Source of the DNA: Paludibacteraceae bacterium | GTDB taxonomy: Bacteria; Bacillota_I; Bacilli_A; RFN20; CAG-826 | NCBI GenBank assembly: GCA_963621535.1 | Contig: CAVFEQ010000001.1 | Span: forward strand, 18,040-82,039 | Reading direction: 5' to 3' | DNA length: 64,000 nt | Part shown: in pieces, positions 1 to 64,000 of the stretch | How the letters are laid out: the number at the start of each line of letters is the position of its first letter | How positions within the stretch are numbered: the first letter of the stretch is position 1 | The notes under the pieces: generated by a model | Told to the model about the DNA's origin: nothing | What the model saw: only the letters and a program-made list of their open reading frames with translations | Database searches by the model: none | Position numbers and translations under genes: made by a program

Positions 1-1095
1 AAAGCTGATACCGATACTTGGACAAAATCTCTTCTTCGCTATGGGCGTAATGGTAGCAATCTCTTCTTGCCGAGGTGAAGGCGTAGAACTTTTCCTTGTT
101 CATGTCCTCACGGTTTTCGTCGAAGCAAACAACGTCCGCGTAAATGTCATAAATCGAGGCGCTTTCGGCGAAATCGATGAGATCTGGGGTATAACCGCCA
201 GCCGGGCGCATATTGCATTCAATCGCGACGAATTCGCCTTTCTTCGCTAAACCAGGTTTATCCGCGTTCAAAACGAAGAATTCGATATGGAAGCAACGCT
301 TGGCGATGCCAAATTCCTTCACCACTTTCTTGCCAACTTCCAAAAAAGAAGAGGCATCGATATCATCCATCGGCAAAGAGAAAGGGTTCGTCCAATAATA
401 ATCGTCAATCATGTCGTTGACGACATCGGCGACCGGGACAGGGAAATGATCGGTGGTGGCGAAAACCACCTCGCCCTTGCTATTGCAAACCCCGTCGAAG
501 CTCACAATCGCCCCGTCCACGAACTCCTCCATGATATAAGGTTCACCTAGGGGACTAGCAAAAAAACGTTCCAGTTCCTCTTCGTTTTTAAGCGAATAGG
601 AAGAGGAAGCGCCGACGCCGATATTTGGCTTAACGAACAAAGGATAGCCGACTTTTGCGGCGAATTCTTTGGCCTTTGGCTCATCTTGGCTGCCACTAAC
701 GACCAGATAACGCATCGTCTTCGCCCCGCCGCGCTCAAAATATTCTTTCATCGCTGACTTGGCTTTGATGTGTTCCATCTCCGCGGGGAAGAAGCCAGAA
801 CGGACGTCGAACTTCTCCCGGAGATAGGCGTCAAGTTCAAGCCACCATTCGTTGTTCGACTCCAAGAAATCGATTTTCCCGTACTTGCTTTGATAATAGG
901 CCACCGCTTTTTCCATCGCCGCCTTATCGCTAAGATCCGCGACGAAATAATATTCAGAAAGAGATGCGACCAAGCGCGGCTCCAAATCACAGAAGGGGCT
1001 ATCGCCTATCCCTAAAACCGTGACCCCTTTTCTGCGCAAAGCCTCCACGAAAAGATAGTAACGCGAGGGGAAATTCGGAGAGATGAAAATGAAAT

Positions 1096-1099
<4 letters not shown>
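1..1099 (-). CDS. ATP-grasp domain protein (carboxylate-amine ligase-like); C-terminus runs off the left edge
   Basis: Absent from the ORF track because no stop lies in the window. Hand translation of the minus strand from ATG 1099 gives an open frame MNFIFISPNFPSRYYLFVEALRRKGVTVLGIGD...GYPLFVKPNIGVGASSSY...YIMEEFVDG...HIEFFVL...IECNMRPAGG, an ATP-grasp layout. Its ATG overlaps the atpC TGA (ATGA at 1096-1099). Confidence 0.7.
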
Positions 1100-2939
<1,840 letters not shown>

Positions 2940-3806
2940 TTATTTGGCGTTGTTTGCCCCAGCCACCACTTCCGTGATCTCCTGGGTGATTGAAGATTGC
3001 CTTGCTTTGTTGTATTCAACGGAGAGCTGCTTGAGAAGCTCGTCGGCGTTGTCATTAGCCGAATCCATCGCGTTGCGCCGGCTTGCTTGCTCGGAGAGCT
3101 GGCTTTCGTTGATGAGGCAATAGAGAATCCCAGATAGGTATTGCCCCATCAAGAGCTCGCATTGCTCTTTGGTGCTCGGCTCAAAAATAGGTGGGCACCA
3201 CTCCTCGTCCTCTTTCTTTTGGTAGGAAAGGGAGAGGGGGAGCAAAACGTATTCCTTGGGCACAAAGGACAAAGAATTCACGTAATGGGTGTAAATCACT
3301 TTGACGCTTTTGTATTTGCCCTCAAGGAAAGCGTTTTGCAGCTTCTTCGCAGCAGCCTCGATTTCGCGCGAAGACAAATTCAAGGATAGGCCGAAATTTT
3401 CCGCTTTTTCCATCTTGTATCCGCCTTCATGGAGCAGATGGGAGAGGCCTTTGGCGCCAAGTGCGATGACCGCATCGTTGTCTTTGTCGATGACTTTATC
3501 CAAAAAGCGGAAAAGATTCGCGTTGTAGGCCGCGCATAGGCCGAGGTCGCTAGTCAAGAAAATAAGCAGATCGCCCTTAGCGTTTTCGCTGGCCTTTAAA
3601 TAGGGGGAAGCCTCTTTTTCGCCAAGAAAGGCAAAGCAGCGGCCCATGGCTTCTTCTAAGGAAGCGAAATAGGGTTCCGAGGCAAAATGAGCGTCTTTGA
3701 AACGCTTGAGCTTGACCGTTGCGACCATGCCCATCGCTTTCGTGATCTTCTGGGTTGAGCGGACGGAGGCGATCCTTCGTTTTGTCTTGTTTAGACCTAA
3801 GGCCAT
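2940..3806 (-). CDS. atpG: F1Fo ATP synthase subunit gamma
   Basis: 288 aa. Lies between alpha and beta. C-terminal ITQEITEVVAGA signature. Confidence 0.95.
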   Translation of the reverse strand: MALGLNKTKRRIASVRSTQKITKAMGMVATVKLKRFKDAHFASEPYFASLEEAMGRCFAFLGEKEASPYLKASENAKGDLLIFLTSDLGLCAAYNANLFRFLDKVIDKDNDAVIALGAKGLSHLLHEGGYKMEKAENFGLSLNLSSREIEAAAKKLQNAFLEGKYKSVKVIYTHYVNSLSFVPKEYVLLPLSLSYQKKEDEEWCPPIFEPSTKEQCELLMGQYLSGILYCLINESQLSEQASRRNAMDSANDNADELLKQLSVEYNKARQSSITQEITEVVAGANNAK

Positions 3807-3807
3807 C

Positions 3808-5313
3808 TTATTTCCTCAAGGAGATGAATTCCTCTATCGCTCCCTTTAAGGAGGCTTGGGTGTCGTCATCGAGTTTCTTGCTATTCTCTATATCCTCTTT
3901 GATCGCGGGGTGGCGGGTTAAGAGGAAATCGTCCAAATCGTTTAAGAAAGAGGAGACTTCAGCGGGGCTTAAGGCGTCAAGATAATTGTTTTTCACCGCG
4001 AAAAGCTCGCAAACCTGCTTCCAAAGAGGGTATGGGTTATATTGCTTTTGCTTCAAGGTCTCCATCAAAACGGCCCCGTGAGAAAGGATTTTCTTAGTCG
4101 AGGCGTCTAGGTCGCTGCCGAATTGGGCGAAGCTTTGCATCTCACGATAGGAAGCAAGCTCGATCTTCAAGGATTTGGCGACTTGCTTCATCGCTTTGAA
4201 CTGCGCCGAGCTGCCGACGCGAGAGACGCTCAAGCCGGAATCGATGGCTGGGCGCTGACCGGCATTAAATAGATCAACCATAAGGAAAATCTGCCCGTCG
4301 GTTATGGAAATGATATTCGTCGGAATGTAGGCGGAGATGTCCCCGGCCTGGGTCTCGACGATTGGAAGCGCGGTGATCGAGCCACCTCCATAAGCCTTAT
4401 CAAGCCGGCAAGCGCGCTCCAGCAAGCGGGAATGGAGATAGAAAATATCCCCTGGATAAGCCTCGCGTCCCGGGCTGCGCTTCAGAAGAAGAGACAAGGT
4501 GCGATAGGCGACGGCGTGTTTGGAAAGGTCATCGAAGACAATCAAAACGTCCTCCCCTTTTTCCATCCATTCCTCAGCGATGGCCATGCCCGCGAAGGGG
4601 GCGATGTATTGAAGGGGCGCGGATTCGGAGGCGCTGGCGTTCACGACGGTGACGTAATCCATGCAGTGAAGCTCGTTCAAACGCTCCACCAAAGAGGCGA
4701 CGGAAGAGTTCTTCTGGCCGATGGCGACGTAGACGCATTTCACGCCTTTGCCTTTTTGGTTGATGATGGTATCCAAAGCAATCGCAGTCTTGCCGGTCTG
4801 GCGGTCACCGATGATGAGCTCGCGCTGGCCGCGGCCAATCGGGATCATCGCATCAATCGCCTTGATGCCCGTCTCAAGCGGGGTGTCGACGGATTTGCGG
4901 GTCATGACACCCGGGGCAATACGCTCAATCGGGCGGGTTTTAGCGCAATTGATCGCCCCTTTTTCATCTAGCGGCTGCCCAAGCGCATTCACCACGCGTC
5001 CAAGCATCTCATCCCCGACGGGGACTTCCACTACCTTATGCGTGCGTTTTACGGTGTCCCCTTCCTCGATGTCGCGGTCGCTTCCTAAAAGCACGGCGCC
5101 AACATCTTCGCTATCGAGGTTCATCACCATGCCGTAGACATCATTGGGGAAAAGAAGAAGCTCGCCAAGCATGGCATCATCTAGCCCGTAGCACATCGCG
5201 ATGCCATCCCCCACGGAGATGACGGTGCCTACGTCGCTAGTCTCTAGTTTTCCTTCATAGCCCTTGATCTGCTCTTTGATCAAGGATGCGATTTCACTGG
5301 TGTCGATTTTCAT
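3808..5313 (-). CDS. atpA: F1Fo ATP synthase subunit alpha
   Basis: 501 aa. Walker [16 protein letters not shown]. Confidence 0.98.
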
Positions 5314-5852
5314 GAGGATACCCCTCCTTTAAGCTGTTTCTTCAATTCCGCGAGTTTCCCCCGCAGCGAGCCGTCGTAGACCTTGCCGTCTAAGGCGACT
5401 TTCACCCCTCCAAGCAAAGAGGGGTCGAGGATGTTTTTCAAACGCACCTTTCCGCTCGTTCTTTCGCCCAGGGCCTTTTCGATTTGGCTAAGTTGTTCTT
5501 TTGAAAGAGCGATGGCGCTATAAACGATGCCTTCTTTGACGTTTCTCTCTTCGTTGCAAAGCGAGCGATAAACTTCAAAAACCTCGCAAAAGTGGCTTAT
5601 TCTGTGCTTTTTGCAAAGTAAATTAAGAAAAGGCAAAAGATGCTTCAAGGGAATCTCGCCGTAGACTTCTTGGAGAATCTTTTCCTTTTTCTTCTGCTCG
5701 ATCGCGTAAGAGCAAAGCAAAGAGAAAAACTCCTTCTCGCTCTCGAAATCCTTTTTGATGTTTTCTAGCGCGGAAAGATATTGCTCTCTTTCTTCTGGGT
5801 TAAGAAGAGAATAGAGAGCGGAAGCGTAATTCGCGACGTAGCTTTCCATCAC
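5310..5852 (-). CDS. atpH: F1Fo ATP synthase subunit delta (OSCP)
   Basis: 180 aa. Position between atpF and atpA. ATGA overlap with atpA. Start is GTG 5852 or ATG 5849. Confidence 0.85.
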
Positions 5853-6517
5853 TTCCGCCCTCCATTAACCTCATCAATGAAATCGGAGACCAGGCGCGCG
5901 TTGTCTTCTTCGTTCACCTCGCGAGCAAGGAGCCTGCTTGACGCCGCCATGGCGACGTCGACGATTTCCTCTTTCGCGTCCTGTCTGGATTTTTCTTTCG
6001 CCAAAGCGATTTCCTCATCCGCCCTTTTCCGGGCAAGCGAGGCTTGGACTTTCGCCTCGTCGACGATGGCTTTGCCTTTCGTCTCGGCTTCTAGCTTCGC
6101 TTCGGCGACGATGCGGGAGGCTTCTTTTTTGCCTTCTTCGATCGTGATTTCTTTTTGCGAAGCCGCGGCTTCCGCCTCAAGGCGCTTAGCCTTAGCGGTG
6201 GCCAAATCGTTTTCGATGGCCTCTCCCCTTGTCTTGATGGCTTTCTTCATCGGCTTATAGCCCACGAAGAAGACGATCACGATAAGGATCACGAAAGCGC
6301 AAAGCTGAATCACGAAATCCCACAGCCCATTGGGGAAGATTTTGTCCACGAACTCCGATGTTTTAAACGGGGAATCGGGTATCGTCCCGTTGTTCTCAAG
6401 GGTGATTCCAAGGAAAATTCCGATGAACAAAGCGACAAGGAAAACAACGGCCATGACAATCGCCACGATATAAGGCGTGCCTAAACGCTTCCTTTCCGCT
6501 TTTTTCTCTTCCTTCAT
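5849..6517 (-). CDS. atpF: F1Fo ATP synthase subunit b, with extended two-helix N-terminus
   Basis: 222 aa. Two hydrophobic segments (YIVAIVMAVVFLVALFIGIFLGI and LWDFVIQLCAFVILIVIVFFVGY), then a long charged coiled-coil-like region (AKAKRLEAEAAASQKE...). Confidence 0.85.
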   Translation of the reverse strand: MKEEKKAERKRLGTPYIVAIVMAVVFLVALFIGIFLGITLENNGTIPDSPFKTSEFVDKIFPNGLWDFVIQLCAFVILIVIVFFVGYKPMKKAIKTRGEAIENDLATAKAKRLEAEAAASQKEITIEEGKKEASRIVAEAKLEAETKGKAIVDEAKVQASLARKRADEEIALAKEKSRQDAKEEIVDVAMAASSRLLAREVNEEDNARLVSDFIDEVNGGRK

Positions 6518-6518
6518 C

Positions 6519-6788
6519 TCAGGCTCCCAAAACGAAGATGATGAGCATGGCGGTGATCAGCGCGTAAATGCCGGTTGATTCGTCAAGAGCGACCGCGAGA
6601 ATCATGATTTTCTGGAAACGGTCAGATTCCGCCGGATTGCGGCTGATCGCATCGATCGCGTGGCAAGCGATCATGCCTTCGCCGATCGCGGAGAACGTGC
6701 CCGTGCAGACGGCAAGCCCTGCGCCGATGGCGATGAGCCCGGCTTGCCCGGCTTCAGCTAGAGCCGGCAACAATTGCAAAAGTCCCAT
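6519..6788 (-). CDS. atpE: F1Fo ATP synthase subunit c
   Basis: 89 aa hairpin. RNP loop and the ion-site stretch LDESTGIYAL. Confidence 0.95.
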   Translation of the reverse strand: MGLLQLLPALAEAGQAGLIAIGAGLAVCTGTFSAIGEGMIACHAIDAISRNPAESDRFQKIMILAVALDESTGIYALITAMLIIFVLGA

Positions 6789-6808
6789 AAACTACCTCCT
6801 ATAGGATC

Positions 6809-7621
6809 TTAAACGGCCTTATCCGCCAGGGATCTGGTGACCTGGCCTTCATTCCCCATCGGCGCGCTTTCGGGGATTTCCGCCCCGATCCACACGCCGT
6901 TAAGAGAAGCGAACACCAGGGTCTGAACATACCCGGAGAATAAGCCAAAATAAAGGTTGAGCACCGCGATGACGATGGGGCTCAAAACGATTTGCCCGGC
7001 ATTGCCGAGGAAAAAGAAGAGGGTCGAAGAGAGGCGGCGTAGCGTCCAGTTGAGCAAGCCGAGCAAAACCGAACCTGAAAGGCAGTTGCCGAACATACGC
7101 AGAGAAGTCGAGATGATCGGCGTCCACATCGTCGCGAGGTTGATGGGGAGCCAGAAGGGAACGGGTTCGATATAGCGATGGAAATAATGCCATCTTTGAT
7201 AGCGGATCGCGGTCGCTTGGATGAGCACGAACATGACGATGGACAGGCAAAGCGGGCAAACAAGGTAATCAATCACCGAAGGGAAGCCCGTGATGGACCA
7301 GATAAACGACATGAACAAATAGACGAAAAGGCAAAGGAAGTAACCCGGCCAATCGCCAGGGTCATTCCCCATCATCGAACGCGTCCAATCCTCGAGCCAG
7401 CTGACGAAGGATTCGGCGATCAAAAGCAAACCCTTAGGCTTTTTAAGCGGGTCCTGCACGCGGACTTCGATGCCCACGATGATCGTGAGGATCAGCACGA
7501 TCCCCATCACGACCAAAGAAGAGATGACCGGCGCTGAAAGGCGGAAGCTGAGATCTTTAAAATTCTCAGCCATTTGCTGCAAAGGGGAAAGGTTGGAAGT
7601 CTCCGCCAAAGCCAAATTCAT
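6809..7621 (-). CDS. atpB: F1Fo ATP synthase subunit a
   Basis: Polytopic protein with the conserved Arg region (LSTSLRMFGNCLSG). I chose ATG 7621 (MNLALAE...) because it forms an ATGA overlap with the atpI stop. The ORF-track start at 7750 would lie inside atpI. Confidence 0.9.
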   Translation of the reverse strand: MNLALAETSNLSPLQQMAENFKDLSFRLSAPVISSLVVMGIVLILTIIVGIEVRVQDPLKKPKGLLLIAESFVSWLEDWTRSMMGNDPGDWPGYFLCLFVYLFMSFIWSITGFPSVIDYLVCPLCLSIVMFVLIQATAIRYQRWHYFHRYIEPVPFWLPINLATMWTPIISTSLRMFGNCLSGSVLLGLLNWTLRRLSSTLFFFLGNAGQIVLSPIVIAVLNLYFGLFSGYVQTLVFASLNGVWIGAEIPESAPMGNEGQVTRSLADKAV

Positions 7622-8058
7622 TCTTCGCCTCTGGACTTGCCCTTTTTGAGATTGAGCAAAGTGTTGATGATCAAAACAGGATAGACAGGCAAAAGCGCGG
7701 CAAAAACCGTCCAAACATAAAGATAGGGGGCTTTCCAGCGGAAAGTGCAAAAGCTAGCCAAAACCAAGGCCCCGCCGATCAAGGCAAGGCGCAAGAAATA
7801 GCAAATGACCACGAAGGCGGTGCTGCCTGGCTTCGAGCGCTGCTTTGAAAGGAGCAACGTGCTCGCGCGGCAAATCGTCCAATAGGAGAAGAGTTCCAAG
7901 CAGGACCCAAGCAAGAAGCCTAGCATCCCTCCTATCCCTACTTCCGGAAGCAAAGCCAACGGTATGCAGACTAGCGTCCCGAAAATGCCGATGAGAATAA
8001 GGATAACAAGGTTTTTCGCCTCGACGCTCAAGGCGTTGTAACGTTCAACAAGTTTCAT
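7618..8058 (-). CDS. atpI: ATP synthase protein I-like small membrane protein
   Basis: About 146 aa, four hydrophobic segments, first gene of the operon. Start ATG 8058 (MKLVERYN) is preferred because the GTG at 8088 abuts the predicted -10 element. Confidence 0.6.
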   Translation of the reverse strand: MKLVERYNALSVEAKNLVILILIGIFGTLVCIPLALLPEVGIGGMLGFLLGSCLELFSYWTICRASTLLLSKQRSKPGSTAFVVICYFLRLALIGGALVLASFCTFRWKAPYLYVWTVFAALLPVYPVLIINTLLNLKKGKSRGEE

Positions 8059-8090
8059 AATTATCCCAAGTAAAAAAGGAAATCCCACAT

Positions 8091-8119
8091 ATCCTAAAAG
8101 CGCTTACAGCGTTCGTCAA
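8091..8119 (-). promoter_or_regulatory. Candidate sigma-70 promoter of the atp operon
   Basis: Minus strand reads TTGACG (8119-8114), 17 nt spacer, TAGGAT (8096-8091). Confidence 0.4.
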
Positions 8120-8314
8120 CCAAACAAAGCGGTAAATCGCTATCAATATGTTTTTCCCGTTTTTCTTCCTTTTCTTTGGTTTTTTAACGCCTTAGGCTTT
8201 TTGCGGTCCTTTCTTGCTATATTTTGCGACAAAACCAAGGGAAAATGCATCTTGCATCTTGCGATGAAAGCCCTTTCAAGATACCATAACGAGCCCGGTT
8301 AGGAGGGATTGACC

Positions 8315-9967
8315 ATGCCTATTAAACTTAAGATAAACAACCAGGAGCTAACCTTTGAAAAAAGCGTCGTTCTCCACGCTGTTTTGAAAGACATCGATCC
8401 GGAGAGGAAATACAAAGCCGCCAAAGTCAACGGCTCCATCCGCGAACTCACTTACATCGTCTCCCAGGACTCCGTCGTGGAGCTGCTTGATCTTACCGAC
8501 ACCTCGGCCTGCAAAATGTATGAAGCAACCCTTCGCTTCGTCGTGGCCATGGCTTTTTCACGGGCTTATCCCGACCTCAAAATCCGCTTCGCCTACAACG
8601 TCTCCCGCTGCATTTCGATTCATCTTTTGAATCAGGGCGTCGTCGCTTCCACCGCTATGCTGCTCAAAGTGCGTCATGAAATCGATGACATCATCGCCGC
8701 CGATCTTCCGATCGTCAGAGACGTCGTCGGCATTGAGGAAGCCAAAACCGTCTACAAAGAAAGAGGATACCTAGACAAACTCGACATCCTCCAATATCGC
8801 CCCGAGCATACCGTCCACCTCTATTCCTGCGCCGAATACGTGAATTACATGTACAGCAAAATGCTGCCATCCACCGGTTACTTGAAAGAATTCAAGCTAA
8901 GGCTCTACACCCCTGGCTTCTTATTGCAGTACCCCCGCGCCGAATGCGGCGGGAGCATCCCGCCCTTTAAAGACGCGCCGACCTTCAACCGCGCGCTCAA
9001 TGAGTCCTACGCGTGGTCGAAAACCGCCGTAGGGAGCAATAAAGTCGCCTCCATTAACGCCCAGATCAAGGAATGGGGCGCCAGGGACTTCATCAATATG
9101 TGCGAGGCTAGGCACAATCGCATGCTCTGCGAGCTAGGCCAAACGATCGAAGACGGCATCGACGACATATCTCTCATCTGCGTGGCCGGCCCTTCCTCCT
9201 CAGGCAAAACCACGTTCGCCAATCGTCTAAGAATTGAGCTGCTCTCACGCGGCATCCGCCCCATCCGCATCTCCTTAGACGATTATTATCTGCGCGATAA
9301 GGACATGCCTTTGAATGAGGATGGCAAACCCGATTACGAAGCCATCGGTGCCCTCGATCTTGAGCTTTTCAACCAAAACATGGTCGACCTCATCAACGGG
9401 GAAGAGGTGACTCTGCCCAAATTCGACTTCAAGGTCGGCTACCGGGTCAGAGGAAGGAAGATCCGTATCGACAGCAATCAGCCGATCATCATCGAAGGCA
9501 TCCATGCGCTCAATGAGAAAATGGCCCCCGACATCCCTAGCTCGAAGAAGTTCAAAATCTTCATCGCCCCACAGGCCCAGCTGAACCTTGACGACCACAC
9601 GCCGCTCTCTTTGACCGATCTGCGCCTTATTCGCCGCATCGTAAGAGACCATCAGTTCCGCAACTCCCCCGCCGAGGAAACCCTTTCCATGTGGCCGGAT
9701 GTGCGCAAAGGGGAGTTCCGCTGGATCTACGATACCCAAGAAGGAAGCGACTACGTTTATAACTCAATGCTCCCCTATGAGCTCCCGGTCATGAGGAAAT
9801 ACGCCCTTCCTCTTTTGCAGGAAATCCCCGCAAATTCCCCCTATCACCTCACCGCCGTGCGCTTAATTCGCATGCTCAAATTCTTCGTCGACATGGATGA
9901 CAAATGGATTCCGAGCAATTCGCTGATGAGGGAATTCATCGGGGGCAGCTGCTACGCCGATGTCTAA
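8315..9967 (+). CDS. TGS/ThrRS-like N-terminal region fused to a uridine kinase/phosphoribulokinase-family P-loop kinase
   Basis: P-loop GPSSSGKTTFANRL followed by ISLDDYY. The N-terminus resembles a TGS domain. AGGAGG lies 8 nt upstream of ATG 8315; the ORF-track start is a TTG at 8309. Confidence 0.8.
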   Translation: MPIKLKINNQELTFEKSVVLHAVLKDIDPERKYKAAKVNGSIRELTYIVSQDSVVELLDLTDTSACKMYEATLRFVVAMAFSRAYPDLKIRFAYNVSRCISIHLLNQGVVASTAMLLKVRHEIDDIIAADLPIVRDVVGIEEAKTVYKERGYLDKLDILQYRPEHTVHLYSCAEYVNYMYSKMLPSTGYLKEFKLRLYTPGFLLQYPRAECGGSIPPFKDAPTFNRALNESYAWSKTAVGSNKVASINAQIKEWGARDFINMCEARHNRMLCELGQTIEDGIDDISLICVAGPSSSGKTTFANRLRIELLSRGIRPIRISLDDYYLRDKDMPLNEDGKPDYEAIGALDLELFNQNMVDLINGEEVTLPKFDFKVGYRVRGRKIRIDSNQPIIIEGIHALNEKMAPDIPSSKKFKIFIAPQAQLNLDDHTPLSLTDLRLIRRIVRDHQFRNSPAEETLSMWPDVRKGEFRWIYDTQEGSDYVYNSMLPYELPVMRKYALPLLQEIPANSPYHLTAVRLIRMLKFFVDMDDKWIPSNSLMREFIGGSCYADV

Positions 9968-9975
9968 AACGAAAT

Positions 9976-10003
9976 AGACCGCCATTAGTTGGCGGTCTTT
10001 TCT
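9976..10003. terminator. Hairpin between convergent genes (possible bidirectional terminator)
   Basis: GACCGCCA (9977-9984) / TGGCGGTC (9990-9997), followed by TTTTCTTT. The stop codon of the minus-strand gene sits in the loop. Confidence 0.6.
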
Positions 10004-11112
10004 TTGTCTTGGCCTAGGTTCACGAAGGCTTTTTTCTCAAGCTGGTAACAAGCTAGCAACTGGTCGAAATAGAGTTTTCTCATTCTCGCATAAGCCTCAC
10101 GTTGCTCAGCGCTTACGCTCGAGGTATAAAGCCCAGAGAAGATCTTCTCAAGGCGGAAGAAAGACTCATAGAGGTTAAGCACGGTGACGAGGTAGAAATA
10201 ATTCTTCTTCGAATAAATAAGCAATGGGGAGCTATGGGCGATTTCGCTCGACATCTCGTAGATCTTCGAATAGTTGGCTAAGCCCGCCACCCTTTCCACG
10301 CCGTCGCGGAAATTGAATTTGAAGCCTTCCACCTTCATGACCTCAGGCACGCCTAAAAGCCAGCCGTATTCGATGTAGCGCTTCATGTCTTTGCTCTTAA
10401 GCCCGACTTCGCGCATGCCTTCCTTGATCTCAAGGAAAATCGCATCGGTCTCTTCCTTTGAGGGGATGCCCCCGCGGAAAGCGACCGCGTAAGTTAGATG
10501 GCGGTTATAACGCTTCATGACCGGCTCACCGTATTTCACGATGATCTGCAAGATGCATTCATTCTCATGGAGGGTGCGCCAGGTGGAGAAAGCCTCGGTC
10601 TCGAAACCGTTTTCAAGCAAACTGGAAACGCATTTGGCCATTTGGAAGCCCTTGTTCATGATGTCGATGACTAGCGTCTCCGAAGGATTGCCCTGCTTAT
10701 AATGGGAAAGCATGCCCAAAATGAAATTGAGGTAGAGATCCAAAGTCGAAGAGGAAGGCGCGTAGCGGTTGGTAAAAGAGCCCATGCGGAAAGCCAGATG
10801 CTCATTGGTGAAGTATTTGTCCATGGCAATCGAGGCGATGGCTGAGATGTAGTCTTCCTTCGCCACGATCTCCTCTTGCTTCTCTTCTTTATGCGTTGCT
10901 AGATAAAAAGCATGCTCATTGGCGATATATAAGGCGAGTTCTGCGGGGTTAATGGACATTTTCGCGATGTCTTGAGAGATGCTCACGAGGCTTTCCACCC
11001 CGTCTTTGCAATAGCGGTAGCAGGCGTAAAGAAAAGAGTAATCAAGCTGAGCGGGGACGCCTAAAGCCTTCAGCATCTCAAAGTAGCGTTTTTTCTTCTC
11101 TTCCACTTCCAT
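9985..11112 (-). CDS. Hypothetical protein, 375 aa, helical, no family recognised
   Basis: Long uninterrupted ORF with host-like composition and no TM segment. Confidence 0.6.
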   Translation of the reverse strand: MEVEEKKKRYFEMLKALGVPAQLDYSFLYACYRYCKDGVESLVSISQDIAKMSINPAELALYIANEHAFYLATHKEEKQEEIVAKEDYISAIASIAMDKYFTNEHLAFRMGSFTNRYAPSSSTLDLYLNFILGMLSHYKQGNPSETLVIDIMNKGFQMAKCVSSLLENGFETEAFSTWRTLHENECILQIIVKYGEPVMKRYNRHLTYAVAFRGGIPSKEETDAIFLEIKEGMREVGLKSKDMKRYIEYGWLLGVPEVMKVEGFKFNFRDGVERVAGLANYSKIYEMSSEIAHSSPLLIYSKKNYFYLVTVLNLYESFFRLEKIFSGLYTSSVSAEQREAYARMRKLYFDQLLACYQLEKKAFVNLGQDKEKTAN

Positions 11113-11136
11113 CTTGCCTATCTTATCATCTGCCCG

Positions 11137-11166
11137 TCAAAAAATAAGAGGCTTTGACCTCTTATT
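11137..11166 (-). terminator. Rho-independent terminator of glpK
   Basis: Minus strand: AATAAGAGG-tcaaag-CCTCTTATT followed by a T run. The stem overlaps the glpK stop codon. Confidence 0.65.
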
Positions 11167-12646
11167 CGTCCGGTTTGAACATTTGCGTGGCCTTCACCGC
11201 CTGCAACCATCCCCGATATAGCTTATCCGCCTCTTCCTTTTGCATCGCAGGGGCGTAGCGTTTGCTGAGCTCGCGGTTCCTTTCAATGTCTTTCTTGTCT
11301 TTCCAGAAGCCGATCCCTAACCCAGCCAAATACCCGGCTCCCAAAGCGGTTGTCTCGACGCAGCTAGGGACATGAACCTCCGCCTGGAGAATGTCGCTTT
11401 GGAATTGCATGAGCATCGCATTCGCGCTGGCCCCTCCGTCGACGCGGAGGACCTTAAGCTCAAGCCCCGCCTCTTTCTTCATCACATCGATGACGTCTTT
11501 AGACTGATAGGCGATGGAATAGAGTCCGGCCCTGGTGATGTTATGCCTATCGGCCCCGCGGGTGAGGCCAAAGATCGCTCCCCTAGCATCATCATCCCAC
11601 CACGGCGTCCCTAAGCCCACGAAGGCAGGGACGAAATAGACCCCGGCCGTATCAGGGCGCTTGCCGGCGTACATTTCCGAGTCGCAGCTATCTTCGAACC
11701 AGCGAGTCTGGTCGCGCAGCCATTGCACGATGGCCCCGCCGATGTAAATCGAGCCTTCCAAGGCATAGGTTGTTTTCCCATTTTCCCGCCAGGCGACGGT
11801 CGTTAGAAGACCAGACTTAGAAAGAATCGGCTTCTCGCCGATATTCATCAGCATGAAGCAGCCGGTCCCGTAGGTGTTCTTGCTCTCGCCTTCGCGGTAG
11901 CAGCATTGTCCAAACAAAGCCGCCTGCTGGTCGCCAGCCACGCCGGTGATATGGACGCCCCCAGAAAAGAAGCTGGCTTCCCCATAATCGTCGGAATTGT
12001 CCTTCACCTCAGGTAGCATGCAAGAAGGGATGTTCCAAAGAGAGAGGAGCTCAGGGTCCCACTTCATCGAGAAAATGTTGAACAGCATCGTGCGGGAGGC
12101 GTTAGAGACATCGGTGGCGTGCGTTTTCCCCTGCGTCATCTTGTAAATCAGCCAGCTGTCGATGGTCCCGAAGAGGAGGTCGCCTTTTTCGGCGCGGGCT
12201 TGCCCATCGGGAATGGAATCGAGGATGTAACGGATTTTCGACGCGCTGAAATAAGGGTTCATCCTTAGGCCGGTCCGCTCATGGATGAAGCTCATCTTGT
12301 CCATCCTCTCCTCGCAAAGAGTCTGGGTCTGCTTCGATTGCCAGACGATCGCGTTGCTGACCGCGTTCCCCGTGTGCTTATCCCAAATAACCGTCGTCTC
12401 GCGCTGATTCGTGATGCCTATAGAAGCCACTTCCTCCATCGAAGAAGAAGAGACGACCATAAGCTCATTGATGACGTCGATGACGGAGATCCAAATTTTG
12501 TTAGGATCCTGCTCCACCCAGCCGGGCTTCGGATAAAGGCATTCAAGGGGACGCTGGGCCTGATAGACTTTCTCCCCCCTATCGTTGATTAAGATGGCGC
12601 GGGTGGAAGTCGTGCCTTGGTCGATGGCTAAAATGTAGTTTTTCAT
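11162..12646 (-). CDS. glpK: Glycerol kinase
   Basis: 494 aa. N-terminus YILAIDQGTTSTRAILI. FGGY-family motifs throughout. Confidence 0.97.
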   Translation of the reverse strand: MKNYILAIDQGTTSTRAILINDRGEKVYQAQRPLECLYPKPGWVEQDPNKIWISVIDVINELMVVSSSSMEEVASIGITNQRETTVIWDKHTGNAVSNAIVWQSKQTQTLCEERMDKMSFIHERTGLRMNPYFSASKIRYILDSIPDGQARAEKGDLLFGTIDSWLIYKMTQGKTHATDVSNASRTMLFNIFSMKWDPELLSLWNIPSCMLPEVKDNSDDYGEASFFSGGVHITGVAGDQQAALFGQCCYREGESKNTYGTGCFMLMNIGEKPILSKSGLLTTVAWRENGKTTYALEGSIYIGGAIVQWLRDQTRWFEDSCDSEMYAGKRPDTAGVYFVPAFVGLGTPWWDDDARGAIFGLTRGADRHNITRAGLYSIAYQSKDVIDVMKKEAGLELKVLRVDGGASANAMLMQFQSDILQAEVHVPSCVETTALGAGYLAGLGIGFWKDKKDIERNRELSKRYAPAMQKEEADKLYRGWLQAVKATQMFKPDE

Positions 12647-12709
12647 AATGAGATAATGAAAGCGCTTCCGCGAAGAGGAAGCAAGGAAAATCGCTTTCTT
12701 TACAAGGAT

Positions 12710-13978
12710 TTACCGGATCCGATAAAACTGCTCGATATCGGAGATTTCCTTGATGATGTCCTTCGTGAGGACTTCCGCGCCCTCCTTAGTGATGAGCAGG
12801 TCGTCTTCGATGCGGATGCCGATGCCTTTTTCCTTTATATATAGGCCAGGCTCATCCGAGATGACGTTGCCTGGTTCCAAAGGATCGGTTTTGTTTCCGC
12901 CGGGATCGTGGGTGTCCAAACCAATTTGGTGGGAGACGCTATGATAATAGTATTTGTCGATCTCTTTTTTATCGGCGATGATCCCTTTGCTAAGGCATTC
13001 GCTGGCAAGATAGTTTTTCGCGAAGTCGTTGAGCTCGCCAAGGCTGATGCCGGGGCGCGCATAGGCGGCGACGGCTTTGTTGCAGCCAAGGACGATCTCA
13101 TAAATCGTCTTTTGCTCCGCGGAGAAGCAGCCTGAAACCGGGATGGTGCGGCTTACATCAGCGCAGTAATAGTTGTTTCTTGCGCCCAAATCCATAAGGA
13201 TGAGGCTTCCTTTTTCTACTCTTGCCTTCGGGAAGGGGTAATGCAAAGTGGTCGCGTTGACTCCGCTAGCCATGATGGTGTTGAACGCGAGTCCTTGATA
13301 GCCGTCATCATCGTCGCATACTTTAAGGAAAGTCGAGGCCAGTTCGTGTTCTTTTACGCCAGGATGGGCATTAGCCATGACGGCTTGGATCCCAAGGCGG
13401 GTGGTCGCGATGGCTGAACGGAGCTCAGCGATTTCCGCAGTCGATTTGACTAAGCGCTGCTTCACCAGAAGCGGATAGGCGTCGATGAAGCTAGAGATGT
13501 CATAACGATCGTCGAGCACCTCCATCTCCCCGTCGATCCCCATCTCTTCGGCGAGCTTTTGCTCCTTCTCCATGTCAAGGTAGACGTGTTTGATGGTCCC
13601 ATAGGGCGAGTCCTTACGTCCTAAAATCCCATCGAGCCGGGCATTCAAAGAGTTATTGATCAAGACGTTCCTCACCCCAGAGAGCAAATAGGCCTCTTGG
13701 GTCGTTAGGCGCTTCCCATACCACTTCTCCTTCGTCTCGTCGAAGGGGGAGACGAAAAGATATTCGCGCCTTTCCCCTTCGCTTTTTAGCAGAAGCAAAA
13801 CGCTATCAGGCTGATCGATGCCCGTAAGGTAATAGAAATTGCGGTTCACCTCAAAAGGGTATTCCTCGTCGTAGCTGCTTTTTTTACCGACCCCGGAGAA
13901 AAGAAGGGTAATGGAGTTATCCTTCACCTTATCAAGGAAGATTTGCCGGCGTTCGGCATATTCATTAGCTAGGATCAT
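12710..13978 (-). CDS. Xaa-Pro aminopeptidase/dipeptidase (M24B)
   Basis: 422 aa. Metal-ligand blocks LMDLGARNNYYCADVSRT, HSVSHQIGLDTHD, EPGLY and IRIEDD. Confidence 0.9.
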   Translation of the reverse strand: MILANEYAERRQIFLDKVKDNSITLLFSGVGKKSSYDEEYPFEVNRNFYYLTGIDQPDSVLLLLKSEGERREYLFVSPFDETKEKWYGKRLTTQEAYLLSGVRNVLINNSLNARLDGILGRKDSPYGTIKHVYLDMEKEQKLAEEMGIDGEMEVLDDRYDISSFIDAYPLLVKQRLVKSTAEIAELRSAIATTRLGIQAVMANAHPGVKEHELASTFLKVCDDDDGYQGLAFNTIMASGVNATTLHYPFPKARVEKGSLILMDLGARNNYYCADVSRTIPVSGCFSAEQKTIYEIVLGCNKAVAAYARPGISLGELNDFAKNYLASECLSKGIIADKKEIDKYYYHSVSHQIGLDTHDPGGNKTDPLEPGNVISDEPGLYIKEKGIGIRIEDDLLITKEGAEVLTKDIIKEISDIEQFYRIR

Positions 13979-14582
13979 GATTGATTTTCCTCACTTGTAT
14001 CACGTGTTCTTGAGAGAGAATCTCCTCTTGGCGAAGCAAGAGGCTATTTTCATCGAAGGGGATTGTACCATTGACGTAGAGACTCGCTTCAACTTCCATC
14101 GCAAATTGCTCGCTTTTTAATTCGTAGCCATGCTTTTTGGCTAGGCGCTTCACTTCTTCGTAACGGGAATAGCTTAGGCGCAGCTGAAACTTAAGGACGT
14201 CTGTTTCCTCCCCATAGGAAGCGTTGTCGAGCGCTTCTTTCGCGGCTTCTAGGAAGCAGCGTTTGAGCCGTCCCACCCCGAGTTTTGTCCCACCGAAATA
14301 ACGGGCCACCACAAGCAGGCAGCAATCGATGTTTCTTTCTTCAAGCATCAAAAGCATCGCCTTGCCGGCGCTCCCGCCGGGTTCGCCATCATCGCTGCTT
14401 TTCTCATACCCCTTCGCCCTTAAGGCATAGGGATAATGGTCCGCCTTTGGGTGGTCGGATTTAAAAGAAGCGTAAACCTTCTCAAAAGAAAGAGGATCAT
14501 CCAGCAGAAGAGCCTCTGCCTCGAAAGAGGAAGAAAGGAGAGAGGAAAACCCTTTTCCCTTCGCTAAAACTAGACAGCTCAT
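13965..14582 (-). CDS. yigZ: YigZ/IMPACT-family protein
   Basis: Hallmark SSDDGEPGGSAGKAML and ARYFGGTKLG. ATG 14582 forms an ATGA overlap with the stop of the 2370-aa gene. Its 3' end overlaps the pepP-like start by 14 nt. Confidence 0.85.
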   Translation of the reverse strand: MSCLVLAKGKGFSSLLSSSFEAEALLLDDPLSFEKVYASFKSDHPKADHYPYALRAKGYEKSSDDGEPGGSAGKAMLLMLEERNIDCCLLVVARYFGGTKLGVGRLKRCFLEAAKEALDNASYGEETDVLKFQLRLSYSRYEEVKRLAKKHGYELKSEQFAMEVEASLYVNGTIPFDENSLLLRQEEILSQEHVIQVRKINHDPS

Positions 14583-17500
14583 GCGCTCATCCTGATTTCG
14601 TTGGCAAGCGTCACATAGGAGAAAGCGGTAGAAACCCCGTTGACTAGCCCATCGCCAAAGGTGCATGGGAAATCACTCGTTCCATAGGCGGGGGTTAAAA
14701 GGGTCGCGTCGATAGGGCCATGGAAGAAATAGTCCTGATAGGCGCTCGCAGCAATGGAGCCTTTAAGAACGAGATAATCATAGGCATCAGAGGCGTAAAT
14801 GAGGTTCACAAGAGCTTTAGCAATGCCGCTCATGGTATCGAAATCCCCGCAAATCCCGTCTAACTTAGTCTTTTGCTCGCTATTAAGCAAGCAAGCAGTC
14901 AAAGACATGGAGGAAGTGTCCACGAACGGAGAAGAAGAGGAGATGGAAATCCCAGAGGAGAGCAAAGCCGTAAAGGCAACTCCCTTCCCTTCGCTAGAAG
15001 CTAAGGAAGAGAGATTAGCAAAACTATAGGCCTTGGCTGAGGAATCATAGCCATAGGCATCAAATGAGGTGGTGAGCAGGCTTCTTTGATCGTCCGTGTT
15101 AAGGAAAGCAAGGCGCTCTTTCTCCGGGGCGCTAGGCGAAGATAAGGAGATTGCGCCAAGCGAGTGAGAAGAAAGCTGGGCATAGCCTATTCTCTCCTCA
15201 ACCCTGTCGTTGAGGGCCCCGGCGATGAGATGTTTAGCGAAAACGGACGTCGAGGAAGCTTTTGTTTTGTCATAGCTCGGATCAACCTCGTTATCGATGT
15301 GGTAAGAGTAGGCAAGCTCGCTGGAAGAGAGGAAATCCGCATAACCGTTTTCTTCTTTGCCAAGGAGGCTAGAGGCATAACGGTAGAGAGCGGTCTTAGT
15401 CGACTCCTCAGAAGAAGAAGAGAAAGCGACATTCACAATTTCATGAACGATGTCGCTGTATTCGGCGCCAACTAAGGCGGTCTCGAAGAACTTGCCCTCC
15501 GCAAAGGGGTCATCCGAACCTTTGATGAGATTATCGATGGAGGAATAGCGTGCCGCAGCAGGGACGCTAGTCCCGTAGTCCTCAGCAAGCTTAGGTGCGT
15601 CCACCGCATCAAGCAGGTTCACCTTGACGCCCGAAGAAGCATCTTCCAAAGAGAACATCTTATAAAAGGAGTAGGCGCTTGAAGAGAAGGTTGCTGTCGC
15701 GGAGGAAACAGGGCGGAAATCCACATCGAAGCAAGACTCGGCGTATATGCTTGAGCCCATGACGATAGAGGCGATGCCATAAAGAGGGACGCCTGCCTCA
15801 TAGGCCTCTTTCAAGGCCGAGGCGCTTCCTTCAAAGGAATAATAGGTCCCGTCAGTTTTTCTTAGGGAGCAAAGGAACCATTCAAGAGCATCCGAATCCT
15901 TGTTCCCTTTCTCCAAACTGCCATAAGGCAAATAATATTTCGCCGTGTCGAACATATAAGAAAGCTCGCCGGGCTTTGAGATGGTGAACTTAAAATTGCA
16001 TCCGATTTTGCCTAGCCCGATATCCCATTTATTGGCGGTGACGTCGTAAGAAGAGGCGACGAGGCTGTTTAAGTTCGTCTCGTATGTCCCATCGCCATCC
16101 AAATCGCCCATAAGAGTCGAGACTTCGGTGCCGTCATAGGTAGAAGAAGAGAAGTAAAGATCCGCGTATTTCAAACCGTTCTCCAAGAAAGAGGCGTCGG
16201 AGACGAAGGTGTCACCAGTTCCAAGGCTTATCTTGGATGTCGAGAAAGTCTCAACGCCAAGGCCTTTGGTGCCGCTTTCCCCGGAAGTGAGGAATGAGGC
16301 GATGGTGGTCGCAAGCGCATCCTCGCACACCCTGCTTCTTCCCACAAGGCGCAGCAGCTCCATGGCTTTTCCTGGGCTCAGTTTCTTAAGGAATTCAGTC
16401 GAGGTGTCGACCTTGCCTTCGCTCGTGAGCAAATCGGATTCCTGCGCGATTCTAATCAGGCCGGATTTCCCTTCATCATCGGTCGTCAGTGTCTCGATTT
16501 CCACGCGCCAATCGCTATCTAAGACAAGGGCTTTGATCTTCCCGTGCAATTTAAGCTCGGCGGCAAGGCTTTCATCGTAGCCTGCATCAACAAGATAGGC
16601 AAAATCATGGTAGGCGTCGAAAGAGCGAGTGGCCAAACCGGAATTGTTGTAAACAAGATAAACCACCTGCTCGAAAACGGTGAGGTCGCTTGTGACCTTC
16701 GCATCGGCGGATGGCGTGTAGCTTTCGTTCTCCCATCCTTTGTTATAGGTGCTGGAATATTGGTTTACCCCCGTCTGATGGAAGAGGAGGGAATCATCTA
16801 ACTCCCAGAGGAATTGACGGAGCAAATAGGGGTCAATCGTGTCAAGCCTATCATCTTCCAAATCGTCTTTGTTGCTCTCGATGAGGTCGAGCAGATCGAC
16901 GAGCAGATCGATTTCGCTATCATCGTAGCCGCGCGAATAATCAATGGTCGCGGTCGCGTTCTCCGCATCGTAGAAATAGGGATAGTAATAATTCGTGAGG
17001 CTCAAATCGAGACCATCGACGGTGAGTTCGCCATTAGAGAGATATTTGCCTAGCGCGTTGATCGGGACGTCTTTAAGCAAAAGGCAATGCGAGAGGTCTT
17101 TTAGAAGTGAAGAAAGAGTAGAGCTCGACTTCGTGAGGGTCGCAAAATCGATTTCCCCTCCTTCAAGAAGAGAAAGAAGAGAATGCTCATTGAGGTTTGA
17201 TAAGAGATGAGAAAGCCCTCCATCACCTTTTCCGATGACCTCGTAAAATGCATTGGATTGCTGGTTATCTAAAGTGTATTTCTTGTAATTTCCATCATCG
17301 CCAATGCCTAAAGTCGAGGAGACGAGGTACTTGTATTTGGCCGAAGGGGTATCCGTGCCATATTTAATGTCTTTTGGAGAAGAGGCGGAGCAGATCAGAT
17401 CATCCAAACCCATCTGGGCGAGGATGTCGGTGAGGAAGGCCTGCGCGGAGGTGAGGTCCTTTTTCTCGCCGCTTTGCGCGGTTGTGGAATTGAATACGCG

Positions 17501-20500
17501 CGAAGCGTATAGCGGGGAAAGGGTCTTCTCCAAATCGAGTTTGGCGAGATCGGAAACCGAAGCGCTTCCTAGATCCGAGTATTCGGAAACGCTTGTGAGC
17601 AAGTTCGCTAAACAGGCGATTTCGTTGTCGTCGTATCTTTCATAGTCGGTACCCCCCTCATTTCTCATCACGAAGGGATCGCATAGCTCAAGGTCAGCTT
17701 GGAAGGAGGCGGGCAGGCCCGAAAGTCCGGAGACGGCCTTATCGATTTGAATGGGCAAAGCGCGATAAAGCAAATCGCTGGAATTGATCTGCTCTAGCAA
17801 AGACTTCACCGCGGAAAGCTTAGAGGAATCCAAAGAGGAAAGGTCTAAGGAGTCGCCAGAAAGGAGGCCGCTCTCCTGCACGATTTTCACGACGTCGCAG
17901 AAAACGTTGATTTCCTGATCCATGTCGCTTACCCCATCCACGAGCGTTGAGATGGTGATCCCGGGGGCATGGGCTGCGGAAATCTCATCATCTTTCTCTA
18001 GCCCCTCTCCGTAGAGGTTTGACTTAACGAGGATCGTCTTGAAGAAACTTCTTAGAAGCGTCTCATTCTTGCCTGCTCTTTGCGTAGTAAAGACATCAGA
18101 AGAGGAGATATCCTCAAGCAAGGGGCGCAGGCAATAGTCGACGTTGAGCTTGTCGATGGCCATCTTGTCCTCTTGGAATTGGCCATCCTCATCAAGCAGA
18201 CCGTAATAAGGATCATAGAGGGTATCCATGACATCGCAAAGATAGACGACCTGCTCCACCCTACTCTCCTTATCCAAATCGAAGAAGACCTCGGCGTTGG
18301 CAAGGGAGAGATCAAAGGAAGAAGAGGACATGGACGAGGAAAGATCGTCTAAGGAACGCGAGAGGGCATTCGCGATGAGGACCGAACCGAAGACGTCTGA
18401 GGAAGAAAGATTATTGAGCGTATCGCGCAGCAAGAGGAGCTTATCGCTAGAGAAGGAAGAAAGAGAAGAGAAGCCGCCAAGAGACTGCACGTTGCTTAGC
18501 ACTTTGCAGAAGAGCTCGATCTCCCCTCCTTCGTCATCATTCGTCCAATCCTCCACCTCTTTGAGGGCAAGACAGTTATTCACAAACGTAGAGCATTTCT
18601 CTTTTCTCGTGCTCAAATCATCGCTCGCGTCGAGATCATTTACCCCTTTGTCGGCGAAATAAGAAATTGAGGTATCGTCAAGCATCCCAAGGATCTTCGA
18701 GGAGAAGAACTCCGGGAACTTATAATCAACGCTCCCATCCTCTGCTTTCTTGTTGAAGATCTGGCTCTTCGCTAGGTTCGAGAAAAGATCCCTCGCCAGA
18801 GTCGGCGAGACCTTATTGATGTCGAAATCGCTGATATCAATGCCTTTGGTGGCCAAATCGACGATTTTTTTGATGGTCGCCCCTTCTTTCTCCCAGTCTT
18901 CCGCGCTAGTTAGATTCTTGAAGGTGATGCCCTCCTCCTCGCCTACTTCCAGCACCGAGGTGAAGTACTTGTCCATCGCGCTGCCGGCGACTGAGCGCAT
19001 CACCTCGGATTCCCCGATGCTCTTGAAGAGGGTTTCGATATCGATTCGCGCGAGGGCTCTCATCATCTCGTTGCCGCTAGAGCCCGCCAAAGACATGAGA
19101 TCGGTCAAAGGCACGGAAGTAAGGGAAGCGACGATGAGGTAATTCTCATGGGCTTTGACGATCTCTCCTCCAATGTCTCCACCCTGACGCTCGCTAGCTA
19201 AAATCACCCCATCAAGGGCGTCATCTTCTAGTTTGAAGTCCTCTAAACCCGCGGAGGAGAAAACGTAATTCAGCAAGGAGACGATGTTCGTGTTTCTCTT
19301 CCCGGAAGCGGCGTCAAAGGGATTGAGGATCTTCGAGCCGGCGAAGATGTCCAAGACGCGGACGAGAGTGTCTTTCTCCTCCAAGAGAGTGGTTGCCATA
19401 AGATGGGCGGAAGCCCCTTCGATGCCATTAAGCGCCAGAATCAGATCCCCCGAATAGGAGATGAGATTCAAAAGGAAGGAAAGCTCGTGCCCGAAGTCCT
19501 CGCAAGCGAAATCGATGTTCTTGATGCCAAATTCAGAGAGGGTATCCCGGAAATCCTCGAAATACTTCTCGGCCACCTGAGGCAAGGCTTCGGTCATGAT
19601 GAGGGAGTCATCGCTCCGCTCAAGCGAGTTTTGCAGGGCTTTTACTAGCTCAGGATCGATAGAGATCAGTTTCCCGTTTTTATAGGCCATGCCCGTGCCG
19701 TCTTCAATAAAAGCAAGCCCAGCCTCGCTAGAGGCGAAGTCCGCGGCAACGTCTAAAGTCGCGCCGAATTCCCGCTTATAGTCTTTAACGGTCCAGTCCT
19801 CATCCTCGATTTTCTTTTTCGTCTCGGTGAGTTTCAGGTCCATGTCCAAAGCGGTGCTGCCGGATTTTTCGATGAAAGTCACCATCGAAGGCAGCGCGTT
19901 CCCCACGAAAAAGGAATCAAACAAGCAATCCTTAGAATCCTCTTTGGGCTCGCCGCTTTCATCCCTTTCGCCGACGAGCAAATCGACATAATCATCCGCA
20001 TACTTCGCGCTGAGGGAAAGAAGGTTGCGGTAAGTCTCCTGCGAGGTTTCTTCGCTTGGTGGGTTCTGCACGAGGTCAAGGACATTGCTCACAACCTCAG
20101 GGGAGACATCGTTGATGGAATAGATCGTATCGTAAAGGAGATTGAACTCTTTCGTGTAGTTGAGCCCCACAAGCGCCTCGTAATCGATGTCCTTCTCATC
20201 TTCGCTCAGAGGCAAAAAATCAAGGATCGAAAGATCGGCGCGGCTTTCTTTCTCGAGTTCCGCTTTTCCAAGCTGGCTTAGCAGGCCCGCCATAAGATGG
20301 GAGAAAAGCGCGGAATCCTCGAATTCCTCGGTGAGTCTATGCATAGCCGCTTTCGCGTCGCGGTCGTTCCCGCTTGCGTCTTTGCCAGAGAAAACATACT
20401 GCAGCTGCGTCCAATCGAACACCGGGGTGGGAGATCCATTTTCGACGTCCACGACGCAATCGATGATGCCGGCATCGAGGATGTTCTCATAGATGCGGCT

Positions 20501-21691
20501 CATGGATTGGACGACCTCCGCCCAATCAACGTCCGCGTCAGAAAGATATTTGCAGGTTTCTTCCCCAAGAACGTTCTTGACCGCGTCGAGATTGACGGCC
20601 AAAGAGACGGCGAAAGGCAAAGCGCATTGGATGAGCTTGGTTTCGGAAAGGGCGTAAATGAGCTCCGGGATGGAGGAAGAGGAAAGGAGCAAATACCACC
20701 GGATGCCCTCGCTTCCATTCGCTGAAAGCAGCCCGGCGTTGATGGCTTGCGCGGAGATATTAGCAAGAGCGGAGATCTCCGAGATCAGGTCCGTTTTGAC
20801 CTCTTTTACCTCGCTTTGTGTCAAGAAGGAGATCAATTGCTGGTCGAAAGTAGTCGACCCATCCATCGAATTCCAGGAGAAGAAGGTCTTGGCGAAAGCG
20901 CTTTGGTCATAGACGCCGAGGATGTCGGTGATCATCGAGACGGTTTCGTTTTCCTTCGCACGCTCATCCTCGACTTTGAAGCGGCCATTCACCGAATTCA
21001 CGATGCTTGTGAAGGGGGAAAGAAGCATGCCTAAGCACGCCGCCCCGATAAGGAGCTCTTCAAAAGCCGAGACCAAACGAAGCTTTTTGATCTTTCTCCG
21101 TTCACGCGGAGTGAAGCGTTTGAAGGCAATGTGCCAAAGAAGCATGATCAGAAGCATGCCAAGGGTCGACAGAAGAAGTCCCCAAACGAAAATCAGCAGA
21201 AGTTTGATGAGCGAAGAGGCGAGGACGCTTGCGTAAGAGAGCATTCCCGAATAGCTCCCGTTCGCCCCAAACGCTTCAGCGACCTGGACGATCAAATCCT
21301 CCAGGCTCGTCTGCAGGGTCGTCCATTTCACGGAGATCGCATGCTCTACCCCATCTATCGTGAGGGCGAAATTCAGATTCGGGATGTTGAATCTTTGCAA
21401 ATCCATGCCCCCTAAAGCGTTTGCCTGCAGCCCTAAAGTGGCCAAGACGGCGGTGACCATGATCGCGAAAGAAATCAAGCGGTAGGTCCCATATTTCCAG
21501 CCCCTGAGAAGGCCTCTAAGGAAAACCAGCACAAGCACTCCGAGAACAAGAATGAAAAGCACGGTCAAGGCGATATTGAGGATGTTAAGAATGTTTTGCG
21601 TCTCGATAAGAGAGGCCAGTTTAAGCAAAGTTCTCATATACCTGAAATTATGCGGTAGAAACCCTTTTCGCGCAAGCGCGCGCACAGGCAT
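14579..21691 (-). CDS. Giant polytopic membrane protein, 2370 aa, no recognised domain
   Basis: Single uninterrupted 7.1-kb ORF. There are 4-5 hydrophobic helices in the first ~230 aa, then ~2100 aa of acidic, Ser/Leu-rich sequence. Alternative start at ATG 21637 (MRTLLK), because a TATAGT -10-like hexamer ends 2 nt before ATG 21691. Confidence 0.85.
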   Translation of the reverse strand: MPVRALARKGFLPHNFRYMRTLLKLASLIETQNILNILNIALTVLFILVLGVLVLVFLRGLLRGWKYGTYRLISFAIMVTAVLATLGLQANALGGMDLQRFNIPNLNFALTIDGVEHAISVKWTTLQTSLEDLIVQVAEAFGANGSYSGMLSYASVLASSLIKLLLIFVWGLLLSTLGMLLIMLLWHIAFKRFTPRERRKIKKLRLVSAFEELLIGAACLGMLLSPFTSIVNSVNGRFKVEDERAKENETVSMITDILGVYDQSAFAKTFFSWNSMDGSTTFDQQLISFLTQSEVKEVKTDLISEISALANISAQAINAGLLSANGSEGIRWYLLLSSSSIPELIYALSETKLIQCALPFAVSLAVNLDAVKNVLGEETCKYLSDADVDWAEVVQSMSRIYENILDAGIIDCVVDVENGSPTPVFDWTQLQYVFSGKDASGNDRDAKAAMHRLTEEFEDSALFSHLMAGLLSQLGKAELEKESRADLSILDFLPLSEDEKDIDYEALVGLNYTKEFNLLYDTIYSINDVSPEVVSNVLDLVQNPPSEETSQETYRNLLSLSAKYADDYVDLLVGERDESGEPKEDSKDCLFDSFFVGNALPSMVTFIEKSGSTALDMDLKLTETKKKIEDEDWTVKDYKREFGATLDVAADFASSEAGLAFIEDGTGMAYKNGKLISIDPELVKALQNSLERSDDSLIMTEALPQVAEKYFEDFRDTLSEFGIKNIDFACEDFGHELSFLLNLISYSGDLILALNGIEGASAHLMATTLLEEKDTLVRVLDIFAGSKILNPFDAASGKRNTNIVSLLNYVFSSAGLEDFKLEDDALDGVILASERQGGDIGGEIVKAHENYLIVASLTSVPLTDLMSLAGSSGNEMMRALARIDIETLFKSIGESEVMRSVAGSAMDKYFTSVLEVGEEEGITFKNLTSAEDWEKEGATIKKIVDLATKGIDISDFDINKVSPTLARDLFSNLAKSQIFNKKAEDGSVDYKFPEFFSSKILGMLDDTSISYFADKGVNDLDASDDLSTRKEKCSTFVNNCLALKEVEDWTNDDEGGEIELFCKVLSNVQSLGGFSSLSSFSSDKLLLLRDTLNNLSSSDVFGSVLIANALSRSLDDLSSSMSSSSFDLSLANAEVFFDLDKESRVEQVVYLCDVMDTLYDPYYGLLDEDGQFQEDKMAIDKLNVDYCLRPLLEDISSSDVFTTQRAGKNETLLRSFFKTILVKSNLYGEGLEKDDEISAAHAPGITISTLVDGVSDMDQEINVFCDVVKIVQESGLLSGDSLDLSSLDSSKLSAVKSLLEQINSSDLLYRALPIQIDKAVSGLSGLPASFQADLELCDPFVMRNEGGTDYERYDDNEIACLANLLTSVSEYSDLGSASVSDLAKLDLEKTLSPLYASRVFNSTTAQSGEKKDLTSAQAFLTDILAQMGLDDLICSASSPKDIKYGTDTPSAKYKYLVSSTLGIGDDGNYKKYTLDNQQSNAFYEVIGKGDGGLSHLLSNLNEHSLLSLLEGGEIDFATLTKSSSTLSSLLKDLSHCLLLKDVPINALGKYLSNGELTVDGLDLSLTNYYYPYFYDAENATATIDYSRGYDDSEIDLLVDLLDLIESNKDDLEDDRLDTIDPYLLRQFLWELDDSLLFHQTGVNQYSSTYNKGWENESYTPSADAKVTSDLTVFEQVVYLVYNNSGLATRSFDAYHDFAYLVDAGYDESLAAELKLHGKIKALVLDSDWRVEIETLTTDDEGKSGLIRIAQESDLLTSEGKVDTSTEFLKKLSPGKAMELLRLVGRSRVCEDALATTIASFLTSGESGTKGLGVETFSTSKISLGTGDTFVSDASFLENGLKYADLYFSSSTYDGTEVSTLMGDLDGDGTYETNLNSLVASSYDVTANKWDIGLGKIGCNFKFTISKPGELSYMFDTAKYYLPYGSLEKGNKDSDALEWFLCSLRKTDGTYYSFEGSASALKEAYEAGVPLYGIASIVMGSSIYAESCFDVDFRPVSSATATFSSSAYSFYKMFSLEDASSGVKVNLLDAVDAPKLAEDYGTSVPAAARYSSIDNLIKGSDDPFAEGKFFETALVGAEYSDIVHEIVNVAFSSSSEESTKTALYRYASSLLGKEENGYADFLSSSELAYSYHIDNEVDPSYDKTKASSTSVFAKHLIAGALNDRVEERIGYAQLSSHSLGAISLSSPSAPEKERLAFLNTDDQRSLLTTSFDAYGYDSSAKAYSFANLSSLASSEGKGVAFTALLSSGISISSSSPFVDTSSMSLTACLLNSEQKTKLDGICGDFDTMSGIAKALVNLIYASDAYDYLVLKGSIAASAYQDYFFHGPIDATLLTPAYGTSDFPCTFGDGLVNGVSTAFSYVTLANEIRMSA

Positions 21692-21726
21692 AAACTATAC
21701 TTACTAAACCTATTTCGAGCGCCTTG

Positions 21727-21735
21727 TGATATAGT
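21727..21735 (+). promoter_or_regulatory. Extended -10 promoter element (TGaTATAGT) for the CPBP gene
   Basis: TGATATAGT sits 9 nt upstream of ATG 21745. No Shine-Dalgarno sequence lies between them, which implies a very short leader. Confidence 0.4.
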
Positions 21736-21744
21736 TCCCGCATT

Positions 21745-22623
21745 ATGGGAAACAAGGATCAATTCAGCCGGAAAACTTACTTCAGCAAAAGGACATGCCA
21801 AGAGTGTGGATGCAAGTGCGACCCCACCCTTCCTTCTTGCCCTAGCTGCGGGGCGAAAAACCCGGACAAGCGCTCACTGAGTTTCAAAAATTTCCTGCAT
21901 GTCGGCCCTTTTAAAGAGGCAGGTTTCATCGCGCTGGGGACTCTTGGCTTATCCATTTTGGTCTTTTTTATTCAGCTCATCCTCCTTTTGATCGCTAGGC
22001 CCTCCGACCAAAGCGCCTATCTAAGCAGCGGAGAGGGGCTTTTCTGGGCCTACGTCTTTGCCTATCCCCTGCTTTTCGTGGTAATGGGTCTATTGCTATG
22101 GAGCGACTGGAAAAAAACCTTGGCCTCCTTCAAAAACTGGAAGTCTTATGTCGCCGGATTTATCGGCTACGCAGCGATTATGGTTTTCTCCATCGTCTAC
22201 AATCTCATCATCACCGCGATTTATAAAGCCAATGGCATGACTATCCCTGGAGACAACGCGAATCAAAGCAACGTCATCTCGATGGTGCTTTATGGGCCGG
22301 TTGCTTGCGGCTTCGTCATCGGCCTGATCGGGCCGTTTACGGAGGAGCTCGCTTATCGGGTGGGGCTTTTCGGACTTGCTTCAAGGCTTGGCAAATGGGC
22401 CGGCTACGTCTTAGGGATCCTCGTGTTTGCCTTCATCCATTTCGACTTCACGAAAATCGGGAGCGGGGAAATCATCGCCGAGCTCATTTCGCTGCCTAAC
22501 TATCTAGTCTCAGGGGCGGTCCTTTGCTTCCTTTACGACAAATTCGGCATCTGCGGCTCTTGGGTAGGGCACGCGTTGAACAACCTGCAATCGGTCATCC
22601 TCATCGTCGTGCAAGGCAATTAA
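21745..22623 (+). CDS. CPBP (CAAX/Abi) family intramembrane glutamic endopeptidase with N-terminal zinc-ribbon
   Basis: CQECGCKC...CPSCG ribbon. Motifs FTEELAYRVGLF, FIHFD and HALNN in a polytopic protein. Confidence 0.85.
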   Translation: MGNKDQFSRKTYFSKRTCQECGCKCDPTLPSCPSCGAKNPDKRSLSFKNFLHVGPFKEAGFIALGTLGLSILVFFIQLILLLIARPSDQSAYLSSGEGLFWAYVFAYPLLFVVMGLLLWSDWKKTLASFKNWKSYVAGFIGYAAIMVFSIVYNLIITAIYKANGMTIPGDNANQSNVISMVLYGPVACGFVIGLIGPFTEELAYRVGLFGLASRLGKWAGYVLGILVFAFIHFDFTKIGSGEIIAELISLPNYLVSGAVLCFLYDKFGICGSWVGHALNNLQSVILIVVQGN

Positions 22624-22624
22624 A

Positions 22625-23539
22625 ATGAGCGAAACTTGGAGAGAAAAGGCGCAAATCCTTAACGAATTCGTCTTGAAGATCCTCGCCTTGATCTTCATGA
22701 CCATCGATCATGTCGGCTTGTTTTTGCTCGCTTATTTAGGGAGCGCGAACGCCTGTGGAATCGTTTTCCGCACCCTAGGGAGAATCGCTTTCCCCCTCTT
22801 CGCCTTCATGCTGGCGGAAGGGATAAGAAAAAGCCACCACAAAGAGAGATACCTCCTCCGCCTCGCTTCGATGTGGGCGCTCATCGCCATTGCCCAAACC
22901 GTTCTTTTTTACGGCTTTGGCTTCAATGCGATCAAATCTTCGACAAACGCCTTTGCCGATCTTCTCGTTGGCGGGACATTTCTTTATTGTCTCAATTACT
23001 TGCCTAGCAAAAAGAAGGCTTTTGCCTTGATTCCTTTGCTGATTGCCTTAGGCTCCTACGCGTTTCAGGTTTGCTGCATGAATATCCCTGAGCTTTCCAA
23101 TGCCCCCTATTTCTATTCCCCGGGCTATTCCTTATTCGGCTTTGCGCTCATCGCGGGCTTTTATTATGCGAAAAACATCGTCGACAAGATCTCTTCGAAA
23201 TATCTAGAAGGCTCGGGCCAATCCCTTGAGGCGTTCCAAGAGAGCCGTTCCTACCAAGGCTTGCTCAACATGCTTTGCGCATGCGTGCTGTTCCTAGTCA
23301 CGATCATCTGCTGGGGCATCTCCTATATCCCAAACGTCTCGCTTGACGTGTTGCTGATGCACGCAAGCCAAAGCGGGGAAGTCGGCCAATCCTGGTGCCT
23401 GCTCGCCATTTTGCCGATCCTTCTTTTCAACGGCAAAAGAGGGCAAGACAGCAAAGCCTTCCGCGTGTCCACCTATGTTTATTATCCGATGCATATCGCT
23501 ATCATCTTCGCGATCTTTTACGTAATATTTGAACTATAA
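22625..23539 (+). CDS. TraX-family membrane protein
   Basis: LKILALIFMTIDHVGLF N-terminal signature in a polytopic protein. Starts 1 nt after the CPBP stop. Confidence 0.75.
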   Translation: MSETWREKAQILNEFVLKILALIFMTIDHVGLFLLAYLGSANACGIVFRTLGRIAFPLFAFMLAEGIRKSHHKERYLLRLASMWALIAIAQTVLFYGFGFNAIKSSTNAFADLLVGGTFLYCLNYLPSKKKAFALIPLLIALGSYAFQVCCMNIPELSNAPYFYSPGYSLFGFALIAGFYYAKNIVDKISSKYLEGSGQSLEAFQESRSYQGLLNMLCACVLFLVTIICWGISYIPNVSLDVLLMHASQSGEVGQSWCLLAILPILLFNGKRGQDSKAFRVSTYVYYPMHIAIIFAIFYVIFEL

Positions 23540-23551
23540 GGAGAAACAATC

Positions 23552-23854
23552 ATGGTAAAAATCATCCATAGCGCAGACGAGTTCGCCAAAGAGATCGAAA
23601 ACGAAGCCATCGTGGACTTCAACGCGACCTGGTGCGGGCCCTGCCAAATGCTTAAGCCCATCATCGAAAAAGTCGCCGAAGAGCATCCAGAGCTCAACGT
23701 TCTTTCTCTTGACGTGGACGAAGTCCCCTCCCCTTGCGAGAAGCTGGGCGTCTTCTCAATCCCGACTATCATCGTCTTCAAAGACGGCAAAGAGACCAAG
23801 AGGAACGTAGGCTACCTTTCAGAAGCAAACCTAAAGAAGTTCTTGGGGATCTAA
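23552..23854 (+). CDS. trxA: Thioredoxin
   Basis: 100 aa. Active site WCGPC. Confidence 0.95.
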   Translation: MVKIIHSADEFAKEIENEAIVDFNATWCGPCQMLKPIIEKVAEEHPELNVLSLDVDEVPSPCEKLGVFSIPTIIVFKDGKETKRNVGYLSEANLKKFLGI

Positions 23855-23921
23855 GGGGCTCCCGTAGGCTCAAAAAAGCGTTGGACAACCTCCTTTTTTG
23901 TGATATATTAAGCCCCGCTAC

Positions 23922-23998
23922 GGACCATTGGTGTAGCGGCCTAACATGTCTCCCTGTCACGGAGAAGATCACGAGTTCGAATCTCGTATGGTCCGCCA
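23922..23998 (+). tRNA. tRNA-Asp (GTC), CCA encoded
   Basis: Hand-folded cloverleaf. Acceptor GGACCAT/ATGGTCC, anticodon stem TCTCC/GGAGA with loop CTGTCAC, T-arm ACGAG-TTCGAAT-CTCGT, discriminator G plus CCA. Confidence 0.95.
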
Positions 23999-24003
23999 GA
24001 GCT

Positions 24004-24077
24004 GCAGGTGTAGTTCAGTGGTAGAACACCAGCCTTCCAAGCTGGTTATGCGGGTCCGATTCCCGTCACCTGCTCCA
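24004..24077 (+). tRNA. tRNA-Gly (TCC), CCA encoded, atypical T-loop
   Basis: Acceptor GCAGGTG/CACCTGC, D-arm GTTC-AGTGGTA-GAAC, anticodon stem CCAGC/GCTGG with loop CTTCCAA, T-arm GCGGG-TCCGATT-CCCGT. Confidence 0.9.
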
Positions 24078-24083
24078 ACAGCA

Positions 24084-24116
24084 AAAACCCTCGATTATGT
24101 CGAGGTTTTTTATTTT
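24084..24116 (+). terminator. Rho-independent terminator after the trxA-tRNA unit
   Basis: CCTCGA (24089-24094), ttatg, TCGAGG (24100-24105), followed by TTTTTTATTTT. Confidence 0.75.
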
Positions 24117-24421
24117 GTGATGTTGATTCTTGCGATTTTCATCTTTATATACGACGCTTCCTGACGCTTAGACGTCAGCAAATCAGCTCACCCCGTTTTT
24201 TTATCCTCTTGCGATAACGCTTCGACGGAATTGCGACTCCTCTCCTTCTGGTAGATCCCCAGTAGGCCAGTTGAAACAGCAAGGCGAGTTTTGGATAAGG
24301 GAACCTAATCCGCTGCTATTCCAACATAAAAAACGCGCTTTTGCGGAGATTTCTTTTTTATTTAGTTCAAAAATGGGAAAAAAGCCTGCAAAACCCCTTT
24401 AATCTCTATATGCTATGGGGC

Positions 24422-25012
24422 ATGCAAAAAACAATTGTTTTAGCGACGAGCAACCAAGGCAAGGTAAAAGAGTTCGTCGACCTTCTAGGCCCCATCGGAT
24501 ACAAAGTAATCTCGTTGAAAGAAGCGGGGATAATTTCTAATCCCGTCGAGAACGGACTCACCTACAAAGAGAATTGCTTCATCAAGGCCCATGACGCATC
24601 GCTGAAGACTGATTTTCCCGTCCTCGCTGACGACTCAGGCATTGAAATCGAGGCCATGGGCAATAAACCCGGCGTCCACACGGCGAGATATGCGCAAGAG
24701 CAAGGCGGCTTCCCGGCTGTGTTCAACGTGATCTTTGATCACTTAAAAGGCAAGGATAACCGAAAAGCAGCATTCCATTGCTGCTTATGCCTCATCCCAG
24801 GCAAAGACGAAGATCCTCTATTCTTTGAAGGGGTTTGCCCTGGGGAAATCCTTTTCGAGGCAAAGGGAACGAAAGGCTTTGGCTACGATCCGATTTTCCA
24901 TAGTTACGAGGCCAATGAGGATTTTGGAACTGCCAACGAAGAGATCAAAAACAAGTATTCCCATCGGGGAAAAGCCGCTCAAAAGCTGAAAGACTATCTC
25001 CTCACCAAGTAA
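24422..25012 (+). CDS. rdgB: Non-canonical purine NTP (dITP/XTP) pyrophosphatase, RdgB/HAM1 family
   Basis: MQKTIVLATSNQGKVKEF...ADDSGIEI...GFGYDPIF...SHRG. The ORF-track TTG at 24341 adds an unlikely 27-aa extension. Confidence 0.9.
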   Translation: MQKTIVLATSNQGKVKEFVDLLGPIGYKVISLKEAGIISNPVENGLTYKENCFIKAHDASLKTDFPVLADDSGIEIEAMGNKPGVHTARYAQEQGGFPAVFNVIFDHLKGKDNRKAAFHCCLCLIPGKDEDPLFFEGVCPGEILFEAKGTKGFGYDPIFHSYEANEDFGTANEEIKNKYSHRGKAAQKLKDYLLTK

Positions 25013-25742
25013 GGCAAAGGCCGATGATAATGAGCATTTGGGCCAACATGTAAGTGCCCATAATGAAGAAATCCCGTCGTTTGACGTCTTTTACGAACGA
25101 GGTCTTCAGCAAGAAGCAATCGGATACGATAAAACTAACCCCGCCAAGGGCGCAAAGGAAGAGGAACTCGAATTTTCCGAAGAAGCAGCCAACCACGGCG
25201 AAAAGGAAATCCAAAACCAGCATCCCGAAATAAAGCGTTCCCCCAAAAGCCATGTGCGGCTCCTTGACCGCCTTATGGATGCGATGGTAGCCCAGGAAGC
25301 AAAATAAGATGTAAAACACCGCAAAACCCACGTAAACTTCCCAGGGGAAATCGCAAATAAGGCAATATCCAGCGATATAAAAGATATGCCCGATCAAAAA
25401 GGAAAGCGTTCCGAACACCATCGGGTAGACTTTGTGTTTCTTCAGCAAGAAGAAATCCCCAACGACCCCAAAAGAGGCGCCGACATATATCACCCAAGCT
25501 TCGCTTTTCCAAAAAGCAGCCATCGCCACCAGGAAGCCGACGCAGAAGCATTTCGTGATTTTCCTGCCCAAATCGTTTTCGACGAACGCGAAATAAAGCT
25601 CTATTCCCGTTGCAAGAATGGACAAGCCAAAGAAAACGTAAGCGACCGCGGGGATGTTAGAGAAAGCTGAGTTGCCCATAAGCAATCCTATAATAGCGAT
25701 TTTCGTTTTTATCTTCCATCGGGCTTCGTATAATTCAATCAA
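25002..25742 (-). CDS. YhhN-family (lysoplasmalogenase-like) membrane protein
   Basis: Polytopic, 246 aa, with YhhN-like GDFFLL and LIGHIFY blocks. Start uncertain (TTG 25742 or ATG 25679). Confidence 0.6.
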   Translation of the reverse strand: MIELYEARWKIKTKIAIIGLLMGNSAFSNIPAVAYVFFGLSILATGIELYFAFVENDLGRKITKCFCVGFLVAMAAFWKSEAWVIYVGASFGVVGDFFLLKKHKVYPMVFGTLSFLIGHIFYIAGYCLICDFPWEVYVGFAVFYILFCFLGYHRIHKAVKEPHMAFGGTLYFGMLVLDFLFAVVGCFFGKFEFLFLCALGGVSFIVSDCFLLKTSFVKDVKRRDFFIMGTYMLAQMLIIIGLCLTW

Positions 25743-25756
25743 AAGAGGCGATAAGC

Positions 25757-27106
25757 ATGGACGACAATAAAAAACTCGGCGCGAAAAAATGGATTGCTTT
25801 CATTTTGCTTGGCTTAGCGGGGCAGCTCGCTTGGGCCATCGAGAACAACTACATCAATCTTTGGGTCTATTCCCAATCCGGCCGCGCGGACTTCATCACT
25901 TGGATGACCGTAGGAAGCGCAATCGTCGCCACCGTCACGACTTTCCTCATGGGCGCCTTGTCTGATCGTCTTGGCAAAAGACGGGTCTTCATCGCCGGCG
26001 GATACACCATTTGGGGATTTTTCGTCTTCGCCTTTGCTCTTGCCTCTTTGCGAAATGGAGTGAAGCTATGCGGGGAAGGGGCAAATGCCCTTCTTTGGGT
26101 TGGCATCATGAACGTGATCGTCGACTGCGTGATGACCTTCCTTGGTTCAACGGGGAATGATGCTTGCTTCAACGCGATGGTCACCGAGCAAACCAACGAG
26201 AAAAATCGCCCGTTCGTCGAAACCATCCTTTCCGTTTTGCCTCTTGTCGCCTTGATCATGATGATGGGGATAGGGATGATCTTCGGAGTGCCCGGCAGCC
26301 AGCAAGAAAACGAAACAATCGCCGAATACGCCTCGCGCATCGCAACCCCTTGGCTTTATTTCTTTTTGGTATGTGGGATTCTTACCACGCTTGTTGGGAT
26401 CGCCGGCTTCTTCATTCTCCCAAAAGACAAAGCCATCAAGGACCAAAGAAGCGGCTACTTCAAAAACCTCGCTTATGGCTTCTTGCCTAGCTCAATCAAG
26501 AAGCACCCCCGGTTTTACATCGCTCTCCTCGCTTTTCTTTTCTTCAACATCGCCGTCGATTCGTTCATGCCCTACTACATGGTCTATTTCCAAAGCTTCG
26601 CCGAACTTAATTTCTATCTGGCGATGGGAATCATCGTCGCCGTGGCAATCGTCGGTTCCATCGCCATCGGAGCTTTCCTTGATAAGATCGGCCATCTTAA
26701 GGTCTTGATACCGGCGATTCTGCTGATGGGAAGCGGCGCGCTTCTGCTTTTCCTAAGCCAAGCGTCATGGGTTTTGATCTTCGGAGGCTCTTTGCTGATG
26801 CTAGGCTATCTCGTGGGGACCGCGGTTTTAGGCGCGGAAATCCGCGACCAAACCCCTAAAGGGAAAGAGGGCTCCCTACAAGGCGTGCGCATGATCTTCG
26901 CGGTTATGCTGCCCATGATCATCGGCAGCAATCTCTCCTTAGCAATCTTCCAGCAGCCTGGCCTAGACGCCTATGGGCAGACGACGAAAACGCCAGATCA
27001 TTGGATGTTCCTGGTGACCTGCATTTCGGCTTTATTGACCATTCTTCCATCCCTTTGGCTTATCTTGGCGAATAGAAAAGGCGAAGAAAAAGGGAATCAG
27101 GACTGA
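25757..27106 (+). CDS. MFS transporter
   Basis: 449 aa, about 12 hydrophobic segments. Loop 2-3 motif GALSDRLGKRR. Confidence 0.85.
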   Translation: MDDNKKLGAKKWIAFILLGLAGQLAWAIENNYINLWVYSQSGRADFITWMTVGSAIVATVTTFLMGALSDRLGKRRVFIAGGYTIWGFFVFAFALASLRNGVKLCGEGANALLWVGIMNVIVDCVMTFLGSTGNDACFNAMVTEQTNEKNRPFVETILSVLPLVALIMMMGIGMIFGVPGSQQENETIAEYASRIATPWLYFFLVCGILTTLVGIAGFFILPKDKAIKDQRSGYFKNLAYGFLPSSIKKHPRFYIALLAFLFFNIAVDSFMPYYMVYFQSFAELNFYLAMGIIVAVAIVGSIAIGAFLDKIGHLKVLIPAILLMGSGALLLFLSQASWVLIFGGSLLMLGYLVGTAVLGAEIRDQTPKGKEGSLQGVRMIFAVMLPMIIGSNLSLAIFQQPGLDAYGQTTKTPDHWMFLVTCISALLTILPSLWLILANRKGEEKGNQD

Positions 27107-28884
27107 AACTCGACGTTTGCTTCGCCCGCCCCGATGTTTTTCCATTCGGAGGGGTGCTCGACCTCGCTTTCGAAGCGTTCTTCGCTCATTTCGACGGTGA
27201 TCTTATGGCCGTCCTGTCCCAATTTGGAGCAACCATAGAAAGCGCGCGAGCCAATGGAGAGAAGGCTTGAAGGAAGGGTAAAACCGGACAGGGAATAAAG
27301 CTGAGAAAAAGCGAAGGAATCCGCCTTTTGCAGGCCGGGGATTTCAAGCGTTTCCAAAGATCTATTCCCGCGGAAGGCGTTAGAGGAAACGTATTTAACA
27401 GAGCGAGGCAGGCTAACTTTCGTAAGGGAAGAGAAATAGCTTTCTGTCCCATCCCCGAATTTTTTGATCCCCACGAGCTCGAAAGCTCCAACGCCAGGGA
27501 AGGCATTAAGATCAAGCAAATCGCTTTCAACAAGCTCGCTGCTGCTGCGGCTAGAGGAGGGGACGAACTTATCCATCAAATAGCCACCCCATTCTTCGGA
27601 ATATTCGTAGGTGAATTGATCGCCTTGCTCGCCGTTGCCGTCTAGGGATTTAGGAACAATGACAGGATACAAAGAAAGGTCTTTGTCCGCTGCGCTTGAA
27701 GGATCGACCACGTCAGATTTGTCTACGTCGTTTTTTTCTATGCTCCAAAGCCCGGTGAAAATCTCGTCGCTGGAGAGAAGGCTATCATCGATCACCGTTA
27801 GAAGAACATCCCCAAGGGAGGATCCATAAGAAACCGATTTTTCGGCGATTAACGTTTCGTCGTTGCTCAGGAAGGTAATCTTGAATTCTTCAGGCGAGAC
27901 CTCGAAAACAGGGGATAAAGTACAATCGTAAAGAATGTGTTCACAATCCACGGGCTTGTCTTTTAGCTCGTCTATCCCCTCCCCATAGGTGCCCTCCCAT
28001 CCTTTAAAGGTGTAAACCTTGTGATCGGAGGTGTAATCAGGCAAAACCTTCGTGACTTTGCTCCCGTAGATAACGTTCTCGGTTTCGCTAAGTATTTCGC
28101 TCTTAGTTGAATCTTTGTAAAAGGAGACCGTATAAGACTTCGATTCAGGGCCTGCGAAAAAGGCGGTCAGCTTCAAATCGTCTTTGATTTCAATGTCGGT
28201 TTCAAAGAGCTCGTCCAGGGTATAGGTTCCGCCATCATATTCGTATCCGGCGAAAGCATAGGTTTGGTAATAATATTTCGGCAGCGGGTAATCCAAAGTA
28301 AGGGCGGTTTTAGCCGCTTCTATAGAGCCATATTCTTTCATTAAAGCATCGCTTAGTTTAGTTCCGTGTTCAACGGAGGCTGTATAGATAGAGGTGTAAT
28401 CCGCGTTTTCAATAGTCACGTTATACGTGTTGATTTTTTCGCTAAAATGAGCAAAAACTGCGCAATTCCCCTTTATTTCTTTCAAATCAACCTTAGTGTT
28501 GGCTAAATTTTCCGCAGTTGAAGATGGCTCATCCGTCGTTTCTTCGTCCAAAGCGGTTTCTTCATAAAAGCCAACCCAGGAATCCCAAGTATAGGCGTAG
28601 CCTTCTTTCGTTCGGCGGCTGTTCTCATAGTCTATCGCCTTGCCGTTTTCATCTTTCACGAGGCTAGTCAAGCGCGCGGTTTTATTCGCGCCACCTTTGA
28701 CGACATAGCCTTCGCCGATTTTCGTTGCCAAATTTTTATTGAGCTTGCCGGGTTCATATTCGATGTCGTCATAATCCGTGTAAAACTCAATGGTATAAAC
28801 ATCCGCATCCTGCTTAACGTTGCAAGATAACAAGGCAGAAGAGAGAACAAGAAGTCCAAATGCGGCGCGGAGTTTTGCGTTCAT
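27097..28884 (-). CDS. Surface lipoprotein with Listeria/Bacteroides-type repeats and C-terminal BspA-type leucine-rich repeats
   Basis: Signal peptide with lipobox LLSC. Repeats end in YTFKGWEG / FAGYEYDG / FTGLWS. The C-terminus has LRR units (SVKYVSSNAFRGNRSLETLEIP..., LLSIGSRAFYGCSKL). Confidence 0.75.
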   Translation of the reverse strand: MNAKLRAAFGLLVLSSALLSCNVKQDADVYTIEFYTDYDDIEYEPGKLNKNLATKIGEGYVVKGGANKTARLTSLVKDENGKAIDYENSRRTKEGYAYTWDSWVGFYEETALDEETTDEPSSTAENLANTKVDLKEIKGNCAVFAHFSEKINTYNVTIENADYTSIYTASVEHGTKLSDALMKEYGSIEAAKTALTLDYPLPKYYYQTYAFAGYEYDGGTYTLDELFETDIEIKDDLKLTAFFAGPESKSYTVSFYKDSTKSEILSETENVIYGSKVTKVLPDYTSDHKVYTFKGWEGTYGEGIDELKDKPVDCEHILYDCTLSPVFEVSPEEFKITFLSNDETLIAEKSVSYGSSLGDVLLTVIDDSLLSSDEIFTGLWSIEKNDVDKSDVVDPSSAADKDLSLYPVIVPKSLDGNGEQGDQFTYEYSEEWGGYLMDKFVPSSSRSSSELVESDLLDLNAFPGVGAFELVGIKKFGDGTESYFSSLTKVSLPRSVKYVSSNAFRGNRSLETLEIPGLQKADSFAFSQLYSLSGFTLPSSLLSIGSRAFYGCSKLGQDGHKITVEMSEERFESEVEHPSEWKNIGAGEANVEFQS

Positions 28885-28981
28885 AGGGGTATTATCCTAT
28901 CAAACTCTCTTCTTAGGAAGAGAAAAGCGCCTTGTTCCTTTCTCGTATGTAGCGTATATTACTCCGCGGTAGGTATTTTTT

Positions 28982-29440
28982 ATGAACCGTAAAGTTAACG
29001 TATTGCTTGGGCTCGGCGTGGCCCTTATGGCGGCAGTTGCTGTCTTCGTTCTTTTCTCTTACGCCTTCAATGACACGCAGGATTTAGGCTACAACGGAGC
29101 CAGCGTGTTCACCGCGATGTTTGGCAACAAGAATCGCAACTTGGGCGCTGTTCCGGGCTTGATTGTCGCCTTCTCCTTTGAGCTAGCCGGCTTTGTCTTT
29201 GGCATCATCGCTGGGGCGTTCAAAGGCAAGCTCAGCTCCTTGCTTTTCGGCCTTACCTTCGCTTTCTTGCTTACCGCCGGGATCCTCTTCCTGAACGGGG
29301 TCAACCTCTATAACAGCGTCAACGCCTATCATGGCATGGATTCGATTTCCCTTGGCAGCGGCTCGATTTGCACCGTTGTCTTCGCTTTCGTTGGCGCATT
29401 GCTCAGCCTTTACGGCGCTTACAGCAATTGGAAAGCCTAA
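28982..29440 (+). CDS. Small membrane protein, 152 aa, four hydrophobic segments
   Basis: ORF with clear TM periodicity and a terminator immediately downstream. Confidence 0.6.
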   Translation: MNRKVNVLLGLGVALMAAVAVFVLFSYAFNDTQDLGYNGASVFTAMFGNKNRNLGAVPGLIVAFSFELAGFVFGIIAGAFKGKLSSLLFGLTFAFLLTAGILFLNGVNLYNSVNAYHGMDSISLGSGSICTVVFAFVGALLSLYGAYSNWKA

Positions 29441-29460
29441 TTGGCGTTTCAAGAAAACTT

Positions 29461-29489
29461 GAGCCCTCGAAAGAGGGCTTTTCCTTTGC
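29461..29489 (+). terminator. Rho-independent terminator
   Basis: AGCCCTC-gaaa-GAGGGCT followed by TTTCCTTTG. Confidence 0.8.
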
Positions 29490-29523
29490 AAAAGACCGGT
29501 CAAGAGGATGGATTTGTCGGACA

Positions 29524-30576
29524 TTAATCCGCGAGGTATCTTTCTTTTGAAATGATGAATTCCCCAAATCTTGGAAGCAAGAATTCTGACTTTCCTCTTG
29601 TGGATGTACCGATAATGCCCTCATCCGACAACTTCTTTTTATATATCGCCAGGTTTCCTTTCGAAATGCCTAAAGAAGTCATGATTTCCTGATTGGTTGA
29701 ACTGCCATGGGCAATACAACTTAAGATTCTTCTATCCCCATCCGTTAGCTCATTCCATATGATTTCATATGACCATTCGGCAATTCTCGAATCGAACTCC
29801 TTAATGATGCTCGGGCTTAATTTATTAACGTTGTTTCTGTATAAAATATCACCGAGCAACTGATATGCCATAGCGTATCCCTTGGTAAATTTCGCCAGCC
29901 TGATCGACTCGGCCTCAGATATATCGAAGGTTGTTTCGTATGAATGCGCGATACCTGAAATCGAAAGGGGCGAAAGGCTTACCTTAGGAGATCTGTACAA
30001 AAACGTTAAAGATTTGTCCGCCTCTAATTTGGATATGTTTTTCCTAAGGCCAGTCATCAACAGTTTAACCTCGTAATGATCAATCAAAAAGCCTTGATAT
30101 GACCTAATGAAGCTGACCATTTCCTCATTTTTGGCAACGTCATCGATTGCAATGAGAACGCGAACGCCTTTATCCGCGAAATACTTAAATAACTTTTCTA
30201 GATAAACTTCGATGTTCGTTATTGGCTTTTCGCCTTTCACTTGGAAAGTCAAACCTGAGAAAGAAAACGAAAACTCTAATTTAAGAGACCTGATTTTTGA
30301 TACGCCATTGTCGTATAAGACGCTGGCTAATTGCTCAAGCATATTCTTCGATTGGGTAAGCCTAGCAACAATCCAACCCTCTTTTTCCCGGTATATGTCG
30401 AGGATATGACTTAATGTCACGGTTTTGCCGCATCCCCTGGGACCGGTGATGATATAGACCGTGTTTCTAACGTAGTCAGAATTGAAATCTTCCAGTATGG
30501 GTTCAATTTGTTGGTCTCTCTCGATAACTTTCTTGTTGATCCTGCCAAACGAAATTGAAAATGGGTTTTGAGTCAT
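29524..30576 (-). CDS. AAA+/STAND-like P-loop ATPase with C-terminal winged-helix DNA-binding domain
   Basis: Walker A GPRGCGKT, Walker B VLIAIDDV. C-terminus DGDRRILSCIAHGSSTNQEIMTSLGISKGNLAIYKKKLSDEGII is HTH-like. AGGGAGGAG lies 5 nt upstream of ATG 30576. The gene is visibly more AT-rich than its neighbours. Confidence 0.75.
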   Translation of the reverse strand: MTQNPFSISFGRINKKVIERDQQIEPILEDFNSDYVRNTVYIITGPRGCGKTVTLSHILDIYREKEGWIVARLTQSKNMLEQLASVLYDNGVSKIRSLKLEFSFSFSGLTFQVKGEKPITNIEVYLEKLFKYFADKGVRVLIAIDDVAKNEEMVSFIRSYQGFLIDHYEVKLLMTGLRKNISKLEADKSLTFLYRSPKVSLSPLSISGIAHSYETTFDISEAESIRLAKFTKGYAMAYQLLGDILYRNNVNKLSPSIIKEFDSRIAEWSYEIIWNELTDGDRRILSCIAHGSSTNQEIMTSLGISKGNLAIYKKKLSDEGIIGTSTRGKSEFLLPRFGEFIISKERYLAD

Positions 30577-30601
30577 GCATTCTCCTCCCTTCATCCGAAA
30601 G

Positions 30602-30685
30602 CATTGTACTTCATTGTACTTTGAAAAACAAATTGTACTTCATTGTACTTTGAAATAATCTTTGTACTTCATTGTACTTTTGAAA
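30602..30685. repeat. Three tandem 29-bp units, each with two TTGTACTT cores (6 cores in total)
   Basis: TTGTACTTCATTGTACTTTGAAA occurs at 30604 and 30633, and TTGTACTTCATTGTACTTTTGAAA at 30662. Core starts are 30604, 30614, 30633, 30643, 30662 and 30672. The array lies 28-110 nt upstream of the ATPase ATG. Confidence 0.95.
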
Positions 30686-30983
30686 GAAGGGCTGATTAAC
30701 GCTCGACTCTATTGTATTCAACAAGAAGCAAAAGCACGGCTTTGCAGCACTCAGATGGACACATGAGCGGTCCGCGATGCGGTCGATCTCAGGCCCGTTA
30801 AGCGGGACGTTTCTTTTTGTTTCGTCTTTGACGCCCCATTCTTTGCTTAACGCCGTATCTTCCCCTATTTCCCCATAGGCCATGGACCATTCAATTTATG
30901 GGGCGAGTCATCGTTTAGCAGCGCTCAAACCGTTGATTTAGCCCTAAAATATATAGTCCTATTACTTAGGAAAGCATTCCTTT

Positions 30984-31010
30984 GAAAAAAAGCCCAGCCG
31001 AAGCTAGGCT
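30984..31010 (-). terminator. Rho-independent terminator of the CarD-like gene
   Basis: Minus strand AGCCTAGC-ttcg-GCTGGGCT followed by TTTTTTT. Confidence 0.85.
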
Positions 31011-31027
31011 TAGATCTCTCGTTTAGA

Positions 31028-31516
31028 TTAGGCGAAATGGTCGGAGATGAATTTGGGGACGTCGGTGTAGTTAATGTCCAAAGCCAAAGAAAGGGCTCCA
31101 TAAATCAAAGGCTGCGCGCGTCCAACGAACTGCGAGTCCATGGAATTAAGATGCCCGTCCTTCTTTTTTCTTTGCATAGCGCCTTCTAGAAGCGGAGCCA
31201 GATCGGCAAGGGTGCCGTTTTTCAGCGCCTCTTCATAAGTCGCCTTGCGTTTCTTGGAATCGGTGATGTACCAATCTTTTGCAGGAGAAGGCCAATTTTC
31301 GACCATTTGAATCGCGTCGTCTTTGGTGATCGGCTTTTGCAACGAGGCAGAGAAATTCACGGGAACGCGAACGATGTTTCCTTTATCGTCTCCGAAAAGA
31401 GGAGACAAAACATAGTACAAAACGCCCGAATCGTCACCGGGAAGCGGAGCGATCGCCTGAATCAGGCAAACGCCACAATGCCGATGAAAAACGTACTCGC
31501 TAACCTCAAACGCCAT
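31028..31516 (-). CDS. CarD/CdnL-family RNA polymerase-binding regulator
   Basis: 162 aa. The N-terminal Tudor-like block (VFHRHCGVCLIQAI...YYVL...VRVPV) and a helical C-terminus match the CarD_CdnL_TRCF layout. Confidence 0.7.
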   Translation of the reverse strand: MAFEVSEYVFHRHCGVCLIQAIAPLPGDDSGVLYYVLSPLFGDDKGNIVRVPVNFSASLQKPITKDDAIQMVENWPSPAKDWYITDSKKRKATYEEALKNGTLADLAPLLEGAMQRKKKDGHLNSMDSQFVGRAQPLIYGALSLALDINYTDVPKFISDHFA

Positions 31517-31693
31517 TGCATACTCCTTCTAGCGGAGGCTAATCACAAATTAACGTAATGTTTTTTGTTGCCCCAAGCCGTGCAAATTATATCGGAAATG
31601 AAGCAAAAATGCAAAAAAGTCCGGGAATTCGCCCTTAATTTCCTTAGTTAAAGGACGATTTGCCCCAATTTTTGTTTAAAACGTTGATTTCGC

Positions 31694-32368
31694 TTACGAA
31701 ACGAAGCTTTTTACTTTTTCCTCAAGGGCATCCGCCAAAGCATCAACCCCAACATCTTTTTTAGCGGAAAGAGGGAAGAATTTCGCGTTCGGATTGAGCT
31801 TCAGAATATGGCTTTCGCAGAGGTCGACGTCGAAGTCGAAAACCGCCTTAGCGTCCATCTTCGTGAAGGCGAAAAAGTCGCCGACTTTAAACATCAACGG
31901 GTATTTGAGAGGCTTGTCATCGCCTTCAGGAACCGAGAGCAAAACAAGTTTAAGCGCCGCGCCCGTATCGAATTCGGCAGGGCAGACAAGATTCCCGATG
32001 TTTTCAAGGAAGATGATGTCGAGGTCGTCCTGCCCGATGGCCTCAATGCCCTCGGAAACCATTTTGGCATCCAAATGACATTCTCCAGAGGTGTGGAGTT
32101 GGATCGTGCGGGCGCCGGTGAGCTTGCCCACGGTTTCCGCGTCCACCACCGCATCCATATCGGCTTCCATCACGCCGACGCGATATCCCTTATACTTTAA
32201 TTTATTGATAAGGTTCACGAGTAAAGTGGTCTTGCCTGATCCGGGAGAAGACATGACATTGATCAAGAAGACCTTTTTCTCCTTGAGCTTAGCTCTAAGC
32301 ATCTCCGCCCTGCTGTCGTTATTGGCGAGAACGGACTGTTTGACTTTGATGACGCGGATTTCTGACAT
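31694..32368 (-). CDS. hypB: Nickel-inserting GTPase HypB (no His-rich N-terminus)
   Basis: SSPGSGKTTLL, LENIGNLVCPAEFDTGA and the TKMD motif. 224 aa. Confidence 0.9.
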   Translation of the reverse strand: MSEIRVIKVKQSVLANNDSRAEMLRAKLKEKKVFLINVMSSPGSGKTTLLVNLINKLKYKGYRVGVMEADMDAVVDAETVGKLTGARTIQLHTSGECHLDAKMVSEGIEAIGQDDLDIIFLENIGNLVCPAEFDTGAALKLVLLSVPEGDDKPLKYPLMFKVGDFFAFTKMDAKAVFDFDVDLCESHILKLNPNAKFFPLSAKKDVGVDALADALEEKVKSFVS

Positions 32369-32699
32369 TGGTATTCCCTCGTTTCGTGCGCGTATATATT
32401 AAAGGAATTAGCAAAAGGCGGACCAAGAAATTCAATTCCCCTCAAAAAACAAGGAAAACCTTTCCAAAAAAAGAGGGGATAGGTGTATGCGTTTTTGAAA
32501 ACCGTTGTTAACGCGTTAAATATTAAATTGACGATATTTAAATTCTCTTATGGCATAAATGTGCGCTAAATAGTTTCGACACACTCGAAAGTATTTTGAT
32601 TCTACAAATCGTAGAATCGTCCTTCTACGCATGCGATATGCGCATGAGAGTGCGTTTGACAATAGTTTGCTTAAAATCCTAGCGTCGAGATTTGCGACC

Positions 32700-33797
32700 A
32701 TGCTATTTAAAAAGTCCGGAAAAAAAGAAAACCCCGAAAGCGAAACCTCCTTAGTCGCGGAAAAAGAAGCCGCAAAAGAGGAGATGAGCGCGAATCCATC
32801 CGCGGAAAGCGTCCCCAATACAAAGGCGCAAGAGGGTGACAAAAGCGGCAAAAGAAAGCCGAAGTCACGCAAAAAAGTCATCATCACCTCTTCCATCATC
32901 GGAACCGCGGCAATCGGCTTAGGGGTCGTCACGGGCTTCTTAGCTCACAGTTTTCTGAATCCCGTCGGAGGCGATTATTCCAACGTCGACGCCGACGCTT
33001 TGACTGACAACATCGAAATCGCCCGAAAAAAATATGAGGACGCAAAGAAAGCCGGAACGCCTCTAGAAGAAGCCCTGAAACCCTCTGAGATGGTGAACCT
33101 CTCCCTGGATATGTTCGCTTCGCTAGGCTCCACCAAAGCAGTCGGCCTAGGCTCAGCCTTCTCGATGGGCGTGACCCAGGTAATCCAATCCATCCAGATA
33201 AAAAATGGGGAAAGGTTCTTCGAGGAATCCAACTCCACCTCAGCCTTCGTCAACCTCTACGACCGAATGTACCAAGAAGGCGACACCACCAAAACCTACT
33301 GGGGCAAAAGCAGTGATTACTCTTCACACGAAGAGAAAATCTACACAAACGAGGCATACGCCGAGCTCATGGGCCGCAAGGTGAGCGACTCGATGATCTA
33401 TGTCATCTCCACGAAAACCGCGATCGTCGACGAAGACAAAGTCAACTCGGACAAGGGCGTCTCGCGAATCACCAAGGAAAACGGGGGCTATACGGTAGAC
33501 CTCGAGCTCCAAAAGAAAAAATCCGTGGTGAATTACGTGAAGCAGATGAAGAACATCTCCGGATTAACCGGATACCCAACCTTCGATTATTGCCACCTCA
33601 CCTTCCACCTAGACGAAGACCTGATGCCGCTTGATTACACTTCCTACGAAAAGTATCACGCCACCAAGCAAGGGGTCGGCATATCCACCGCTATCGACGG
33701 AACGTTAACCACCTACTTCTACCATGGTGAGACCTACGAAATCCCGACCTTGGAAACCGAGACTCAATCCGTTTACGAAAGCTTAACCGCCAATTGA
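32700..33797 (+). CDS. TM-anchored ORFan, ~365 aa (cassette gene A)
   Basis: Lys/Glu-rich N-terminus, one TM (VIITSSIIGTAAIGLGVVTGFLA), then a ~270-aa mixed domain with no recognised motif. Start uncertain (32700 or 32631); neither has a Shine-Dalgarno sequence. Confidence 0.65.
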   Translation: MLFKKSGKKENPESETSLVAEKEAAKEEMSANPSAESVPNTKAQEGDKSGKRKPKSRKKVIITSSIIGTAAIGLGVVTGFLAHSFLNPVGGDYSNVDADALTDNIEIARKKYEDAKKAGTPLEEALKPSEMVNLSLDMFASLGSTKAVGLGSAFSMGVTQVIQSIQIKNGERFFEESNSTSAFVNLYDRMYQEGDTTKTYWGKSSDYSSHEEKIYTNEAYAELMGRKVSDSMIYVISTKTAIVDEDKVNSDKGVSRITKENGGYTVDLELQKKKSVVNYVKQMKNISGLTGYPTFDYCHLTFHLDEDLMPLDYTSYEKYHATKQGVGISTAIDGTLTTYFYHGETYEIPTLETETQSVYESLTAN

Positions 33798-33814
33798 ATT
33801 TGAAAGGAGCGATT

Positions 33815-36800
33815 ATGAAAACAAACAAAAGCCAAAAACATCTTAGCCCAAAGAAAAAAGCCCTGCTCTTCAACTCCGGCCTTTTCCTAGCTCTCTTCGG
33901 AATCACCGCGGGGACCACCTACTTCATGATTCCCAACAAAGGAATGGCGGAAGATGAGGACATCGTCGACGTGGATGATGATGACGTCGACCCCGCTTTG
34001 ACCGGCAAGCAGCGCTTCATTTCCAACCTCACCAGCAGCGCGACTTCCGGATTGAATCTCAAGTTCAACGTCTTGGACGCCTATTTCCCAGGGAAAGACA
34101 AAAACGACACCTCCAAAGGCAATTTCATCAACGGGAAAGGAACCCAACTCGCCTTCGCCATGGATGGGCTCTCTCTCCACGGCATCAGCCTCGGATTAAA
34201 AGCCAAACTCGATTACAACGGCTACAATAGGCAACTCGACCTCGTTAAGCGCCTTGATGACATTTACTTTGCCATCAATGACCTAGATAACGAAACCTAC
34301 AACTTCAAATACAAAGCCTCCATCGAGCCTAAAGTCACGGGCGAACGCGACGAAATCACCGGAGGCATCCTCCAATACGAATACGGCGACGTCGATTGGA
34401 TCATCTCCGACGTTCTCGAGATTCTTTCAAACGGGGGCATCAAGGTCGACTTCCCCTCGATCGATTTAAGCAGTCTCAGCTCTTCTTCCGATTCCTCTAG
34501 CGCTTCCGACGAAGATGGCTCTAACGCCATGTCCGACATCTTGGGCTCGCTTAACGACATGGTCGAAGACGCCGCTCATTCCTATTTCACCTGGAATCTG
34601 CCTTTAGGCGAAGAAACCCTCTCCATCGGCTTCACTTACGATAGTGACTACTATCTCAGCGGCGTCGATTTCCCAGCGAAAACATTCGACGGCTCTGAAC
34701 AAGCAAGCTATTCGATCAAAAACGGCGATACCCTCATCGGCACCATCCGTGCCAGCGCAACCATCGAAACCGGTAGCGAGGCAATCGAGTGGACTTCCTT
34801 CATCTCCGGCGATCTCAACGAATACCGCGACATCAAAGACAGCGCTTCGCTTTTCCGCAAAATCGCCCGTTACGTCGCTAATCCCCAATTCGGATTGAAG
34901 ACCACGAACTCCTTGAACATCAACTCAGGAAAAGGGCTTGCTCTCACCCATTATAAGAAAGATGGGAGCAACCTCACTTCTGAGGTAATCGAGACCGCTT
35001 CCCTTGATCTTTCCGCCAGCGCCGACTTCACCGGTGGGCTGCAGAATTTCCTCGCCGACCTCTCTTTCTCCGCCGACAACGCCGAGGCAAGCATTTCCGC
35101 GGCTTATCTAGAAGAGAACGCCTACCTCAATATCGATGACCTTTTGATGGCCAAGGTCTCCAAGACCAATCTCGATGCCCTGTTCGCCAAAACCGCTTCC
35201 GCGGTCAACGAAAATAGCGAAGTCGAAGAAAGCGCTGAAGAAGCGAGCGCGATTGTCGACCTCGTTTCGACAGTCCTTGACAACTTCCCGACGATCAAAA
35301 GCTTCACCGAGGGCCATTACGAGAAGGCGTTTGATTTCATCAAATCCATCGATGGCTCCGACAATAATCTTAGCATCACCTTTGATCTGAGCCCCGTTAA
35401 AATCGATGGGGAGGTCACCGTCAACATCGACGGGACGTATGCAGATGAAGATAACGGCGTCGACACCTATCTTTCCGGCATCACCTTCAAAGAAGTAAAG
35501 CTAAGCGCCTTCCAGCTCGATGGCACTTTGTCTCTTGCCTCCTATTCATTGCCAAGCGTCGACATAAGCAGCTATGACGAGCTCATCCATCTCCCCGGCA
35601 TCAAGAACCAAATCGAGGAAATCACCTCCTCGAAAGAAGCCGCTCTCTTTTTGAAAGGAAGCGTCAAAACCGGGTCGACGGACACCATCGGCCAAACCAC
35701 AGGAGTCAACTTCTCTGGCGATCTTGGCTTCTCTTATGACAAGAAAACAGCCGGAATCAGCCTGACCGCCAATCAGGTCTCGAAGAACTATTCGCAGGAC
35801 CACCACTTCAAATTCGCCCTCACAGGCGATGGGAACGATTTCACGGAAACCGCCTTCAAATACGATTCAATGAATGACTCCGCCATCGATAGCGCCTCGG
35901 GCTTAGACGAAGAAGGAAAGGCCAGAACCAACCCACGCTCCCTTAAGCCCGTCACCGGGCAAATGTCGATCTCCTCGATGAAAGACATCATCTCCACCAT
36001 CAAAAGCGTCATCCCCGAGGAAGAAGAAAGCGAAACCTCTTCCTTCCAAAAGATCGCAAGCTCAATCGGAAGCTTAGTCGGCGGGGATTTGGCAAGCGAC
36101 CTCATCAACAAGAAATACTCCGGCCTCTTCGAGAAAAAGATCCTGGCCGAGAAAGCAAGCCTAGGCGGGGATGAAAACAAATTCGTTCTAAACGGCGCCT
36201 TGTTCGGACTAGAAGAGAATCCGACCGTCACTATCTCTTACCTCGCCAATAGCGAAGAATCTAGCGGCGGCTTCAAGAGCTTCGATTTCGCGATGAGCAA
36301 AATCAACGTTGGCTTAGGCATCGAATCCACCAAAGACGTCTCCGAAAGCATCCTCAATCCTTTAAGCGGCGAGGACACTTCTTCCTACACCGACTTCAAC
36401 ACGGTCAAGACCCTCGCTGAATACGCAACCGGATCGACGAAGCTTGGCCAAATCGCCTCGGGAGACACCTCCGTCTATGACGTCTCGCTCAACGTCGCCC
36501 TCAATATTGGCAAGACGAAAATCGACCTCATCGGCGTAAGCTTAAACATCGCAAGCGAAAAGGATTACATCAAAGCGCATCTTTCCATTCCGTTCATGCC
36601 ACTGATCAAAGGGGTCAACGCTCCTGATAGCGCCGTCTATTTCCGCGATCACGAATATGAAGGAAGACGCGCGGTCGATCTTTATTATTCTTATCAAAAA
36701 GGCGACGAGAACTACGGCGACATCTATATCACCCGCAACTCGAGCTATGGCAAAGTGACCGAAGTCAAAGACACGGTCCAATTGACCGGCAAAGACCTCG

Positions 36801-37438
36801 TCGCGAAAACAGGCGACGAAGGCGGAACCTATTCCTATAACGGCATCGGCTGGCTTCTTGAATACGTCCTTGGGGTCAATGAAAGCTATCTGAGAAAAGA
36901 AAACGCGCCCGTAGAGGAAAACGCCACCGCTGAGGCGAGTCAAAAAGAAGGCAGCAGCCTCTTTGATAACGCCTTCCCCCATCCAGAAGACTTCCTCAAA
37001 GAATACCAATACGATGAAGCGAGCCTCTCTTGGTCGCTTGGGGTCGATGTGGGCTCCTTGCTTGATGAAAGGGCCTTGCTTGGCGATGCCATGGTCACTG
37101 TCTCAGGCAAGAACGTCGCTTCAAGCGATTCCTCGACCTCTTGGAAGACCTTAAGCGGGCTAGCCATCAGCTTCGGCCTAGTCCTTGGCAATCCCGACGG
37201 CTCCCATCAAATCGTCCCGGCGAGCGCGGAAATTGAGCTCGCTTTGGACAATGTTTCCACCGGCGTCTACCAAGACACCTGGACCAATCTCACCGTCAAT
37301 GACTTCACCTCCGTCGTCACTTACAACGAGCAAGGCGAAGTGTCCTTCGCTTATGGCGATGAATACACGAAACATTATAAGAAAGAAGGAGAAGCCTCTT
37401 TCTTGCCGGGCAACTACTACGTTGGCGTGACTTGCTAA
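33815..37438 (+). CDS. TM-anchored large beta-rich ORFan, ~1207 aa (cassette gene B)
   Basis: AAAGGAG lies 5 nt upstream of ATG 33815. N-terminus KKKALLFNSGLFLALFGITAGTTYF is a TM or uncleaved signal. Collinear paralog of gene C. Confidence 0.85.
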   Translation: MKTNKSQKHLSPKKKALLFNSGLFLALFGITAGTTYFMIPNKGMAEDEDIVDVDDDDVDPALTGKQRFISNLTSSATSGLNLKFNVLDAYFPGKDKNDTSKGNFINGKGTQLAFAMDGLSLHGISLGLKAKLDYNGYNRQLDLVKRLDDIYFAINDLDNETYNFKYKASIEPKVTGERDEITGGILQYEYGDVDWIISDVLEILSNGGIKVDFPSIDLSSLSSSSDSSSASDEDGSNAMSDILGSLNDMVEDAAHSYFTWNLPLGEETLSIGFTYDSDYYLSGVDFPAKTFDGSEQASYSIKNGDTLIGTIRASATIETGSEAIEWTSFISGDLNEYRDIKDSASLFRKIARYVANPQFGLKTTNSLNINSGKGLALTHYKKDGSNLTSEVIETASLDLSASADFTGGLQNFLADLSFSADNAEASISAAYLEENAYLNIDDLLMAKVSKTNLDALFAKTASAVNENSEVEESAEEASAIVDLVSTVLDNFPTIKSFTEGHYEKAFDFIKSIDGSDNNLSITFDLSPVKIDGEVTVNIDGTYADEDNGVDTYLSGITFKEVKLSAFQLDGTLSLASYSLPSVDISSYDELIHLPGIKNQIEEITSSKEAALFLKGSVKTGSTDTIGQTTGVNFSGDLGFSYDKKTAGISLTANQVSKNYSQDHHFKFALTGDGNDFTETAFKYDSMNDSAIDSASGLDEEGKARTNPRSLKPVTGQMSISSMKDIISTIKSVIPEEEESETSSFQKIASSIGSLVGGDLASDLINKKYSGLFEKKILAEKASLGGDENKFVLNGALFGLEENPTVTISYLANSEESSGGFKSFDFAMSKINVGLGIESTKDVSESILNPLSGEDTSSYTDFNTVKTLAEYATGSTKLGQIASGDTSVYDVSLNVALNIGKTKIDLIGVSLNIASEKDYIKAHLSIPFMPLIKGVNAPDSAVYFRDHEYEGRRAVDLYYSYQKGDENYGDIYITRNSSYGKVTEVKDTVQLTGKDLVAKTGDEGGTYSYNGIGWLLEYVLGVNESYLRKENAPVEENATAEASQKEGSSLFDNAFPHPEDFLKEYQYDEASLSWSLGVDVGSLLDERALLGDAMVTVSGKNVASSDSSTSWKTLSGLAISFGLVLGNPDGSHQIVPASAEIELALDNVSTGVYQDTWTNLTVNDFTSVVTYNEQGEVSFAYGDEYTKHYKKEGEASFLPGNYYVGVTC

Positions 37439-37439
37439 A

Positions 37440-40400
37440 ATGCCTAGAGAAGAGAAAAGCCAAAACCCTATCCGGGAGCGAAAGAAATCTTTCTCTCCCT
37501 TAAAGCGCCTAGCTCTAGGCGTTTTGGCTTTTTCTATGGCTTCCTGCTCTTTTTCTAAGACAACAAGAGAAGATCAAGGCGAAAGCAAGAGCGAAGAAAG
37601 CAGCCACGTGAGCGAAAGCGTCGGCGCCAAGCGCCTCGCGGAGAGCCTAACAAACTCCCTCACCTCAGGCTTATCGCTCACGCTTGAAGAAATGACCTTG
37701 AAGGCGGATGAGAACAATGTCTTCGAATTCAGCAACGGCTCTCTCGCTTTCGATTTAAAAGAGCTTTCCTTGCACGGCTTGAATTTCGCTTTGCAGGCCG
37801 AGGGTAGCTACAACGGTTCCGGAGGGAGATCCATTGACGCAAGGCTTGTAGATGACGAGCTTTATTTCGCCCTGGAAGCGCCAGGATCTTCAACTGCCAC
37901 CTACAACGTCGCCTACAAAGTCTCCACAAGCGCTTATCGCTATGAGACGGAAGATAGCCGCGATCCCTTGACCGGAGGCATCAAGCAATACGAATTCGGC
38001 AGACTCGACTGGGTTTTGGAAGACATCCTCCAAATCCTTTCTTCCTACGGATACGAGGTGAAGCCAAATTTCAAAAACACCTCCAAGGTCGACTTCGGAA
38101 AAATCTCTTCTTCCTTGGATGAACTTAACGAAATCGACGCAGAAAGCCATTATTTTGTTTGGAATCTTCCTTTAGGCGATACTGTTTATTCCATCGGCTT
38201 GCAAGGCGATGAGGATTATTATCTTTCTAAAATCGATTTCCCGGCGAAGGGGATCGGGGCTTCTGGAACATTAAGCAATGGCATGGAATTAAGCCTTTCC
38301 GCATCCTTTGATTATAACGGGGCTCAAATCACGCCCCCGGAGAATGCCTCAGCTTACCTTTCTTTGGACAATTCCATTGATCTATGGGAAAGAATTGCCA
38401 CCTACGCCGGCAAGCTTTCCTTTGATGTCTCCACCGTTCACAACGAAAACGGCAACGAGGAAGAAGGATTGCTATTGACCCATCACGAAGACGCCGTAGA
38501 GAGCACCGCGACCACTATCGGGCGCCAGGGATTCGACGAAAAGCTCACCTTCTCCCTTGCTGGCGGGGCCAATTTCCAAAATCAGAGAATCAACGACCTT
38601 TCCATCAGCGCCGTCTTCAAAGGCGAGAAGCAAACCAAGAAGCTGTCCGGACATTACGTCCAAGGAGATAACGGCAAAGAGGCTTACGTAGACGTAAACG
38701 GGATCTTGAAGGCAAAGACCAGCAAGACCACCGCGGACGCCTTCTTCAGCGCTTTTGCCGATTTATTGGCGGACGATTCCATCAAAAACGAATACCTCTC
38801 TTCCTTATTTTCCTCCCTTGGCTCCATCACCGATGCTTTCGCAAGCCTGAGAGATAGTCTGATTGGAAAAGACATCGCCGAAAACCATTATGAGCATTTC
38901 CTTGAGGCGTTGATCGCTTTAGAAAGCAAGGACAATCAAATCGAGGCAACCTTCGATTTTGGCAAAGCGGGCGGGGAAGGGAAACTCATCTTCCGTTTAA
39001 GCAGCAGCGACTTCGCTTTGGCTTCCATCACCTTCGCCTCTTTCTCCATTGGCGGCTTCGGCGTGGAAGGAACCTTAAGGATCAGCGATTACTCCGGCCC
39101 CTCTTCCTTTGACAAAGAGCAATACGAAGAGATGGATCATCTGCCCAGCTTGACCGATCAGCTGCAAAACCTCTATCAGCACCATTCCATGAAAGCCAGC
39201 GTGCGCGGCTATGTGCTCGACCGCAGCACAACCGCCTATTCTACCGACACGCGCTTCTCTTCGCTAAACGGCAAAGTCATCACCGAGCAAGGGTTCACCC
39301 TCGAAGGCGATTTCGCCTTCAACCTTCAGGAAAAAGCGGCGCGCGCGAATGGGGTTTTCCTTGACCGCAAGGCCGATTACCTAAATGAGCACGCGATCGC
39401 CTTGCAATTAGACGGAGAAATCGGCGCAAGCACGGAAACAGGCGACATGCTTTTCTCTTATGACTCAAGCAACACCTTGAAAAACGCTAACGCCGAGGGC
39501 TATGGCGCTTTGGATTATGGCAACATCAGCGAGCCCGACCAAGAAACGCTCTATGGCAAATTCAGCGTCGCCTCCTTGAACGACATTTTAGAGCTCGCGA
39601 CCACCTTATTGAGCTCAGACGACCCGCGCTTCACCAAATTCACTTCGAATGCGAATACCCTAGCCACCACCCTCGTGGCCAAAATCTCCCAAGGCCAATT
39701 CGCCCCGCTGCTAAGCGAGCAGATTCTTAGAAGCGTGAGCCGCTCCGGCGATAAAATCGCTGCCGTTGTCGCAAAAGAGGTTTTAGGAAGCGAAGAGGAC
39801 GTCCCTCTAAACATCGAATTCGACGCGAACGGACTTTCCTCAATCGATTTCAAATTAATCACCGAAAGCAAAGAGATTTACTTCAAAATCGACGCAGAAG
39901 TCCCTCAAACGACTCTATCAAAAGCCGATTTGCAAGTTTCTGAGCTGCAATCGAAAAGGGATTCGATGACCGATTTCTCTTCCCTTTCAACCCTGCTTGA
40001 ATACGCTTTGGGATCGGCCACGCTAGGAGAAGACGACAAAAATACGTCCACGTATCACCTAAGTGGAACGGCACAAATAAAAATCCTTTCCGTTTTCACC
40101 GAGAAAGTCCCCTTTTCGATTTATGTCTCTTTAGACGGCGCCGAAGTGAAAGTCATAGGGACAATTGAGGTCCCGATGGTTGTTGGAGTCAACGGAGGAA
40201 GCACACTCGGAGGAACGCGCTACGTGGAATTTTATTTCCATACCTCGGGGAATGATTCAGACGGAACGATCTTCTTCCACCGCGTGAGTTACGCAAAAGG
40301 GCTCACGAGCCTAGCGACCTCCGTCAGCGAAGATTGGGCGAAAGTCAAAACAAGCGATTTCACTGCCAACATCATGAACTGGATGCTTGGCTATGTGATG

Positions 40401-40910
40401 GGGATGAACTCGACGATCATGAACCAAATAACCAAACCAAGCTCAGAAAAAGGATCCTCCCTGCACGGAGAGGAATTGATTTCTTCCTACGCCCATTCCG
40501 CTTCTAACGGGACGCAGATCTGGAACGCGAAGATGGATTTGAGCTCATTGTCCAGCTCCTTGACTTCACCCTTAGAGATCAAAATCGAGGGAAAGGAAGT
40601 TAACGTCGGAAGTACAAAGCAAAAAACCTTAACCGCCCTAAGCGGCAGCGTTGGTTTAGTCTCAGTGATTTCCATCTCCTTTAACGCCGCATTAGCCAAC
40701 GTTTCTACTGGGACTTACGTTTCCGTTTGGAACAGGAACTCCAGCTCCTCGGATGACAAATTGACCTTCCATTCCAAAAACGACAAATCGGTCAATAGCA
40801 ATGAAGTCCACGCCGCCGATGCCTACGCCGCCAACTACTATGACGATGGCTATGTAACTAGCGGCTATTTTGCCTCCGCCACCACTTACGTGACCTATCC
40901 CATCAGTTAA
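37440..40910 (+). CDS. Large beta-rich lipoprotein ORFan, 1156 aa (cassette gene C, paralog of B)
   Basis: Starts 1 nt after the stop of B. Signal peptide with lipobox-like MASC. Shares blocks with B, for example HYFVWNLPLGDTVYSIGLQGDEDYYLSKIDFPAK against SYFTWNLPLGEETLSIGFTYDSDYYLSGVDFPAK. Confidence 0.85.
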   Translation: MPREEKSQNPIRERKKSFSPLKRLALGVLAFSMASCSFSKTTREDQGESKSEESSHVSESVGAKRLAESLTNSLTSGLSLTLEEMTLKADENNVFEFSNGSLAFDLKELSLHGLNFALQAEGSYNGSGGRSIDARLVDDELYFALEAPGSSTATYNVAYKVSTSAYRYETEDSRDPLTGGIKQYEFGRLDWVLEDILQILSSYGYEVKPNFKNTSKVDFGKISSSLDELNEIDAESHYFVWNLPLGDTVYSIGLQGDEDYYLSKIDFPAKGIGASGTLSNGMELSLSASFDYNGAQITPPENASAYLSLDNSIDLWERIATYAGKLSFDVSTVHNENGNEEEGLLLTHHEDAVESTATTIGRQGFDEKLTFSLAGGANFQNQRINDLSISAVFKGEKQTKKLSGHYVQGDNGKEAYVDVNGILKAKTSKTTADAFFSAFADLLADDSIKNEYLSSLFSSLGSITDAFASLRDSLIGKDIAENHYEHFLEALIALESKDNQIEATFDFGKAGGEGKLIFRLSSSDFALASITFASFSIGGFGVEGTLRISDYSGPSSFDKEQYEEMDHLPSLTDQLQNLYQHHSMKASVRGYVLDRSTTAYSTDTRFSSLNGKVITEQGFTLEGDFAFNLQEKAARANGVFLDRKADYLNEHAIALQLDGEIGASTETGDMLFSYDSSNTLKNANAEGYGALDYGNISEPDQETLYGKFSVASLNDILELATTLLSSDDPRFTKFTSNANTLATTLVAKISQGQFAPLLSEQILRSVSRSGDKIAAVVAKEVLGSEEDVPLNIEFDANGLSSIDFKLITESKEIYFKIDAEVPQTTLSKADLQVSELQSKRDSMTDFSSLSTLLEYALGSATLGEDDKNTSTYHLSGTAQIKILSVFTEKVPFSIYVSLDGAEVKVIGTIEVPMVVGVNGGSTLGGTRYVEFYFHTSGNDSDGTIFFHRVSYAKGLTSLATSVSEDWAKVKTSDFTANIMNWMLGYVMGMNSTIMNQITKPSSEKGSSLHGEELISSYAHSASNGTQIWNAKMDLSSLSSSLTSPLEIKIEGKEVNVGSTKQKTLTALSGSVGLVSVISISFNAALANVSTGTYVSVWNRNSSSSDDKLTFHSKNDKSVNSNEVHAADAYAANYYDDGYVTSGYFASATTYVTYPIS

Positions 40911-40954
40911 GGAAGGGTTTGCCCAAAGGTTTTCTCGCGCCTAAAATAAAAGGC

Positions 40955-41581
40955 ATGGAAAACCTCGCCCTAACGGTTGGAAAGAATCTCTCTGCCCTGC
41001 GCAAAGCTAAAGGGCTCACGCAGCAAGAGCTCGCCCAACAGATCAATTACAGTGACAAATCCCTCTCCAAATGGGAGCTTGGCTACGCTTTGCCTTCCGT
41101 TGACGTTTTGCTTGATATCGCGCGTTTCTACGGGGTCACCATCGATTACCTCACGCAGGAGCATCTTCCCGAAGCCATTGAGCAGCAAGTGACAGAGGAC
41201 AAGAAAAAAGACGCCAATGCCTCCAACAACGCCGTTATTCTCGCGATGAGCCTCACCTTCGTTTTGCTGGTGGCGATGTCGATCTTTTTCTCCTCCTATT
41301 TCATTCACGAAGGACAAGACATCCCCCTTTACGTTTGGTCGGTCTACGTCTGGATGGTGCCGGTCATGTGTTTCCTCTCCGCTTGGGAGGTGCGTTGGTT
41401 CTACCATAACCGCGCGGCTTTCTGGACTTTGGCAAGCTGCTTCCTATGGACGCTTCTTTTGGCTTTCTGCTTCTATTTCCAGTTTTTCCGCCTACCCAGC
41501 GAAAACGTGTGGTTCATCTTGGTCGTAGGCATCCCGATTCAGATCATCATGATCCTTCTCACCAAATATAAACGCGGCTAG
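40955..41581 (+). CDS. Membrane-tethered XRE-family HTH regulator
   Basis: N-terminus NLSALRKAKGLTQQELAQQINYSDKSLSKWELG is a Cro/C1 HTH. The C-terminal half has 4 hydrophobic helices. An alternative TTG start lies at 40919. Confidence 0.8.
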   Translation: MENLALTVGKNLSALRKAKGLTQQELAQQINYSDKSLSKWELGYALPSVDVLLDIARFYGVTIDYLTQEHLPEAIEQQVTEDKKKDANASNNAVILAMSLTFVLLVAMSIFFSSYFIHEGQDIPLYVWSVYVWMVPVMCFLSAWEVRWFYHNRAAFWTLASCFLWTLLLAFCFYFQFFRLPSENVWFILVVGIPIQIIMILLTKYKRG

Positions 41582-41643
41582 TCCTTGCAAGGAGACCTCT
41601 CCTCCATTAGGCTTCTAATTGGTTTTTTCATGGAGGCAAAACA

Positions 41644-43416
41644 ATGGATGAAAAAGTTTGGGATCTAAGCCGCATCTACTCCAATCCGGAGAGCTTCGAC
41701 GCGGATCTAGAGAAGCTAAAAGGCATCGCCGCGAAAATGGGCGGATACGCCGGGAAGCTAGGTGAGGAAGAAAAACTAAAGGAATACCTCGTCCTTGAAA
41801 GGGAGATGAACGATCTTCTCGAGCATCTTTACATGTTCGCCGCGATGCAAAGCGACAAGGACAAAAAGAACGTCTCCTACACCGAAACCGAAAGCAAAGT
41901 CTTCCTGGTTTTGCAAGACATCAATGCGAAGACGAGTTTCGAATCTCCTGAGCTCATCGCCCTAGGAAAAGAGAAATTGGATGGCTTTTTGCGGAGAAAT
42001 CCGGAATTCAATGATTATTCTTTCATCTTTGAAAAGCTCTTCAACAGCCAGAAATACGTCCTCTCTCCAGAGAAAGAGAAGCTCATGGCCGCTTTCTCCC
42101 CGATATGCGGAGAAGGAGGCGAGCTTTATAGCAAGCTCTCCGTGGGAGACTATTCCCCGTCCAAGGCCAAGTTAAGCGATGGCAGAGTAATCGAAGTCAG
42201 CACGTCCAACTGGACCGACCTCATCAGCAAAGAGGCCAAACAAGAGGACCGCGCCTCGATTTTCGAGGCCCTTTATTCGCAATTTGAATCCCACAAGAAC
42301 GTCTATGGCGAAATCTATAACCTCACCGTGCAAAGCGAGCTCGCCGAGATGAAGGCCAGAGGCTATTCCTCCATCCTTTCCGAGCACCTTTCCGGAAATG
42401 CGATCCCTGAAAGCGTCTTCCTCAATCTAATAGAAGTCGCCTCCACTCATGCTGAGCCCCTTCATCGCTATTACAAGATAAGAGCCAAGGCGCTTGGCGT
42501 AGAAAAACACCGCAGCTACGACCGTTTCATGCCTTTGGCGAAATCCGACAAGCATTACACCTACGAAGAGGCGAAAGAGCTCTTCTTCAACTCCATCTCC
42601 TCTTTCCCGCAGGACTTCCAGGACAAGGCCCACGAGGTGCTTAAGCCAGGATACGTCGATGTCTATCCAGGCCCAGGCAAGCGCAGCGGAGCCTATAGCA
42701 ACGGAGGAAGTGGCATCCACCCCTACATTCTTTTGAATTTCGTGGGCAATCTAGAAGACGTCTTCACCCTCGCGCATGAATCCGGCCATTCGATTCACAC
42801 CCTTTACAGCGAGGAGAATCAGCCCAAACTCAAACAGGGCTATGCGATCTTCGTCGCCGAAATCGCCTCCACCTTCAACGAGCATAACCTCCTCGATTAT
42901 CTTTTAACCTCTGGAAAGCTCAGCAAAGACGACAAGATCGTTTTGCTCCAGAAAGCTATCGATCAAATCGTCTCGACCTTCTATCGTCAGACCTTATTCG
43001 GACATTTTGAGTACGATATCGCTAAGCTCGCCGAGGAAGGCAAGCCCATCAATTACTCCGTTTTGAACGAGGAGATGATCGAGCTTTACAAGACCTATTA
43101 CGGTATCGATATCGAAGAAGAGAAGGTGAAGCCAATGGTCTGGGCCTATATCCCCCATCTTTTCTATACCCCTTTCTACGTCTATCAATACGCGACGAGC
43201 TTCACCTCGTCCATGCTCATCTACGAGAATGTGAAAAAAGGCGAAAAAGACGCCTTCGCTAACTACATCAAGATGCTCTCTGCCGGAGGGTCAAACTGGC
43301 CGATAGAAGAAGTCAAGCTAGGCGGAGTCGATCTCACGACAAAAGAGCCCTTCCTCTCGGTCATTCACCGCATGGAAGAGCTCGTGGACCAGCTCGAGAA
43401 GTTGCTTGGTGAATAA
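41644..43416 (+). CDS. pepF: Oligoendopeptidase F (M3B)
   Basis: 590 aa. Zinc motif TLAHESGHSIH. Confidence 0.92.
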   Translation: MDEKVWDLSRIYSNPESFDADLEKLKGIAAKMGGYAGKLGEEEKLKEYLVLEREMNDLLEHLYMFAAMQSDKDKKNVSYTETESKVFLVLQDINAKTSFESPELIALGKEKLDGFLRRNPEFNDYSFIFEKLFNSQKYVLSPEKEKLMAAFSPICGEGGELYSKLSVGDYSPSKAKLSDGRVIEVSTSNWTDLISKEAKQEDRASIFEALYSQFESHKNVYGEIYNLTVQSELAEMKARGYSSILSEHLSGNAIPESVFLNLIEVASTHAEPLHRYYKIRAKALGVEKHRSYDRFMPLAKSDKHYTYEEAKELFFNSISSFPQDFQDKAHEVLKPGYVDVYPGPGKRSGAYSNGGSGIHPYILLNFVGNLEDVFTLAHESGHSIHTLYSEENQPKLKQGYAIFVAEIASTFNEHNLLDYLLTSGKLSKDDKIVLLQKAIDQIVSTFYRQTLFGHFEYDIAKLAEEGKPINYSVLNEEMIELYKTYYGIDIEEEKVKPMVWAYIPHLFYTPFYVYQYATSFTSSMLIYENVKKGEKDAFANYIKMLSAGGSNWPIEEVKLGGVDLTTKEPFLSVIHRMEELVDQLEKLLGE

Positions 43417-43423
43417 AGAAAAT

Positions 43424-43459
43424 GAGGGGAAACGCATGCACGTCTCCCCTCTTTTTTTG
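43424..43459. terminator. Hairpin between convergent pepF and clpB (probably bidirectional)
   Basis: GAGGGGA...TCCCCTC with an inner ACG/CGT pairing, followed by TTTTTTTG. The other side is A/T-rich. Confidence 0.75.
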
Positions 43460-43461
43460 TT

Positions 43462-45591
43462 TTAGGCGGCGTTATCTTTTCTTAGCAGCAATTCTTCGCC
43501 ATCCAGATCAAGAGTGTATTTAGATTGCGTATCGAGGCTTCCTTCGACGATTTTGTTCGCAAGGAAGGTCTCGATCTTATCCTGGATGAATCTCTTCAAA
43601 GGACGGGCGCCGAACTCCGCGCTATAGGCATTATGAAGGACGTAGTCTTCGATCTTTGGGGTGAATGAGACCGAGACGTATTGCTCTTGCAAACGTTTTT
43701 CGAGCTCATTAAGCATCTTCCTGACGATCTTCTTCTGAACTTCTTCGCCTAGAGGGTTGAAGTAGACGATCTCATCGATGCGGTTCAAGAACTCTGGTTT
43801 GAAGGTTTTATGCAGCAAATCCTCAACCTTGTCCTTTTGCCCGGAGAGGAGATATTCGCTTCCGAGGTTGCTCGTCATGATGATGACCGTGTTGCGGAAA
43901 TCGATGAGGCGGCCCTGGCTATCGGTCAAGCGCCCTTCGTCAAGGACCTGCAGCAAGAGGTTGAAGACTTCGGGGTTCGCCTTCTCGATTTCGTCGAAGA
44001 GGACGATGGAGTAAGGCGATCTGCGCACTTTTTCCGTCAGCTGCCCGCCTTCTTCGTAGCCAACATATCCAGGAGGCGCCCCCACAAGGCGCGAGACGGA
44101 GAACTTCTCCATGTATTCGGACATGTCGATGCGGATGATCGAGTTTTCGTTATCGAAGAGAGCCTCCGCGAGGGCTTTGGATACCTCGGTCTTTCCTACC
44201 CCTGTAGGCCCAAGGAACAAGAAGGAGCCAATCGGGCGATTGGGGTTTTTGATGCCCGCCCTTTGACGGATGATCGCATTTGAGACAAGCGTGATGGCCT
44301 CATCTTGCCCAATGACCCTTTGCTGCAGGGTATTCTTCAGATCCAAGACCTTCTCCCGGTCGCCCTTTTTGATGCGCGATACGGGGATGCCGGTCATCCT
44401 GCCGACGATTTTAGCGATCTCCTCATCATCCACGACCTCATTGACGAGCCTTTCATTTTCTTTGCTAGCAAGAGAGACGTCATGGAGTCTTTGCTGCAGT
44501 TCGGGGATCGTCTTATATTGAAGCTCAGAGGCTTTTTTGTAATCCCCTTGCGCGAAATAGTTGGAGAGGTTCCGTTTGGCGTCTTCAATCTCTTTTTTGA
44601 GGTTCTTCGCCTCGCTTACCTCTTCTTTCTCTTTTTGCCATTCCTTATTCAGAGCGTCGAATTTCTCTTTGTCCTCCGCAAGCTCTTTCTCAAGGGCTTC
44701 CATGCGGCGAAGAGAGGATTCGTCTTTCTCTTTGGCTAAAGCGACTTTTTCAATCTCAAGGCTCCTGATTTTGCGGGAAACCTCATCGAGTTCAGTCGGC
44801 ATCGATTCGATTTCCACCTTGATGGATGCGCAAGCCTCATCAAGGAGGTCAATCGCCTTATCCGGCAAGAAGCGGTTGGTGATGTAACGATTGGAAAGCA
44901 TGGCCGCGGAAATGAGCGCCCCATCGGTGATCTGCACGCCATGATAGGATTCGAAACGCTCCTTCAAGCCGCGAAGAATCGTGATCGTGTCTTCAACGCT
45001 CGGCTCTCCGACCATCACGGTTTGGAAACGCCTTTCCAAAGCGCGGTCCTTTTCGATGTATTCGCGATACTCATTGAGGGTTGTTGCGCCAATGCAATCG
45101 ATATCGCCCCTTGCCAAAAGAGGCTTCAACAGGTTCGCGGCGTCCATCGCCCCCTCGCTTTTCCCTGCGCCGACGATCAAATGGATCTCGTCGATGAAAA
45201 GAATCGTCTTATGATTGCTTTCCTTTATCTTATTGAGAACGGCTTTAAGGCGCTCCTCGAATTCGCCGCGATATTTGGCACCCGCGACAAGGGCCCCCAT
45301 ATCGAGCTCATAAATCGTCTTGCCTTGAAGCGAGGCCGGGACGTCCTTTTTGACGATGCGCTCGGCAAGCCCTTCGACAATCGCGGTTTTCCCTACGCCA
45401 GGCTCGCCCAGGAGCACGACGTTATTCTTGGTTTTTCTAGCCAAGACCTGAATCACTTTTCTTATTTCTTCATCCCTGCCGATCACAGGATCGACTTTGC
45501 CACTGGAAACGGCTTCATTGAGATCCCTGCCAAATTTCTTCAAGACATCGGGATCCCTAGAATAGTCAATCGGTTGTTCCATGTTATCCAT
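43462..45591 (-). CDS. clpB: ClpB-type AAA+ disaggregase lacking the Clp N-domain
   Basis: 709 aa. Two Walker A sites ([15 protein letters not shown] and [15 protein letters not shown]) with a long coiled-coil middle domain between them. The protein begins only ~30 aa before the first AAA module. Confidence 0.93.
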
Positions 45592-45628
45592 AGAGTTCTC
45601 CTTTCTCCGAGTTAAATCGGACAGGAAA

Positions 45629-45656
45629 ACTATAGTCGCATTTTTAGCACTCGCAA
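45629..45656 (-). promoter_or_regulatory. Candidate clpB promoter overlapping CIRCE
   Basis: Minus strand TTGCGA (45656-45651), 16 nt spacer, TATAGT (45634-45629). The -35 element lies inside the CIRCE spacer and left arm. Confidence 0.5.
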
Positions 45657-45670
45657 GGGTAGAGTGCTAA
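45644..45670. promoter_or_regulatory. CIRCE operator (HrcA binding site)
   Basis: Perfect TTAGCACTC-N9-GAGTGCTAA, 53-79 nt upstream of the clpB start. Confidence 0.95.
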
Positions 45671-45769
45671 TTTCGTTCATTTTATTTTAGCTGACGCGCT
45701 TCCAATGAATGATTTTATTTGTGACAGAACTAAGCAATCACCACTAAAAAGCCCGCAAAACCAAGTTAT

Positions 45770-47479
45770 TTAGTCAAACAGAGCATCGAGCATATCGTCG
45801 TGCCCGTAAAAATAATCGGTGTTTAACTCCTTATCTAGGGCGGCCCCGGATTGCACCTCTTTGAAGGTGATGTCATTGCCGTTTATCTTCGCGCATTTCA
45901 AAATCGAAGGCCCAGACATATGAAAGGAAGAGCCGTCGGCATTGACGAATCCGACGATCGGGCAGGCGCCGCCACCGCTTCTTTCGCCATAGATCTTAGC
46001 CGCATTCGAATAAGAGGCGTTGCAGGCGATGTAATTCGCCGCGGAGAAAGTAAGGGCGGAAGTGAGGATCCCCCAATTATAGGAACTATAGGCGTCATCA
46101 TCTTCATAATCGCCATCTTCGTTCGCGTCTATTTTCATTTTGATCACATAGCCCGAAGAAGAAAGCATGTTCGTGGCCCCGTAGCAAAGATCCTCATCGC
46201 TCATCAATCCCAACATGCGGAAGGCGGCGCCCATGTTGCCTCCCCCGTTTCTACTCAAATCGAAAAGGATGTTTTTGATTCCGCCGTGTTTGCCGATTCT
46301 AGAGAGCATCTCCTTCATATAGTAGAAGGAATCCTTCGTATAGGCGTCTTCCTTCAAATTGCCGTTTTCGTCGTGCAAATCGGAAGAGGCTCCGGTTTGG
46401 ATTGGGCTTTGCGCGACGATGATCGCAGTGTCGTCGTAGTAACGGACCGGCTCATTCTCAGGGTAGGCGGCCTTATAATCGGCTTCTAGTTTCGCGCTTT
46501 CCTCAATATAGGCGTTTCTCACCTTCCCATAAGTCGGCCTTAATGAGGTTGAGTTGCAGAAGAAAGAATAATAATCATAGCTCGTGTGCAGTTCGTCGAG
46601 CTTTTCAAATAAGGTGGTGAAATACCCACTTCTAGCTTCCTCTTCGCTTGAGGAAGAAAGCTTCGTCACGACCTCATCCCCAAGGTAAGAGGAAAAGGAA
46701 TCGATCTTGTAATAATCCTTTAAGCCATAGTAGTTGTCCATGATGAAAAGGAAATGCTTCGCGTTCATGGAAGCGATGTCGCTAGGGATGCTTCCGCCTT
46801 GCCAGGTGCGAGTTGAAAAAGACTTCTTCAAAGCCTCCTCGGATTCAGACATCGCAAAGCCGAAATAGGTCCCGTAATAAGCGTTCCCGTTAAAGTAGAA
46901 ATTGTGATAATTGCTCGAGCAAAAAAGGGTGTTCGCCACGCAGAAGGGAAGCAAAACCAAGTCCTTTTTGCGGTAGATTTCAATGCCATAAGCCCCTAAA
47001 TCGAAGACTTTGCTGGACTCCTGCGTCGTTTTTGTGTCCACGGTTTTGAGCGCGAAGCTGTAATTGGTCTCGGAGGTCCCATAAAGCAAATTGAAGAAAG
47101 AGATGGAACTTGCCGTGATGGTGTTCTTCTCATCGTCAATCGTCAGGGTGAACGTCTGGCTTTGCGTCCTCCAGGAAGCGACGAGCTTCCTCTCTGAAGG
47201 AGTTGAATAAGAGATGTACTTCGTTTGGTAAAGCCCTTCAAGAGAAGTCACGAAAGAAGAAACATCGACGTAAGGCAAAGCGCCATCATTCACGTAATAG
47301 GTTTTGAGGCTGGTCGCTTTGATCGAATACTCCTCGTTGTAGTTATAAAGAGGGTGATAGACGCTTTTGACGGTGATGTCGTCTTCATAATTCGAAGAGG
47401 GCTCGCTTAAGAAGGCACACCCTGAAAGCGAGAAAAGGAGAGACAAGCAAGAGAAGGAAAGGAAGAATTGTTTTTTCAT
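45770..47479 (-). CDS. Lipoprotein with C-terminal S41 (tail-specific protease)-like domain
   Basis: Signal peptide with lipobox LSGC. C-terminal FDLSRNGGGNMGAAF and YGERSGGGA blocks resemble peptidase S41. Confidence 0.6.
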   Translation of the reverse strand: MKKQFFLSFSCLSLLFSLSGCAFLSEPSSNYEDDITVKSVYHPLYNYNEEYSIKATSLKTYYVNDGALPYVDVSSFVTSLEGLYQTKYISYSTPSERKLVASWRTQSQTFTLTIDDEKNTITASSISFFNLLYGTSETNYSFALKTVDTKTTQESSKVFDLGAYGIEIYRKKDLVLLPFCVANTLFCSSNYHNFYFNGNAYYGTYFGFAMSESEEALKKSFSTRTWQGGSIPSDIASMNAKHFLFIMDNYYGLKDYYKIDSFSSYLGDEVVTKLSSSSEEEARSGYFTTLFEKLDELHTSYDYYSFFCNSTSLRPTYGKVRNAYIEESAKLEADYKAAYPENEPVRYYDDTAIIVAQSPIQTGASSDLHDENGNLKEDAYTKDSFYYMKEMLSRIGKHGGIKNILFDLSRNGGGNMGAAFRMLGLMSDEDLCYGATNMLSSSGYVIKMKIDANEDGDYEDDDAYSSYNWGILTSALTFSAANYIACNASYSNAAKIYGERSGGGACPIVGFVNADGSSFHMSGPSILKCAKINGNDITFKEVQSGAALDKELNTDYFYGHDDMLDALFD

Positions 47480-47509
47480 GGCGTTATTCTAAGCCCAAAA
47501 GAAGAGGAC

Positions 47510-47537
47510 GGGAAAAGAAAAGCCCCCTAAGGGGCTA
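47510..47537 (-). terminator. Rho-independent terminator of the GntR-ABC operon
   Basis: Minus strand AGCCCC-ttag-GGGGCT followed by TTTCTTTTCC. Confidence 0.7.
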
Positions 47538-47547
47538 ATCAATTCCT

Positions 47548-48789
47548 TCAATAAGCTTTCGTGGAAATCGAGATGATGAGGGCAAGAAGGCAAGTAAGGT
47601 TAATCCCGCCATACATCAGCCAATTCTTAAGATCGAGCTTGAACGAGTGGTTGTAGAGGGAAAGAACCACATAATATATGCCTCCCGTCCAAATGAAATT
47701 CGTGAACTGGAGAATGAACCAAGCCCCGCCAGCGAATCCAAAAAGTGAGGTCATCAACAGCCCCTCCCCAAGCAGGCAAGTCAAAAAGGCAAGATGAGGA
47801 AGCAAGGTGGCGAAGAAATTGCGGGGGCGATTTTCCCCGGCGAACTCTCCGCCCGGCTCTTTGCCTAGCAAAATCCAGGTGAGCGCTCCCCCGCCTAAAA
47901 GCAAGAAGGAAAGCGATCCCACCCAAAGGCTCCAATGCGTGCCGGAGAGGAAGTTCACGCAGAATTCCCAGCAACCAGCCATATTTTTCTCCAAAGTCCC
48001 AACCGTCCCTTCGATCAAGACCATCGGCACGTAAAAAGCGGGCATCAGGAAGAATGACCCTCCATAGCCAAAGGCCTTCTCCATCCATTCATAGTTATAG
48101 TTTCCTTGATTGGGCAGATAAATCGTGACGGGGATGAGCAAGCAAAGGACGAAGTGCCCGGCGATCATCGCGACGATCCCCTGGAGGACGTTGCTGCCTT
48201 GCCCAATCAAGAAGCAATTGATGAAAAACAAAGTCATCACAACCACAGCCCCTAACGGCCAAGCCAAGAAATACCAGCCAAAGGAACCAAGCGAAGAAGC
48301 GAAAGTGCCAACGTATTCAGAGTAGGTCTTAACCACCGCGGAGGCCGAATTAAGAGATACGATTTGCTTCAAAATCGCGCCGACTGAGCCAAGAAGGTAA
48401 GCCGTCAGATAGAAAGCAAGAAGGATCGCGCCCATCAAGAGGATGCGGGTTTGGGATATTTTCCCGCTTTTGACGGGCAGGGAGAGAAAGCAATCGGCGC
48501 GCGTTTTGCCATAGCGGTGCGAATAAGCGAAGAAAGGCATGACGCAAGAAGCCAGAAGCGAGGGAATCATCATCGCAACAACGCAAGAAACAGGATTCCG
48601 ATTGAGCCTCCACAACGTTTGGTAAATCGCATAGGAGTCGAAAGAAGCGTCCTCGGCAATGGTGACCTGGACATAAGGCTGAGCATTAAGCCCCACGATA
48701 AGCGTGGAAGTCACCACCAAAGCACCGATGGCGATGATCATCGGCAGCCAGGCTTTGAGCTGGAAACGAACAAACTGCTTAACTTTCAT
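47548..48789 (-). CDS. Polytopic membrane protein, putative permease partner of the ABC ATPase
   Basis: 413 aa, about 10 hydrophobic segments. Starts 1 nt after the ATPase gene. I recognised no conserved permease motif. Confidence 0.6.
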   Translation of the reverse strand: MKVKQFVRFQLKAWLPMIIAIGALVVTSTLIVGLNAQPYVQVTIAEDASFDSYAIYQTLWRLNRNPVSCVVAMMIPSLLASCVMPFFAYSHRYGKTRADCFLSLPVKSGKISQTRILLMGAILLAFYLTAYLLGSVGAILKQIVSLNSASAVVKTYSEYVGTFASSLGSFGWYFLAWPLGAVVVMTLFFINCFLIGQGSNVLQGIVAMIAGHFVLCLLIPVTIYLPNQGNYNYEWMEKAFGYGGSFFLMPAFYVPMVLIEGTVGTLEKNMAGCWEFCVNFLSGTHWSLWVGSLSFLLLGGGALTWILLGKEPGGEFAGENRPRNFFATLLPHLAFLTCLLGEGLLMTSLFGFAGGAWFILQFTNFIWTGGIYYVVLSLYNHSFKLDLKNWLMYGGINLTCLLALIISISTKAY

Positions 48790-48790
48790 C

Positions 48791-49669
48791 TTATTGGTTA
48801 TCCTTTCTGGCTTTGATCATCGCCAAAGTGACAAGCTCATCCCCGTCGATGTTGACGTTCTCGATGAACTTCGGCTTAAAGGTTTCTTTGATTCTAGTTA
48901 AAGCGGCCTCGTCTTCCTCCATCACGAAATTGAGGATGGAGCCAACCTTCCGGTAGTAAATAAGGGAGCATAGGGAAGAAAGTTCCTCTTCCGTGGGGTT
49001 CGTCTCAAAGAAAGCCTGGAACTTCACGAAGTTCTCACCCAGCGATTGGGTCTGCTTGTTTTCCGCCAAATGGCCTTTCGAAAGCATGACGAACCTATCG
49101 GCGAGTTTCTCCAAGGTCGAGATGTTATGGCTCGAGATGATGATGTTCCTGCCATTTTCCTTTTCTTTGATGATCTCCCCCTTTATCGCGTCTAAGGCAA
49201 TCGGGTCAAGGCCGTCGAAGGCCTCGTCCATCAAGAGGTATTTGGTCTTCGCCGCCAAAGCGAGGGCCACGAAAAGCTGTCTCCTCATTCCTTTGGAGAA
49301 GTTATTGATCTTCCCCGTGGGAGGTAAGGAGAAATTGGTCAAAATCTCATGGAAGCGATCCAAATCGAAATCGTAGAAGCAGGAATAGAATTCGTAGACC
49401 TTGTCGATGGTTGAATTCGCGGGGGCGAAAGGGAAATCGGAGAGGAAATAAATCTCTTTTTTCGCCTCGACATCATTTCTCTCTTTCCCATCGATGAAGA
49501 TAGAGCCTTCCTCGGGATTAAGGACTCCGGCTATGCAGCGTAGCAAAGTGGATTTGCCGGCGCCATTTTCGCCCACTAGGCCCGTAATGCCATCCCCGAT
49601 GGAAAGCTGCAGCCCATTAAGCGCTTTCGTTGATCCGAAACTTTTTGTGACATGTTGGATTTCGATCAT
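48791..49669 (-). CDS. ABC transporter ATP-binding protein
   Basis: Walker A GENGAGKST, signature FSKGMRRQ, Walker B LLMDEAFDGLD. Confidence 0.92.
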   Translation of the reverse strand: MIEIQHVTKSFGSTKALNGLQLSIGDGITGLVGENGAGKSTLLRCIAGVLNPEEGSIFIDGKERNDVEAKKEIYFLSDFPFAPANSTIDKVYEFYSCFYDFDLDRFHEILTNFSLPPTGKINNFSKGMRRQLFVALALAAKTKYLLMDEAFDGLDPIALDAIKGEIIKEKENGRNIIISSHNISTLEKLADRFVMLSKGHLAENKQTQSLGENFVKFQAFFETNPTEEELSSLCSLIYYRKVGSILNFVMEEDEAALTRIKETFKPKFIENVNIDGDELVTLAMIKARKDNQ

Positions 49670-50004
49670 GAATTGACCTCCTTTATTGCAACGCGAAGAG
49701 CCTCTTGCATCTCTTCCGCGGTTTTCCCTTCTTTCAATAAGGACACGAACAAATCGACAAGAGGGTTCTTCGGCGAGCTTTTGCTCACGAAATAGCCGCG
49801 CTTCTCAATCGCGACGCAATAGCCGTCCGCGGCGATTTTCTGGAAAGCGCGGGCGACGGTGTTGGGGTTGAGCCGCTCGCTGATGGCGACTTCCCTCACC
49901 GAAGGCAAGCGGTCGCCTTCTTTGTAAGCGCCCGCATCAATTAGATGCTCGTAACGAAGCGCAAGTTCTAAGAAGGTCGGATTTCTGTGGTCGCAGCTCT
50001 TCAT
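49666..50004 (-). CDS. GntR (YtrA-like short) family transcriptional regulator
   Basis: 112 aa from ATG 50004. LPSVREVAISERLNPNTVARAFQKIAADGY is a GntR wHTH. ATGA overlap with the ABC ATPase gene. The longer ORF-track version would overrun the divergent thioesterase start. Confidence 0.85.
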   Translation of the reverse strand: MKSCDHRNPTFLELALRYEHLIDAGAYKEGDRLPSVREVAISERLNPNTVARAFQKIAADGYCVAIEKRGYFVSKSSPKNPLVDLFVSLLKEGKTAEEMQEALRVAIKEVNS

Positions 50005-50010
50005 AAGCGA

Positions 50011-50038
50011 ATTATACTGTACTATTTGTATTAAACAA
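50011..50038 (-). promoter_or_regulatory. Candidate promoter giving a leaderless GntR mRNA
   Basis: Minus strand TTGTTT, 16 nt spacer, TATAAT (50016-50011). The ATG lies 6 nt after the -10 element and there is no Shine-Dalgarno sequence. Confidence 0.45.
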
Positions 50039-50089
50039 TAATATTTCCGGGGTCGTTTAACTTTCAAAATGAAGGAGTAAAATTCAGGC

Positions 50090-50815
50090 ATGTACTTCGA
50101 AAAATTCCTCATCGATTCCAACGAGGTCGACCCCTTCCTCGATTTGTCTATTCCCGGTCTTTTCCGCTTGCTGCAAGCGATTGCAGGAACCGGCGTAGAA
50201 GCAATTGGAGCAGGCAAAAAAGAAACGACCGACAAAGGATATTTATGGGTCTTGACCCGCATGAGCGTCGAAATCAGCAAGATGCCTCGTTACATGGACG
50301 AGATTGAACTCACCACCTACCCAGGAGAGCAAATCGGCTGCTTCTACTTCCGTCATTTCTTTGCGAAAAACAAAACAGGTGAAACTCTTTTCCGAGTCAG
50401 CTCGACTTGGGCGCTATTGCAAGCCTCAACGCGCAAGGCCGTGATGCGTTCCCCCTTCTCTAATCCTTTAATCTCTGAAAAGACGCCCGATGAGTTACCT
50501 CGCCCAGACAAGCTAAAGGCGCCACAAACCATGGTTGAGGTTGAAAAAAGAACGGTCACCTACTCGATGTGCGACCTGAATGGGCATCTCAACAACACGC
50601 GTTATCTCGAAATGATCGTCGATGCGAAGAACCGCCAGTTTTACGAAAAACGCACACCTGCCTCCATTGTTTTGAATTTTGAGAAGGAAATTCAAGAAGG
50701 CGAAACGGTATCCATCTCCATCTCCTCCCAAGAAGAAAACCCCTACATGATCGTAGGGAAAGTCGATGGGGAGGAACGTTTCTTAGCGCGCCTAGAATTC
50801 AGGGAGAAGAAGTGA
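50090..50815 (+). CDS. Acyl-ACP thioesterase
   Basis: 241 aa double hot-dog layout. YLWVLTRMSVEI and DLNGHLNNTRYLE blocks. GAAGGAG Shine-Dalgarno sequence upstream. Confidence 0.8.
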   Translation: MYFEKFLIDSNEVDPFLDLSIPGLFRLLQAIAGTGVEAIGAGKKETTDKGYLWVLTRMSVEISKMPRYMDEIELTTYPGEQIGCFYFRHFFAKNKTGETLFRVSSTWALLQASTRKAVMRSPFSNPLISEKTPDELPRPDKLKAPQTMVEVEKRTVTYSMCDLNGHLNNTRYLEMIVDAKNRQFYEKRTPASIVLNFEKEIQEGETVSISISSQEENPYMIVGKVDGEERFLARLEFREKK

Positions 50816-50816
50816 G

Positions 50817-51653
50817 ATGGCAGACAAGCTAACCCGTTATCTAGGGGCAGATCAGGAATACGTCGTAAAAATCGCCATGACGACACATCTAGTCGAGCAC
50901 GCGCGAAAAATCGGAAACTATAGCGAAAGCGCCATAACCTGCCTAGGGAATCTTCTCACGGCAGCATTGCTGATGGAGGATGGCGTGAAAGACGAGAAAG
51001 AGACCTTGAGTTTGGAACTGCAAGGAGATGGCCCCCTAAACAAGGTTGTCGCAATTGCAGACAGCAAAGGAAACGTCAAAGGTTTCGCCGCAAATCCCGC
51101 CTCAAATGGGGGAATAGGAAAGGGTTTTCTAAGCGTCAACAAAGATCAGGGCCTCAAAACCCCCTACCACACCACCGTGCCTTTGCTTGTAGACGATGTG
51201 GAGAACAACCTTGCCTATTACTACATCGGCTCAGAGCAGATCCCGACTTTCCTTTCTCTAGGCGTGAAATTAGACGAAAAGAAAAAAGTCACCTATAGCT
51301 ATGGGTATATGGTTCAAGCGCTGCCCTTTGCCAAAAGAGAAATCACGAAAAAGATAACCGACAACCTAGAGAAAATCCCTGGAAAAGAAGAGATCATGGC
51401 CTGCAAACTGTCCGAAGAAACCTTAAGGCATCATCTTCTTAAAGGCTTAAGCCATACGAAAACGGAAGAGAAAGAAGTCCGCTTTCATTGCGCCTGCTCC
51501 AAGAAAAAAGGCCTAAGCATTTTGAAAAAAGCCGGAAAATCCGAGCTCGAAGAGATGATCAAAGAAAACAAACCCATCGAGGTCGCCTGCGGATCCTGCC
51601 TTAAAAAATACGAATACACCCCCGATGAAATAAAGTCCCTATTCGACGATTAG
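50817..51653 (+). CDS. hslO: Redox-regulated chaperone Hsp33
   Basis: 278 aa. C-terminal zinc switch CACS...CGSC. Confidence 0.88.
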   Translation: MADKLTRYLGADQEYVVKIAMTTHLVEHARKIGNYSESAITCLGNLLTAALLMEDGVKDEKETLSLELQGDGPLNKVVAIADSKGNVKGFAANPASNGGIGKGFLSVNKDQGLKTPYHTTVPLLVDDVENNLAYYYIGSEQIPTFLSLGVKLDEKKKVTYSYGYMVQALPFAKREITKKITDNLEKIPGKEEIMACKLSEETLRHHLLKGLSHTKTEEKEVRFHCACSKKKGLSILKKAGKSELEEMIKENKPIEVACGSCLKKYEYTPDEIKSLFDD

Positions 51654-52636
51654 CTTTTGCTTTTAAGGTAGACGTCAAAGGTTTGGGATAGGAACCGCTC
51701 TACTTCCAAGGCAAACTCAGGGTCGATTTCCGTAAGCCTCTTCTCTCCGACAAGCGGATCGATATAGCGTTTTTTGGCCGCAATCCTTAAAAACCCTTCT
51801 TTGGGGAACGGGCTCTTCTCCAATTGGCTCATCTTGCGATAAGAAAGCCATTCTTCTTCCAAAGGAGAGGAAACCAATTTAGCAATGAGTTCCGGCTCTT
51901 CCGTATATAAGTCGCTTTCCCTTAAAACACCCAATCCAAACGCTTTCTTGATGAACCTTGCCAATGTTTCCATCGAATAGCGGTCCTCATCGCAGCAATA
52001 GATGTATCCTAGTGATAAAGCGATACGCCCAAAGCGCCGCGCCGGCTGAACCGCAACAAAGCCGAGTTCCCCACTAGGCAAAAGCACTACGGAATCGTAT
52101 ATCTTCTGGACCTCATCACGGTCAAGACGAAGAAGATTCAAAGCGTTCGACAAGGTATATTCCAAGCGATCCGCAGAAAGCCTGGGGGAATCATTATCGG
52201 CGATCGGGTATATGTGATAATCGTCTACATCCTTACAATCAAGGTTTAAAAAACCCAGCAAATCCCCAATATCTTTGCTTTTTGCAAGGATTTCGGAAGT
52301 CCCTATCTCCGTTGATTCCTGGGATTCATAATCCCCATGAAGGAAGTCGATGACGTGAGCGAAGCAAGGGCTAGCGATATCATGATATAGCCCCGCCAAG
52401 GCTTGTTTTGGGTCGCAGCTGAAGCGCCAGACGATCTTTCCCACCCCAAGAGAATGGGTATATCTAGAATAAGCATCAATCCCCTGAAAAAGAGGGAAGG
52501 ATGTGTACTCCAATCCGCAGTTCATCCCAACCTCCTTAAGGCGAAGAAATTCCTTCGCCGAAATAGCCTTCCCCCACCAAGAAGGAAGGTCGCTTTCTGG
52601 AAGATAGGAAATTGGCTCAAGTTGTTTTCTTTTCAT
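51650..52636 (-). CDS. HD-domain phosphohydrolase
   Basis: YTHSLGVGKIV ... LYHDIASPCFAH (the H...HD motif). Confidence 0.75.
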   Translation of the reverse strand: MKRKQLEPISYLPESDLPSWWGKAISAKEFLRLKEVGMNCGLEYTSFPLFQGIDAYSRYTHSLGVGKIVWRFSCDPKQALAGLYHDIASPCFAHVIDFLHGDYESQESTEIGTSEILAKSKDIGDLLGFLNLDCKDVDDYHIYPIADNDSPRLSADRLEYTLSNALNLLRLDRDEVQKIYDSVVLLPSGELGFVAVQPARRFGRIALSLGYIYCCDEDRYSMETLARFIKKAFGLGVLRESDLYTEEPELIAKLVSSPLEEEWLSYRKMSQLEKSPFPKEGFLRIAAKKRYIDPLVGEKRLTEIDPEFALEVERFLSQTFDVYLKSKS

Positions 52637-52672
52637 CGGGGTTTATTCTAAACTATGCCTCGGAGGTAGTTT

Positions 52673-53314
52673 ATGGGAAAAGCATTCCGCATCGTTTATC
52701 TTCTGCTCATGCCGGTTTTGTTCTTAGGCTTGCTGGCAATCTGTCTTTCCTTTGAGGGGACCATGGTCATGAATTCGACCGCCGCTATAGGGGAAGGGAC
52801 TAACGTCGGGGTCAGCGCGGATTGCCTCATCAATCTAAACGGCATCATATTCGCCGTGGAGAATTTTCAAGCGAGCCTCAGCAAGACATTCCACTACACT
52901 GTCACCATAACCCCCACCATTTCTTTGGTCCTAGAAGACATCACTTCAGGCGACCCCTTGGCGCTTGGCGACAACGTCAAAATCACTTTGCAGCTGCTTT
53001 CCACCATCGGCATCATCGTCTTCGGCATTGGCTTCTTCCTTTCCGAGGTTGGCTATGGCTCGAAAATCGCCACCATTTTGGGCGCGCTCATCCTCATCGC
53101 TGGATCCATTTGCATCTTCGTCGATGGCAATTTGAATGAGGGGTTGCGCTACATCCTGAACGTGGAAACCGTCCAGAACGGGGAAACCACCGTTTCGCAG
53201 GCTTTGAATTTCCGCCTAGACTGGCTGACTGTGAAGCTCGTCGCAGGAATAGCGGACGGCTTGACCGTCGTTAACGTTCTCTTCGTCTTGTTCCGCCGGA
53301 AAAAGATCCTTTAA
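52673..53314 (+). CDS. Membrane protein, 213 aa, unknown function
   Basis: ORF with 4-5 hydrophobic segments and a terminator immediately downstream. Confidence 0.55.
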   Translation: MGKAFRIVYLLLMPVLFLGLLAICLSFEGTMVMNSTAAIGEGTNVGVSADCLINLNGIIFAVENFQASLSKTFHYTVTITPTISLVLEDITSGDPLALGDNVKITLQLLSTIGIIVFGIGFFLSEVGYGSKIATILGALILIAGSICIFVDGNLNEGLRYILNVETVQNGETTVSQALNFRLDWLTVKLVAGIADGLTVVNVLFVLFRRKKIL

Positions 53315-53321
53315 GGAAAAG

Positions 53322-53350
53322 AAAAAAGAAGGCCCCGAGCCTTCTTTTTT
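53322..53350. terminator. Bidirectional hairpin terminator
   Basis: AAAAAA-AGAAGGC-cccga-GCCTTCT-TTTTT between convergent genes. Confidence 0.8.
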
Positions 53351-54149
53351 ATATCAGATGAAGGATGTCTTCCAAGGCGTAGGCAACGCCGCATTCCGCG
53401 CAACTTTTACTCACGTATTTGGCGACCTTCTTCACTTCTTCCATCGCGTTTCCCATCGCGACGCCTTGGAATTCTTGGATCATCCCGATGTCATTCCCCG
53501 AATCGCCAAAGGCGTAGACATCTTCTTTTTTAATGCCGAGCTTTTTGCAGATCGCGTAAGCGCCTAAGGCTTTGCTGATGCCTTTTGGCATGACTTCTAG
53601 GAAATGAGGGCTGCTCCTCACGATTGTGTATTTCTCATAATCCTCGGGGTCGAAAACGATGCTGCGCGAGACTTCCGGCGAGGAGGTGATCATGATTTTG
53701 GTCACGCCGAACTCATCAATCGCCTCTAAGCCCTGGTTCAAATCTCTGTGGCAAGAAAAGCAGTTGATCTCGTATTCGAAATTCGCCCAAGGCTCAGGGA
53801 AATATGAGCCCATCGAATCATCGCCAATGTAGCAATAGACGCCTACGCCCTCATACTTCGCCAGCTCTTTTCTAAAATGCAGGAAATCTTCTTTTGAAAG
53901 AGTCGCCTTCCAGAGCAAATTTCCATCGTAGTCATAAGCCACCGACCCGCCGGCGGCAATCACGAAGCGCTTATCCGATTTGAAGCAGTCCAGAAATTTT
54001 TTGCAGGAGCCAAAGGGGCGCCCAGAGGCGATAGCAATCGCGTTTCCTAAGTCCGCGAAGCGCTGAACGGCGTCGATATTCTGCTTGGGGATGGGGTCCT
54101 TATAGCTAGGAAGCAAGGTGCCATCCACATCAAAGCAAGCGAGTTTCAT
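53349..54149 (-). CDS. Cof-type HAD-IIB phosphatase
   Basis: MKLACFDVDGTLL motif I and FGDSGNDIGM motif IV. ATG 54149 is preferred over the 12-codon extension. Confidence 0.85.
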   Translation of the reverse strand: MKLACFDVDGTLLPSYKDPIPKQNIDAVQRFADLGNAIAIASGRPFGSCKKFLDCFKSDKRFVIAAGGSVAYDYDGNLLWKATLSKEDFLHFRKELAKYEGVGVYCYIGDDSMGSYFPEPWANFEYEINCFSCHRDLNQGLEAIDEFGVTKIMITSSPEVSRSIVFDPEDYEKYTIVRSSPHFLEVMPKGISKALGAYAICKKLGIKKEDVYAFGDSGNDIGMIQEFQGVAMGNAMEEVKKVAKYVSKSCAECGVAYALEDILHLI

Positions 54150-54244
54150 AAGGCCATTGTAAGCGGATTTGTCCTCGAGCCACAATGAATGCGCTTCCCA
54201 AAAAAGAGGAAAAGGGATTAGGATTTCCAGGCAGGAAAAGACTT

Positions 54245-54583
54245 ATGCACGAATTGGGATTATGCAACGAGATGGTCCACACGCTTGAGGACCTGATGAA
54301 GAAAGAGGGCCTCAAGGCCATCAAAGAGATAACCGTCGAAATCGGGGAGATCACGGGAGTGCTCCCCCGCTATATGAAAGAATGCTGGGGGCCGGCGAGC
54401 GAAGGCACTTTGTTAGAAGGGGCCGAGCTCAAAATCGAGTTCATCCAAGCGCAAGCGCACTGCAAAAGCTGCGGCAAGGATTATTTGGCCGCGAAAAACC
54501 CAAAATGCCCATTTTGTGGGTCGGAAGAGAAAGAACTTGAAAGCGGCTTCGAATTCGAAATCACCGAAATCAAAGGCGAGTAG
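54245..54583 (+). CDS. hypA: Nickel metallochaperone HypA
   Basis: MHELGLC N-terminal Ni site and CKSCG...CPFCG zinc site. 112 aa from ATG 54245. Confidence 0.88.
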   Translation: MHELGLCNEMVHTLEDLMKKEGLKAIKEITVEIGEITGVLPRYMKECWGPASEGTLLEGAELKIEFIQAQAHCKSCGKDYLAAKNPKCPFCGSEEKELESGFEFEITEIKGE

Positions 54584-54591
54584 AAAAGAGT

Positions 54592-56346
54592 TTATCGATG
54601 CACGGGTAAGGTCTTTTTGATCAAGACGTCTTTTAAATGACCTTCAACTAACGGCGAAAGCTTTTCTCTTACAAGCGCATGATATTGGTTCAGATATTCA
54701 ATCTCCTCATCGCTCATCATGGATAAATCCAGTGCCGAGGTGTCGATTGGGACATAGGTGATATTCTCAAAGCGGAAAAAGTTCCCGTCCGGAGTGGAAA
54801 AAGCCTTGACCGCCAGAATGTTGTTCTCGATGCGAATCCCGTATTTCCCGGCTTTATAAACCCCGGGTTCGATTGAGGTGATCATGCCTGGGGCAATCTC
54901 GCAGCCATCATCCTTGCCTTTGGAAACCCGGTAACGAAAGCCATTAGGCGACTCATGAACCACATTGACATAGCCGATGCCATGCCCCGTCCCGCATTTA
55001 TAGTCGAGCCCCTCCTTCCACATGATTTGCCTTGCCATCATGTCGATCGGTCTGCCGCTAGAGCCTTCTAGGAAGAGGCAAGAGGAAAGGGCGATAACCG
55101 ATTTCAACGTAAGGGTGTAGTCGTGGATGAATTCGGACGTAAGCTTCCCGATGGGGAAAGTCCTCGTCGTATCGGTCGTGCCGCAGTAATACTGGCCGCC
55201 TGAATCCACAAGCAATTCAGGGCCATTCTTCACGACATCATGGACCTTCTCGCTTGGGGCGTAATGCATCATCGCCGCATTGGGGCCGGTGGCTGCGATT
55301 GTCTGGAAGGAATCTTCGATGTAATGTCTCCCCTCTTTGCGGAACTCGCCTAGTTTTTTCGCGAAATCCCATTCGCTGAGTCCCTCGTCCTTATGGGAAT
55401 CAAGGAAATCAATGAATTTGAGAAGGGCAACCCCGTCCTCTGCCTGAGCGCGCTTGATGTTTTCGATTTCCTTAGGTCCTTTGATGGCCTTCATTAGGTG
55501 CGAAGGCGAGGGGGCGTGAATCTGATTTTTGAGAAGAGCGCAGACCTTCGCGTTCGCCTGGGAAGGATCAATAAGCGTCGGGACGTTTTCTCTTTCTTTC
55601 AAAAAGGCAAAGAGAGATTCGTAAGGGTGGATTTGCACCCCCGGCAAAGGAAAGTCTAAACGGCCTTCTTCTAGAAATAGGTGAACTCCTTCTTTCAAGG
55701 ATAGATAGAGATAGGAATAGAAAACTGGGGTGTAAGGGATATCGTTCCCTCTGACGTTCAGCAAATAGGCGATGTCGTCTAGCGTTGTGAGAAGATGGGC
55801 TTCCGCGCCTTCTTTTTTGATGCATTCGCAGACTTTATCTAGTTTCTCCTCACGTGACAAATCATTGAACTCAGGGTCATCAAACCGCCAGAGTTTGCTT
55901 TTGGGGAGAGGGGGCCGTTCCTCGAGAAGCGAAGAATAATCAACGTCCCTGACCTCCCCTCCTTTTTTCAGCGTTTTCTCCTCTTCGGGGGAAATCAAAA
56001 GGAAATTCGTCCCCAAAGGATATAAACCCTGTTCGAGGATATATTCTTCCGGGCTTGGATAGCCAGGGGTGTAGAGCTTCATGAGCTTGAAATAAGAGCC
56101 TTTAAGCTCTTTTTCCGCGGAGACGAAAAAGCGTCCATCCGTGAAAAGAAGGGCCTCATTTTCCGTGACGATCACAAAGGCGTTATCTCCCTCAAAAGGG
56201 CAAAAATAGTGGCGTTCTGCGGCGAAATAGGCTGCGGGCTCCTCGGAATTATGAGGATCGCCGGTGACAATTAAATGAGCCTTAAGGCCATCTTTTTTCA
56301 TTTGCTTTCGAAGCAAATCGACATGCGAATCAGAATAGGAAACCAT
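54592..56346 (-). CDS. Three-domain Xaa-Pro aminopeptidase (aminopeptidase P, M24B)
   Basis: 584 aa. VDSGGQYYCGTTDTTRT, GTGHGIGYVNVVHE, EPGVY and IRIEN blocks, with a duplicated creatinase-like N-terminus. Confidence 0.9.
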   Translation of the reverse strand: MVSYSDSHVDLLRKQMKKDGLKAHLIVTGDPHNSEEPAAYFAAERHYFCPFEGDNAFVIVTENEALLFTDGRFFVSAEKELKGSYFKLMKLYTPGYPSPEEYILEQGLYPLGTNFLLISPEEEKTLKKGGEVRDVDYSSLLEERPPLPKSKLWRFDDPEFNDLSREEKLDKVCECIKKEGAEAHLLTTLDDIAYLLNVRGNDIPYTPVFYSYLYLSLKEGVHLFLEEGRLDFPLPGVQIHPYESLFAFLKERENVPTLIDPSQANAKVCALLKNQIHAPSPSHLMKAIKGPKEIENIKRAQAEDGVALLKFIDFLDSHKDEGLSEWDFAKKLGEFRKEGRHYIEDSFQTIAATGPNAAMMHYAPSEKVHDVVKNGPELLVDSGGQYYCGTTDTTRTFPIGKLTSEFIHDYTLTLKSVIALSSCLFLEGSSGRPIDMMARQIMWKEGLDYKCGTGHGIGYVNVVHESPNGFRYRVSKGKDDGCEIAPGMITSIEPGVYKAGKYGIRIENNILAVKAFSTPDGNFFRFENITYVPIDTSALDLSMMSDEEIEYLNQYHALVREKLSPLVEGHLKDVLIKKTLPVHR

Positions 56347-56670
56347 AGCATTCCCTCCTTGGGTCGGTTCAATTATAAGCGCAGCAAAGAAATGAAGTTA
56401 TGCTTAAGTTAATCTTAAATAACTCTTATGAGCCATTGCCCCTAGGTCTTACTAAACCCCTTGCTGTTTCACGCCTTTCTACCCTAGACGTCTTTTTATC
56501 TGAATGAACTAACAACAATTCTTTTCAAGAAAGATCGCCGAAAAAAGCGGAGAAGAGCGTGCGGTGAGAAGAGGCAACATTTCTACCCCACTACTTTTGG
56601 GCGCAAAGTCACCTCGACAAATCGGAAAAAAGGTATATCTTAAGTTTGCTTAACTTTAAAAGGAGACACC

Positions 56671-58005
56671 ATGCAAAAAGAACTGACAATAAAAGACATC
56701 GAAAGGATTGCGGATTCGCAAAACGGCAAGATCGATCCGGTGAAAGAAATGAGCGTGAGAAGCAACGGCATCAGCGCGAGCTGCACCGACAGTAACGTGA
56801 TGGCGACCCTGCAAAACACCTTTTCTATCGAGGTGGATGCCGGAGACATCACCAACCAAAACCAATCCGGCCGCTGCTGGATGTTCGCCGGACTAAACGT
56901 TCTAAGGAAAACGCTGTTCGATAAGCTTGGCGTGAAAAGCATCGAGCTTTCGCAGGCTTATCTGCAATTTTATGACAAGCTAGAGAAAGCCAATTTCACC
57001 CTCGAGAAAGCGATTGATCTTGTCGAGGAACCAATCGATAGCCGCCTTAACGCCTATCTTTTGGATAACGGCATCGGCGATGGCGGACATTGGGCCATGT
57101 TCACTTCGCTAGTGAAGAAATATGGAGTAATCCCAAGCTCTTTCATGAAAGACACCGCGGTAAGCAAAGCGACAAGTGAGCTCAACGTCGTTCTGCAAAA
57201 CGTTCTCGCTAACGACATCAAAGTCTTTCATGACATGGCGAAAAAAGGCAAAAGCAAAGAGGACATGCGCAAGAAAAAAGAAGGGATGCTTGAGGAAATT
57301 TACCGCGTTTTAGCCATCTCCTTAGGCACGCCGCCGAAGAAATTCACCCTCGAATATAAAGACAAGGACGGCAAATTCGTCCGCCTTCCTGAACTATCCG
57401 GAGTCGAGTTCTATAACCAATACATCGGCATCGATTTGGATGAGTGGATCTCCTTAAGCGATGCCGGAACGCTTAACTGGGAGAAAGGAGTCAGATACGT
57501 TTCCCCATATGTTGGCAACGTCATTGGGGGCGATCAGGTCACCTTCTTCGATGTGCCATTAAACGAAATGAGGAAGGCCGTCGTTTCTTCCTTAAAAGGT
57601 GGGGATATCGTTTGGTTCGCCGCCGAAGTCAGCGCCAAATCGCTAAGAAAAGCCGGTTTGATGAGCCCGGCCTTGCTCCGCCAGGATCTGCTTTTCGATA
57701 TCAAAGACAAACTAAGCAAAGGTGAGCAGCTGGATTATCACTCCACCTACTGCAGCCACGCGATGGCTTTCACAGGGGTTAATCTTGTCAACGGCAAACC
57801 CAACCGCTACAAAATCGAGAATTCCTGGGGGAAAGAAAACGGCGATGGAGGCTTCTATGTTTGTGACAGCGCCTGGTTTGACTCCTACGTTTATCAAGTC
57901 CTCGTGAGGAAAAAATACCTGCCCGCGGATTTGCTAAAGCAATACGAGGAGTCGCCCATTAAAGAATGCGAGCCGTTCAACGGGCTTTGGACAAATTTGG
58001 ATTAA
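56671..58005 (+). CDS. pepC: Aminopeptidase C (C1-family, bleomycin hydrolase-like)
   Basis: 444 aa. Catalytic QNQSGRCWMFAG and the HAMAFTG ... NSWG blocks. Confidence 0.93.
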   Translation: MQKELTIKDIERIADSQNGKIDPVKEMSVRSNGISASCTDSNVMATLQNTFSIEVDAGDITNQNQSGRCWMFAGLNVLRKTLFDKLGVKSIELSQAYLQFYDKLEKANFTLEKAIDLVEEPIDSRLNAYLLDNGIGDGGHWAMFTSLVKKYGVIPSSFMKDTAVSKATSELNVVLQNVLANDIKVFHDMAKKGKSKEDMRKKKEGMLEEIYRVLAISLGTPPKKFTLEYKDKDGKFVRLPELSGVEFYNQYIGIDLDEWISLSDAGTLNWEKGVRYVSPYVGNVIGGDQVTFFDVPLNEMRKAVVSSLKGGDIVWFAAEVSAKSLRKAGLMSPALLRQDLLFDIKDKLSKGEQLDYHSTYCSHAMAFTGVNLVNGKPNRYKIENSWGKENGDGGFYVCDSAWFDSYVYQVLVRKKYLPADLLKQYEESPIKECEPFNGLWTNLD

Positions 58006-58078
58006 GGAAGCGTTTTCAAGAAAGCACCCCAAAAAAGGTGTTTTCTTTTTGTTTGGCCTGCCTAGAATAACGGCGCTT

Positions 58079-59563
58079 ATGGAACTGCTTAAGCGCTTTA
58101 GAAAACTATTCGACCCCATCGATCTCACCAAAGGAAACATTTGGAAGGGCATCCTTCTTTTCTTTTTCCCGATTGTCCTCTCGCTCATCCTTCAACAGAT
58201 TTACACGCTCACGGACACGATTATCGTCGGGCAAAACCTAGGCGCGGCGGAAGTGGCCGGCGTCAATAGCAGCGCCCCCGCCGTGTGGATCATCATGCAA
58301 TTCGCGATTGGGGCGGCCAGCGGGTTCTCCGTCATCACCGCCGAGCGCTTCGGGGCCGGGGATGAAGAAGGGGCGAGAAAAAGCTATTTGGCCCAAATCA
58401 TTCTGATGGTCATCATCTCGGCTGTTCTAGCAGGCTTAGGCTGTCTATTGGTGGACCCGCTCCTTTCCCTTATCGGCATCAAAGGAGGGACGGGCGACAT
58501 CTCCATGCAAGCGGAATATGAGGCGGCGAAAACCTATATCCTCATCCTCTACATCGGAACCTTCGCCACCGCTTTCTTCAATATGATTTTCGGGGTTTTG
58601 CGGAGTTATGGGGATTCTTTCACCCCGTTTTTGTTCTTGGTTTTCTCCGCCGCGGCCAATGTCGGACTTGATCTTCTCTTCATCGTTGTCTTCCATTGGG
58701 GCGTCGCCGGAAGCGCTTGGGCAACGGTCATCTCGCAGGCCTTATCCGCCTTCGGGGCGATGGCCTACGCCGCGCTTCGCTACCCGAAGATGCGCATCAA
58801 GAAAAGCGATTGGCATTTGTCCATGATTTTCATCCTGCGTCATTTGAAAGACGGTCTTCCCTTGGCCTTCCAATTCTCGATCCTAGAAATCGGCATCATC
58901 GTCATGCAAGCCGCGGTCATTTCCTTTGACACGGACGCGACCGGGGCCATGATCGTCTCGACCCCAGCTCAATTAGGCTATGGCGCGGCAAGTAAGGTTT
59001 TCAATCTCATGATGGCCCCGATGAGCGGGCTTGGCACCGCGATGCTTTCTTTCATGGGGCAAAACCTCGGAGCCAACAATAAGGAAAGGCTAAGAAAAGG
59101 ATTCAAAGTCTCGATTGCTCTGGCTCTAATCATATGGGTTGTCGTCTGCGCGATCGGCCTATTGCTGATGATTGGGGGAACCTACCAAAGGATCTTCCTT
59201 TCCGCGGACAAGATAAACGAAGAAAGCCTGCGCTACGGGAACACCTATTTGTTCACCGTCATGCCCTTTATGGGAATCCTTGCCCTGCTTTTCATTGGTC
59301 GCAACGAATTGCAAGGACTAGAGAAACCTTTATTTCCTTTCCTCGCTGGAGTGGGCGAGCTTGTTGCCCGGGTCTTGATTTGTCTTTTCTTGCCTGCTTT
59401 AGTTAATGGAGGGGCGATTACAAGCGAAGCGAGCGAGGCGGCGTTCATCTCCGTTTGCCTTGCCGACACCTTAGCCTGGATTGCCGCCTGCGCGTTTCTG
59501 CTGCCAGCCCTATTCAAAACCGCCGCGCAATGGAAAACCGATTTGGAGGATAGCCAAAAATGA
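58079..59563 (+). CDS. MATE-family efflux transporter
   Basis: 12 TM segments. N-terminus GNIWKGILLFFFPIVLSLILQQIYTLTDTIIVGQ is typical of MATE pumps. ATG 58079 is preferred. Confidence 0.85.
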   Translation: MELLKRFRKLFDPIDLTKGNIWKGILLFFFPIVLSLILQQIYTLTDTIIVGQNLGAAEVAGVNSSAPAVWIIMQFAIGAASGFSVITAERFGAGDEEGARKSYLAQIILMVIISAVLAGLGCLLVDPLLSLIGIKGGTGDISMQAEYEAAKTYILILYIGTFATAFFNMIFGVLRSYGDSFTPFLFLVFSAAANVGLDLLFIVVFHWGVAGSAWATVISQALSAFGAMAYAALRYPKMRIKKSDWHLSMIFILRHLKDGLPLAFQFSILEIGIIVMQAAVISFDTDATGAMIVSTPAQLGYGAASKVFNLMMAPMSGLGTAMLSFMGQNLGANNKERLRKGFKVSIALALIIWVVVCAIGLLLMIGGTYQRIFLSADKINEESLRYGNTYLFTVMPFMGILALLFIGRNELQGLEKPLFPFLAGVGELVARVLICLFLPALVNGGAITSEASEAAFISVCLADTLAWIAACAFLLPALFKTAAQWKTDLEDSQK

Positions 59564-60096
59564 GTCTATACGTAGTCAGGCACGGCCAAACCGATTGGAA
59601 CAAGAAATACCTTATCCAAGGCAGGATCGACATCCCCCTTAACGAAGAAGGGCTCAAACAAGCGAAGGCCACCAAAGAGAAACTCGCTGGCATCGACATC
59701 GACGTGATTTACGTCTCCCCCTTGGAAAGAGCGAGGCAGACCGCGGAAATCATCAATGAAGATAGGCACGCCCCCATCGTTATCGATGAGCGGATCATCG
59801 AGGAGTTTTACGGGGACATGGAGGGGAAATCCCGCTCAGGCGAAGCTTATCTGACCCAGCGAAAAAGCTTCTTCAAACGCTACCCAAACGGGGAAGGCTA
59901 TCTTGATGTCGTCGCCAGGGTTTACCCCTTTCTAAACGAAATCAAAGCAACGAGACGAAAGGAAAACGTCTTGCTCGTCTGCCATGGCGGAATGTCGCGG
60001 GTCATCAATTCCTATTTCTACGATATGGGGAATGAGGAATTCGTGAACTTCGGCCTCGATAACTGCGAGGTGGCGCGCTACGAATTCAAAGATTAG
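59560..60096 (+). CDS. Histidine phosphatase (phosphoglycerate mutase-like) family protein
   Basis: RHGQTDWN catalytic motif. ATGA overlap with the MATE stop. Confidence 0.85.
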   Translation: MSLYVVRHGQTDWNKKYLIQGRIDIPLNEEGLKQAKATKEKLAGIDIDVIYVSPLERARQTAEIINEDRHAPIVIDERIIEEFYGDMEGKSRSGEAYLTQRKSFFKRYPNGEGYLDVVARVYPFLNEIKATRRKENVLLVCHGGMSRVINSYFYDMGNEEFVNFGLDNCEVARYEFKD

Positions 60097-60698
60097 GCAG
60101 GGTGCTTGATGCGCATAGTTTCGCTGAAAAGAACGAGGCTTTGCAAGGTTGACTGGAGATCTAGGCTTGGATCGCCGTGCTCTGCAAAGCTTTTTTCGAC
60201 ATTCTCCTTGAATTTTGGATAGAGCTCTTTCATGTTGTCGTCAACGACGTGGTAGCCTCTAGCAATCCCTTCCATTGCGATGCCAGAGAGAGTGAAAATC
60301 GGGCCCAAAGCAAAATCAGGGACCACCACTTTCTTCTGCGAATAAAGAACATAAGAATAATAGGAAAAGAAGACATCACAAAGAGGATGGCAATCTTCAT
60401 CGTGGTGATCATCAGGGTCCCAAGCAGGCCACCTGACCGCGTTTTTGGTCCCAAGCAGCACCCCGCGATTGACCCTAGCGTCAATCAAGGCAATTAACAA
60501 AGCGCGGAAGCCGTCGTTCCCAAAATGCATGCGCCTCCCCATCAAAGACCCAACGAGCGTGGGGATCATCTCTTTTTCCTCATCGCTCGCATTTTGGGGC
60601 AGCATATCCTCAACCACCTTGCAGAAAAGGCCAAAGCCCGTCGCCTGGTCAAGCATGTCCAATTGGTCAATCGCGACCTTCTCACGTTCGATTTTCAT
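60093..60698 (-). CDS. Hypothetical protein, 201 aa
   Basis: Clean ORF with host-like composition. No motif recognised. Confidence 0.5.
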   Translation of the reverse strand: MKIEREKVAIDQLDMLDQATGFGLFCKVVEDMLPQNASDEEKEMIPTLVGSLMGRRMHFGNDGFRALLIALIDARVNRGVLLGTKNAVRWPAWDPDDHHDEDCHPLCDVFFSYYSYVLYSQKKVVVPDFALGPIFTLSGIAMEGIARGYHVVDDNMKELYPKFKENVEKSFAEHGDPSLDLQSTLQSLVLFSETMRIKHPA

Positions 60699-60759
60699 AT
60701 TCTCTCCTAAAAAAGCCTCTGGAAGACTGGGGTTAATCGCCTTTCAGAAGCACACTTAT

Positions 60760-61734
60760 TCAAGCATGTTTCTTAATTTCATCAAGGCTTTTTTTCTTCT
60801 TTTTCCTCGCCTTTTTCCTTTTTCCTTCTTTAGGGTAAAACGGCCCGTGGGTGGCGTAAAGCGCGCCTCCATGGTATTCAAGGATCAAAGAAAAAGGATG
60901 GGGATGGCTTTCTTCTAAAAGAGGGAGGAAGGCCTTGTCGCCTTCCCAGAGGGGAAGGTTCATCATCTTTTCTTTCTCTACCCAGGCTAACTCCCCTTCA
61001 TCGCATTCGCTCAATTCCCCAGAGAAAGAGGTGACCTTGAAAAGGAACATCCTCTCCGGGGGATAGAGGTCATTAAGGAAGTCGATTTTCCCTAGGTAGG
61101 AATAGTTTAAGACATCGAGCCCAGTCTCTTCCTTGATCTCCCTTTCGAAGGCGTGGACCATCGATTCTCCTTCCTCGATTTTTCCTCCTACCCCAATCCA
61201 CTTCCCTTCGTTGAGGTCATTCTTCTTTTTGGTTCGATGGAGAAGCAGATACTTCCCCTCGTTTTCAATATAGGCCAAAGTGGTTTTGATTTTGATTTGG
61301 CTTTGCCAAGCTAAAAGAGCTTCCCTTTCCTTGATTTTCGTCAAAATCTCCGCAAGAACCCGCTCTAAATCGTTTTCGATTTCCTTTCCCCAGTAACGCA
61401 AGACAAGATAACCCTGTCTTTTTAAGGTCGCGTTCACCTCGTGGTCGCGGGCGATGTTCCTCTCGATTTTCGGAATCCAATAGGAGAGGTTTGAATGGAT
61501 TTTGGATTTGTTCTCCTCGAAATGGTAGCCATGCCAAAACTCGGAGTCGCAGAAAATGGCGATCTTAAGTTTTTCGATGCAGATATCAGGATGGCCGAAA
61601 ACCTTCGAGGAATAAAGCCTATAGCGCACCCCTGCTTCAGAAAGAGCGTGGCGAAGAATAAGCTCGATGCCCGTATCCTTCCCGCGGATACGCGACATCG
61701 TATAGGAGATGACTTTAGGGTCGCGACTAGCCAT
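60760..61734 (-). CDS. vsr: Vsr (very-short-patch repair endonuclease) fused to a Nudix (MutT-like) hydrolase with a basic tail
   Basis: N-terminal half has SRIRGKDTGIELILRHAL...HPDICIEKLKIAIFCDSEFWHG. C-terminal half has the Nudix box GGKIEEGESMVHAFEREIKEETGL. The tail is KEGKRKKARKKKKK. Start is ATG 61734 or TTG 61758. Confidence 0.85.
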   Translation of the reverse strand: MASRDPKVISYTMSRIRGKDTGIELILRHALSEAGVRYRLYSSKVFGHPDICIEKLKIAIFCDSEFWHGYHFEENKSKIHSNLSYWIPKIERNIARDHEVNATLKRQGYLVLRYWGKEIENDLERVLAEILTKIKEREALLAWQSQIKIKTTLAYIENEGKYLLLHRTKKKNDLNEGKWIGVGGKIEEGESMVHAFEREIKEETGLDVLNYSYLGKIDFLNDLYPPERMFLFKVTSFSGELSECDEGELAWVEKEKMMNLPLWEGDKAFLPLLEESHPHPFSLILEYHGGALYATHGPFYPKEGKRKKARKKKKKSLDEIKKHA

Positions 61735-61739
61735 GGTTG

Positions 61740-63278
61740 CTATTTTTTGGGGAAGCAAAGAGCGCGCAGGGCCTTATAGTCCAAGGCAGGATCCTCGATC
61801 GAAACGCCATTATGGCAAAGGCAAGCAAGAGAGAGATTCCCTTTCTCATCCTCCTCATAGATCGCGCAAAGAAGCGGGTCTTCCTTGTTCGAAAGCAAAA
61901 ACGCATAGGGCATGTAGCTATTATCGACGTTCATGGCAAGGAAATCCCAGGCTTCAAGGTTTGGAGAAAGGGCCTTAGCCAGCAAAGCAGGCTTTTCCTC
62001 GTCGCTTATCGAAACGAAGCTCGTTTTGGATGAATCGATAGTTTTCTCGCCCCTAGAAAAGCGTTTCTTCCCTTCGCGAGAGAATTTGCCCGTCACAAAC
62101 ATCAAAAGAGGATCGTTGAAGATCGTGGATGAGCTAGGGACGTCTTTGCGCCGGCAAAAAACATAAACTTGCTCCTCTTTATGAGTTGAGGCAGGGCTAA
62201 TCTCCGTTTCCTTTTTCGGAGCGTCTTCTACTTTTTCTTGGTAAGGCCGCTGATTCCTGGTCTTTTTGGTAAGGACATCAGGCTTTTTGTTGCTGCTAGG
62301 TTCAAAGGAAGGTGAAACGAAAGAGGGTTCTAAAGTTTTCTTGTTCAAAGCTGGATTAGAGGGCTTTTGCTCGCTCTTTGAGCCGTATTTTTTTTGGTTC
62401 GGGGTGGCAGGCTTTTCAAAAGGAGCTTGCGGGGTGGGCGCTTTTGCCTGGACGTTTGGCTCGAAAGAGGGGCGAATAAAAGAAGAGGCGATTGCTTCTT
62501 GGCTGGGCTCTTCTTCCTCTAATGGCAGAGAAACGGATGTCTTCTTTTTTCTCTCTTTCGAGAAAGAGCCGAGGTCACGCGGCTTTTTGCTGGAGCTCGC
62601 GGAAAATGATTCCTTCGCGACTTCGATATGAATGGCCTCATCGCTTTCCTCTTCTTCGCTTGGCTCGCTTGCAAGAAAGGAAGAGCCTAAATCAAGGGTG
62701 GCTTTCTTTGAGGAAGGCTCGAAGGCAGGGCGCGAAATCTCGATATGGATGGGTCCCTCATCCTCAACTTCTTGCCTCTCTTGATCGGGGAAGAAATAGC
62801 CTAGATCCGCCGGCATGCTTTGCTTAGTAGGAGCAAAAGAAGTCGGGTTTACGTTCAGCGAGAGAGTGGAGAGGAACTCTTTCCCGCTCATCGGCTCGCC
62901 CTCTTCTTCGCGGATTTCCACGCCGTTGAGGCAGCGGACGAGAACTTCGTTGTTCTTAAGTGAGACGACAAGGGCGTTTTCATGGTGAGAACGGTTGATG
63001 AGCAAGGCGGTGCTAGGCTCGTCGTTCTCATCGACGATCAAGGCAGGCAAAAGCCATTCCGAAAGGCGAAAACTCGTCCTAGAAAGCGCCATCACAGGAT
63101 CTTCAAAGGCGTTGTTCGGATAGAAGGAAACTCCATTAGAAAGAGGAAAAGAATGGACTTTTGCAAGGATTTCTTGGGCTTGTTCAAAATAAGGAAGGGT
63201 AAAAGAGGAGGAATCGTTGGCCAAAAGCATCTCCCCCCGAGAAGGGGCTGCCTGGTATAAATAAAGCGCTTGTTTCAT
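61740..63278 (-). CDS. Hypothetical protein, 512 aa: two globular ends joined by a ~240-aa disordered repeat linker
   Basis: Uninterrupted ORF. The middle (nt ~62169-62891) is rich in P/S/E/K, with repeated PSFEP and IHIE...SSKK...DLGS units. Confidence 0.7.
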   Translation of the reverse strand: MKQALYLYQAAPSRGEMLLANDSSSFTLPYFEQAQEILAKVHSFPLSNGVSFYPNNAFEDPVMALSRTSFRLSEWLLPALIVDENDEPSTALLINRSHHENALVVSLKNNEVLVRCLNGVEIREEEGEPMSGKEFLSTLSLNVNPTSFAPTKQSMPADLGYFFPDQERQEVEDEGPIHIEISRPAFEPSSKKATLDLGSSFLASEPSEEEESDEAIHIEVAKESFSASSSKKPRDLGSFSKERKKKTSVSLPLEEEEPSQEAIASSFIRPSFEPNVQAKAPTPQAPFEKPATPNQKKYGSKSEQKPSNPALNKKTLEPSFVSPSFEPSSNKKPDVLTKKTRNQRPYQEKVEDAPKKETEISPASTHKEEQVYVFCRRKDVPSSSTIFNDPLLMFVTGKFSREGKKRFSRGEKTIDSSKTSFVSISDEEKPALLAKALSPNLEAWDFLAMNVDNSYMPYAFLLSNKEDPLLCAIYEEDEKGNLSLACLCHNGVSIEDPALDYKALRALCFPKK

Positions 63279-63374
63279 GAACCCTCCTCGCCAAAACGGC
63301 TATCCTGACTATTGTAGCCTATTTCCCTGAGCGAAAAACAGGCGCATATGCCTTTTTTTCGCTAAAATGAACCC

Positions 63375-63893
63375 ATGCAAAGAATCGCTTTAGTTCTTCC
63401 CAATCAACTCGCAAACGCAAGCAAAGCCGCTAGGCGTGCCGAGATGGATTTCGAAGAGACTTTCTTTGATGAGAGTAAGTTCGCCCAGGAGGTGGAGGAA
63501 AGAAGAGCCTACGTCCTAAAAGACGGAGCGAAGATTCTTTCTCTCGCTTCCTTTTCTTTTTTCCCGTTAGAAGAAATCTACGGCAACGACCTCCCAAAAC
63601 AAAACGAGTTGCTTGACCGCATTGGCTATTATGGCGAGCCCTTGCTTTTCCTGGATTCGATTTTCACCGATCCTTTCTATAAAAGGAAAGGCAACGCGAA
63701 GGCTTTATTTCTATCTCTAGTCTCCGCGCATAAAGAGGCGACTTGGCTCGCCCTGCTCCCACCTTCTCGCCTTTCCTTGCTCCCTTTTTTCCAGGCAATC
63801 GGATTTAAGCCGTATGATTACGCGGAGAATAAGTCGCTGATTTTGGTTCGCAAAAAAGAAAAGGAAGGGCTCTGCGCGAACCCCTCCTTCTGA
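63375..63893 (+). CDS. GNAT-like N-acetyltransferase (tentative)
   Basis: 172 aa. FTDPFYKRKGNAKALF resembles the acetyl-CoA-binding motif A. Confidence 0.45.
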   Translation: MQRIALVLPNQLANASKAARRAEMDFEETFFDESKFAQEVEERRAYVLKDGAKILSLASFSFFPLEEIYGNDLPKQNELLDRIGYYGEPLLFLDSIFTDPFYKRKGNAKALFLSLVSAHKEATWLALLPPSRLSLLPFFQAIGFKPYDYAENKSLILVRKKEKEGLCANPSF

Positions 63894-63898
63894 ATAAG

Positions 63899-64000
63899 TT
63901 AAGCAAGCTGGCTTTGATAAAGCTCCGCGAAGAAGCCTTTTTGGCCCAGCAGTTCATCGAAATTCCCCTGCTCGATGATTTCCCCGTCTTTCAAGACGAG
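63899..64000 (-). CDS. C-terminal end of an ABC exporter ATPase (partial, continues past the right edge)
   Basis: Hand translation of the minus strand gives [33 protein letters not shown]-stop, the typical tail of MsbA/MdlB-type exporters. Confidence 0.7.

Follow-up and report, generated by a model that had tools for sequence, protein, structure and literature searches.

The question raised by this locus is what is encoded by the largest open reading frame of the window (the whole stretch of 64,000 nucleotides that was analysed), and what part such a protein could play in its host. An earlier note, made from the sequence, had described a single 7.1-kb ORF of this rank, and the ORF list bears this out. 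The ORF is a real, conserved gene. Full-length homologues of the protein were found at 97-24% identity (n=45). The family includes 67 loci in species-representative genomes and 739 clusters at 50% identity (E<=1e-3). Purifying selection acts over the entire gene (dN/dS = 0.20; reference L082, a 97%-identical relative). The true start is probably M19 (ATG 21637-21635) rather than M1, because M1 is not preceded by a Shine-Dalgarno sequence, a homologue of 97% identity is called from M19 and the extension is absent in distant homologues; the protein may then have 2352 aa (257 kDa).

Features of the giant-gene locus (window coordinates; residues are those of the giant protein).
Feature	Coordinates	Strand	Description	Basis
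pepP	12710..13978	-	Xaa-Pro aminopeptidase, AMP_N + Peptidase_M24; 14-nt overlap with yigZ	Pfam, NCBIfam
yigZ	13965..14582	-	IMPACT/UPF0029 family, 205 aa	Pfam, NCBIfam
Giant gene/yigZ overlap	14579..14582	-	ATGA stop/start overlap	Sequence
Giant gene	14579..21691	-	2370 codons from M1; TGA stop 14579-14581	ORF list, translation
C-terminal region	14582..16246	-	Non-repeat, residues 1816-2370	AF2 model 2, conservation profile, dN/dS
Repeat region	16247..20956	-	Residues ~246-1815	hhalign, anchor-Ser conservation, AF2 secondary structure
P-F-T-S-I-V-N motif	20996..21016	-	Residues 226-232; predicted outer end of TM4, anchor/ectodomain junction	
Membrane domain	20999..21583	-	N-terminal, residues 37-231	Hydropathy, conservation profile, AF2 helices
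CPBP gene	21745..22623	+	CPBP (Rce1-like) intramembrane protease; N-terminal Cys4 zinc-ribbon	Pfam, sequence, synteny
TraX gene	22625..23539	+	TraX-family polytopic membrane protein, putative acetyl/acyl-transferase	Pfam, synteny
Thioredoxin gene	23552..23854	+	WCGPC motif, no signal peptide	Translation, Pfam in related loci, synteny

The protein is a member of an undescribed family of TM-anchored Ser-cap helical repeat proteins. It has TM1 followed by a Gly-rich loop that holds the invariant G60 and G64, a P-[FL]-[TS]-x-h-h-N motif ending TM4, an acidic array of ~105-residue modules with the core h..h..S.hh, and divergently transcribed CPBP-TraX-Trx genes. The family's members come from MAGs of gut and rumen, some labelled Ca. 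Enteromonas or Alloenteromonas; all finds so far are from uncultured Bacilli of these habitats, and the family is present throughout the lineage sampled. Enteromonas is a member of the RFN20 family CAG-826 (PMC8035907), which is predicted to be peptidoglycan-deficient and sortase-less (PMC10868615). These labels and this prediction fit the wall-less cell guessed at previously.

Searches agree with the earlier statement that the bulk of the protein has no recognisable motif. The full-length protein matches zero Pfam or NCBIfam families at or above the curated cut-off, and the family sequence profile retrieves zero PDB chains at E<=1. Foldseek searches with both halves gave nothing significant, only a weak alpha-solenoid resemblance. 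Among the matches with source names (two protein searches) and 10 cluster representatives, none bears the name of a giant surface or gliding protein of Mycoplasma, such as Gli349/Gli521, P1 or Lmp. Three classes of surface protein were considered and rejected. A wall-anchored LPXTG giant repeat protein is not indicated: there is no LPxTG, no C-terminal hydrophobic segment and no repeat Pfam match, and sortases are absent from the lineage according to PMC10868615. A MYXO-CTERM-type CPBP substrate is not indicated either, the C-terminus FSYVTLANEIRMSA having neither a TM helix nor an Arg-rich tail. The protein is not a bacterial lipoprotein: its N-terminus enters a 4-TM bundle and there is no lipobox Cys. 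Lipoboxes are present elsewhere in the window, in ORFs 27097-28884, 37440-40910 and 45770-47479.

The first ~230 residues contain four, possibly five, TM helices, in agreement with the count of 4-5 given before; the hydrophobic windows correspond to helices at residues ~37-58, 72-92, 149-190 and 206-231. The order is TM1, loop RGLLRGWKYGTYR, TM2, a ~55-residue predicted outer loop that contains a beta-hairpin, the long TM3 (residues 147-193, a single helix in the AF2 model), loop KRFTPRERRKIKKLR and TM4. This membrane domain is the best-conserved part of the protein (dN/dS 0.09 against L082). G60, G64, T69, S160, W186, F190, E211 and P226 are invariant and H187 is nearly so; such conservation, polar residues included, suggests that the domain does more than anchor. 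In the motif that ends TM4, P226 is invariant and N232 nearly invariant, and the motif pattern is found in 179 of 210 family proteins. Over 46 sequences, the mean K+R content of the predicted cytoplasmic loops is 3.5 in 13 residues (RGLLRGWKYGTYR) and 8.7 (range 6-14) in 17 residues (KRFTPRERRKIKKLR); the 54-residue TM2-TM3 loop has on average 2.2 K+R and 5.4 D+E. The composition of the bulk (S+T+N 22.2%, R 2.2%, net charge -8.6 per 100 residues) matches that of the exported proteins of the window, not that of its cytoplasmic proteins. Lipoproteins and signal-anchored proteins have S+T+N 22-25.5%, R 1.4-2.3% and net -4.7 to -8.1; cytoplasmic proteins have S+T+N 15.9%, R 4.0% and net -2.4. By the positive-inside rule and this lipoprotein-like composition, the acidic bulk would lie outside the cell, and the N- and C-termini of the 4-TM domain are both predicted to be outside.

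The repeat region consists of ~15 tandem alpha-helical modules of ~105 residues each (lengths 81-152; the last module, as delimited, has just 48 residues). The core of the module is helix - conserved Ser - helix (h..h..S.hh), and the modules also carry a beta-hairpin. The number of modules was obtained by chaining repeat anchors, located at residues 264, 351, 460, 593, 696, 786, 895, 976, 1098, 1198, 1305, 1397, 1536, 1634 and 1786. According to per-module conservation, the helix-capping anchor Ser is near-invariant in every module. Comparison of the family profile with itself (hhalign) gave off-diagonal matches with E of 1e-36 (1210 columns), 1e-23 and 1e-18, and a basic period of ~85-150 residues. 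The motif proposed earlier, L-x-x-[LI]-x-x-S-x-[VIL]-[FLM], occurs 5 times (0.23 expected) and the relaxed core h..h..S.hh 10 times (1.5 expected); the observed count was attained in none of 2000 shuffles for either. All eight example strings are present (residues 776, 885, 966, 1088, 1188, 1295, 1387 and 1526), the minimum of ten copies is exceeded, and the ancient, probably helical, internal repeat is confirmed by the hhalign self-comparison and the AF2 helices. With its Ser-capped helices and hairpin, the module appears to be a new type of helical repeat.

The soluble part is acidic and Ser/Leu-rich, as had been described (S 12.6%, L 12.5%, D 9.4%; net charge -184; pI 4.26), with a mass of 232 kDa for the bulk; the whole protein contains 22 Cys residues. 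Two AF2 models (pLDDT 78.5 and 88.3) are mostly helical, with one beta domain. The second (pTM 0.77) covers the C-terminal region, in which a beta-sandwich (residues ~1818-1915; window 15947-16240) is followed by a mixed alpha/beta domain. This region is the least conserved and fastest-evolving part, with dN/dS climbing to 0.31 at the C-terminus as against 0.09 for the TM domain (reference L082). Protein length ranges from ~1260 to >2800 aa in the family. The shortest members (~1260-1340 aa) align only to the first ~1000-1200 residues of the window protein, and every complete gene checked encodes at least ~1000 residues of acidic repeats. Identity of the giant protein is 47% in L005, versus 90% for GlpK and 73% for PepP. 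This divergence, much faster than that of the neighbours, would be an evolution of surface type.

Two sets of genes adjoin the giant gene. Downstream, the ATGA overlap with yigZ and the 14-nt overlap of yigZ with pepP are exactly as first described. The same 4-nt overlap is found in L002, L005, L010, L080 and L082, and coupling to yigZ recurs even at 21-32% identity; the claimed start/stop coupling is real, but the family member L084 has no yigZ or pepP downstream. In E. coli, yigZ is presumably also paired with a Xaa-Pro peptidase gene, as pepQ-yigZ. Upstream, the CPBP, TraX and thioredoxin genes (21745-23854), overlooked in the earlier note, are more persistent partners than yigZ and pepP. 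The CPBP gene is divergent and lies 53 nt from M1; the protease retains intact catalytic motifs (EExxxR, FxxxH and HxxxN), which are kept in 69-70 of 70 orthologues. In 55 of 56 loci the TraX gene lies upstream of the giant gene and is divergent from it, and the thioredoxin gene closes the conserved block. Essentially every locus with sufficient flank, including one on a 1.41-Mb contig, shows the order Trx<-TraX<-CPBP<-|->giant, over GC contents of 23% to 61%, and this order is kept even where yigZ and pepP are missing. Both TraX homologues of 30-41% identity whose context was examined adjoin a giant gene; a 27%-identical one belongs to a conjugative element, with no giant gene beside it. In reduced genomes, a conserved gene order may owe part of its persistence to inertia and not to function. 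The proposed tie to the cassette at 32.7-40.9 kb found no support: its ORFs are not paralogues of the giant gene and are not beside it in the loci annotated gene by gene.

As a whole, these data are best explained if the protein serves a wall-less cell as surface scaffold or adhesin, maybe matured by CPBP and TraX, a reading that is given an even chance. The description as a membrane-anchored giant holds (TM domain, AF2 models, helical repeats). The conserved four-helix domain would anchor an ectodomain of pI 4.3 in which ~15 helical modules would be stacked as a long solenoid or rod, tipped by the beta-sandwich and an alpha/beta head, adhesive or variable. This rod would project from the naked membrane as a structural scaffold, coat or spacer; elsewhere, a comparable role is held by wall-anchored giant repeat proteins. 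CPBP, TraX and thioredoxin probably act on the giant protein or on its membrane domain, by processing or modification, and in most genomes the giant gene would be translationally coupled to yigZ, followed by the Xaa-Pro aminopeptidase gene. Precedents for the processing of surface proteins by CPBP enzymes are myxosortase (PMC11980579) and the CPBPs of S. aureus (PMC7387801). More specifically, the giant protein, CPBP, TraX and thioredoxin could make up a maturation system dedicated to surface proteins in wall-less gut Bacilli, a functional counterpart of sortase/myxosortase; this extension is considered unlikely. CPBP would cut either where TM4 ends on the outside, at the near-universal P-F-T-x-h-h-N junction, or in an N-terminal leader; TraX would then acetylate or acylate the new terminus or the conserved serines of the modules; and the processed, acidic, membrane-associated coat would replace the lost wall and teichoic-acid layer.

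Improbable to the same degree is a cytoplasmic, membrane-tethered cortex or cytoskeletal scaffold, an acidic solenoid that would organise shape, division or protein complexes under the membrane, like Mycoplasma terminal-organelle proteins or Spiroplasma cytoskeletal ribbons. If residues 149-190, a hydrophobic stretch of 38-42 residues, formed a helical hairpin, there would be five TM helices and the bulk, with the C-terminus, would be cytoplasmic. The partners YigZ and PepP, encoded by the coupled downstream genes, are cytoplasmic proteins, and 22 Cys residues next to the gene of a cytoplasmic thioredoxin are untypical of surface layers; both points favour this alternative and count against a surface location. 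As the Foldseek match lists illustrate, the typical alpha-solenoid is a scaffold inside the cell. However, the five-helix model puts KRFTPRERRKIKKLR outside in violation of the positive-inside rule in 46 of 46 sequences, residues 147-193 are one helix in AF2, and the low-GC subfamily has an invariant Pro that would limit a second helix to only ~11 hydrophobic residues. The exported-type composition of the bulk and the rapid divergence, rising towards the C-terminus, also argue against a cytoplasmic scaffold.

Slightly less probable still is a reading in which the 4-TM domain acts as the functional core, for example an enzyme, channel or transporter remotely similar to CvpA or CysZ/EI24, and the array serves as an accessory platform for protein binding or regulation. 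The conservation and dN/dS of this domain, its invariant polar/aromatic T69, S160, W186 and E211, and the retention of the TM domain with ~1000 residues in the shortest members, which have no C-terminal half of the window protein, are consistent with such a core; the conservation, with invariant E211 and nearly invariant H187, weighs against the surface reading, for which Foldseek provides no significant structural analogue backing any specific activity. Weak Pfam matches point the same way, but none attains its threshold. The N-terminal segments of 9 members (E<=10) gave sub-threshold matches only: Colicin_V (PF02674) in 2/9 (E 0.019 and 0.087; best 15.4 bits, cut-off 29.3; model positions 4-59) and EI24/CysZ (PF07264) in 1/9 (E 1.2e-5; 25.9 bits, cut-off 32). 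For 13 distant, low-GC members (E<=1), matches were single and scattered, with Colicin_V or EI24 in 0/13. The N-terminal profile aligns to E. coli CvpA with an hhalign probability of 0.4%. Membership of either family was rejected. Since every complete gene checked encodes the repeats, the array is not dispensable, which argues against an accessory role. The last alternative, a chimeric or mis-assembled ORF or a long open frame without coding role, is refuted and retains a negligible probability: its lone oddity is the uncertain start codon, and against it stand collinear full-length homologues in dozens of separate, independent assemblies with GC contents of 23% to 61%, purifying selection along the whole gene and confident AF2 models.

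The uncultured RFN20 and related Mollicutes-like Bacilli inhabit the guts of humans, livestock and poultry, and the surface scaffold would bear on how an envelope is built and protected in these bacteria without peptidoglycan, teichoic acids or sortases. As the largest gene product of the window, present throughout the sampled lineage and without name, domain or structural relative, the giant protein would be a leading candidate for a major component of the envelope or of the host interface, and it may serve as a phage receptor. The fixed pairing with an intact CPBP and a non-conjugative TraX would give these two poorly understood families a concrete candidate substrate.

Among known systems, the closest in general design are staphylococcal surface proteins of the Ebh/Mmp type, giants with FIVAR-GA modules of ~126 residues; a role in envelope integrity and adhesion has been proposed for Ebh. 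Both are very large, membrane-anchored and acidic, and in both a part that is extracellular, by prediction in the giant protein, consists of many tandem all-helical ~100-residue modules stacked as a rod. They differ in that there is no sequence or Pfam relation (FIVAR, GA and DUF1542 are not matched), the anchor is a C-terminal TM helix in Ebh/Mmp and an N-terminal 4-TM domain here, the modules described here carry a beta-hairpin and a Ser-cap motif, and the host is predicted to be wall-less. Eukaryotic alpha-solenoids (importin-beta/exportin HEAT, beta-catenin ARM, BIRC6, HUWE1) were the sole Foldseek retrievals with either half and share the overall helical-repeat superhelix, but none of the matches is significant (lowest E 3.8e-3 and 1.6e-2; TM-scores <=0.14). 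Their repeat has ~40 residues and 2-3 helices versus ~105 residues and 5-6 helices here, no HEAT/Arm Pfam match was found and the cellular context differs; a HEAT/ARM assignment was rejected.

The CvpA/Colicin_V family includes CvpA-fused periplasmic proteases, e.g. M. tuberculosis MarP. The giant protein resembles CvpA in its four TM helices, its Gly/Arg-rich first cytoplasmic loop after TM1 and its large, presumed extracytoplasmic C-terminal extension; on present evidence, it is not a member. TraX N-acetylates F-pilin (PF05857 family). Here too, a TraX-family gene adjoins that of a membrane protein with a predicted outside N-terminus, but the setting is not conjugative, the nearest TraX examined from a conjugative element being 27% identical. 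In CPBP-dependent surface sorting, the myxosortase MrtX acts with MYXO-CTERM substrates (PMC11980579). The giant protein differs from these by having no C-terminal Cys-motif/TM/Arg-rich tag, by a P-F-T-x-h-h-N motif, a candidate cleavage site, that follows an N-terminal TM bundle, and by being one adjacent candidate substrate versus dozens. Shared with that system are an intact CPBP protease genetically tied to a predicted membrane-embedded surface protein and a highly conserved short motif at the membrane/ectodomain junction.

The giant gene (7,113 nt, 2370 codons) is the longest ORF in the 64 kb, as the earlier note had it, and its reading as an artefact is excluded. Hydrophobic segments, located by hydropathy, occur only in the first ~230 residues (~37-58, 72-92, 149-190 and 206-231), where TM helices had been placed. 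The soluble part is acidic and Ser/Leu-rich, as described (S 12.6%, L 12.5%, D 9.4%; net charge -184, pI 4.26, 232 kDa). The true start is probably M19 (ATG at 21637) and not M1, because M1 has no Shine-Dalgarno sequence while AGG lies ahead of M19, and because M19 is the annotated start of the 97%-identical homologue and distant homologues do not have the extension. Sigma-70 promoters and terminators, when scanned for, were no more frequent than expected from shuffled sequence. Inside the gene, several antisense ORFs (100-140 aa) show 60-80% identity in relatives; most simply this mirrors the conservation of the coding strand and is no evidence of genes.

The bulk of the protein had been described as carrying no recognised motif, and Pfam and NCBIfam searches with the full protein were empty. 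The protein search gave 45 homologues (97-24% identity), nearly all of 2100-2770 aa and two of ~1550-1590 aa; none is named and none has a Pfam domain. Names were likewise absent from all matches of the two protein searches in which source names are given and from 10 further cluster representatives, and Pfam gave only noise on 13 distant members. An exhaustive HMMER search of clusters at 50% identity, with a profile of the N-terminal 410 residues, found 739 clusters at E<=1e-3, of which 186 reach E<=1e-30; among the 150 best, lengths are mostly 1600-3000 aa, and a minority of shorter ones are possibly fragments. Scanning a single genome for each GTDB species with sequence patterns gave 67 loci, plus three in a subfamily of 23-29% GC. 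No stretch of a 13-sequence distant alignment was conserved enough for a scan pattern; a 6-sequence version was used instead. The protein belongs to none of the families tested: its family is unnamed, and its repeat module is new.

The internal repeat claimed from the sequence is real and has more copies than the at least ten proposed: ~15 modules were delimited by profile comparison and sequence reading. All eight peptides cited in the earlier note were found (residues 776, 885, 966, 1088, 1188, 1295, 1387 and 1526). Its loose pattern occurs 5 times (0.23 expected), and a relaxed core, h..h..S.hh, 10 times (1.5 expected); neither count was reached in any of 2000 shuffles. When 110-residue sub-alignments of 45 aligned homologues were compared by hhalign, probabilities of up to 98% (E 9e-15) were obtained among segments from ~780 to 1830. 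Comparison of the whole soluble-part profile with itself (hhalign) gave three off-diagonal matches: 1210 columns (E 1.4e-36, offset ~190-270), 930 columns (E 2.7e-23, offset ~405-480) and 1152 columns (E 1.9e-18, offset ~85-150). With the shortest offset chained and the sequence read, the modules extend from residue ~246 to ~1815 and comprise 81-152 residues each, except the last, only 48 residues as delimited. Across the family, most modules keep their anchor Ser with few or no exceptions: it is present in 46/46 sequences at 264, 696, 976 and 1198 and in at least 38/46 at eight further modules, with weaker conservation at 351, 460, 1536 (mostly Cys) and 1786. In AlphaFold2 models this Ser lies exactly between a 12-16-residue helix and the following helix, and is read as a helix cap. 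A 41-residue module HMM used as a counter finds just 8 of the 15 query modules; its correlation of count with length (r = 0.50) was not used as evidence because it missed the other seven.

Two AlphaFold2 models were built from 36-sequence alignments. Residues 1-1200 (mean pLDDT 78.5, pTM 0.54) are modelled as nearly all helical, with short beta-hairpins in many modules. Residues 1171-2370 (mean pLDDT 88.3, pTM 0.77) are modelled as helical up to ~1815, followed by a beta-sandwich (~1818-1915) and then by mixed alpha/beta structure up to the C-terminus. Foldseek searches gave no match with E<=1e-3, either for both halves against PDB or for the C-terminal half against BFVD (viral library). The best PDB matches are alpha-solenoids (BIRC6, 3.8e-3; RanBP5, 1.6e-2; exportin-5, HUWE1, CAND1, beta-catenin), with TM-scores <=0.14, and those of the beta domain are small nucleoplasmin-like sandwiches (E>0.3). 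The family profile had zero matches at E<=1 among PDB sequences. With these searches non-significant, the predicted fold class is a helical repeat solenoid for which no relative could be identified.

Family members range from ~1260 to >2800 aa, and the short forms match the window protein just over its first 1000-1200 residues, implying that modules and the C-terminal head have been gained or lost. Forms of ~1260-1340 aa are found at six loci (L040, L058, L061, L066, L072, L073) and forms of ~2800 aa at two (L033, L042).

Features of the window and of one related locus. Coordinates are nucleotide positions unless residues are indicated.
Feature	Coordinates	Strand	Remarks
Giant gene	14579-21691	-
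Module anchors of the giant protein	residues 264, 351, 460, 593, 696, 786, 895, 976, 1098, 1198, 1305, 1397, 1536, 1634, 1786
CPBP, TraX, thioredoxin	21745-23854	+	Divergent from the giant gene, 53-107 nt away
DUF5677 protein	9985-11112	-	375 aa; downstream of glpK
BspA-type leucine-rich-repeat protein	27097-28884	-	Lipobox
Three consecutive ORFs	32631-40910	+	388, ~1207 and 1156 aa; no Pfam match; HTH_3 gene next
S41 peptidase	45770-47479	-	Lipobox
Antisense ORF inside the giant gene (example)	20922-21236	+
Class-I-like methyltransferase, locus L084	8863-10008		GCA_031556235.1, 33% GC; between CPBP and TraX

The overlaps that join the three genes are as the earlier note described them. The stop of the giant gene overlaps the yigZ start as ATGA (14579-14582), as it also does in five related loci (L002, L005, L010, L080, L082), and yigZ overlaps the start of the Xaa-Pro aminopeptidase gene (pepP) by 14 nt; both genes were confirmed by Pfam and NCBIfam. 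In close relatives the entire region is collinear. The block in which CPBP (an intramembrane protease), TraX and thioredoxin genes, in this order, diverge from the giant gene, itself followed by yigZ and often pepP, is kept in essentially all loci with enough flank, over 23-61% GC and down to about 21-26% identity of the giant protein. TraX is upstream and divergent in 55/56 loci; a CPBP match occurs in all loci with upstream flank, within 600 nt of the giant start in 43/56. Genes beyond the block vary between lineages. The DUF5677 gene keeps its position in close relatives and is outside the deeper block.

Searches begun from TraX led to the same block: a 41%-identical homologue lies inside it on a 1.41-Mb contig, and a 30%-identical one (locus L084) adjoins CPBP, an inserted methyltransferase and a 1997-aa member of the giant family (E 8e-211), with yigZ and pepP both absent downstream of the giant gene. 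A shorter, 27%-identical TraX lies in a conjugative-element context with no giant gene. Since the block is kept where yigZ and pepP are missing, the core association is giant gene, CPBP, TraX and thioredoxin; YigZ and PepP are frequent, not obligatory. Over genomes of 23-61% GC, linkage to the giant gene is more consistent for the CPBP-TraX-thioredoxin trio than for yigZ/pepP. The partnership is new and strongly conserved. The catalytic motifs of CPBP are retained in its orthologues (EExxxR 70/70, FxxxH 69/70, HxxxN/D 69/70), most of which, including that of the window, have an N-terminal Cys4 zinc ribbon.

The best-supported reading of the giant protein is an acidic rod or solenoid of helical repeats, anchored in the membrane and exposed at the surface, which would serve as envelope scaffold, coat or adhesin. 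A cytoplasmic cortex scaffold with five TM helices is an unlikely alternative. It turns on the 149-190 hydrophobic segment, but residues 147-193 form a single helix in the AlphaFold2 model, and in the low-GC subfamily the hydrophobic residues left by an invariant Pro are too few to form a second span. In 46 sequences, the loop after TM1 (RGLLRGWKYGTYR) has 3.5 K+R and zero acidic residues, the 54-residue TM2-TM3 loop 2.2 K+R and 5.4 D+E, and the loop ahead of the last TM (KRFTPRERRKIKKLR) 8.7 K+R (range 6-14). Under the positive-inside rule, these charges and the single-helix TM3 point to four spans with both termini outside, the last span being a putative signal-anchor for the ectodomain. The most widespread short motif of the family, P-[FL]-[TS]-x-h-h-N (179/210 members), is predicted to sit at the outer end of this span. 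Composition independently supports the outside topology: the bulk (S+T+N 22.2%, R 2.2%, net charge -8.6 per 100 residues) is like the lipobox or signal-anchored proteins of the window (27097-28884, 33815-37438, 37440-40910, 45770-47479: 22-25.5%, 1.4-2.3%, -4.7 to -8.1) and unlike presumed cytoplasmic ones (means 15.9%, 4.0%, -2.4).

Against the 97%-identical relative L082, dN/dS of the giant gene is 0.20 overall, with a steady increase along the protein: 0.09 for the TM domain, 0.12-0.18 for the repeats and 0.31 for the C-terminal region. The conservation profile agrees (TM domain highest, C-terminal region lowest). Neighbouring genes give 0.02 (pepP), 0.06 (CPBP), 0.15 (yigZ) and 0.28 (TraX). 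The giant protein diverges across species much faster than its neighbours (locus L005: 47% identity vs 90% for GlpK and 73% for PepP). A further alternative, in which the TM domain, highly conserved as it is, would itself act as transporter or enzyme, is quite improbable, and its CvpA and CysZ leads failed: the CvpA/Colicin_V match of N-terminal segments was sub-threshold (Pfam, E<=10) and was rejected after hhalign against E. coli CvpA, and the EI24/CysZ match of these segments was likewise only sub-threshold (Pfam, E<=10).

A link of the giant gene to the 32.7-40.9 kb cassette, raised in the earlier note, is rejected: the cassette has no similarity to the giant-family profile. Its three ORFs are probably further surface proteins. 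In the 388-aa one a hydrophobic segment lies around residue 85; the other two are acidic and S/T/N-rich, the ~1207-aa one with an N-terminal signal-anchor (MKTNKSQKHLSPKKKALLFNSGLFLALFG...) and the 1156-aa one with a lipobox-like AFSMASC. Protein display in this genome seems to be chiefly through lipoproteins, as it is in Mollicutes. A longer LRR_5 protein flanks the block at locus L083.

Informative record titles of family loci are 'Candidatus Enteromonas', 'Candidatus Alloenteromonas pullistercoris', 'Tenericutes bacterium' and 'uncultured Mollicutes bacterium'; many further loci are from 'Bacilli bacterium' MAGs (gut of human, chicken and horse, and rumen). Ca. Enteromonas is GTDB genus UBA733, family CAG-826, order RFN20 (PMC8035907), and members of that family are predicted to be without peptidoglycan and sortases (PMC10868615), so the wall-less host guessed earlier is plausible. 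Several 'H07xxx-L1_cleanbin' assemblies with the block (L012, L015, L034, L041, L057) have public titles naming unrelated taxa (Parasutterella excrementihominis, Bacteroidales, Lachnospiraceae, Faecalibacillus, Roseburia hominis); the clear collinearity of their contigs with genomes like that of Ca. Enteromonas indicates mislabelled or contaminated bins.

The surface rod would belong to a lineage presumably without wall, teichoic acids or sortases, and the distal head, its fastest-evolving part, would point towards the environment. Processing of surface proteins by CPBP proteases is known (myxosortase, PMC11980579), and in S. aureus these proteases affect surface-protein display and lipoprotein tailoring (PMC7387801); TraX is the F-pilin N-acetylase (Pfam description). 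Given these precedents, it is a reasonable hypothesis that CPBP and TraX are dedicated maturation neighbours of the giant protein. The finding is solid and points to unexplored envelope biology, with the function being the part that we infer. In its presumed working the protein comes closest to giant helical-repeat surface proteins, staphylococcal Ebh among them.

Follow-up and report, generated by a model that had tools for sequence, protein, structure and literature searches.

Results

An ATPase gene and its upstream repeat array

The DNA analyzed here, a 64,000-nt stretch that we call the window, is a piece of housekeeping chromosome that carries the ATP synthase operon, ClpB, GlpK, HypB, and tRNAs, together with genes for a CarD-like protein and for MFS, YhhN, and Ham1 proteins. 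Within it, a minus-strand gene (29524 to 30576) encodes a 350-amino-acid protein with an ATPase_2 P-loop domain, a helical lid, and a C-terminal winged helix. A bidirectional terminator-like hairpin lies 44 nt past its stop codon (29461 to 29480), and the terminator-like hairpin of the upstream CarD-like gene (30990 to 31011, minus strand) bounds the promoter region of the ATPase gene at 30577 to 30989. With terminator-like hairpins on both sides, the gene is monocistronic. We placed its start at the ATG at 30576 because the RBS GGGAGGAG (30582 to 30589, minus strand) sits 5 nt before it and because all homologues have M-x-NPF N termini; a longer open reading frame starting at 30594 is probably not used. 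Another open reading frame, which runs through the array (30611 to 30883, minus strand, 90 amino acids), was rejected: a strain-specific 174-bp indel breaks it, and other loci have nothing equivalent.

The array itself comprises six exact copies of the core TTGTACTT, which begin on the plus strand at 30604, 30614, 30633, 30643, 30662, and 30672, with steps of 10, 19, 10, 19, and 10 bp and a total span of 30604 to 30679. The cores form three head-to-tail pairs, 10 bp apart inside a pair and 29 bp from pair to pair. On the gene strand, where the core reads AAGTACAA, these are a promoter-proximal pair (30604 to 30621), a middle pair (30633 to 30650), and a distal pair (30662 to 30679). An AT-rich spacer (30622 to 30632) separates the proximal from the middle pair, and a second (30651 to 30661) separates the middle from the distal pair. 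The longer sequence TTGTACTTCATTGTACTTTGAAA lies at 30604 and again at 30633, and a third copy, at 30662, has one extra T. Tandem Repeats Finder described the array as a 29-bp period in 2.8 copies with a score of 122. Inverted arms were not found inside the array; all of the repeats are direct and lie within 76 bp.

The six-fold repeat is a real, non-random feature. Eight copies of the TTGTACTT 8-mer were present in the window against 0.61 expected, and none of 100 shuffles gave at least eight; six of these copies make up the array, and the other two are singles within coding regions. The 18-mer TTGTACTTCATTGTACTT occurred three times in the window against 0.00 expected, even with three mismatches allowed. 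No second array of such geometry was found elsewhere in the 64-kb window.

A preliminary description of this DNA had reported the same core positions and spacings, and these proved exact, whereas the gap that it gave between array and ATG (28 nt) is in fact 27 nt between the proximal core and the ATG at 30576. It had also seen the −10-like hexamer TACAAT in each core on the gene strand, which is true of five of the six; the sixth reads TACAAA. Its placement of all cores on one face of the helix holds within a pair but not across the array, where the 29-bp period rotates by about −86 degrees, so that the drift from end to end amounts to roughly half a turn (at 10.5 bp per turn).

The 29-bp unit is polymorphic among strains, which carry either a two-unit or a three-unit allele, and strains with the two-unit allele are without the spacer that bears the −35-like element described below. 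The identity of the cores within one array could partly reflect slippage; given this polymorphism, it is weaker evidence of selection than is conservation across loci.

A bacterial branch of the ATPase_2 family

The Pfam family PF01637 (ATPase_2) is described as an "ATPase domain predominantly from Archaea." The protein in the window matched it above the cutoff (36.1 bits versus 33.2; amino acids 20 to 151) and also matched the HTH_24 winged helix (22.5 bits versus 21.9; amino acids 281 to 322), and it is by membership a bacterial branch of ATPase_2. These two matches bear out the P-loop ATPase with a C-terminal winged helix that had been proposed from the sequence. The NB-ARC profile scored 19.6 bits, below its cutoff of 23.5, and nSTAND3 and nSTAND5 were likewise below threshold. 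The Walker A motif is GPRGCGKT (amino acids 44 to 51), and the acidic residue of Walker B is D145; G45, R47, G48, G50, K51, and D145 were invariant in an alignment of 39 homologous sequences. The winged-helix domain spans about amino acids 276 to 345, with the start of the recognition helix, GISKGNLAIY, at about amino acids 303 to 312. An N-terminal NPFxxxFG motif and a beta-hairpin were highly conserved, as judged from the alignment and the structural model.

Sequence searches gave few other relationships. A search of PDB sequences returned only a MarR/AdcR-like resemblance of the C-terminal domain, with no Orc/Cdc6 match, and at E values of up to 1, the Pfam and NCBIfam models for Cdc6/ORC AAA and Cdc6_C did not match the ATPase. 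The Pfam and NCBIfam matches included no Rep family, and the Pfam matches no DnaA. No informative family emerged from the NCBIfam and PADLOC searches, and a fold search of BFVD returned only generic AAA+ proteins.

The fold was more informative. In a Foldseek search, the AlphaFold (AF2) model of the ATPase (pLDDT of 87.7) had 2qen, 1fnn, 2qby, and 2fna as its top matches, with 2qen (TM 0.65) and 2fna (TM 0.61) ranking first and fourth at a probability of 1.00. The Orc1/Cdc6 matches (1fnn_A, 2qby_A/B, 1w5t, and 2v1u), which include DNA-bound forms, had E values of 1.6e-11 to 1.2e-08 but TM scores of only 0.45 to 0.54; as far as fold is concerned, the likeness to Orc1/Cdc6 architecture that was suspected at the outset is correct. 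The fold matches also included plant NLR and Avs4 NODs.

Array geometry is conserved while the repeated word varies

Database searches recovered 562 relatives of the ATPase at an E value below 1e-5, nearly all of them proteins of about 349 amino acids in Bacilli, Anaeroplasma-like, and Lachnospiraceae genomes of the gut and rumen. When 1.84 billion representatives were searched with a profile, 529 clusters of about 350 amino acids were returned at E values of up to 1e-30. Most homologues carry a precomputed PF01637 match, and pseudogenized copies of the family gene are frequent among the homologue loci. A search of the literature found no publication on the ATPase family or its arrays.

We took 80 homologue genomic loci and read the 200 to 260 bp upstream of each gene. 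Nearly every locus had its own short word there, in 3 to 10 copies. Core-to-core steps, counted in 76 homologous loci, were 10 bp in 187 cases and 19 bp in 93, with few of 20 or 29 bp. In the homologue arrays, one to four cores follow one another at 10-bp steps to form a cluster, and AT-rich spacers, 9 nt long in 99 of 119 cases, lie between the clusters. Of 68 arrays, 41 had three clusters; six cores were the modal number (22 of 68), and the commonest single layout among the 68 was three clusters of two, as in the window.

The word, in contrast to the geometry, differs from lineage to lineage. Relatives at least 55% identical share the window's word, AAGTACAA. The words of more distant relatives are ATGACAA, ATGACCAA, AGTTATAA, AGTGTGAA, AGTATGA, GATATAAA, ACAGTAA, AGTCTAAA, ATATACACAA, TTGCACAA, and others. 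The same design recurs in cultured organisms, with the homologue on pNP95 of Pseudobutyrivibrio xylanivorans (seven copies of ATACTAAAGG) and that of Lactobacillus crispatus (six copies of AGTAAAATGA), the latter named "NB-ARC domain-containing protein" in RefSeq. Members from these two species have the accessions WP_151625962.1 and WP_005721691.1, respectively, and other cultured carriers of the family are Butyrivibrio sp. X503 and Su6, Anaeroplasma bactoclasticum ATCC 27112, and Jingyaoa shaoxingensis NSJ-46. No such array was found upstream of the Actinobacterial relatives, which are about 25% identical.

Arrays of this geometry went with family genes alone. Across the 64-kb window and about 700 kb of homologue loci, each one lay before a family gene, 61 of them adjacent and 3 slightly farther upstream. 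The 96-kb L. crispatus replicon yielded no second array, and its cognate word occurred beyond the array as scattered singles at the rate expected from composition. Viral and JGI metagenome contigs, among which gut Firmicutes are few, were also scanned for AAGTACAANNAAGTACAA and gave mostly single chance matches or unrelated 10-bp satellites; the only true arrays were at loci L173 and L182, both from termite gut, the former with a 30%-identical homologue.

Words and recognition helices change together

When the winged helices were aligned beside the words, the start of the recognition helix was seen to change along with the word. The window's word, AAGTACAA, goes with SKGNLAIYK, ATGACAA with NNSAIQVYK, and ATGACCAA with SNGNLQTYK. 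In addition, (N/S)KDSFS.YR accompanies AGTGTGAA, ..N.FNPYR accompanies ACAGTAA, TT.QFSVYR accompanies GATATAAA, and KLSNFNNYR accompanies ATATACACAA. Some of the contrasts come down to one residue against one base, as between Q-M-Y or Q-V-Y with ATGACAA and Q-T-Y with ATGACCAA.

The remainder of the winged helix served as an internal control. Among pairs of proteins with an ATPase-domain identity of 0.5 to 0.7, which are not phylogenetically independent, those with the same word had an identity of 0.67 in the recognition helix versus 0.51 in the rest of the winged-helix domain, and those with different words had 0.35 versus 0.40. The 40 to 50% bin of ATPase identity gave the same pattern. Because the pairs are not independent, P values for this covariation are only indicative. 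Such a reversal relative to the internal control is the signature expected of a specificity determinant. Paralogues within the same assembly (21 loci in 9 assemblies) always had different words, which by itself is not significant (about 0.3 by chance, as a rough estimate).

A reading of the arrays as upstream open reading frames or RNA repeats was set aside: ATG or GTG is present in only some of the words, and the words vary with the DNA-binding helix.

Promoter and RBS elements lie among the cores

At 45 of 67 loci, the best sigma-70-like match overlapped the array, in one of two arrangements. Class 1 loci, mostly of Lachnospiraceae type, have a consensus TTGACA 5 to 10 nt ahead of the first core, then the first pair, which takes up the 17-nt spacer, and then TAAAAT or TATAAT, with the two other clusters in the leader. 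In several cases the RBS (aAGGAG) is supplied by the last pair, which ends 1 to 3 nt before the ATG. In class 2, of Bacilli type and including the window's close relatives, the −35 element (TTGAAA or TTGAAT) is inside the last spacer and the −10 element comes after the last cluster, 19 to 25 nt before the ATG. Both classes have a core pair between the −35 and −10 hexamers. The interleaving of promoter and binding sites suggested by the preliminary description recurs in the family: at most loci, either a −35-like and a −10-like hexamer flank a pair of cores or the array extends into the RBS.

In the window, the putative promoter consists of TTGTTT (30631 to 30626), which lies in the spacer between the proximal and middle pairs, followed after 17 nt by TACAAT (30608 to 30603, minus strand), which is the proximal core plus one base. 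The −35-like hexamer is weak (3/6), and a consensus promoter scanner reported no promoter in the window array, the TACAAT falling below its threshold. Homologues L004, L006, L007, and L008 have TTGAAT, TTGAAA, or TAGAAA at the same place as in the window, followed after 17 nt by TACAAT or CACAAT, and the window's TTGTTT corresponds to the conserved acTTGnnn of the close homologues.

Discussion

A candidate self-operator

We propose, with a probability of roughly 0.7, that the array is a cognate operator on which the ATPase oligomerizes and so represses its own promoter. The decisive part of the case is comparative: array geometry is constant while the words vary, the words track the recognition helix, and the arrays are exclusive to family genes. 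The other part is that the array overlaps the promoter and that the adjoining gene is monocistronic and encodes a protein with invariant Walker A and B residues, a winged helix resembling MarR/AdcR-type DNA-binding domains, and a fold like those of archaeal ATPase_2 proteins and of DNA-bound Orc1/Cdc6. The neighboring protein very probably uses the repeat as a private docking site on DNA. The preliminary description had left two alternatives, a replication or partition module of an integrated element and a self-regulated NTPase that oligomerizes on its own promoter; the second is favored by the conserved family geometry, by the covariation of word and helix, and by the promoter and RBS elements among the cores, and the first fared poorly, as set out below.

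The mechanism that we envisage is as follows. Winged helices would sit head to tail on the DNA, each reading one 10-bp unit. With ATP, the AAA+/STAND-like domain would self-associate, making binding cooperative, and the array would be occupied as a unit. In the modal layout of three pairs, three dimers would make up a hexamer. Because loci have from 3 to 10 cores, a fixed hexamer cannot hold throughout the family. One may speculate, from the slow helical drift and the conserved AT-rich spacers of 9 nt, that the oligomer wraps or spirals the DNA. An occupied pair between the −35-like and −10-like hexamers would exclude RNA polymerase and result in negative autoregulation, holding the gene at a set level until the nucleotide or oligomeric state of the protein changed. 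In other lineages, the occupied cores would extend instead into the leader and RBS.

The sign of regulation in this scheme is read from position alone: a pair between the −35 and −10 hexamers is where a repressor would be expected to sit. The same operator might instead serve positive or bistable autoregulation, with the upstream pairs recruiting or stabilizing RNA polymerase and the ATP-bound oligomer switching on its own gene. Loci of the window's class do have two of their three clusters upstream of the −35-like element (−40 to −100), a typical position for an activator, and the STAND regulators MalT and AfsR are activators that act on direct repeats. We nevertheless consider activation unlikely, given that every class has one cluster in the −35/−10 spacer and that the Lachnospiraceae class has its other clusters beyond the start site and on the RBS, all of them repressor positions.

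Genomic context and other roles

A self-repressing operator could also be no more than the control layer of a sentinel, for example against phage or stress, whose ATP-driven oligomer, once triggered, would target other DNA or proteins. Several properties of the family agree with such a role. The ATPase gene is AT-richer than its surroundings (40.3% versus 49.7% GC), and family genes were more than 5 GC points below their surroundings at 19 of 73 loci. Recurrent neighbors are other orphan ATPases, Fic-like, AlbA_2-like, and toxin-antitoxin genes, and IS elements. Together with the frequent pseudogenes, these features give the profile of accessory, island-associated genes, for which a sentinel or defense role is possible; several orthogonal paralogues can share a genome, and the conserved NPFxxxFG motif and beta-hairpin are not otherwise explained. 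The sentinel would, however, have to act without an effector domain, since the best 150 representatives are all about 350 amino acids long or fragments (nearly all 340 to 370 amino acids or shorter), and without a conserved partner gene or operon, none having been found in 79 homologue loci. PADLOC-DB gave no significant defense family: the best match (E value of 7e-05) covered only the P loop (amino acids 14 to 64), and matches to PADLOC CARF3 were limited to the HTH. We therefore regard action on other targets, with self-repression as control only, as improbable.

An iteron-type origin with an ORC-like bacterial initiator, whether active or relic, would account for the AAA+ and C-terminal winged-helix fold, which matches that of Orc1/Cdc6 with Foldseek E values of 1.6e-11 to 6.3e-11, and for repeats that adjoin the gene. 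Several gene/repeat pairs per genome, each with private specificity, are likewise reminiscent of haloarchaeal orc/origin pairs (PMC3936714, PMC3528665). The locus nevertheless has none of the surroundings of an origin or of a mobile replicon. Its repeats are direct and overlap the promoter and RBS, and an AT-rich unwinding element between inverted repeats is absent. Cumulative GC skew keeps falling through the locus without a turn, and no mobility, integrase, Rep, or Par genes were found in the window, whose chromosome is of the housekeeping kind. ORB-like repeats are also missing, as are Pfam matches to Cdc6, Rep, or DnaA, which speaks against the replication or partition module first envisaged. 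Nor does an integrated element fit: homologues were found in none of 50,697 phage records and in only 16 of 72,556 plasmid records, where at least one "plasmid" carries trpS, metG, and tyrS and looks chromosomal, and paralogues with differing words occur within one genome. We judge an origin very unlikely.

Similarly slight is the chance that the array is a centromere-like or DNA-organizing site which, like ParR/parC or TubR/tubC, nucleates a segregation or chromosome-structuring complex. Clusters of 10- to 12-bp direct repeats embedded in an autoregulated promoter are indeed the design of parC and tubC, but here a filament-forming or ParA-type operon partner is lacking, the binder itself carries the NTPase, and the arrays are chromosomal, multicopy, and orthogonal. 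Finally, a nonfunctional slippage repeat, or one read by another host factor, would suit the polymorphic copy number of the 29-bp unit but is scarcely credible when position and geometry are kept across hundreds of diverged lineages despite differing words and when those words change together with the recognition helix of the adjacent protein.

Implications of a self-operator

With the cognate self-operator as the preferred reading, the combination of gene and array, repeated in hundreds of gut and rumen lineages, seems to represent a hitherto undescribed family of ATP-driven DNA switches that regulate themselves. More tentatively, this would be a widespread bacterial family of minimal ORC-fold ATPases acting as self-contained switches, in which an ATP-dependent oligomer of three dimers occupies a private three-cluster array, a simple, evolvable code between helix and word insulates copies in the same genome from one another, and the role is that of a sentinel or an epigenetic switch instead of an ordinary regulator.

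ATPase_2 proteins are common in archaea and bacteria and are represented by two crystal structures, but as far as we know, neither a target nor a function has been assigned to them. The present locus and its hundreds of relatives give them a testable candidate DNA ligand and a likely mode of action, in which they would occupy a phased array over their own promoter cooperatively and in a nucleotide-dependent way. If the reading as a switch family is right, this would be the first DNA target, and hence a route to function, for an ATPase_2 fold shared with archaea; the array by itself does not reveal the cellular role of the family. The orthogonal pairs of protein and word amount to a ready-made table of winged-helix specificity and a possible source of insulated repressors. 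The locus also places an Orc1/Cdc6-like architecture in bacteria, apparently for the control of transcription rather than for replication.

Comparison with known systems

By analogy, the locus would work most like the STAND/AAA+ regulators that act on direct repeats, the parC/ParR centromere-operators, and the archaeal Orc1/Cdc6 proteins with private sites, yet it departs from the defining features of each because it has no sensor domain, no partner motor, and neither an origin structure nor membership in the Orc sequence family.

The best structural likeness is to the archaeal ATPase_2 proteins PABY2304 (PDB 2qen) and SSO1545 (PDB 2fna), which belong to the same Pfam family, are also about 350 amino acids long, and have the same domain layout; they differ in being archaeal and in having only about 15% sequence identity. 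We know of no DNA target or function assigned to either protein and of no cognate repeat array described for them.

The Orc1/Cdc6 proteins share the order of domains and the fold (1fnn, 2qby, and 2v1u) and, like the present ATPase, are encoded beside their own repeats. When several Orc1/Cdc6 paralogues are present in archaea, each relies on the site next to it (PMC3936714), and at archaeal origins inverted ORBs flank an unwinding element (PMC4010727). The family described here is bacterial, is outside the Orc sequence family, bears no origin signature, and has short, direct 10-bp units that overlap the promoter and RBS. Iteron replicons (Rep_3/RepA, with 17- to 22-bp iterons) differ in having a Rep-family initiator and a plasmid, phage, or integrated-element context.

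The STAND regulators MalT, AfsR/SARP-STAND, GutR, and IniR resemble the ATPase, with its proposed oligomerization, in fusing an NTP-dependent oligomerizing ATPase to a DNA-binding domain, and MalT and the SARPs bind direct repeats at promoters. The ATPase domain of IniR has been modeled on SSO1545 (PMC5760070). STAND regulators are, however, proteins of 800 to 1,100 amino acids with sensor or repeat domains and an HTH of the LuxR or SARP type, and they mostly activate other operons, whereas the ATPase family is a minimal 350 amino acids, ends after the winged helix without TPR, SUPR, or WD40 repeats, and has its own gene as its only visible target.

In the ParR/parC and TubR/tubC systems, clusters of head-to-tail 10- to 12-bp repeats are likewise interleaved with a promoter and are coated cooperatively with autoregulation, both of which we infer for the present arrays. 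ParR and TubR are small RHH or winged-helix binders without an NTPase, encoded in a plasmid operon with ParM or TubZ; the binder described here, in contrast, carries its own ATPase, stands alone, and is chromosomal. Although OmpR and PhoB belong to another protein family and are governed by phosphorylation of a receiver domain rather than by a P-loop ATPase, they place a winged helix, as we propose for the ATPase, on tandem 10-bp half-sites arranged head to tail, with several such 20-bp sites in a row near the −35 element.

Base composition of the ATPase gene

The gene encoding the window's ATPase_2 family protein (29524 to 30576, minus strand) has a GC content of 40.3%, compared with 49.7% for the window and 47 to 53% for the neighboring genes. 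The genomes holding its closest homologues are 35 to 45% GC. The low GC content of the gene relative to the window and its neighbors suggests that it was acquired relatively recently from a lower-GC lineage.

Strain variation upstream of the ATPase gene

We compared the array upstream of the ATPase gene (window 30603 to 30689) with that in six contigs from strains of the window's species and found that the number of 29-bp units varied. Three units were present in the window and in L295, L296, and L299, while the other three contigs (L297, at about positions 950 to 1010, L298, and L300) had two units, or four cores, and were missing the spacer bearing the −35-like hexamer TTGTTT (window 30631 to 30626, gene strand). 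This difference between two and three units might alter expression of the ATPase gene.

Upstream of the array lies a 174-bp intergenic segment (window 30744 to 30917) that was found in the window, L295, L296, and L299 and was missing from L297, L298, and L300. The segment is bordered by the near-identical 9-mers GAGCGCTGC and GAGTGCTGC, and from these borders it looks like either a small insertion accompanied by a target duplication or else a deletion between repeats. There was no second copy elsewhere in the window.

Neighboring genes and host labels

The window also carries a BspA-like LRR lipoprotein gene (27097 to 28884) and three very large open reading frames (ORFs) of 2,370 amino acids (14579 to 21691), 1,214 amino acids (33794 to 37438), and 1,156 amino acids (37440 to 40910), none of which could be assigned to a family. 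The last two adjoin and are preceded by a 388-amino-acid ORF that had no match in Pfam or NCBIfam. Looking across the homologue loci, we found that further orphan P-loop ATPase genes recurred less than 4 kb from family genes, in both orientations (L007, L017, L019, L020, L026, L038, L050, L051, and others). Judged by sequence, these are taken to be of putative ATPase_2-plus-DUF234-like and AAA_14/DUF4143-like types. A Schlafen/AlbA_2-like gene was likewise recurrent, and the flanks of family genes hint at islands of stand-alone ATPases.

Two sets of database labels affect how the distribution of the family is read. The 96-kb replicon NZ_CP083394.1 (L301/L302), labeled Lactobacillus crispatus plasmid p1, carries trpS, metG, tyrS, glmU, rsmA, and purR. 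Despite its label, this record is probably either part of a chromosome or a chromid, and plasmid counts for the family are therefore overestimated. The "cleanbin" assemblies (L002, L009, L017, L021, L026, L038, and others) bear labels that include Bacteroides uniformis, Prevotella, and Parasutterella, but the contigs so labeled are 30 to 45% GC and encode the Firmicutes-type family, often in several copies per bin. The organism labels of this project thus look unreliable, and host ranges of the family should not be inferred from them.

Distant and degraded copies

A 1,550-nt termite-gut metagenome contig (L173) encodes a homologue about 30% identical to the window protein, preceded by 12 copies of AGTACAAA, a word almost identical to that of the window. 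L182, likewise from termite gut, also carries a true array of this kind. The recognition helix of the L173 homologue, KEKNYLSTYR, is unlike that of the window protein, and such a near-identical word paired with a different helix may reflect convergent specificity.

The L173 homologue gene is frameshifted, and family copies are truncated or frameshifted at L032, L033, L055, L058, and L079. Some degraded copies (L055 and L079) retain full arrays; others have only array remnants, with a single pair at L032.

Conserved protein motifs

Two motifs are among the most conserved in the family: NPFxxxFG at the N terminus (residues 1 to 11, window about 30544 to 30576) and a beta-hairpin, EFSFSFxGxSFxxKG (residues 98 to 116, window about 30229 to 30285). 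The hairpin is inserted C-terminal to helix 2 of the ATPase domain, and in the predicted structure it has a pLDDT below 50. Initiator-type AAA+ proteins have their specific insert at the same place.

Follow-up and report, generated by a model that had tools for sequence, protein, structure and literature searches.

A lineage-restricted cassette of membrane-anchored surface proteins with predicted LolA/LprG-type domains in uncultured gut Bacilli

RFN20, RF39 and their kin among the Bacilli are common gut inhabitants of humans and animals and, to our knowledge, have not been brought into culture. How the envelope is built and kept up in these small-genome, partly wall-less cells is poorly understood. 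Three adjacent genes were examined here in a stretch of 64,000 nt (hereafter the window, i. e. the whole stretch of DNA analysed; Paludibacteraceae bacterium, GCA_963621535.1, contig CAVFEQ010000001.1, positions 18,040-82,039, forward strand). A preliminary description of this DNA had presented them as membrane-anchored ORFans and as a possible lineage-specific surface machine. This raises the questions of what the genes encode, whether they belong together and what their products could do at the cell surface. The cassette reads as follows:

32495..32524, + strand: candidate sigma-70-like promoter, TTGAAA-18-AATATT, 5' of gene A; from a consensus scan and weak, as the region is poorer in such sites than shuffled sequence
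32700..33797, + strand: gene A, 365 aa; K/E-rich cytoplasmic tail, TM helix 59-82 and an extracellular single domain of predicted LolA/LprG fold at about residues 95-355
33815..37438, + strand: gene B, 1207 aa; probable TM-type (signal-anchor) paralogue with a beta-rich ectodomain of about 1150 aa
37440..40910, + strand: gene C, 1156 aa; lipoprotein-type paralogue with lipobox MAS-C36 and, in the model, four tandem helix-6β-helices-5β units in the ectodomain

The scan of open reading frames placed all three genes on the + strand (A 32631/32700..33797, B 33794/33815..37438, C 37440..40910) with spacers of 17 nt from A to B and 1 nt from B to C. This agrees with the co-directional, nearly spacer-free arrangement described before, and all peptide blocks quoted there were found in the translations. 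An alternative ATG for A is present at 32631; in the alignment most orthologues begin MLFKK. A GGAG Shine-Dalgarno sequence lies 8 nt 5' of the ATG of B at 33815, and no convincing + strand terminator was found from A to the end of pepF. The GC content across the cassette is 0.48-0.51 against about 0.50 in the window, so the composition is indeed like that of the host. Comparison with close orthologues gave dN/dS values of 0.07-0.19, which are approximate as dS is saturated. Thus the cassette genes are real and under purifying selection.

The three proteins differ in the way they are held at the membrane. A has one hydrophobic helix (residues 59-77/82) following KRKPKSRKK and is anchored by it, as had been proposed. 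B has a hydrophobic segment at about residues 16-38, following KKK, within an N-terminus that carries the conserved motif LALFG-x-TA-x-TTY-x-x-x-P. This segment had been called a TM helix; it exists, but its hydropathy is borderline (mean Kyte-Doolittle about 1.6) and a possible signal-peptidase I site (ITAG|T) is present, and its role as a TM anchor is therefore only probable, judged from the sequence. In a comparison of N-termini, all B-type copies had a conserved, uncleaved-looking hydrophobic helix. C carries the lipobox FSMAS-C36, which places it among the bacterial lipoproteins ([LVI][ASTVI][GAS]C), again as predicted earlier. The lipobox is kept in the C-type orthologues, nine of which matched L/M/F-[AST]-S-C by regular expression and a tenth of which (P0052) has LSC by eye. 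Because of the lipobox in C, the hydrophobic helix in B and the TM helix in A, all three proteins are expected to be extracytoplasmic.

This mode of anchoring suits the host. The host of the module is related to Candidatus Enteromonas and Alloenteromonas, members of RFN20/CAG-826 in the GTDB (PMC8035907), and for CAG-826 a deficiency in peptidoglycan and an absence of sortases have been predicted (PMC10868615). In such a cell surface proteins must be membrane-anchored, as A, B and C are. Of the earlier idea of an adhesin complex on a wall-less cell, the second half is thus plausible through this kinship, and the first is taken up below as a rival explanation.

Are the genes known under another name? 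When A, B, C and 25 family members were compared with Pfam, NCBIfam and PDB sequences and profiles, no meaningful match was obtained. None of the three proteins matched LolA, LolB, LppX_LprAFG, MucB_RseB, DUF2092, DUF4367 or the other families of that clan, even when E values up to 1-10 were admitted. The view that the three proteins contain no recognisable motif is therefore borne out, also at the level of profiles. Yet they are not ORFans in the strict sense that the preliminary description gave to the word: each gene has close homologue clusters, from 27 for B to 35 for A, and a B/C profile reached 318 representative clusters. All of these come from uncultured gut or rumen Bacilli (RFN20/CAG-826-like) with a GC content of 31-59%, and the cluster annotation of the distant relatives offered nothing beyond 'hypothetical protein [Bacilli bacterium]'. 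The locus searches, done with the narrower alignments A2 and A4, reached mostly close lineages. In the literature we found no earlier account of surface proteins with LolA-like domains in tandem from Mollicutes-related Bacilli.

The fold common to LolA, LolB and LprG is an antiparallel beta half-barrel that stays open, has about 11 strands and is plugged by helices on its concave face. The AlphaFold2 model of A (mean pLDDT 81.7, above 90 over most of the ectodomain; pTM 0.74) has an ectodomain of 11 strands plus helices. Its best Foldseek match was LprG (3mh8/3mha/4zra; E 7e-6, prob 1.0, TMt 0.42-0.46), and the many LolA/LolB matches included 8t5t, 1iwm, 9tpm and 8orn. Further matches were NE2245, EPD-BCP1 (TMt 0.54), the barrel of ApoB100, MTP and RseB. 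The top matches (E 7e-6 to 1e-3, prob 0.97-1.0) were nearly all carriers of lipids or acyl chains, among them LprG both free and loaded with PIM or triacylglyceride. LprG, LolA, LolB and NE2245 reached prob 1.0 at E 7e-6 to 4e-4, with TMt values that were modest, 0.32-0.54 overall. The ectodomain of A is thus predicted to be a single open half-barrel of the LolA/LolB/LprG type.

B and C align end to end with 27% identity and 45% positives (E 6e-85), which is far beyond chance; they are full-length collinear paralogues as had been stated, and the predicted secondary structure agrees that both are beta-rich. Homology of A to B/C was not detected by hhalign, with or without secondary-structure scoring. 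The model of C has a pLDDT of 72.4 and a pTM of 0.49 for the whole chain, so that the geometry between its parts is uncertain. DSSP on this model gave four repeats of helix/6β/helices/5β, in the same order as in A:

37611..38339, + strand: C unit D1, residues 58-300, from the DSSP layout; carries D-x-x-TGGI-x-QYE[FY]G-x-LDW, the most conserved motif of the family
38346..39125, + strand: C unit D2, residues 303-562, from the DSSP layout; aligned to D3 by hhalign
39135..39914, + strand: C unit D3, residues 566-825; tandem duplicate of D2 by hhalign
39927..40859, + strand: C unit D4, residues 830-1140, from the DSSP layout; the best part of the model, pLDDT 80-92

In hhalign, D2 and D3 were aligned in register over 211-218 columns (prob 84-90%, E 8e-6 to 7e-5). 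They are the sole sequence-related pair, since A against D1-D4 and all other pairs of units gave nothing significant. The half of D3 made of helices and five strands recurs many times in longer relatives and is repeated at least seven times in one of 4042 aa. With the whole chain of C, Foldseek reached a probability of 0.9 or more only for LolA (two species; 2w7q, 8cgm), LprG, VioE and RseB, at a TMt of only 0.29-0.45. Against viral structures (BFVD) nothing exceeded a probability of 0.2 except small barrel fragments. B and C appear to consist of four LolA-like units each.

The preliminary description had offered another fold for B and C: a beta-solenoid, or one continuous groove of beta-strands like that of AsmA/TamB, reaching across to a second membrane. 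As in the AsmA/TamB and other repeating-beta-groove lipid-bridge proteins, an N-terminal membrane anchor is followed by a long amphipathic array of antiparallel strands in units of '5-6 strands + helix', and a lipid ligand is presumed; this likeness is superficial. LptD and ApoB100 were matched by C only at low probability, and barrel and usher matches stayed at 0.3 or below, whereas LolA-type domains scored 0.9-1.0 and TamB, VPS13 and ATG2 were absent from the top 50 Foldseek matches. With E values up to 10 admitted, Pfam showed no AsmA, AsmA_2 or TamB (DUF490) domain in any of 25 members of the family. The sheets in the model of C are antiparallel meanders with intervening helices, nothing solenoid-like, and form what look like separate barrels rather than one groove across two membranes; in the host, a single membrane is expected. 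We consider this explanation very improbable.

Alignment of the homologues revealed in A the invariant motifs YFEESNS, DRMYQEGD, MGR and NYVKQMKNISGL and the invariant polar residues E175, E176, D188, R189, R226 and E317. In B/C, five histidines (H112, H348, H567, H651, H1009) and D175, E185, E367 and R948 are invariant or nearly so. These residues look more like an interface or an active site than like a greasy cavity. LolA-type barrels can be catalytic: VioE is an enzyme with the LolA fold, a role not concerned with lipids. Possibly, then, the cassette encodes a surface enzyme complex that acts on lipids, sterols or surface polymers in the manner of VioE or 25-phosphosteroid lyase, both of which occur among the fold matches, and the invariant His, Glu, Asp and Arg would be catalytic. 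But the same residues could equally be subunit interfaces, no enzyme family was matched by the sequences of A, B or C, and for A the enzyme matches rank below the carrier matches in both probability and TM-score. We therefore give the enzymatic reading little credence.

Do the genes belong together? A stands directly 5' of a gene of the B/C family in all loci with upstream DNA, over a range of 31-59% GC, so the genes do not occur independently of each other. The module is lineage-restricted and co-inherited, which fits the idea of a lineage-specific surface machine. Its composition is different from the trio proposed, as a further gene belongs to it:

40955..41581, + strand: XRE-type regulator with an N-terminal HTH_3 domain and four C-terminal TM helices; the open reading frame opens with TTG at 40919, the likely start being M13 at 40955

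This fourth gene of the unit was absent from the preliminary description. Its HTH_3 domain (PF01381, E 2.7e-16, above the gathering score) makes it a member of the XRE family, and it is 39% identical to its orthologue at locus L027 (E 1e-44). Full-length orthologues were found 0-8 kb from nearly every locus with enough flank, placed divergently before A, in the gap from B to C, or behind C; the giant relative at L033 has none. Single-copy loci always have the TM-type B. The three genes are linked, as claimed, yet the conserved unit is the HTH-4TM regulator, A and a single B of the TM type; C arose later as a lipoprotein-type duplicate. In these Bacilli of reduced genome, RFN20/CAG-826-like and from several related lineages, the core comprises a membrane-embedded XRE regulator, a small membrane-anchored A and a surface protein B of about 1,000-1,300 aa, and the duplication of B provided the lineage of the window with a lipoprotein-anchored partner, C. 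The cobW-like GTPase and CarD encoded upstream were rejected as parts of the module, as their synteny is confined to the RFN20-type lineage. The other giant ORFan of the window (14579-21691, 2370 aa) was tested as well and lies outside the B/C family.

A regulator as the most constant neighbour of A and B would suit an envelope sensor, in which LolA-fold ectodomains perceive lipids or damage like RseB/MucB and control the XRE protein by intramembrane contacts. RseB appears in the Foldseek matches of both A and C, and the conserved TTYxxxP in the B-type TM helix suggests a specific partner within the membrane. RseB/MucB, moreover, is a multi-domain LolA-like protein coupled to a membrane-spanning transcription regulator. 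However, RseB, of about 300 aa, has two LolA-like domains and its target is an anti-sigma factor, whereas here at least four units per chain are predicted and the XRE HTH is fused directly to four TM helices. Two proteins of 1,200 aa with about eight barrels would be extravagant for a sensor, neither a regulated protease nor an anti-sigma-like component is linked, and L033 does without the regulator. A local regulator divergent from the operon is most simply seen as an autoregulator. A primary role in sensing is thus rather improbable.

Further hints come from genes near the module in distant lineages. At L027 an Esterase gene is directly downstream and PlsC and DgkB-like genes are upstream; at L030 LPG_synthase_TM and GT4 adjoin the module; at L031 a Patatin gene follows 1.7 kb downstream; at L033 Lipase_3 begins 14 nt downstream of the giant relative; and at L035 Hydrolase_4 is upstream and a PAP2-GT2-PlsC operon directly downstream, followed by an ABC-FtsX (MacB-type) fusion. 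Neither the lineage of the window nor the GroESL/TyrRS/EzrA lineage has such 'lipid-related' neighbours, a class defined post hoc. The ABC-FtsX (MacB-type) fusions were seen at L027 and L035 only, 3.5-6.5 kb downstream. None adjoins the cassette in the window, and no transporter is consistently linked across loci.

The most likely interpretation, for which we see slightly less than an even chance, is that the module is a surface complex for binding and transferring lipids. The earlier suggestion of lipid capture gains from the LolA/LolB/LprG-type fold predicted for A and parts of C and from the lipid-gene neighbours in distant lineages; only its bridging fold is lost. With one half-barrel in A and four each in B and C, a cassette would display about nine barrels resembling carriers of hydrophobic ligands on the outer face of the only membrane. 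As one complex, A, B and C could bind lipids or acyl chains and pass them between the cytoplasmic membrane and the surroundings (lipids of host or diet, vesicles, products of lipases). This could serve scavenging and insertion of lipids or the handling of the cell's own glycolipids or lipoproteins, and the HTH-4TM protein could be a local regulator which senses the state of the membrane. A need of the host for external fatty acids is uncertain, for an acyl-ACP thioesterase is encoded in the window.

Alternatively, B and C, organised by A, could form a membrane-anchored layer or a complex binding to the host or to particles, in place of wall-anchored proteins, and the half-barrels would be scaffolds. 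Large size, a beta-rich structure and an anchored position outside the cytoplasm speak for it, as do the predicted lack of a wall and of sortases in the host family (PMC10868615) and the eight CBM_5_12 carbohydrate-binding modules of one giant relative. C is only about 30% identical where pepF is 61%, i. e. it evolves faster than its housekeeping neighbours. The LolA fold is also not always concerned with lipids, as GerS is an amidase activator (bioRxiv 10.1101/2025.01.13.632879). On the other hand, Pfam and NCBIfam showed no adhesin domain, neither Ig-like, LRR, S-layer (SLH) and LPXTG nor an autotransporter beta-domain. Strict collinearity, many invariant residues over deep divergence and the low dN/dS are unlike variable adhesins. 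A structural coat or adhesin would also leave unexplained the obligate LprG-like A, the dedicated membrane regulator and the lipid-gene neighbours. We regard it as unlikely, though less so than the other alternatives.

The lipid-transfer reading can be carried further, to a machine dedicated to acquiring lipids in gut Bacilli that are wall-less or reduced. In it, A would act as an LprG-type shuttle and B and C as a heterodimer with four LolA-type barrels per chain that serves as a multi-lipid reservoir or relay; tuned by a regulator sensing membrane lipids, the machine would feed the single membrane from host and dietary lipids. In this it would correspond, on the bacterial side, to large lipid-transfer proteins like ApoB/MTP, and its function would parallel that of P116. 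This specific version is doubtful.

How would such a module relate to known carriers? LprG and LppX, the mycobacterial LolA-like carriers of glycolipids and triacylglycerides, are the best structural match to A and also match C. They share the tether on the outer face of the membrane, and C has a lipobox as LprG has. However, there is no sequence similarity, A is held by a TM helix and not by a lipid, and it is always paired with a multi-barrel protein of about 1,200 aa instead of an MFS pump; the host here also has no outer mycomembrane as a destination for lipids. LolA and LolB have the open half-barrel with a helical plug that is predicted here, and LolA is the top high-probability match of C. 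In contrast to LolA, a soluble single domain in the periplasm which works with LolCDE between two membranes, the domains here are membrane-tethered, apparently four per chain, and the host is monoderm and probably without a wall. The domains match neither LolA nor LolB in Pfam, and only two lineages have a MacB-type ABC transporter in the vicinity of the module.

The wall-less Mycoplasma pneumoniae relies on a dedicated surface lipid extractor, P116 (PMC10023570). This is the functional analogue that we propose: a large surface protein of a wall-less bacterium which takes up lipids from the environment without ATP (PMC10023570, PMC12487902). Its fold is unrelated, with no match among PDB sequences and none in the top 50 Foldseek PDB matches of C, and it is a homodimer of one gene as opposed to a multi-gene module. 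If the module described here does move lipids, it would be a second independent solution, after P116, to lipid scavenging without a wall, would extend the LolA/LprG fold to a new tandem, membrane-tethered architecture in monoderms, and would hint at nutrients that might make these organisms culturable. The module is one of few large, deeply conserved, lineage-specific surface systems in these Bacilli and is in no protein-family database. Even if its role is structural, A, B/C and the HTH-4TM regulator are defined as new protein families, three in all, together with the rule by which they associate.

An ORF scan agrees with the preliminary description of three co-directional, tightly spaced genes: the spacers are 17 nt (A-B) and 1 nt (B-C). 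The peptide blocks quoted there were all found in the translations of A, B and C, and the composition is host-like as proposed, with a GC content of 0.48-0.51 in the cassette versus ~0.50 in the window. The module in the window reads:

32700-33797, + strand, gene A
33815-37438, + strand, gene B, with GGAG upstream of the ATG
37440-40910, + strand, gene C
40955-41581 (ORF from 40919), next gene downstream of C, HTH-4TM regulator with an HTH_3 domain and four TM helices

Whole-length paralogy of B and C was confirmed by a single end-to-end BLASTP alignment (27% identity, E 6e-85), and sequence searches of Pfam, NCBIfam and PDB with A, B and C gave no matches. Compared with close orthologues, the cassette genes have dN/dS values of 0.07-0.19 (rough, with dS saturated) and are clearly under purifying selection. 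An alternative upstream ATG of A at 32631 (32631-32699) opens a longer ORF, which is used by some database gene calls (388 aa). A K/E-rich cytoplasmic extension of ~57 aa (residues 1-57 of A) was found only among the closest relatives; in orthologues farther away the protein begins immediately ahead of the TM helix. The remaining window is ordinary chromosome (F-ATPase operon, glycerol kinase, peptidases, ClpB, two tRNAs).

Gene linkage was analyzed by running tblastn and HMMs over every ORF in the window and in the loci retrieved. In every locus having upstream DNA, the B/C-family gene is directly preceded by A. Of the co-occurring A-B-C unit proposed earlier, this linkage stands but the trio does not: the regulator belongs to the module, and several lineages have a single large protein only. 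The HTH-4TM orthologues are full length (e. g. 39% identity, E 1e-44). Close relatives of the window have this gene downstream of C, RFN20-type genomes at greater distance have it between B and C, and other lineages have it upstream of A in divergent orientation; up to ~8 kb separate it from the module in the GroESL/TyrRS/EzrA lineage. It thus shifts between lineages, yet stays with the module (window and loci L012-L014, L018-L021 and L036). Since the single large protein is always of the TM type, second copies are variously anchored and the carrier loci range from 31 to 59% GC, we infer that the ancestral module is regulator, A and B, and that C arose as a lineage-specific duplicate. We rejected the upstream cobW-like GTPase and CarD genes as module parts, since their synteny is confined to the RFN20-type group.

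Of the anchors claimed, the hydrophobic helix of A (single, preceded by KRKPKSRKK) and the lipobox of C (MAS-C36) hold. The N-terminal segment of B, which follows KKK, is moderately hydrophobic and borderline (mean Kyte-Doolittle ~1.6), and a possible peptidase site, ITAG|T, comes after it; for these two reasons membrane anchoring of B through this segment is probable, not proven. In this B-type helix (window 33860-33928) the motif LALFG-x-TA-x-TTY-x-x-x-P is kept across distant lineages. A simple anchor would not usually show such conservation, which suggests a processing site or a specific partner within the membrane. If a second large paralogue is present, it has a lipobox or a signal peptide, except in one lineage, where its N-terminus is type IV pilin-like. 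This was found in L030 (15418-19452; lineage GC 31%), whose 1344-aa second paralogue begins with MKKRSGFTVIELIIVIAIMG, a type IV pilin-like signal of textbook form, and has no lipobox. Therefore the B/C ectodomain family is anchored in at least three ways: by TM helix, by lipid and pseudopilin-like.

AlphaFold2 predicted a confident ectodomain for A (21 homologues; pLDDT >90, pTM 0.74), in which a pair of N-terminal helices is followed by six strands, one helix and five more strands that carry a helix insertion. In PDB, Foldseek matched it with probability 1.0 to LprG, both apo and PIM- or triacylglyceride-bound (E 7e-6), to LolA, to LolB and to NE2245, a member of the LolA superfamily, as well as to ependymin-related EPD-BCP1 (TMt 0.54), to MTP and to the barrel of ApoB100, with RseB next. 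A LolA/LprG-type fold of A is thus well supported by the model.

For C the model is of medium quality (25 homologues; pLDDT 72, pTM 0.49), and its secondary structure repeats the A-like order of elements four times:

C residues 58-300, predicted unit D1
C residues 303-562, predicted unit D2
C residues 566-825, predicted unit D3
C residues 830-1140, predicted unit D4

D2 and D3 are related by sequence (hhalign probability 84-90%), the sole demonstrable pair among the units, and hhalign detected no homology between A and B/C. With the whole chain of C, only LolA (two species), LprG, VioE and RseB reached a Foldseek probability >=0.9, with low TM-scores of 0.29-0.45; porins, ushers, LptD and ApoB100 appeared at low probability only. 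A LolA/LprG-type fold is plausible, though short of proof, for B/C. The top 50 Foldseek matches of C include no TamB, VPS13 or ATG2 structure; in place of the AsmA/TamB-like or solenoid fold proposed earlier, tandem LolA-like barrels would be the architecture. A 4042-aa relative, P0175 (L033, 9001-22597), has at least seven copies of a ~130-aa 'helices + five strands' sub-unit and eight CBM_5_12 carbohydrate-binding modules; it occurs on its own, with neither A nor the regulator.

In the best-supported reading, membrane-tethered LolA/LprG-type carriers of hydrophobic ligands would form a complex at the cell surface. The carriers would relay bound lipids or acyl chains between the environment and the single membrane of the cell, and the HTH-4TM protein may be their local regulator. 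Lipid capture by a lineage-specific surface machine, as first suggested, is retained, without the AsmA/TamB or solenoid architecture. Caveats to this reading are the modest Foldseek TM-scores and the abundance of invariant polar residues, among them FEES, DRMY and MGR of A and five conserved His of B/C. A further caveat is that the LolA fold also has non-lipid uses, e. g. in GerS (10.1101/2025.01.13.632879). Rivals are a surface enzyme, a TamB-like bridge and, given that RseB is among the structural matches, an RseB-like sensor feeding the membrane regulator.

In the window's lineage and the GroESL/TyrRS lineage, the module is flanked by housekeeping genes. Lipid genes adjoin it in 5 of ~8 lineage-level contexts, a class defined post hoc on lineages that are not fully independent:

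L027, Esterase directly downstream; PlsC and DgkB-like kinase upstream; ABC-FtsX fusion downstream
L030, LPG_synthase_TM and GT4 glycosyltransferase adjoining the regulator
L031, Patatin-like phospholipase 1.7 kb downstream
L033, Lipase_3 (class-3 lipase) gene 14 nt past the 4042-aa relative
L035, Hydrolase_4 upstream; PAP2-GT2-PlsC operon directly downstream, then ABC-FtsX fusion

With these limits, lipid genes as immediate neighbours are more frequent than we would expect by chance. No transporter partner is consistently linked to the module across the loci compared. A divergent pair of a YhhN-family membrane protein and an MFS transporter lies ~6 kb upstream of A (window 25002-27106) and also near the module in L031. 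The YhhN family includes lysoplasmalogenases, and a tie of this pair to lipid remodelling is possible. Other genes in the window are:

27097-28884, - strand, 595-aa BspA-type LRR_5 protein with N-terminal hydrophobic segment, predicted surface protein
45770-47479, - strand, 569-aa S41 peptidase-domain protein, predicted surface protein
14579-21691, - strand, second giant ORFan (2370 aa), about six hydrophobic helices at the N-terminus

The last has no Pfam match and is unrelated to the B/C family; L036 has a 2308-aa counterpart in the same place, beside Rce1-like and TraX genes.

The fold class is already known; Pfam, NCBIfam and PDB do not contain the families of A, B/C and HTH-4TM. The literature we searched describes neither the tandem of four barrels, nor the pairing of a TM with a lipoprotein paralogue, nor the fixed association of the genes. 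Word-indexed searches returned only 27-35 clusters per protein for A, B and C, solely named 'MAG: hypothetical protein [Bacilli bacterium]'. HMMER with a B+C profile, run as a full scan, gave 318 representative clusters (199 at E≤1e-30), none of them named. Among GTDB species genomes the scan gave 26 loci; their credible titles include Candidatus Enteromonas, Candidatus Alloenteromonas pullistercoris and rumen 'Bacilli bacterium' MAGs. GTDB places Candidatus Enteromonas, with its ~1.2-Mb genomes, in family CAG-826 of order RFN20 (PMC8035907); a lack of peptidoglycan is predicted for CAG-826, and one of sortases for RFN20 (PMC10868615). For such a wall-less cell, a structural coat or adhesin is a further rival. 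If the lipid relay is true, it would be a second independent solution to lipid scavenging in wall-less bacteria, after Mycoplasma P116 (PMC10023570), and a lead toward cultivation of RFN20-type organisms. Several public MAG records (L001, L004, L007, L017), titled Parasutterella excrementihominis, uncultured Bacteroidales, Lachnospiraceae or Alistipes shahii, are fully syntenic with the RFN20-type region; these titles look like bin-level mislabels.
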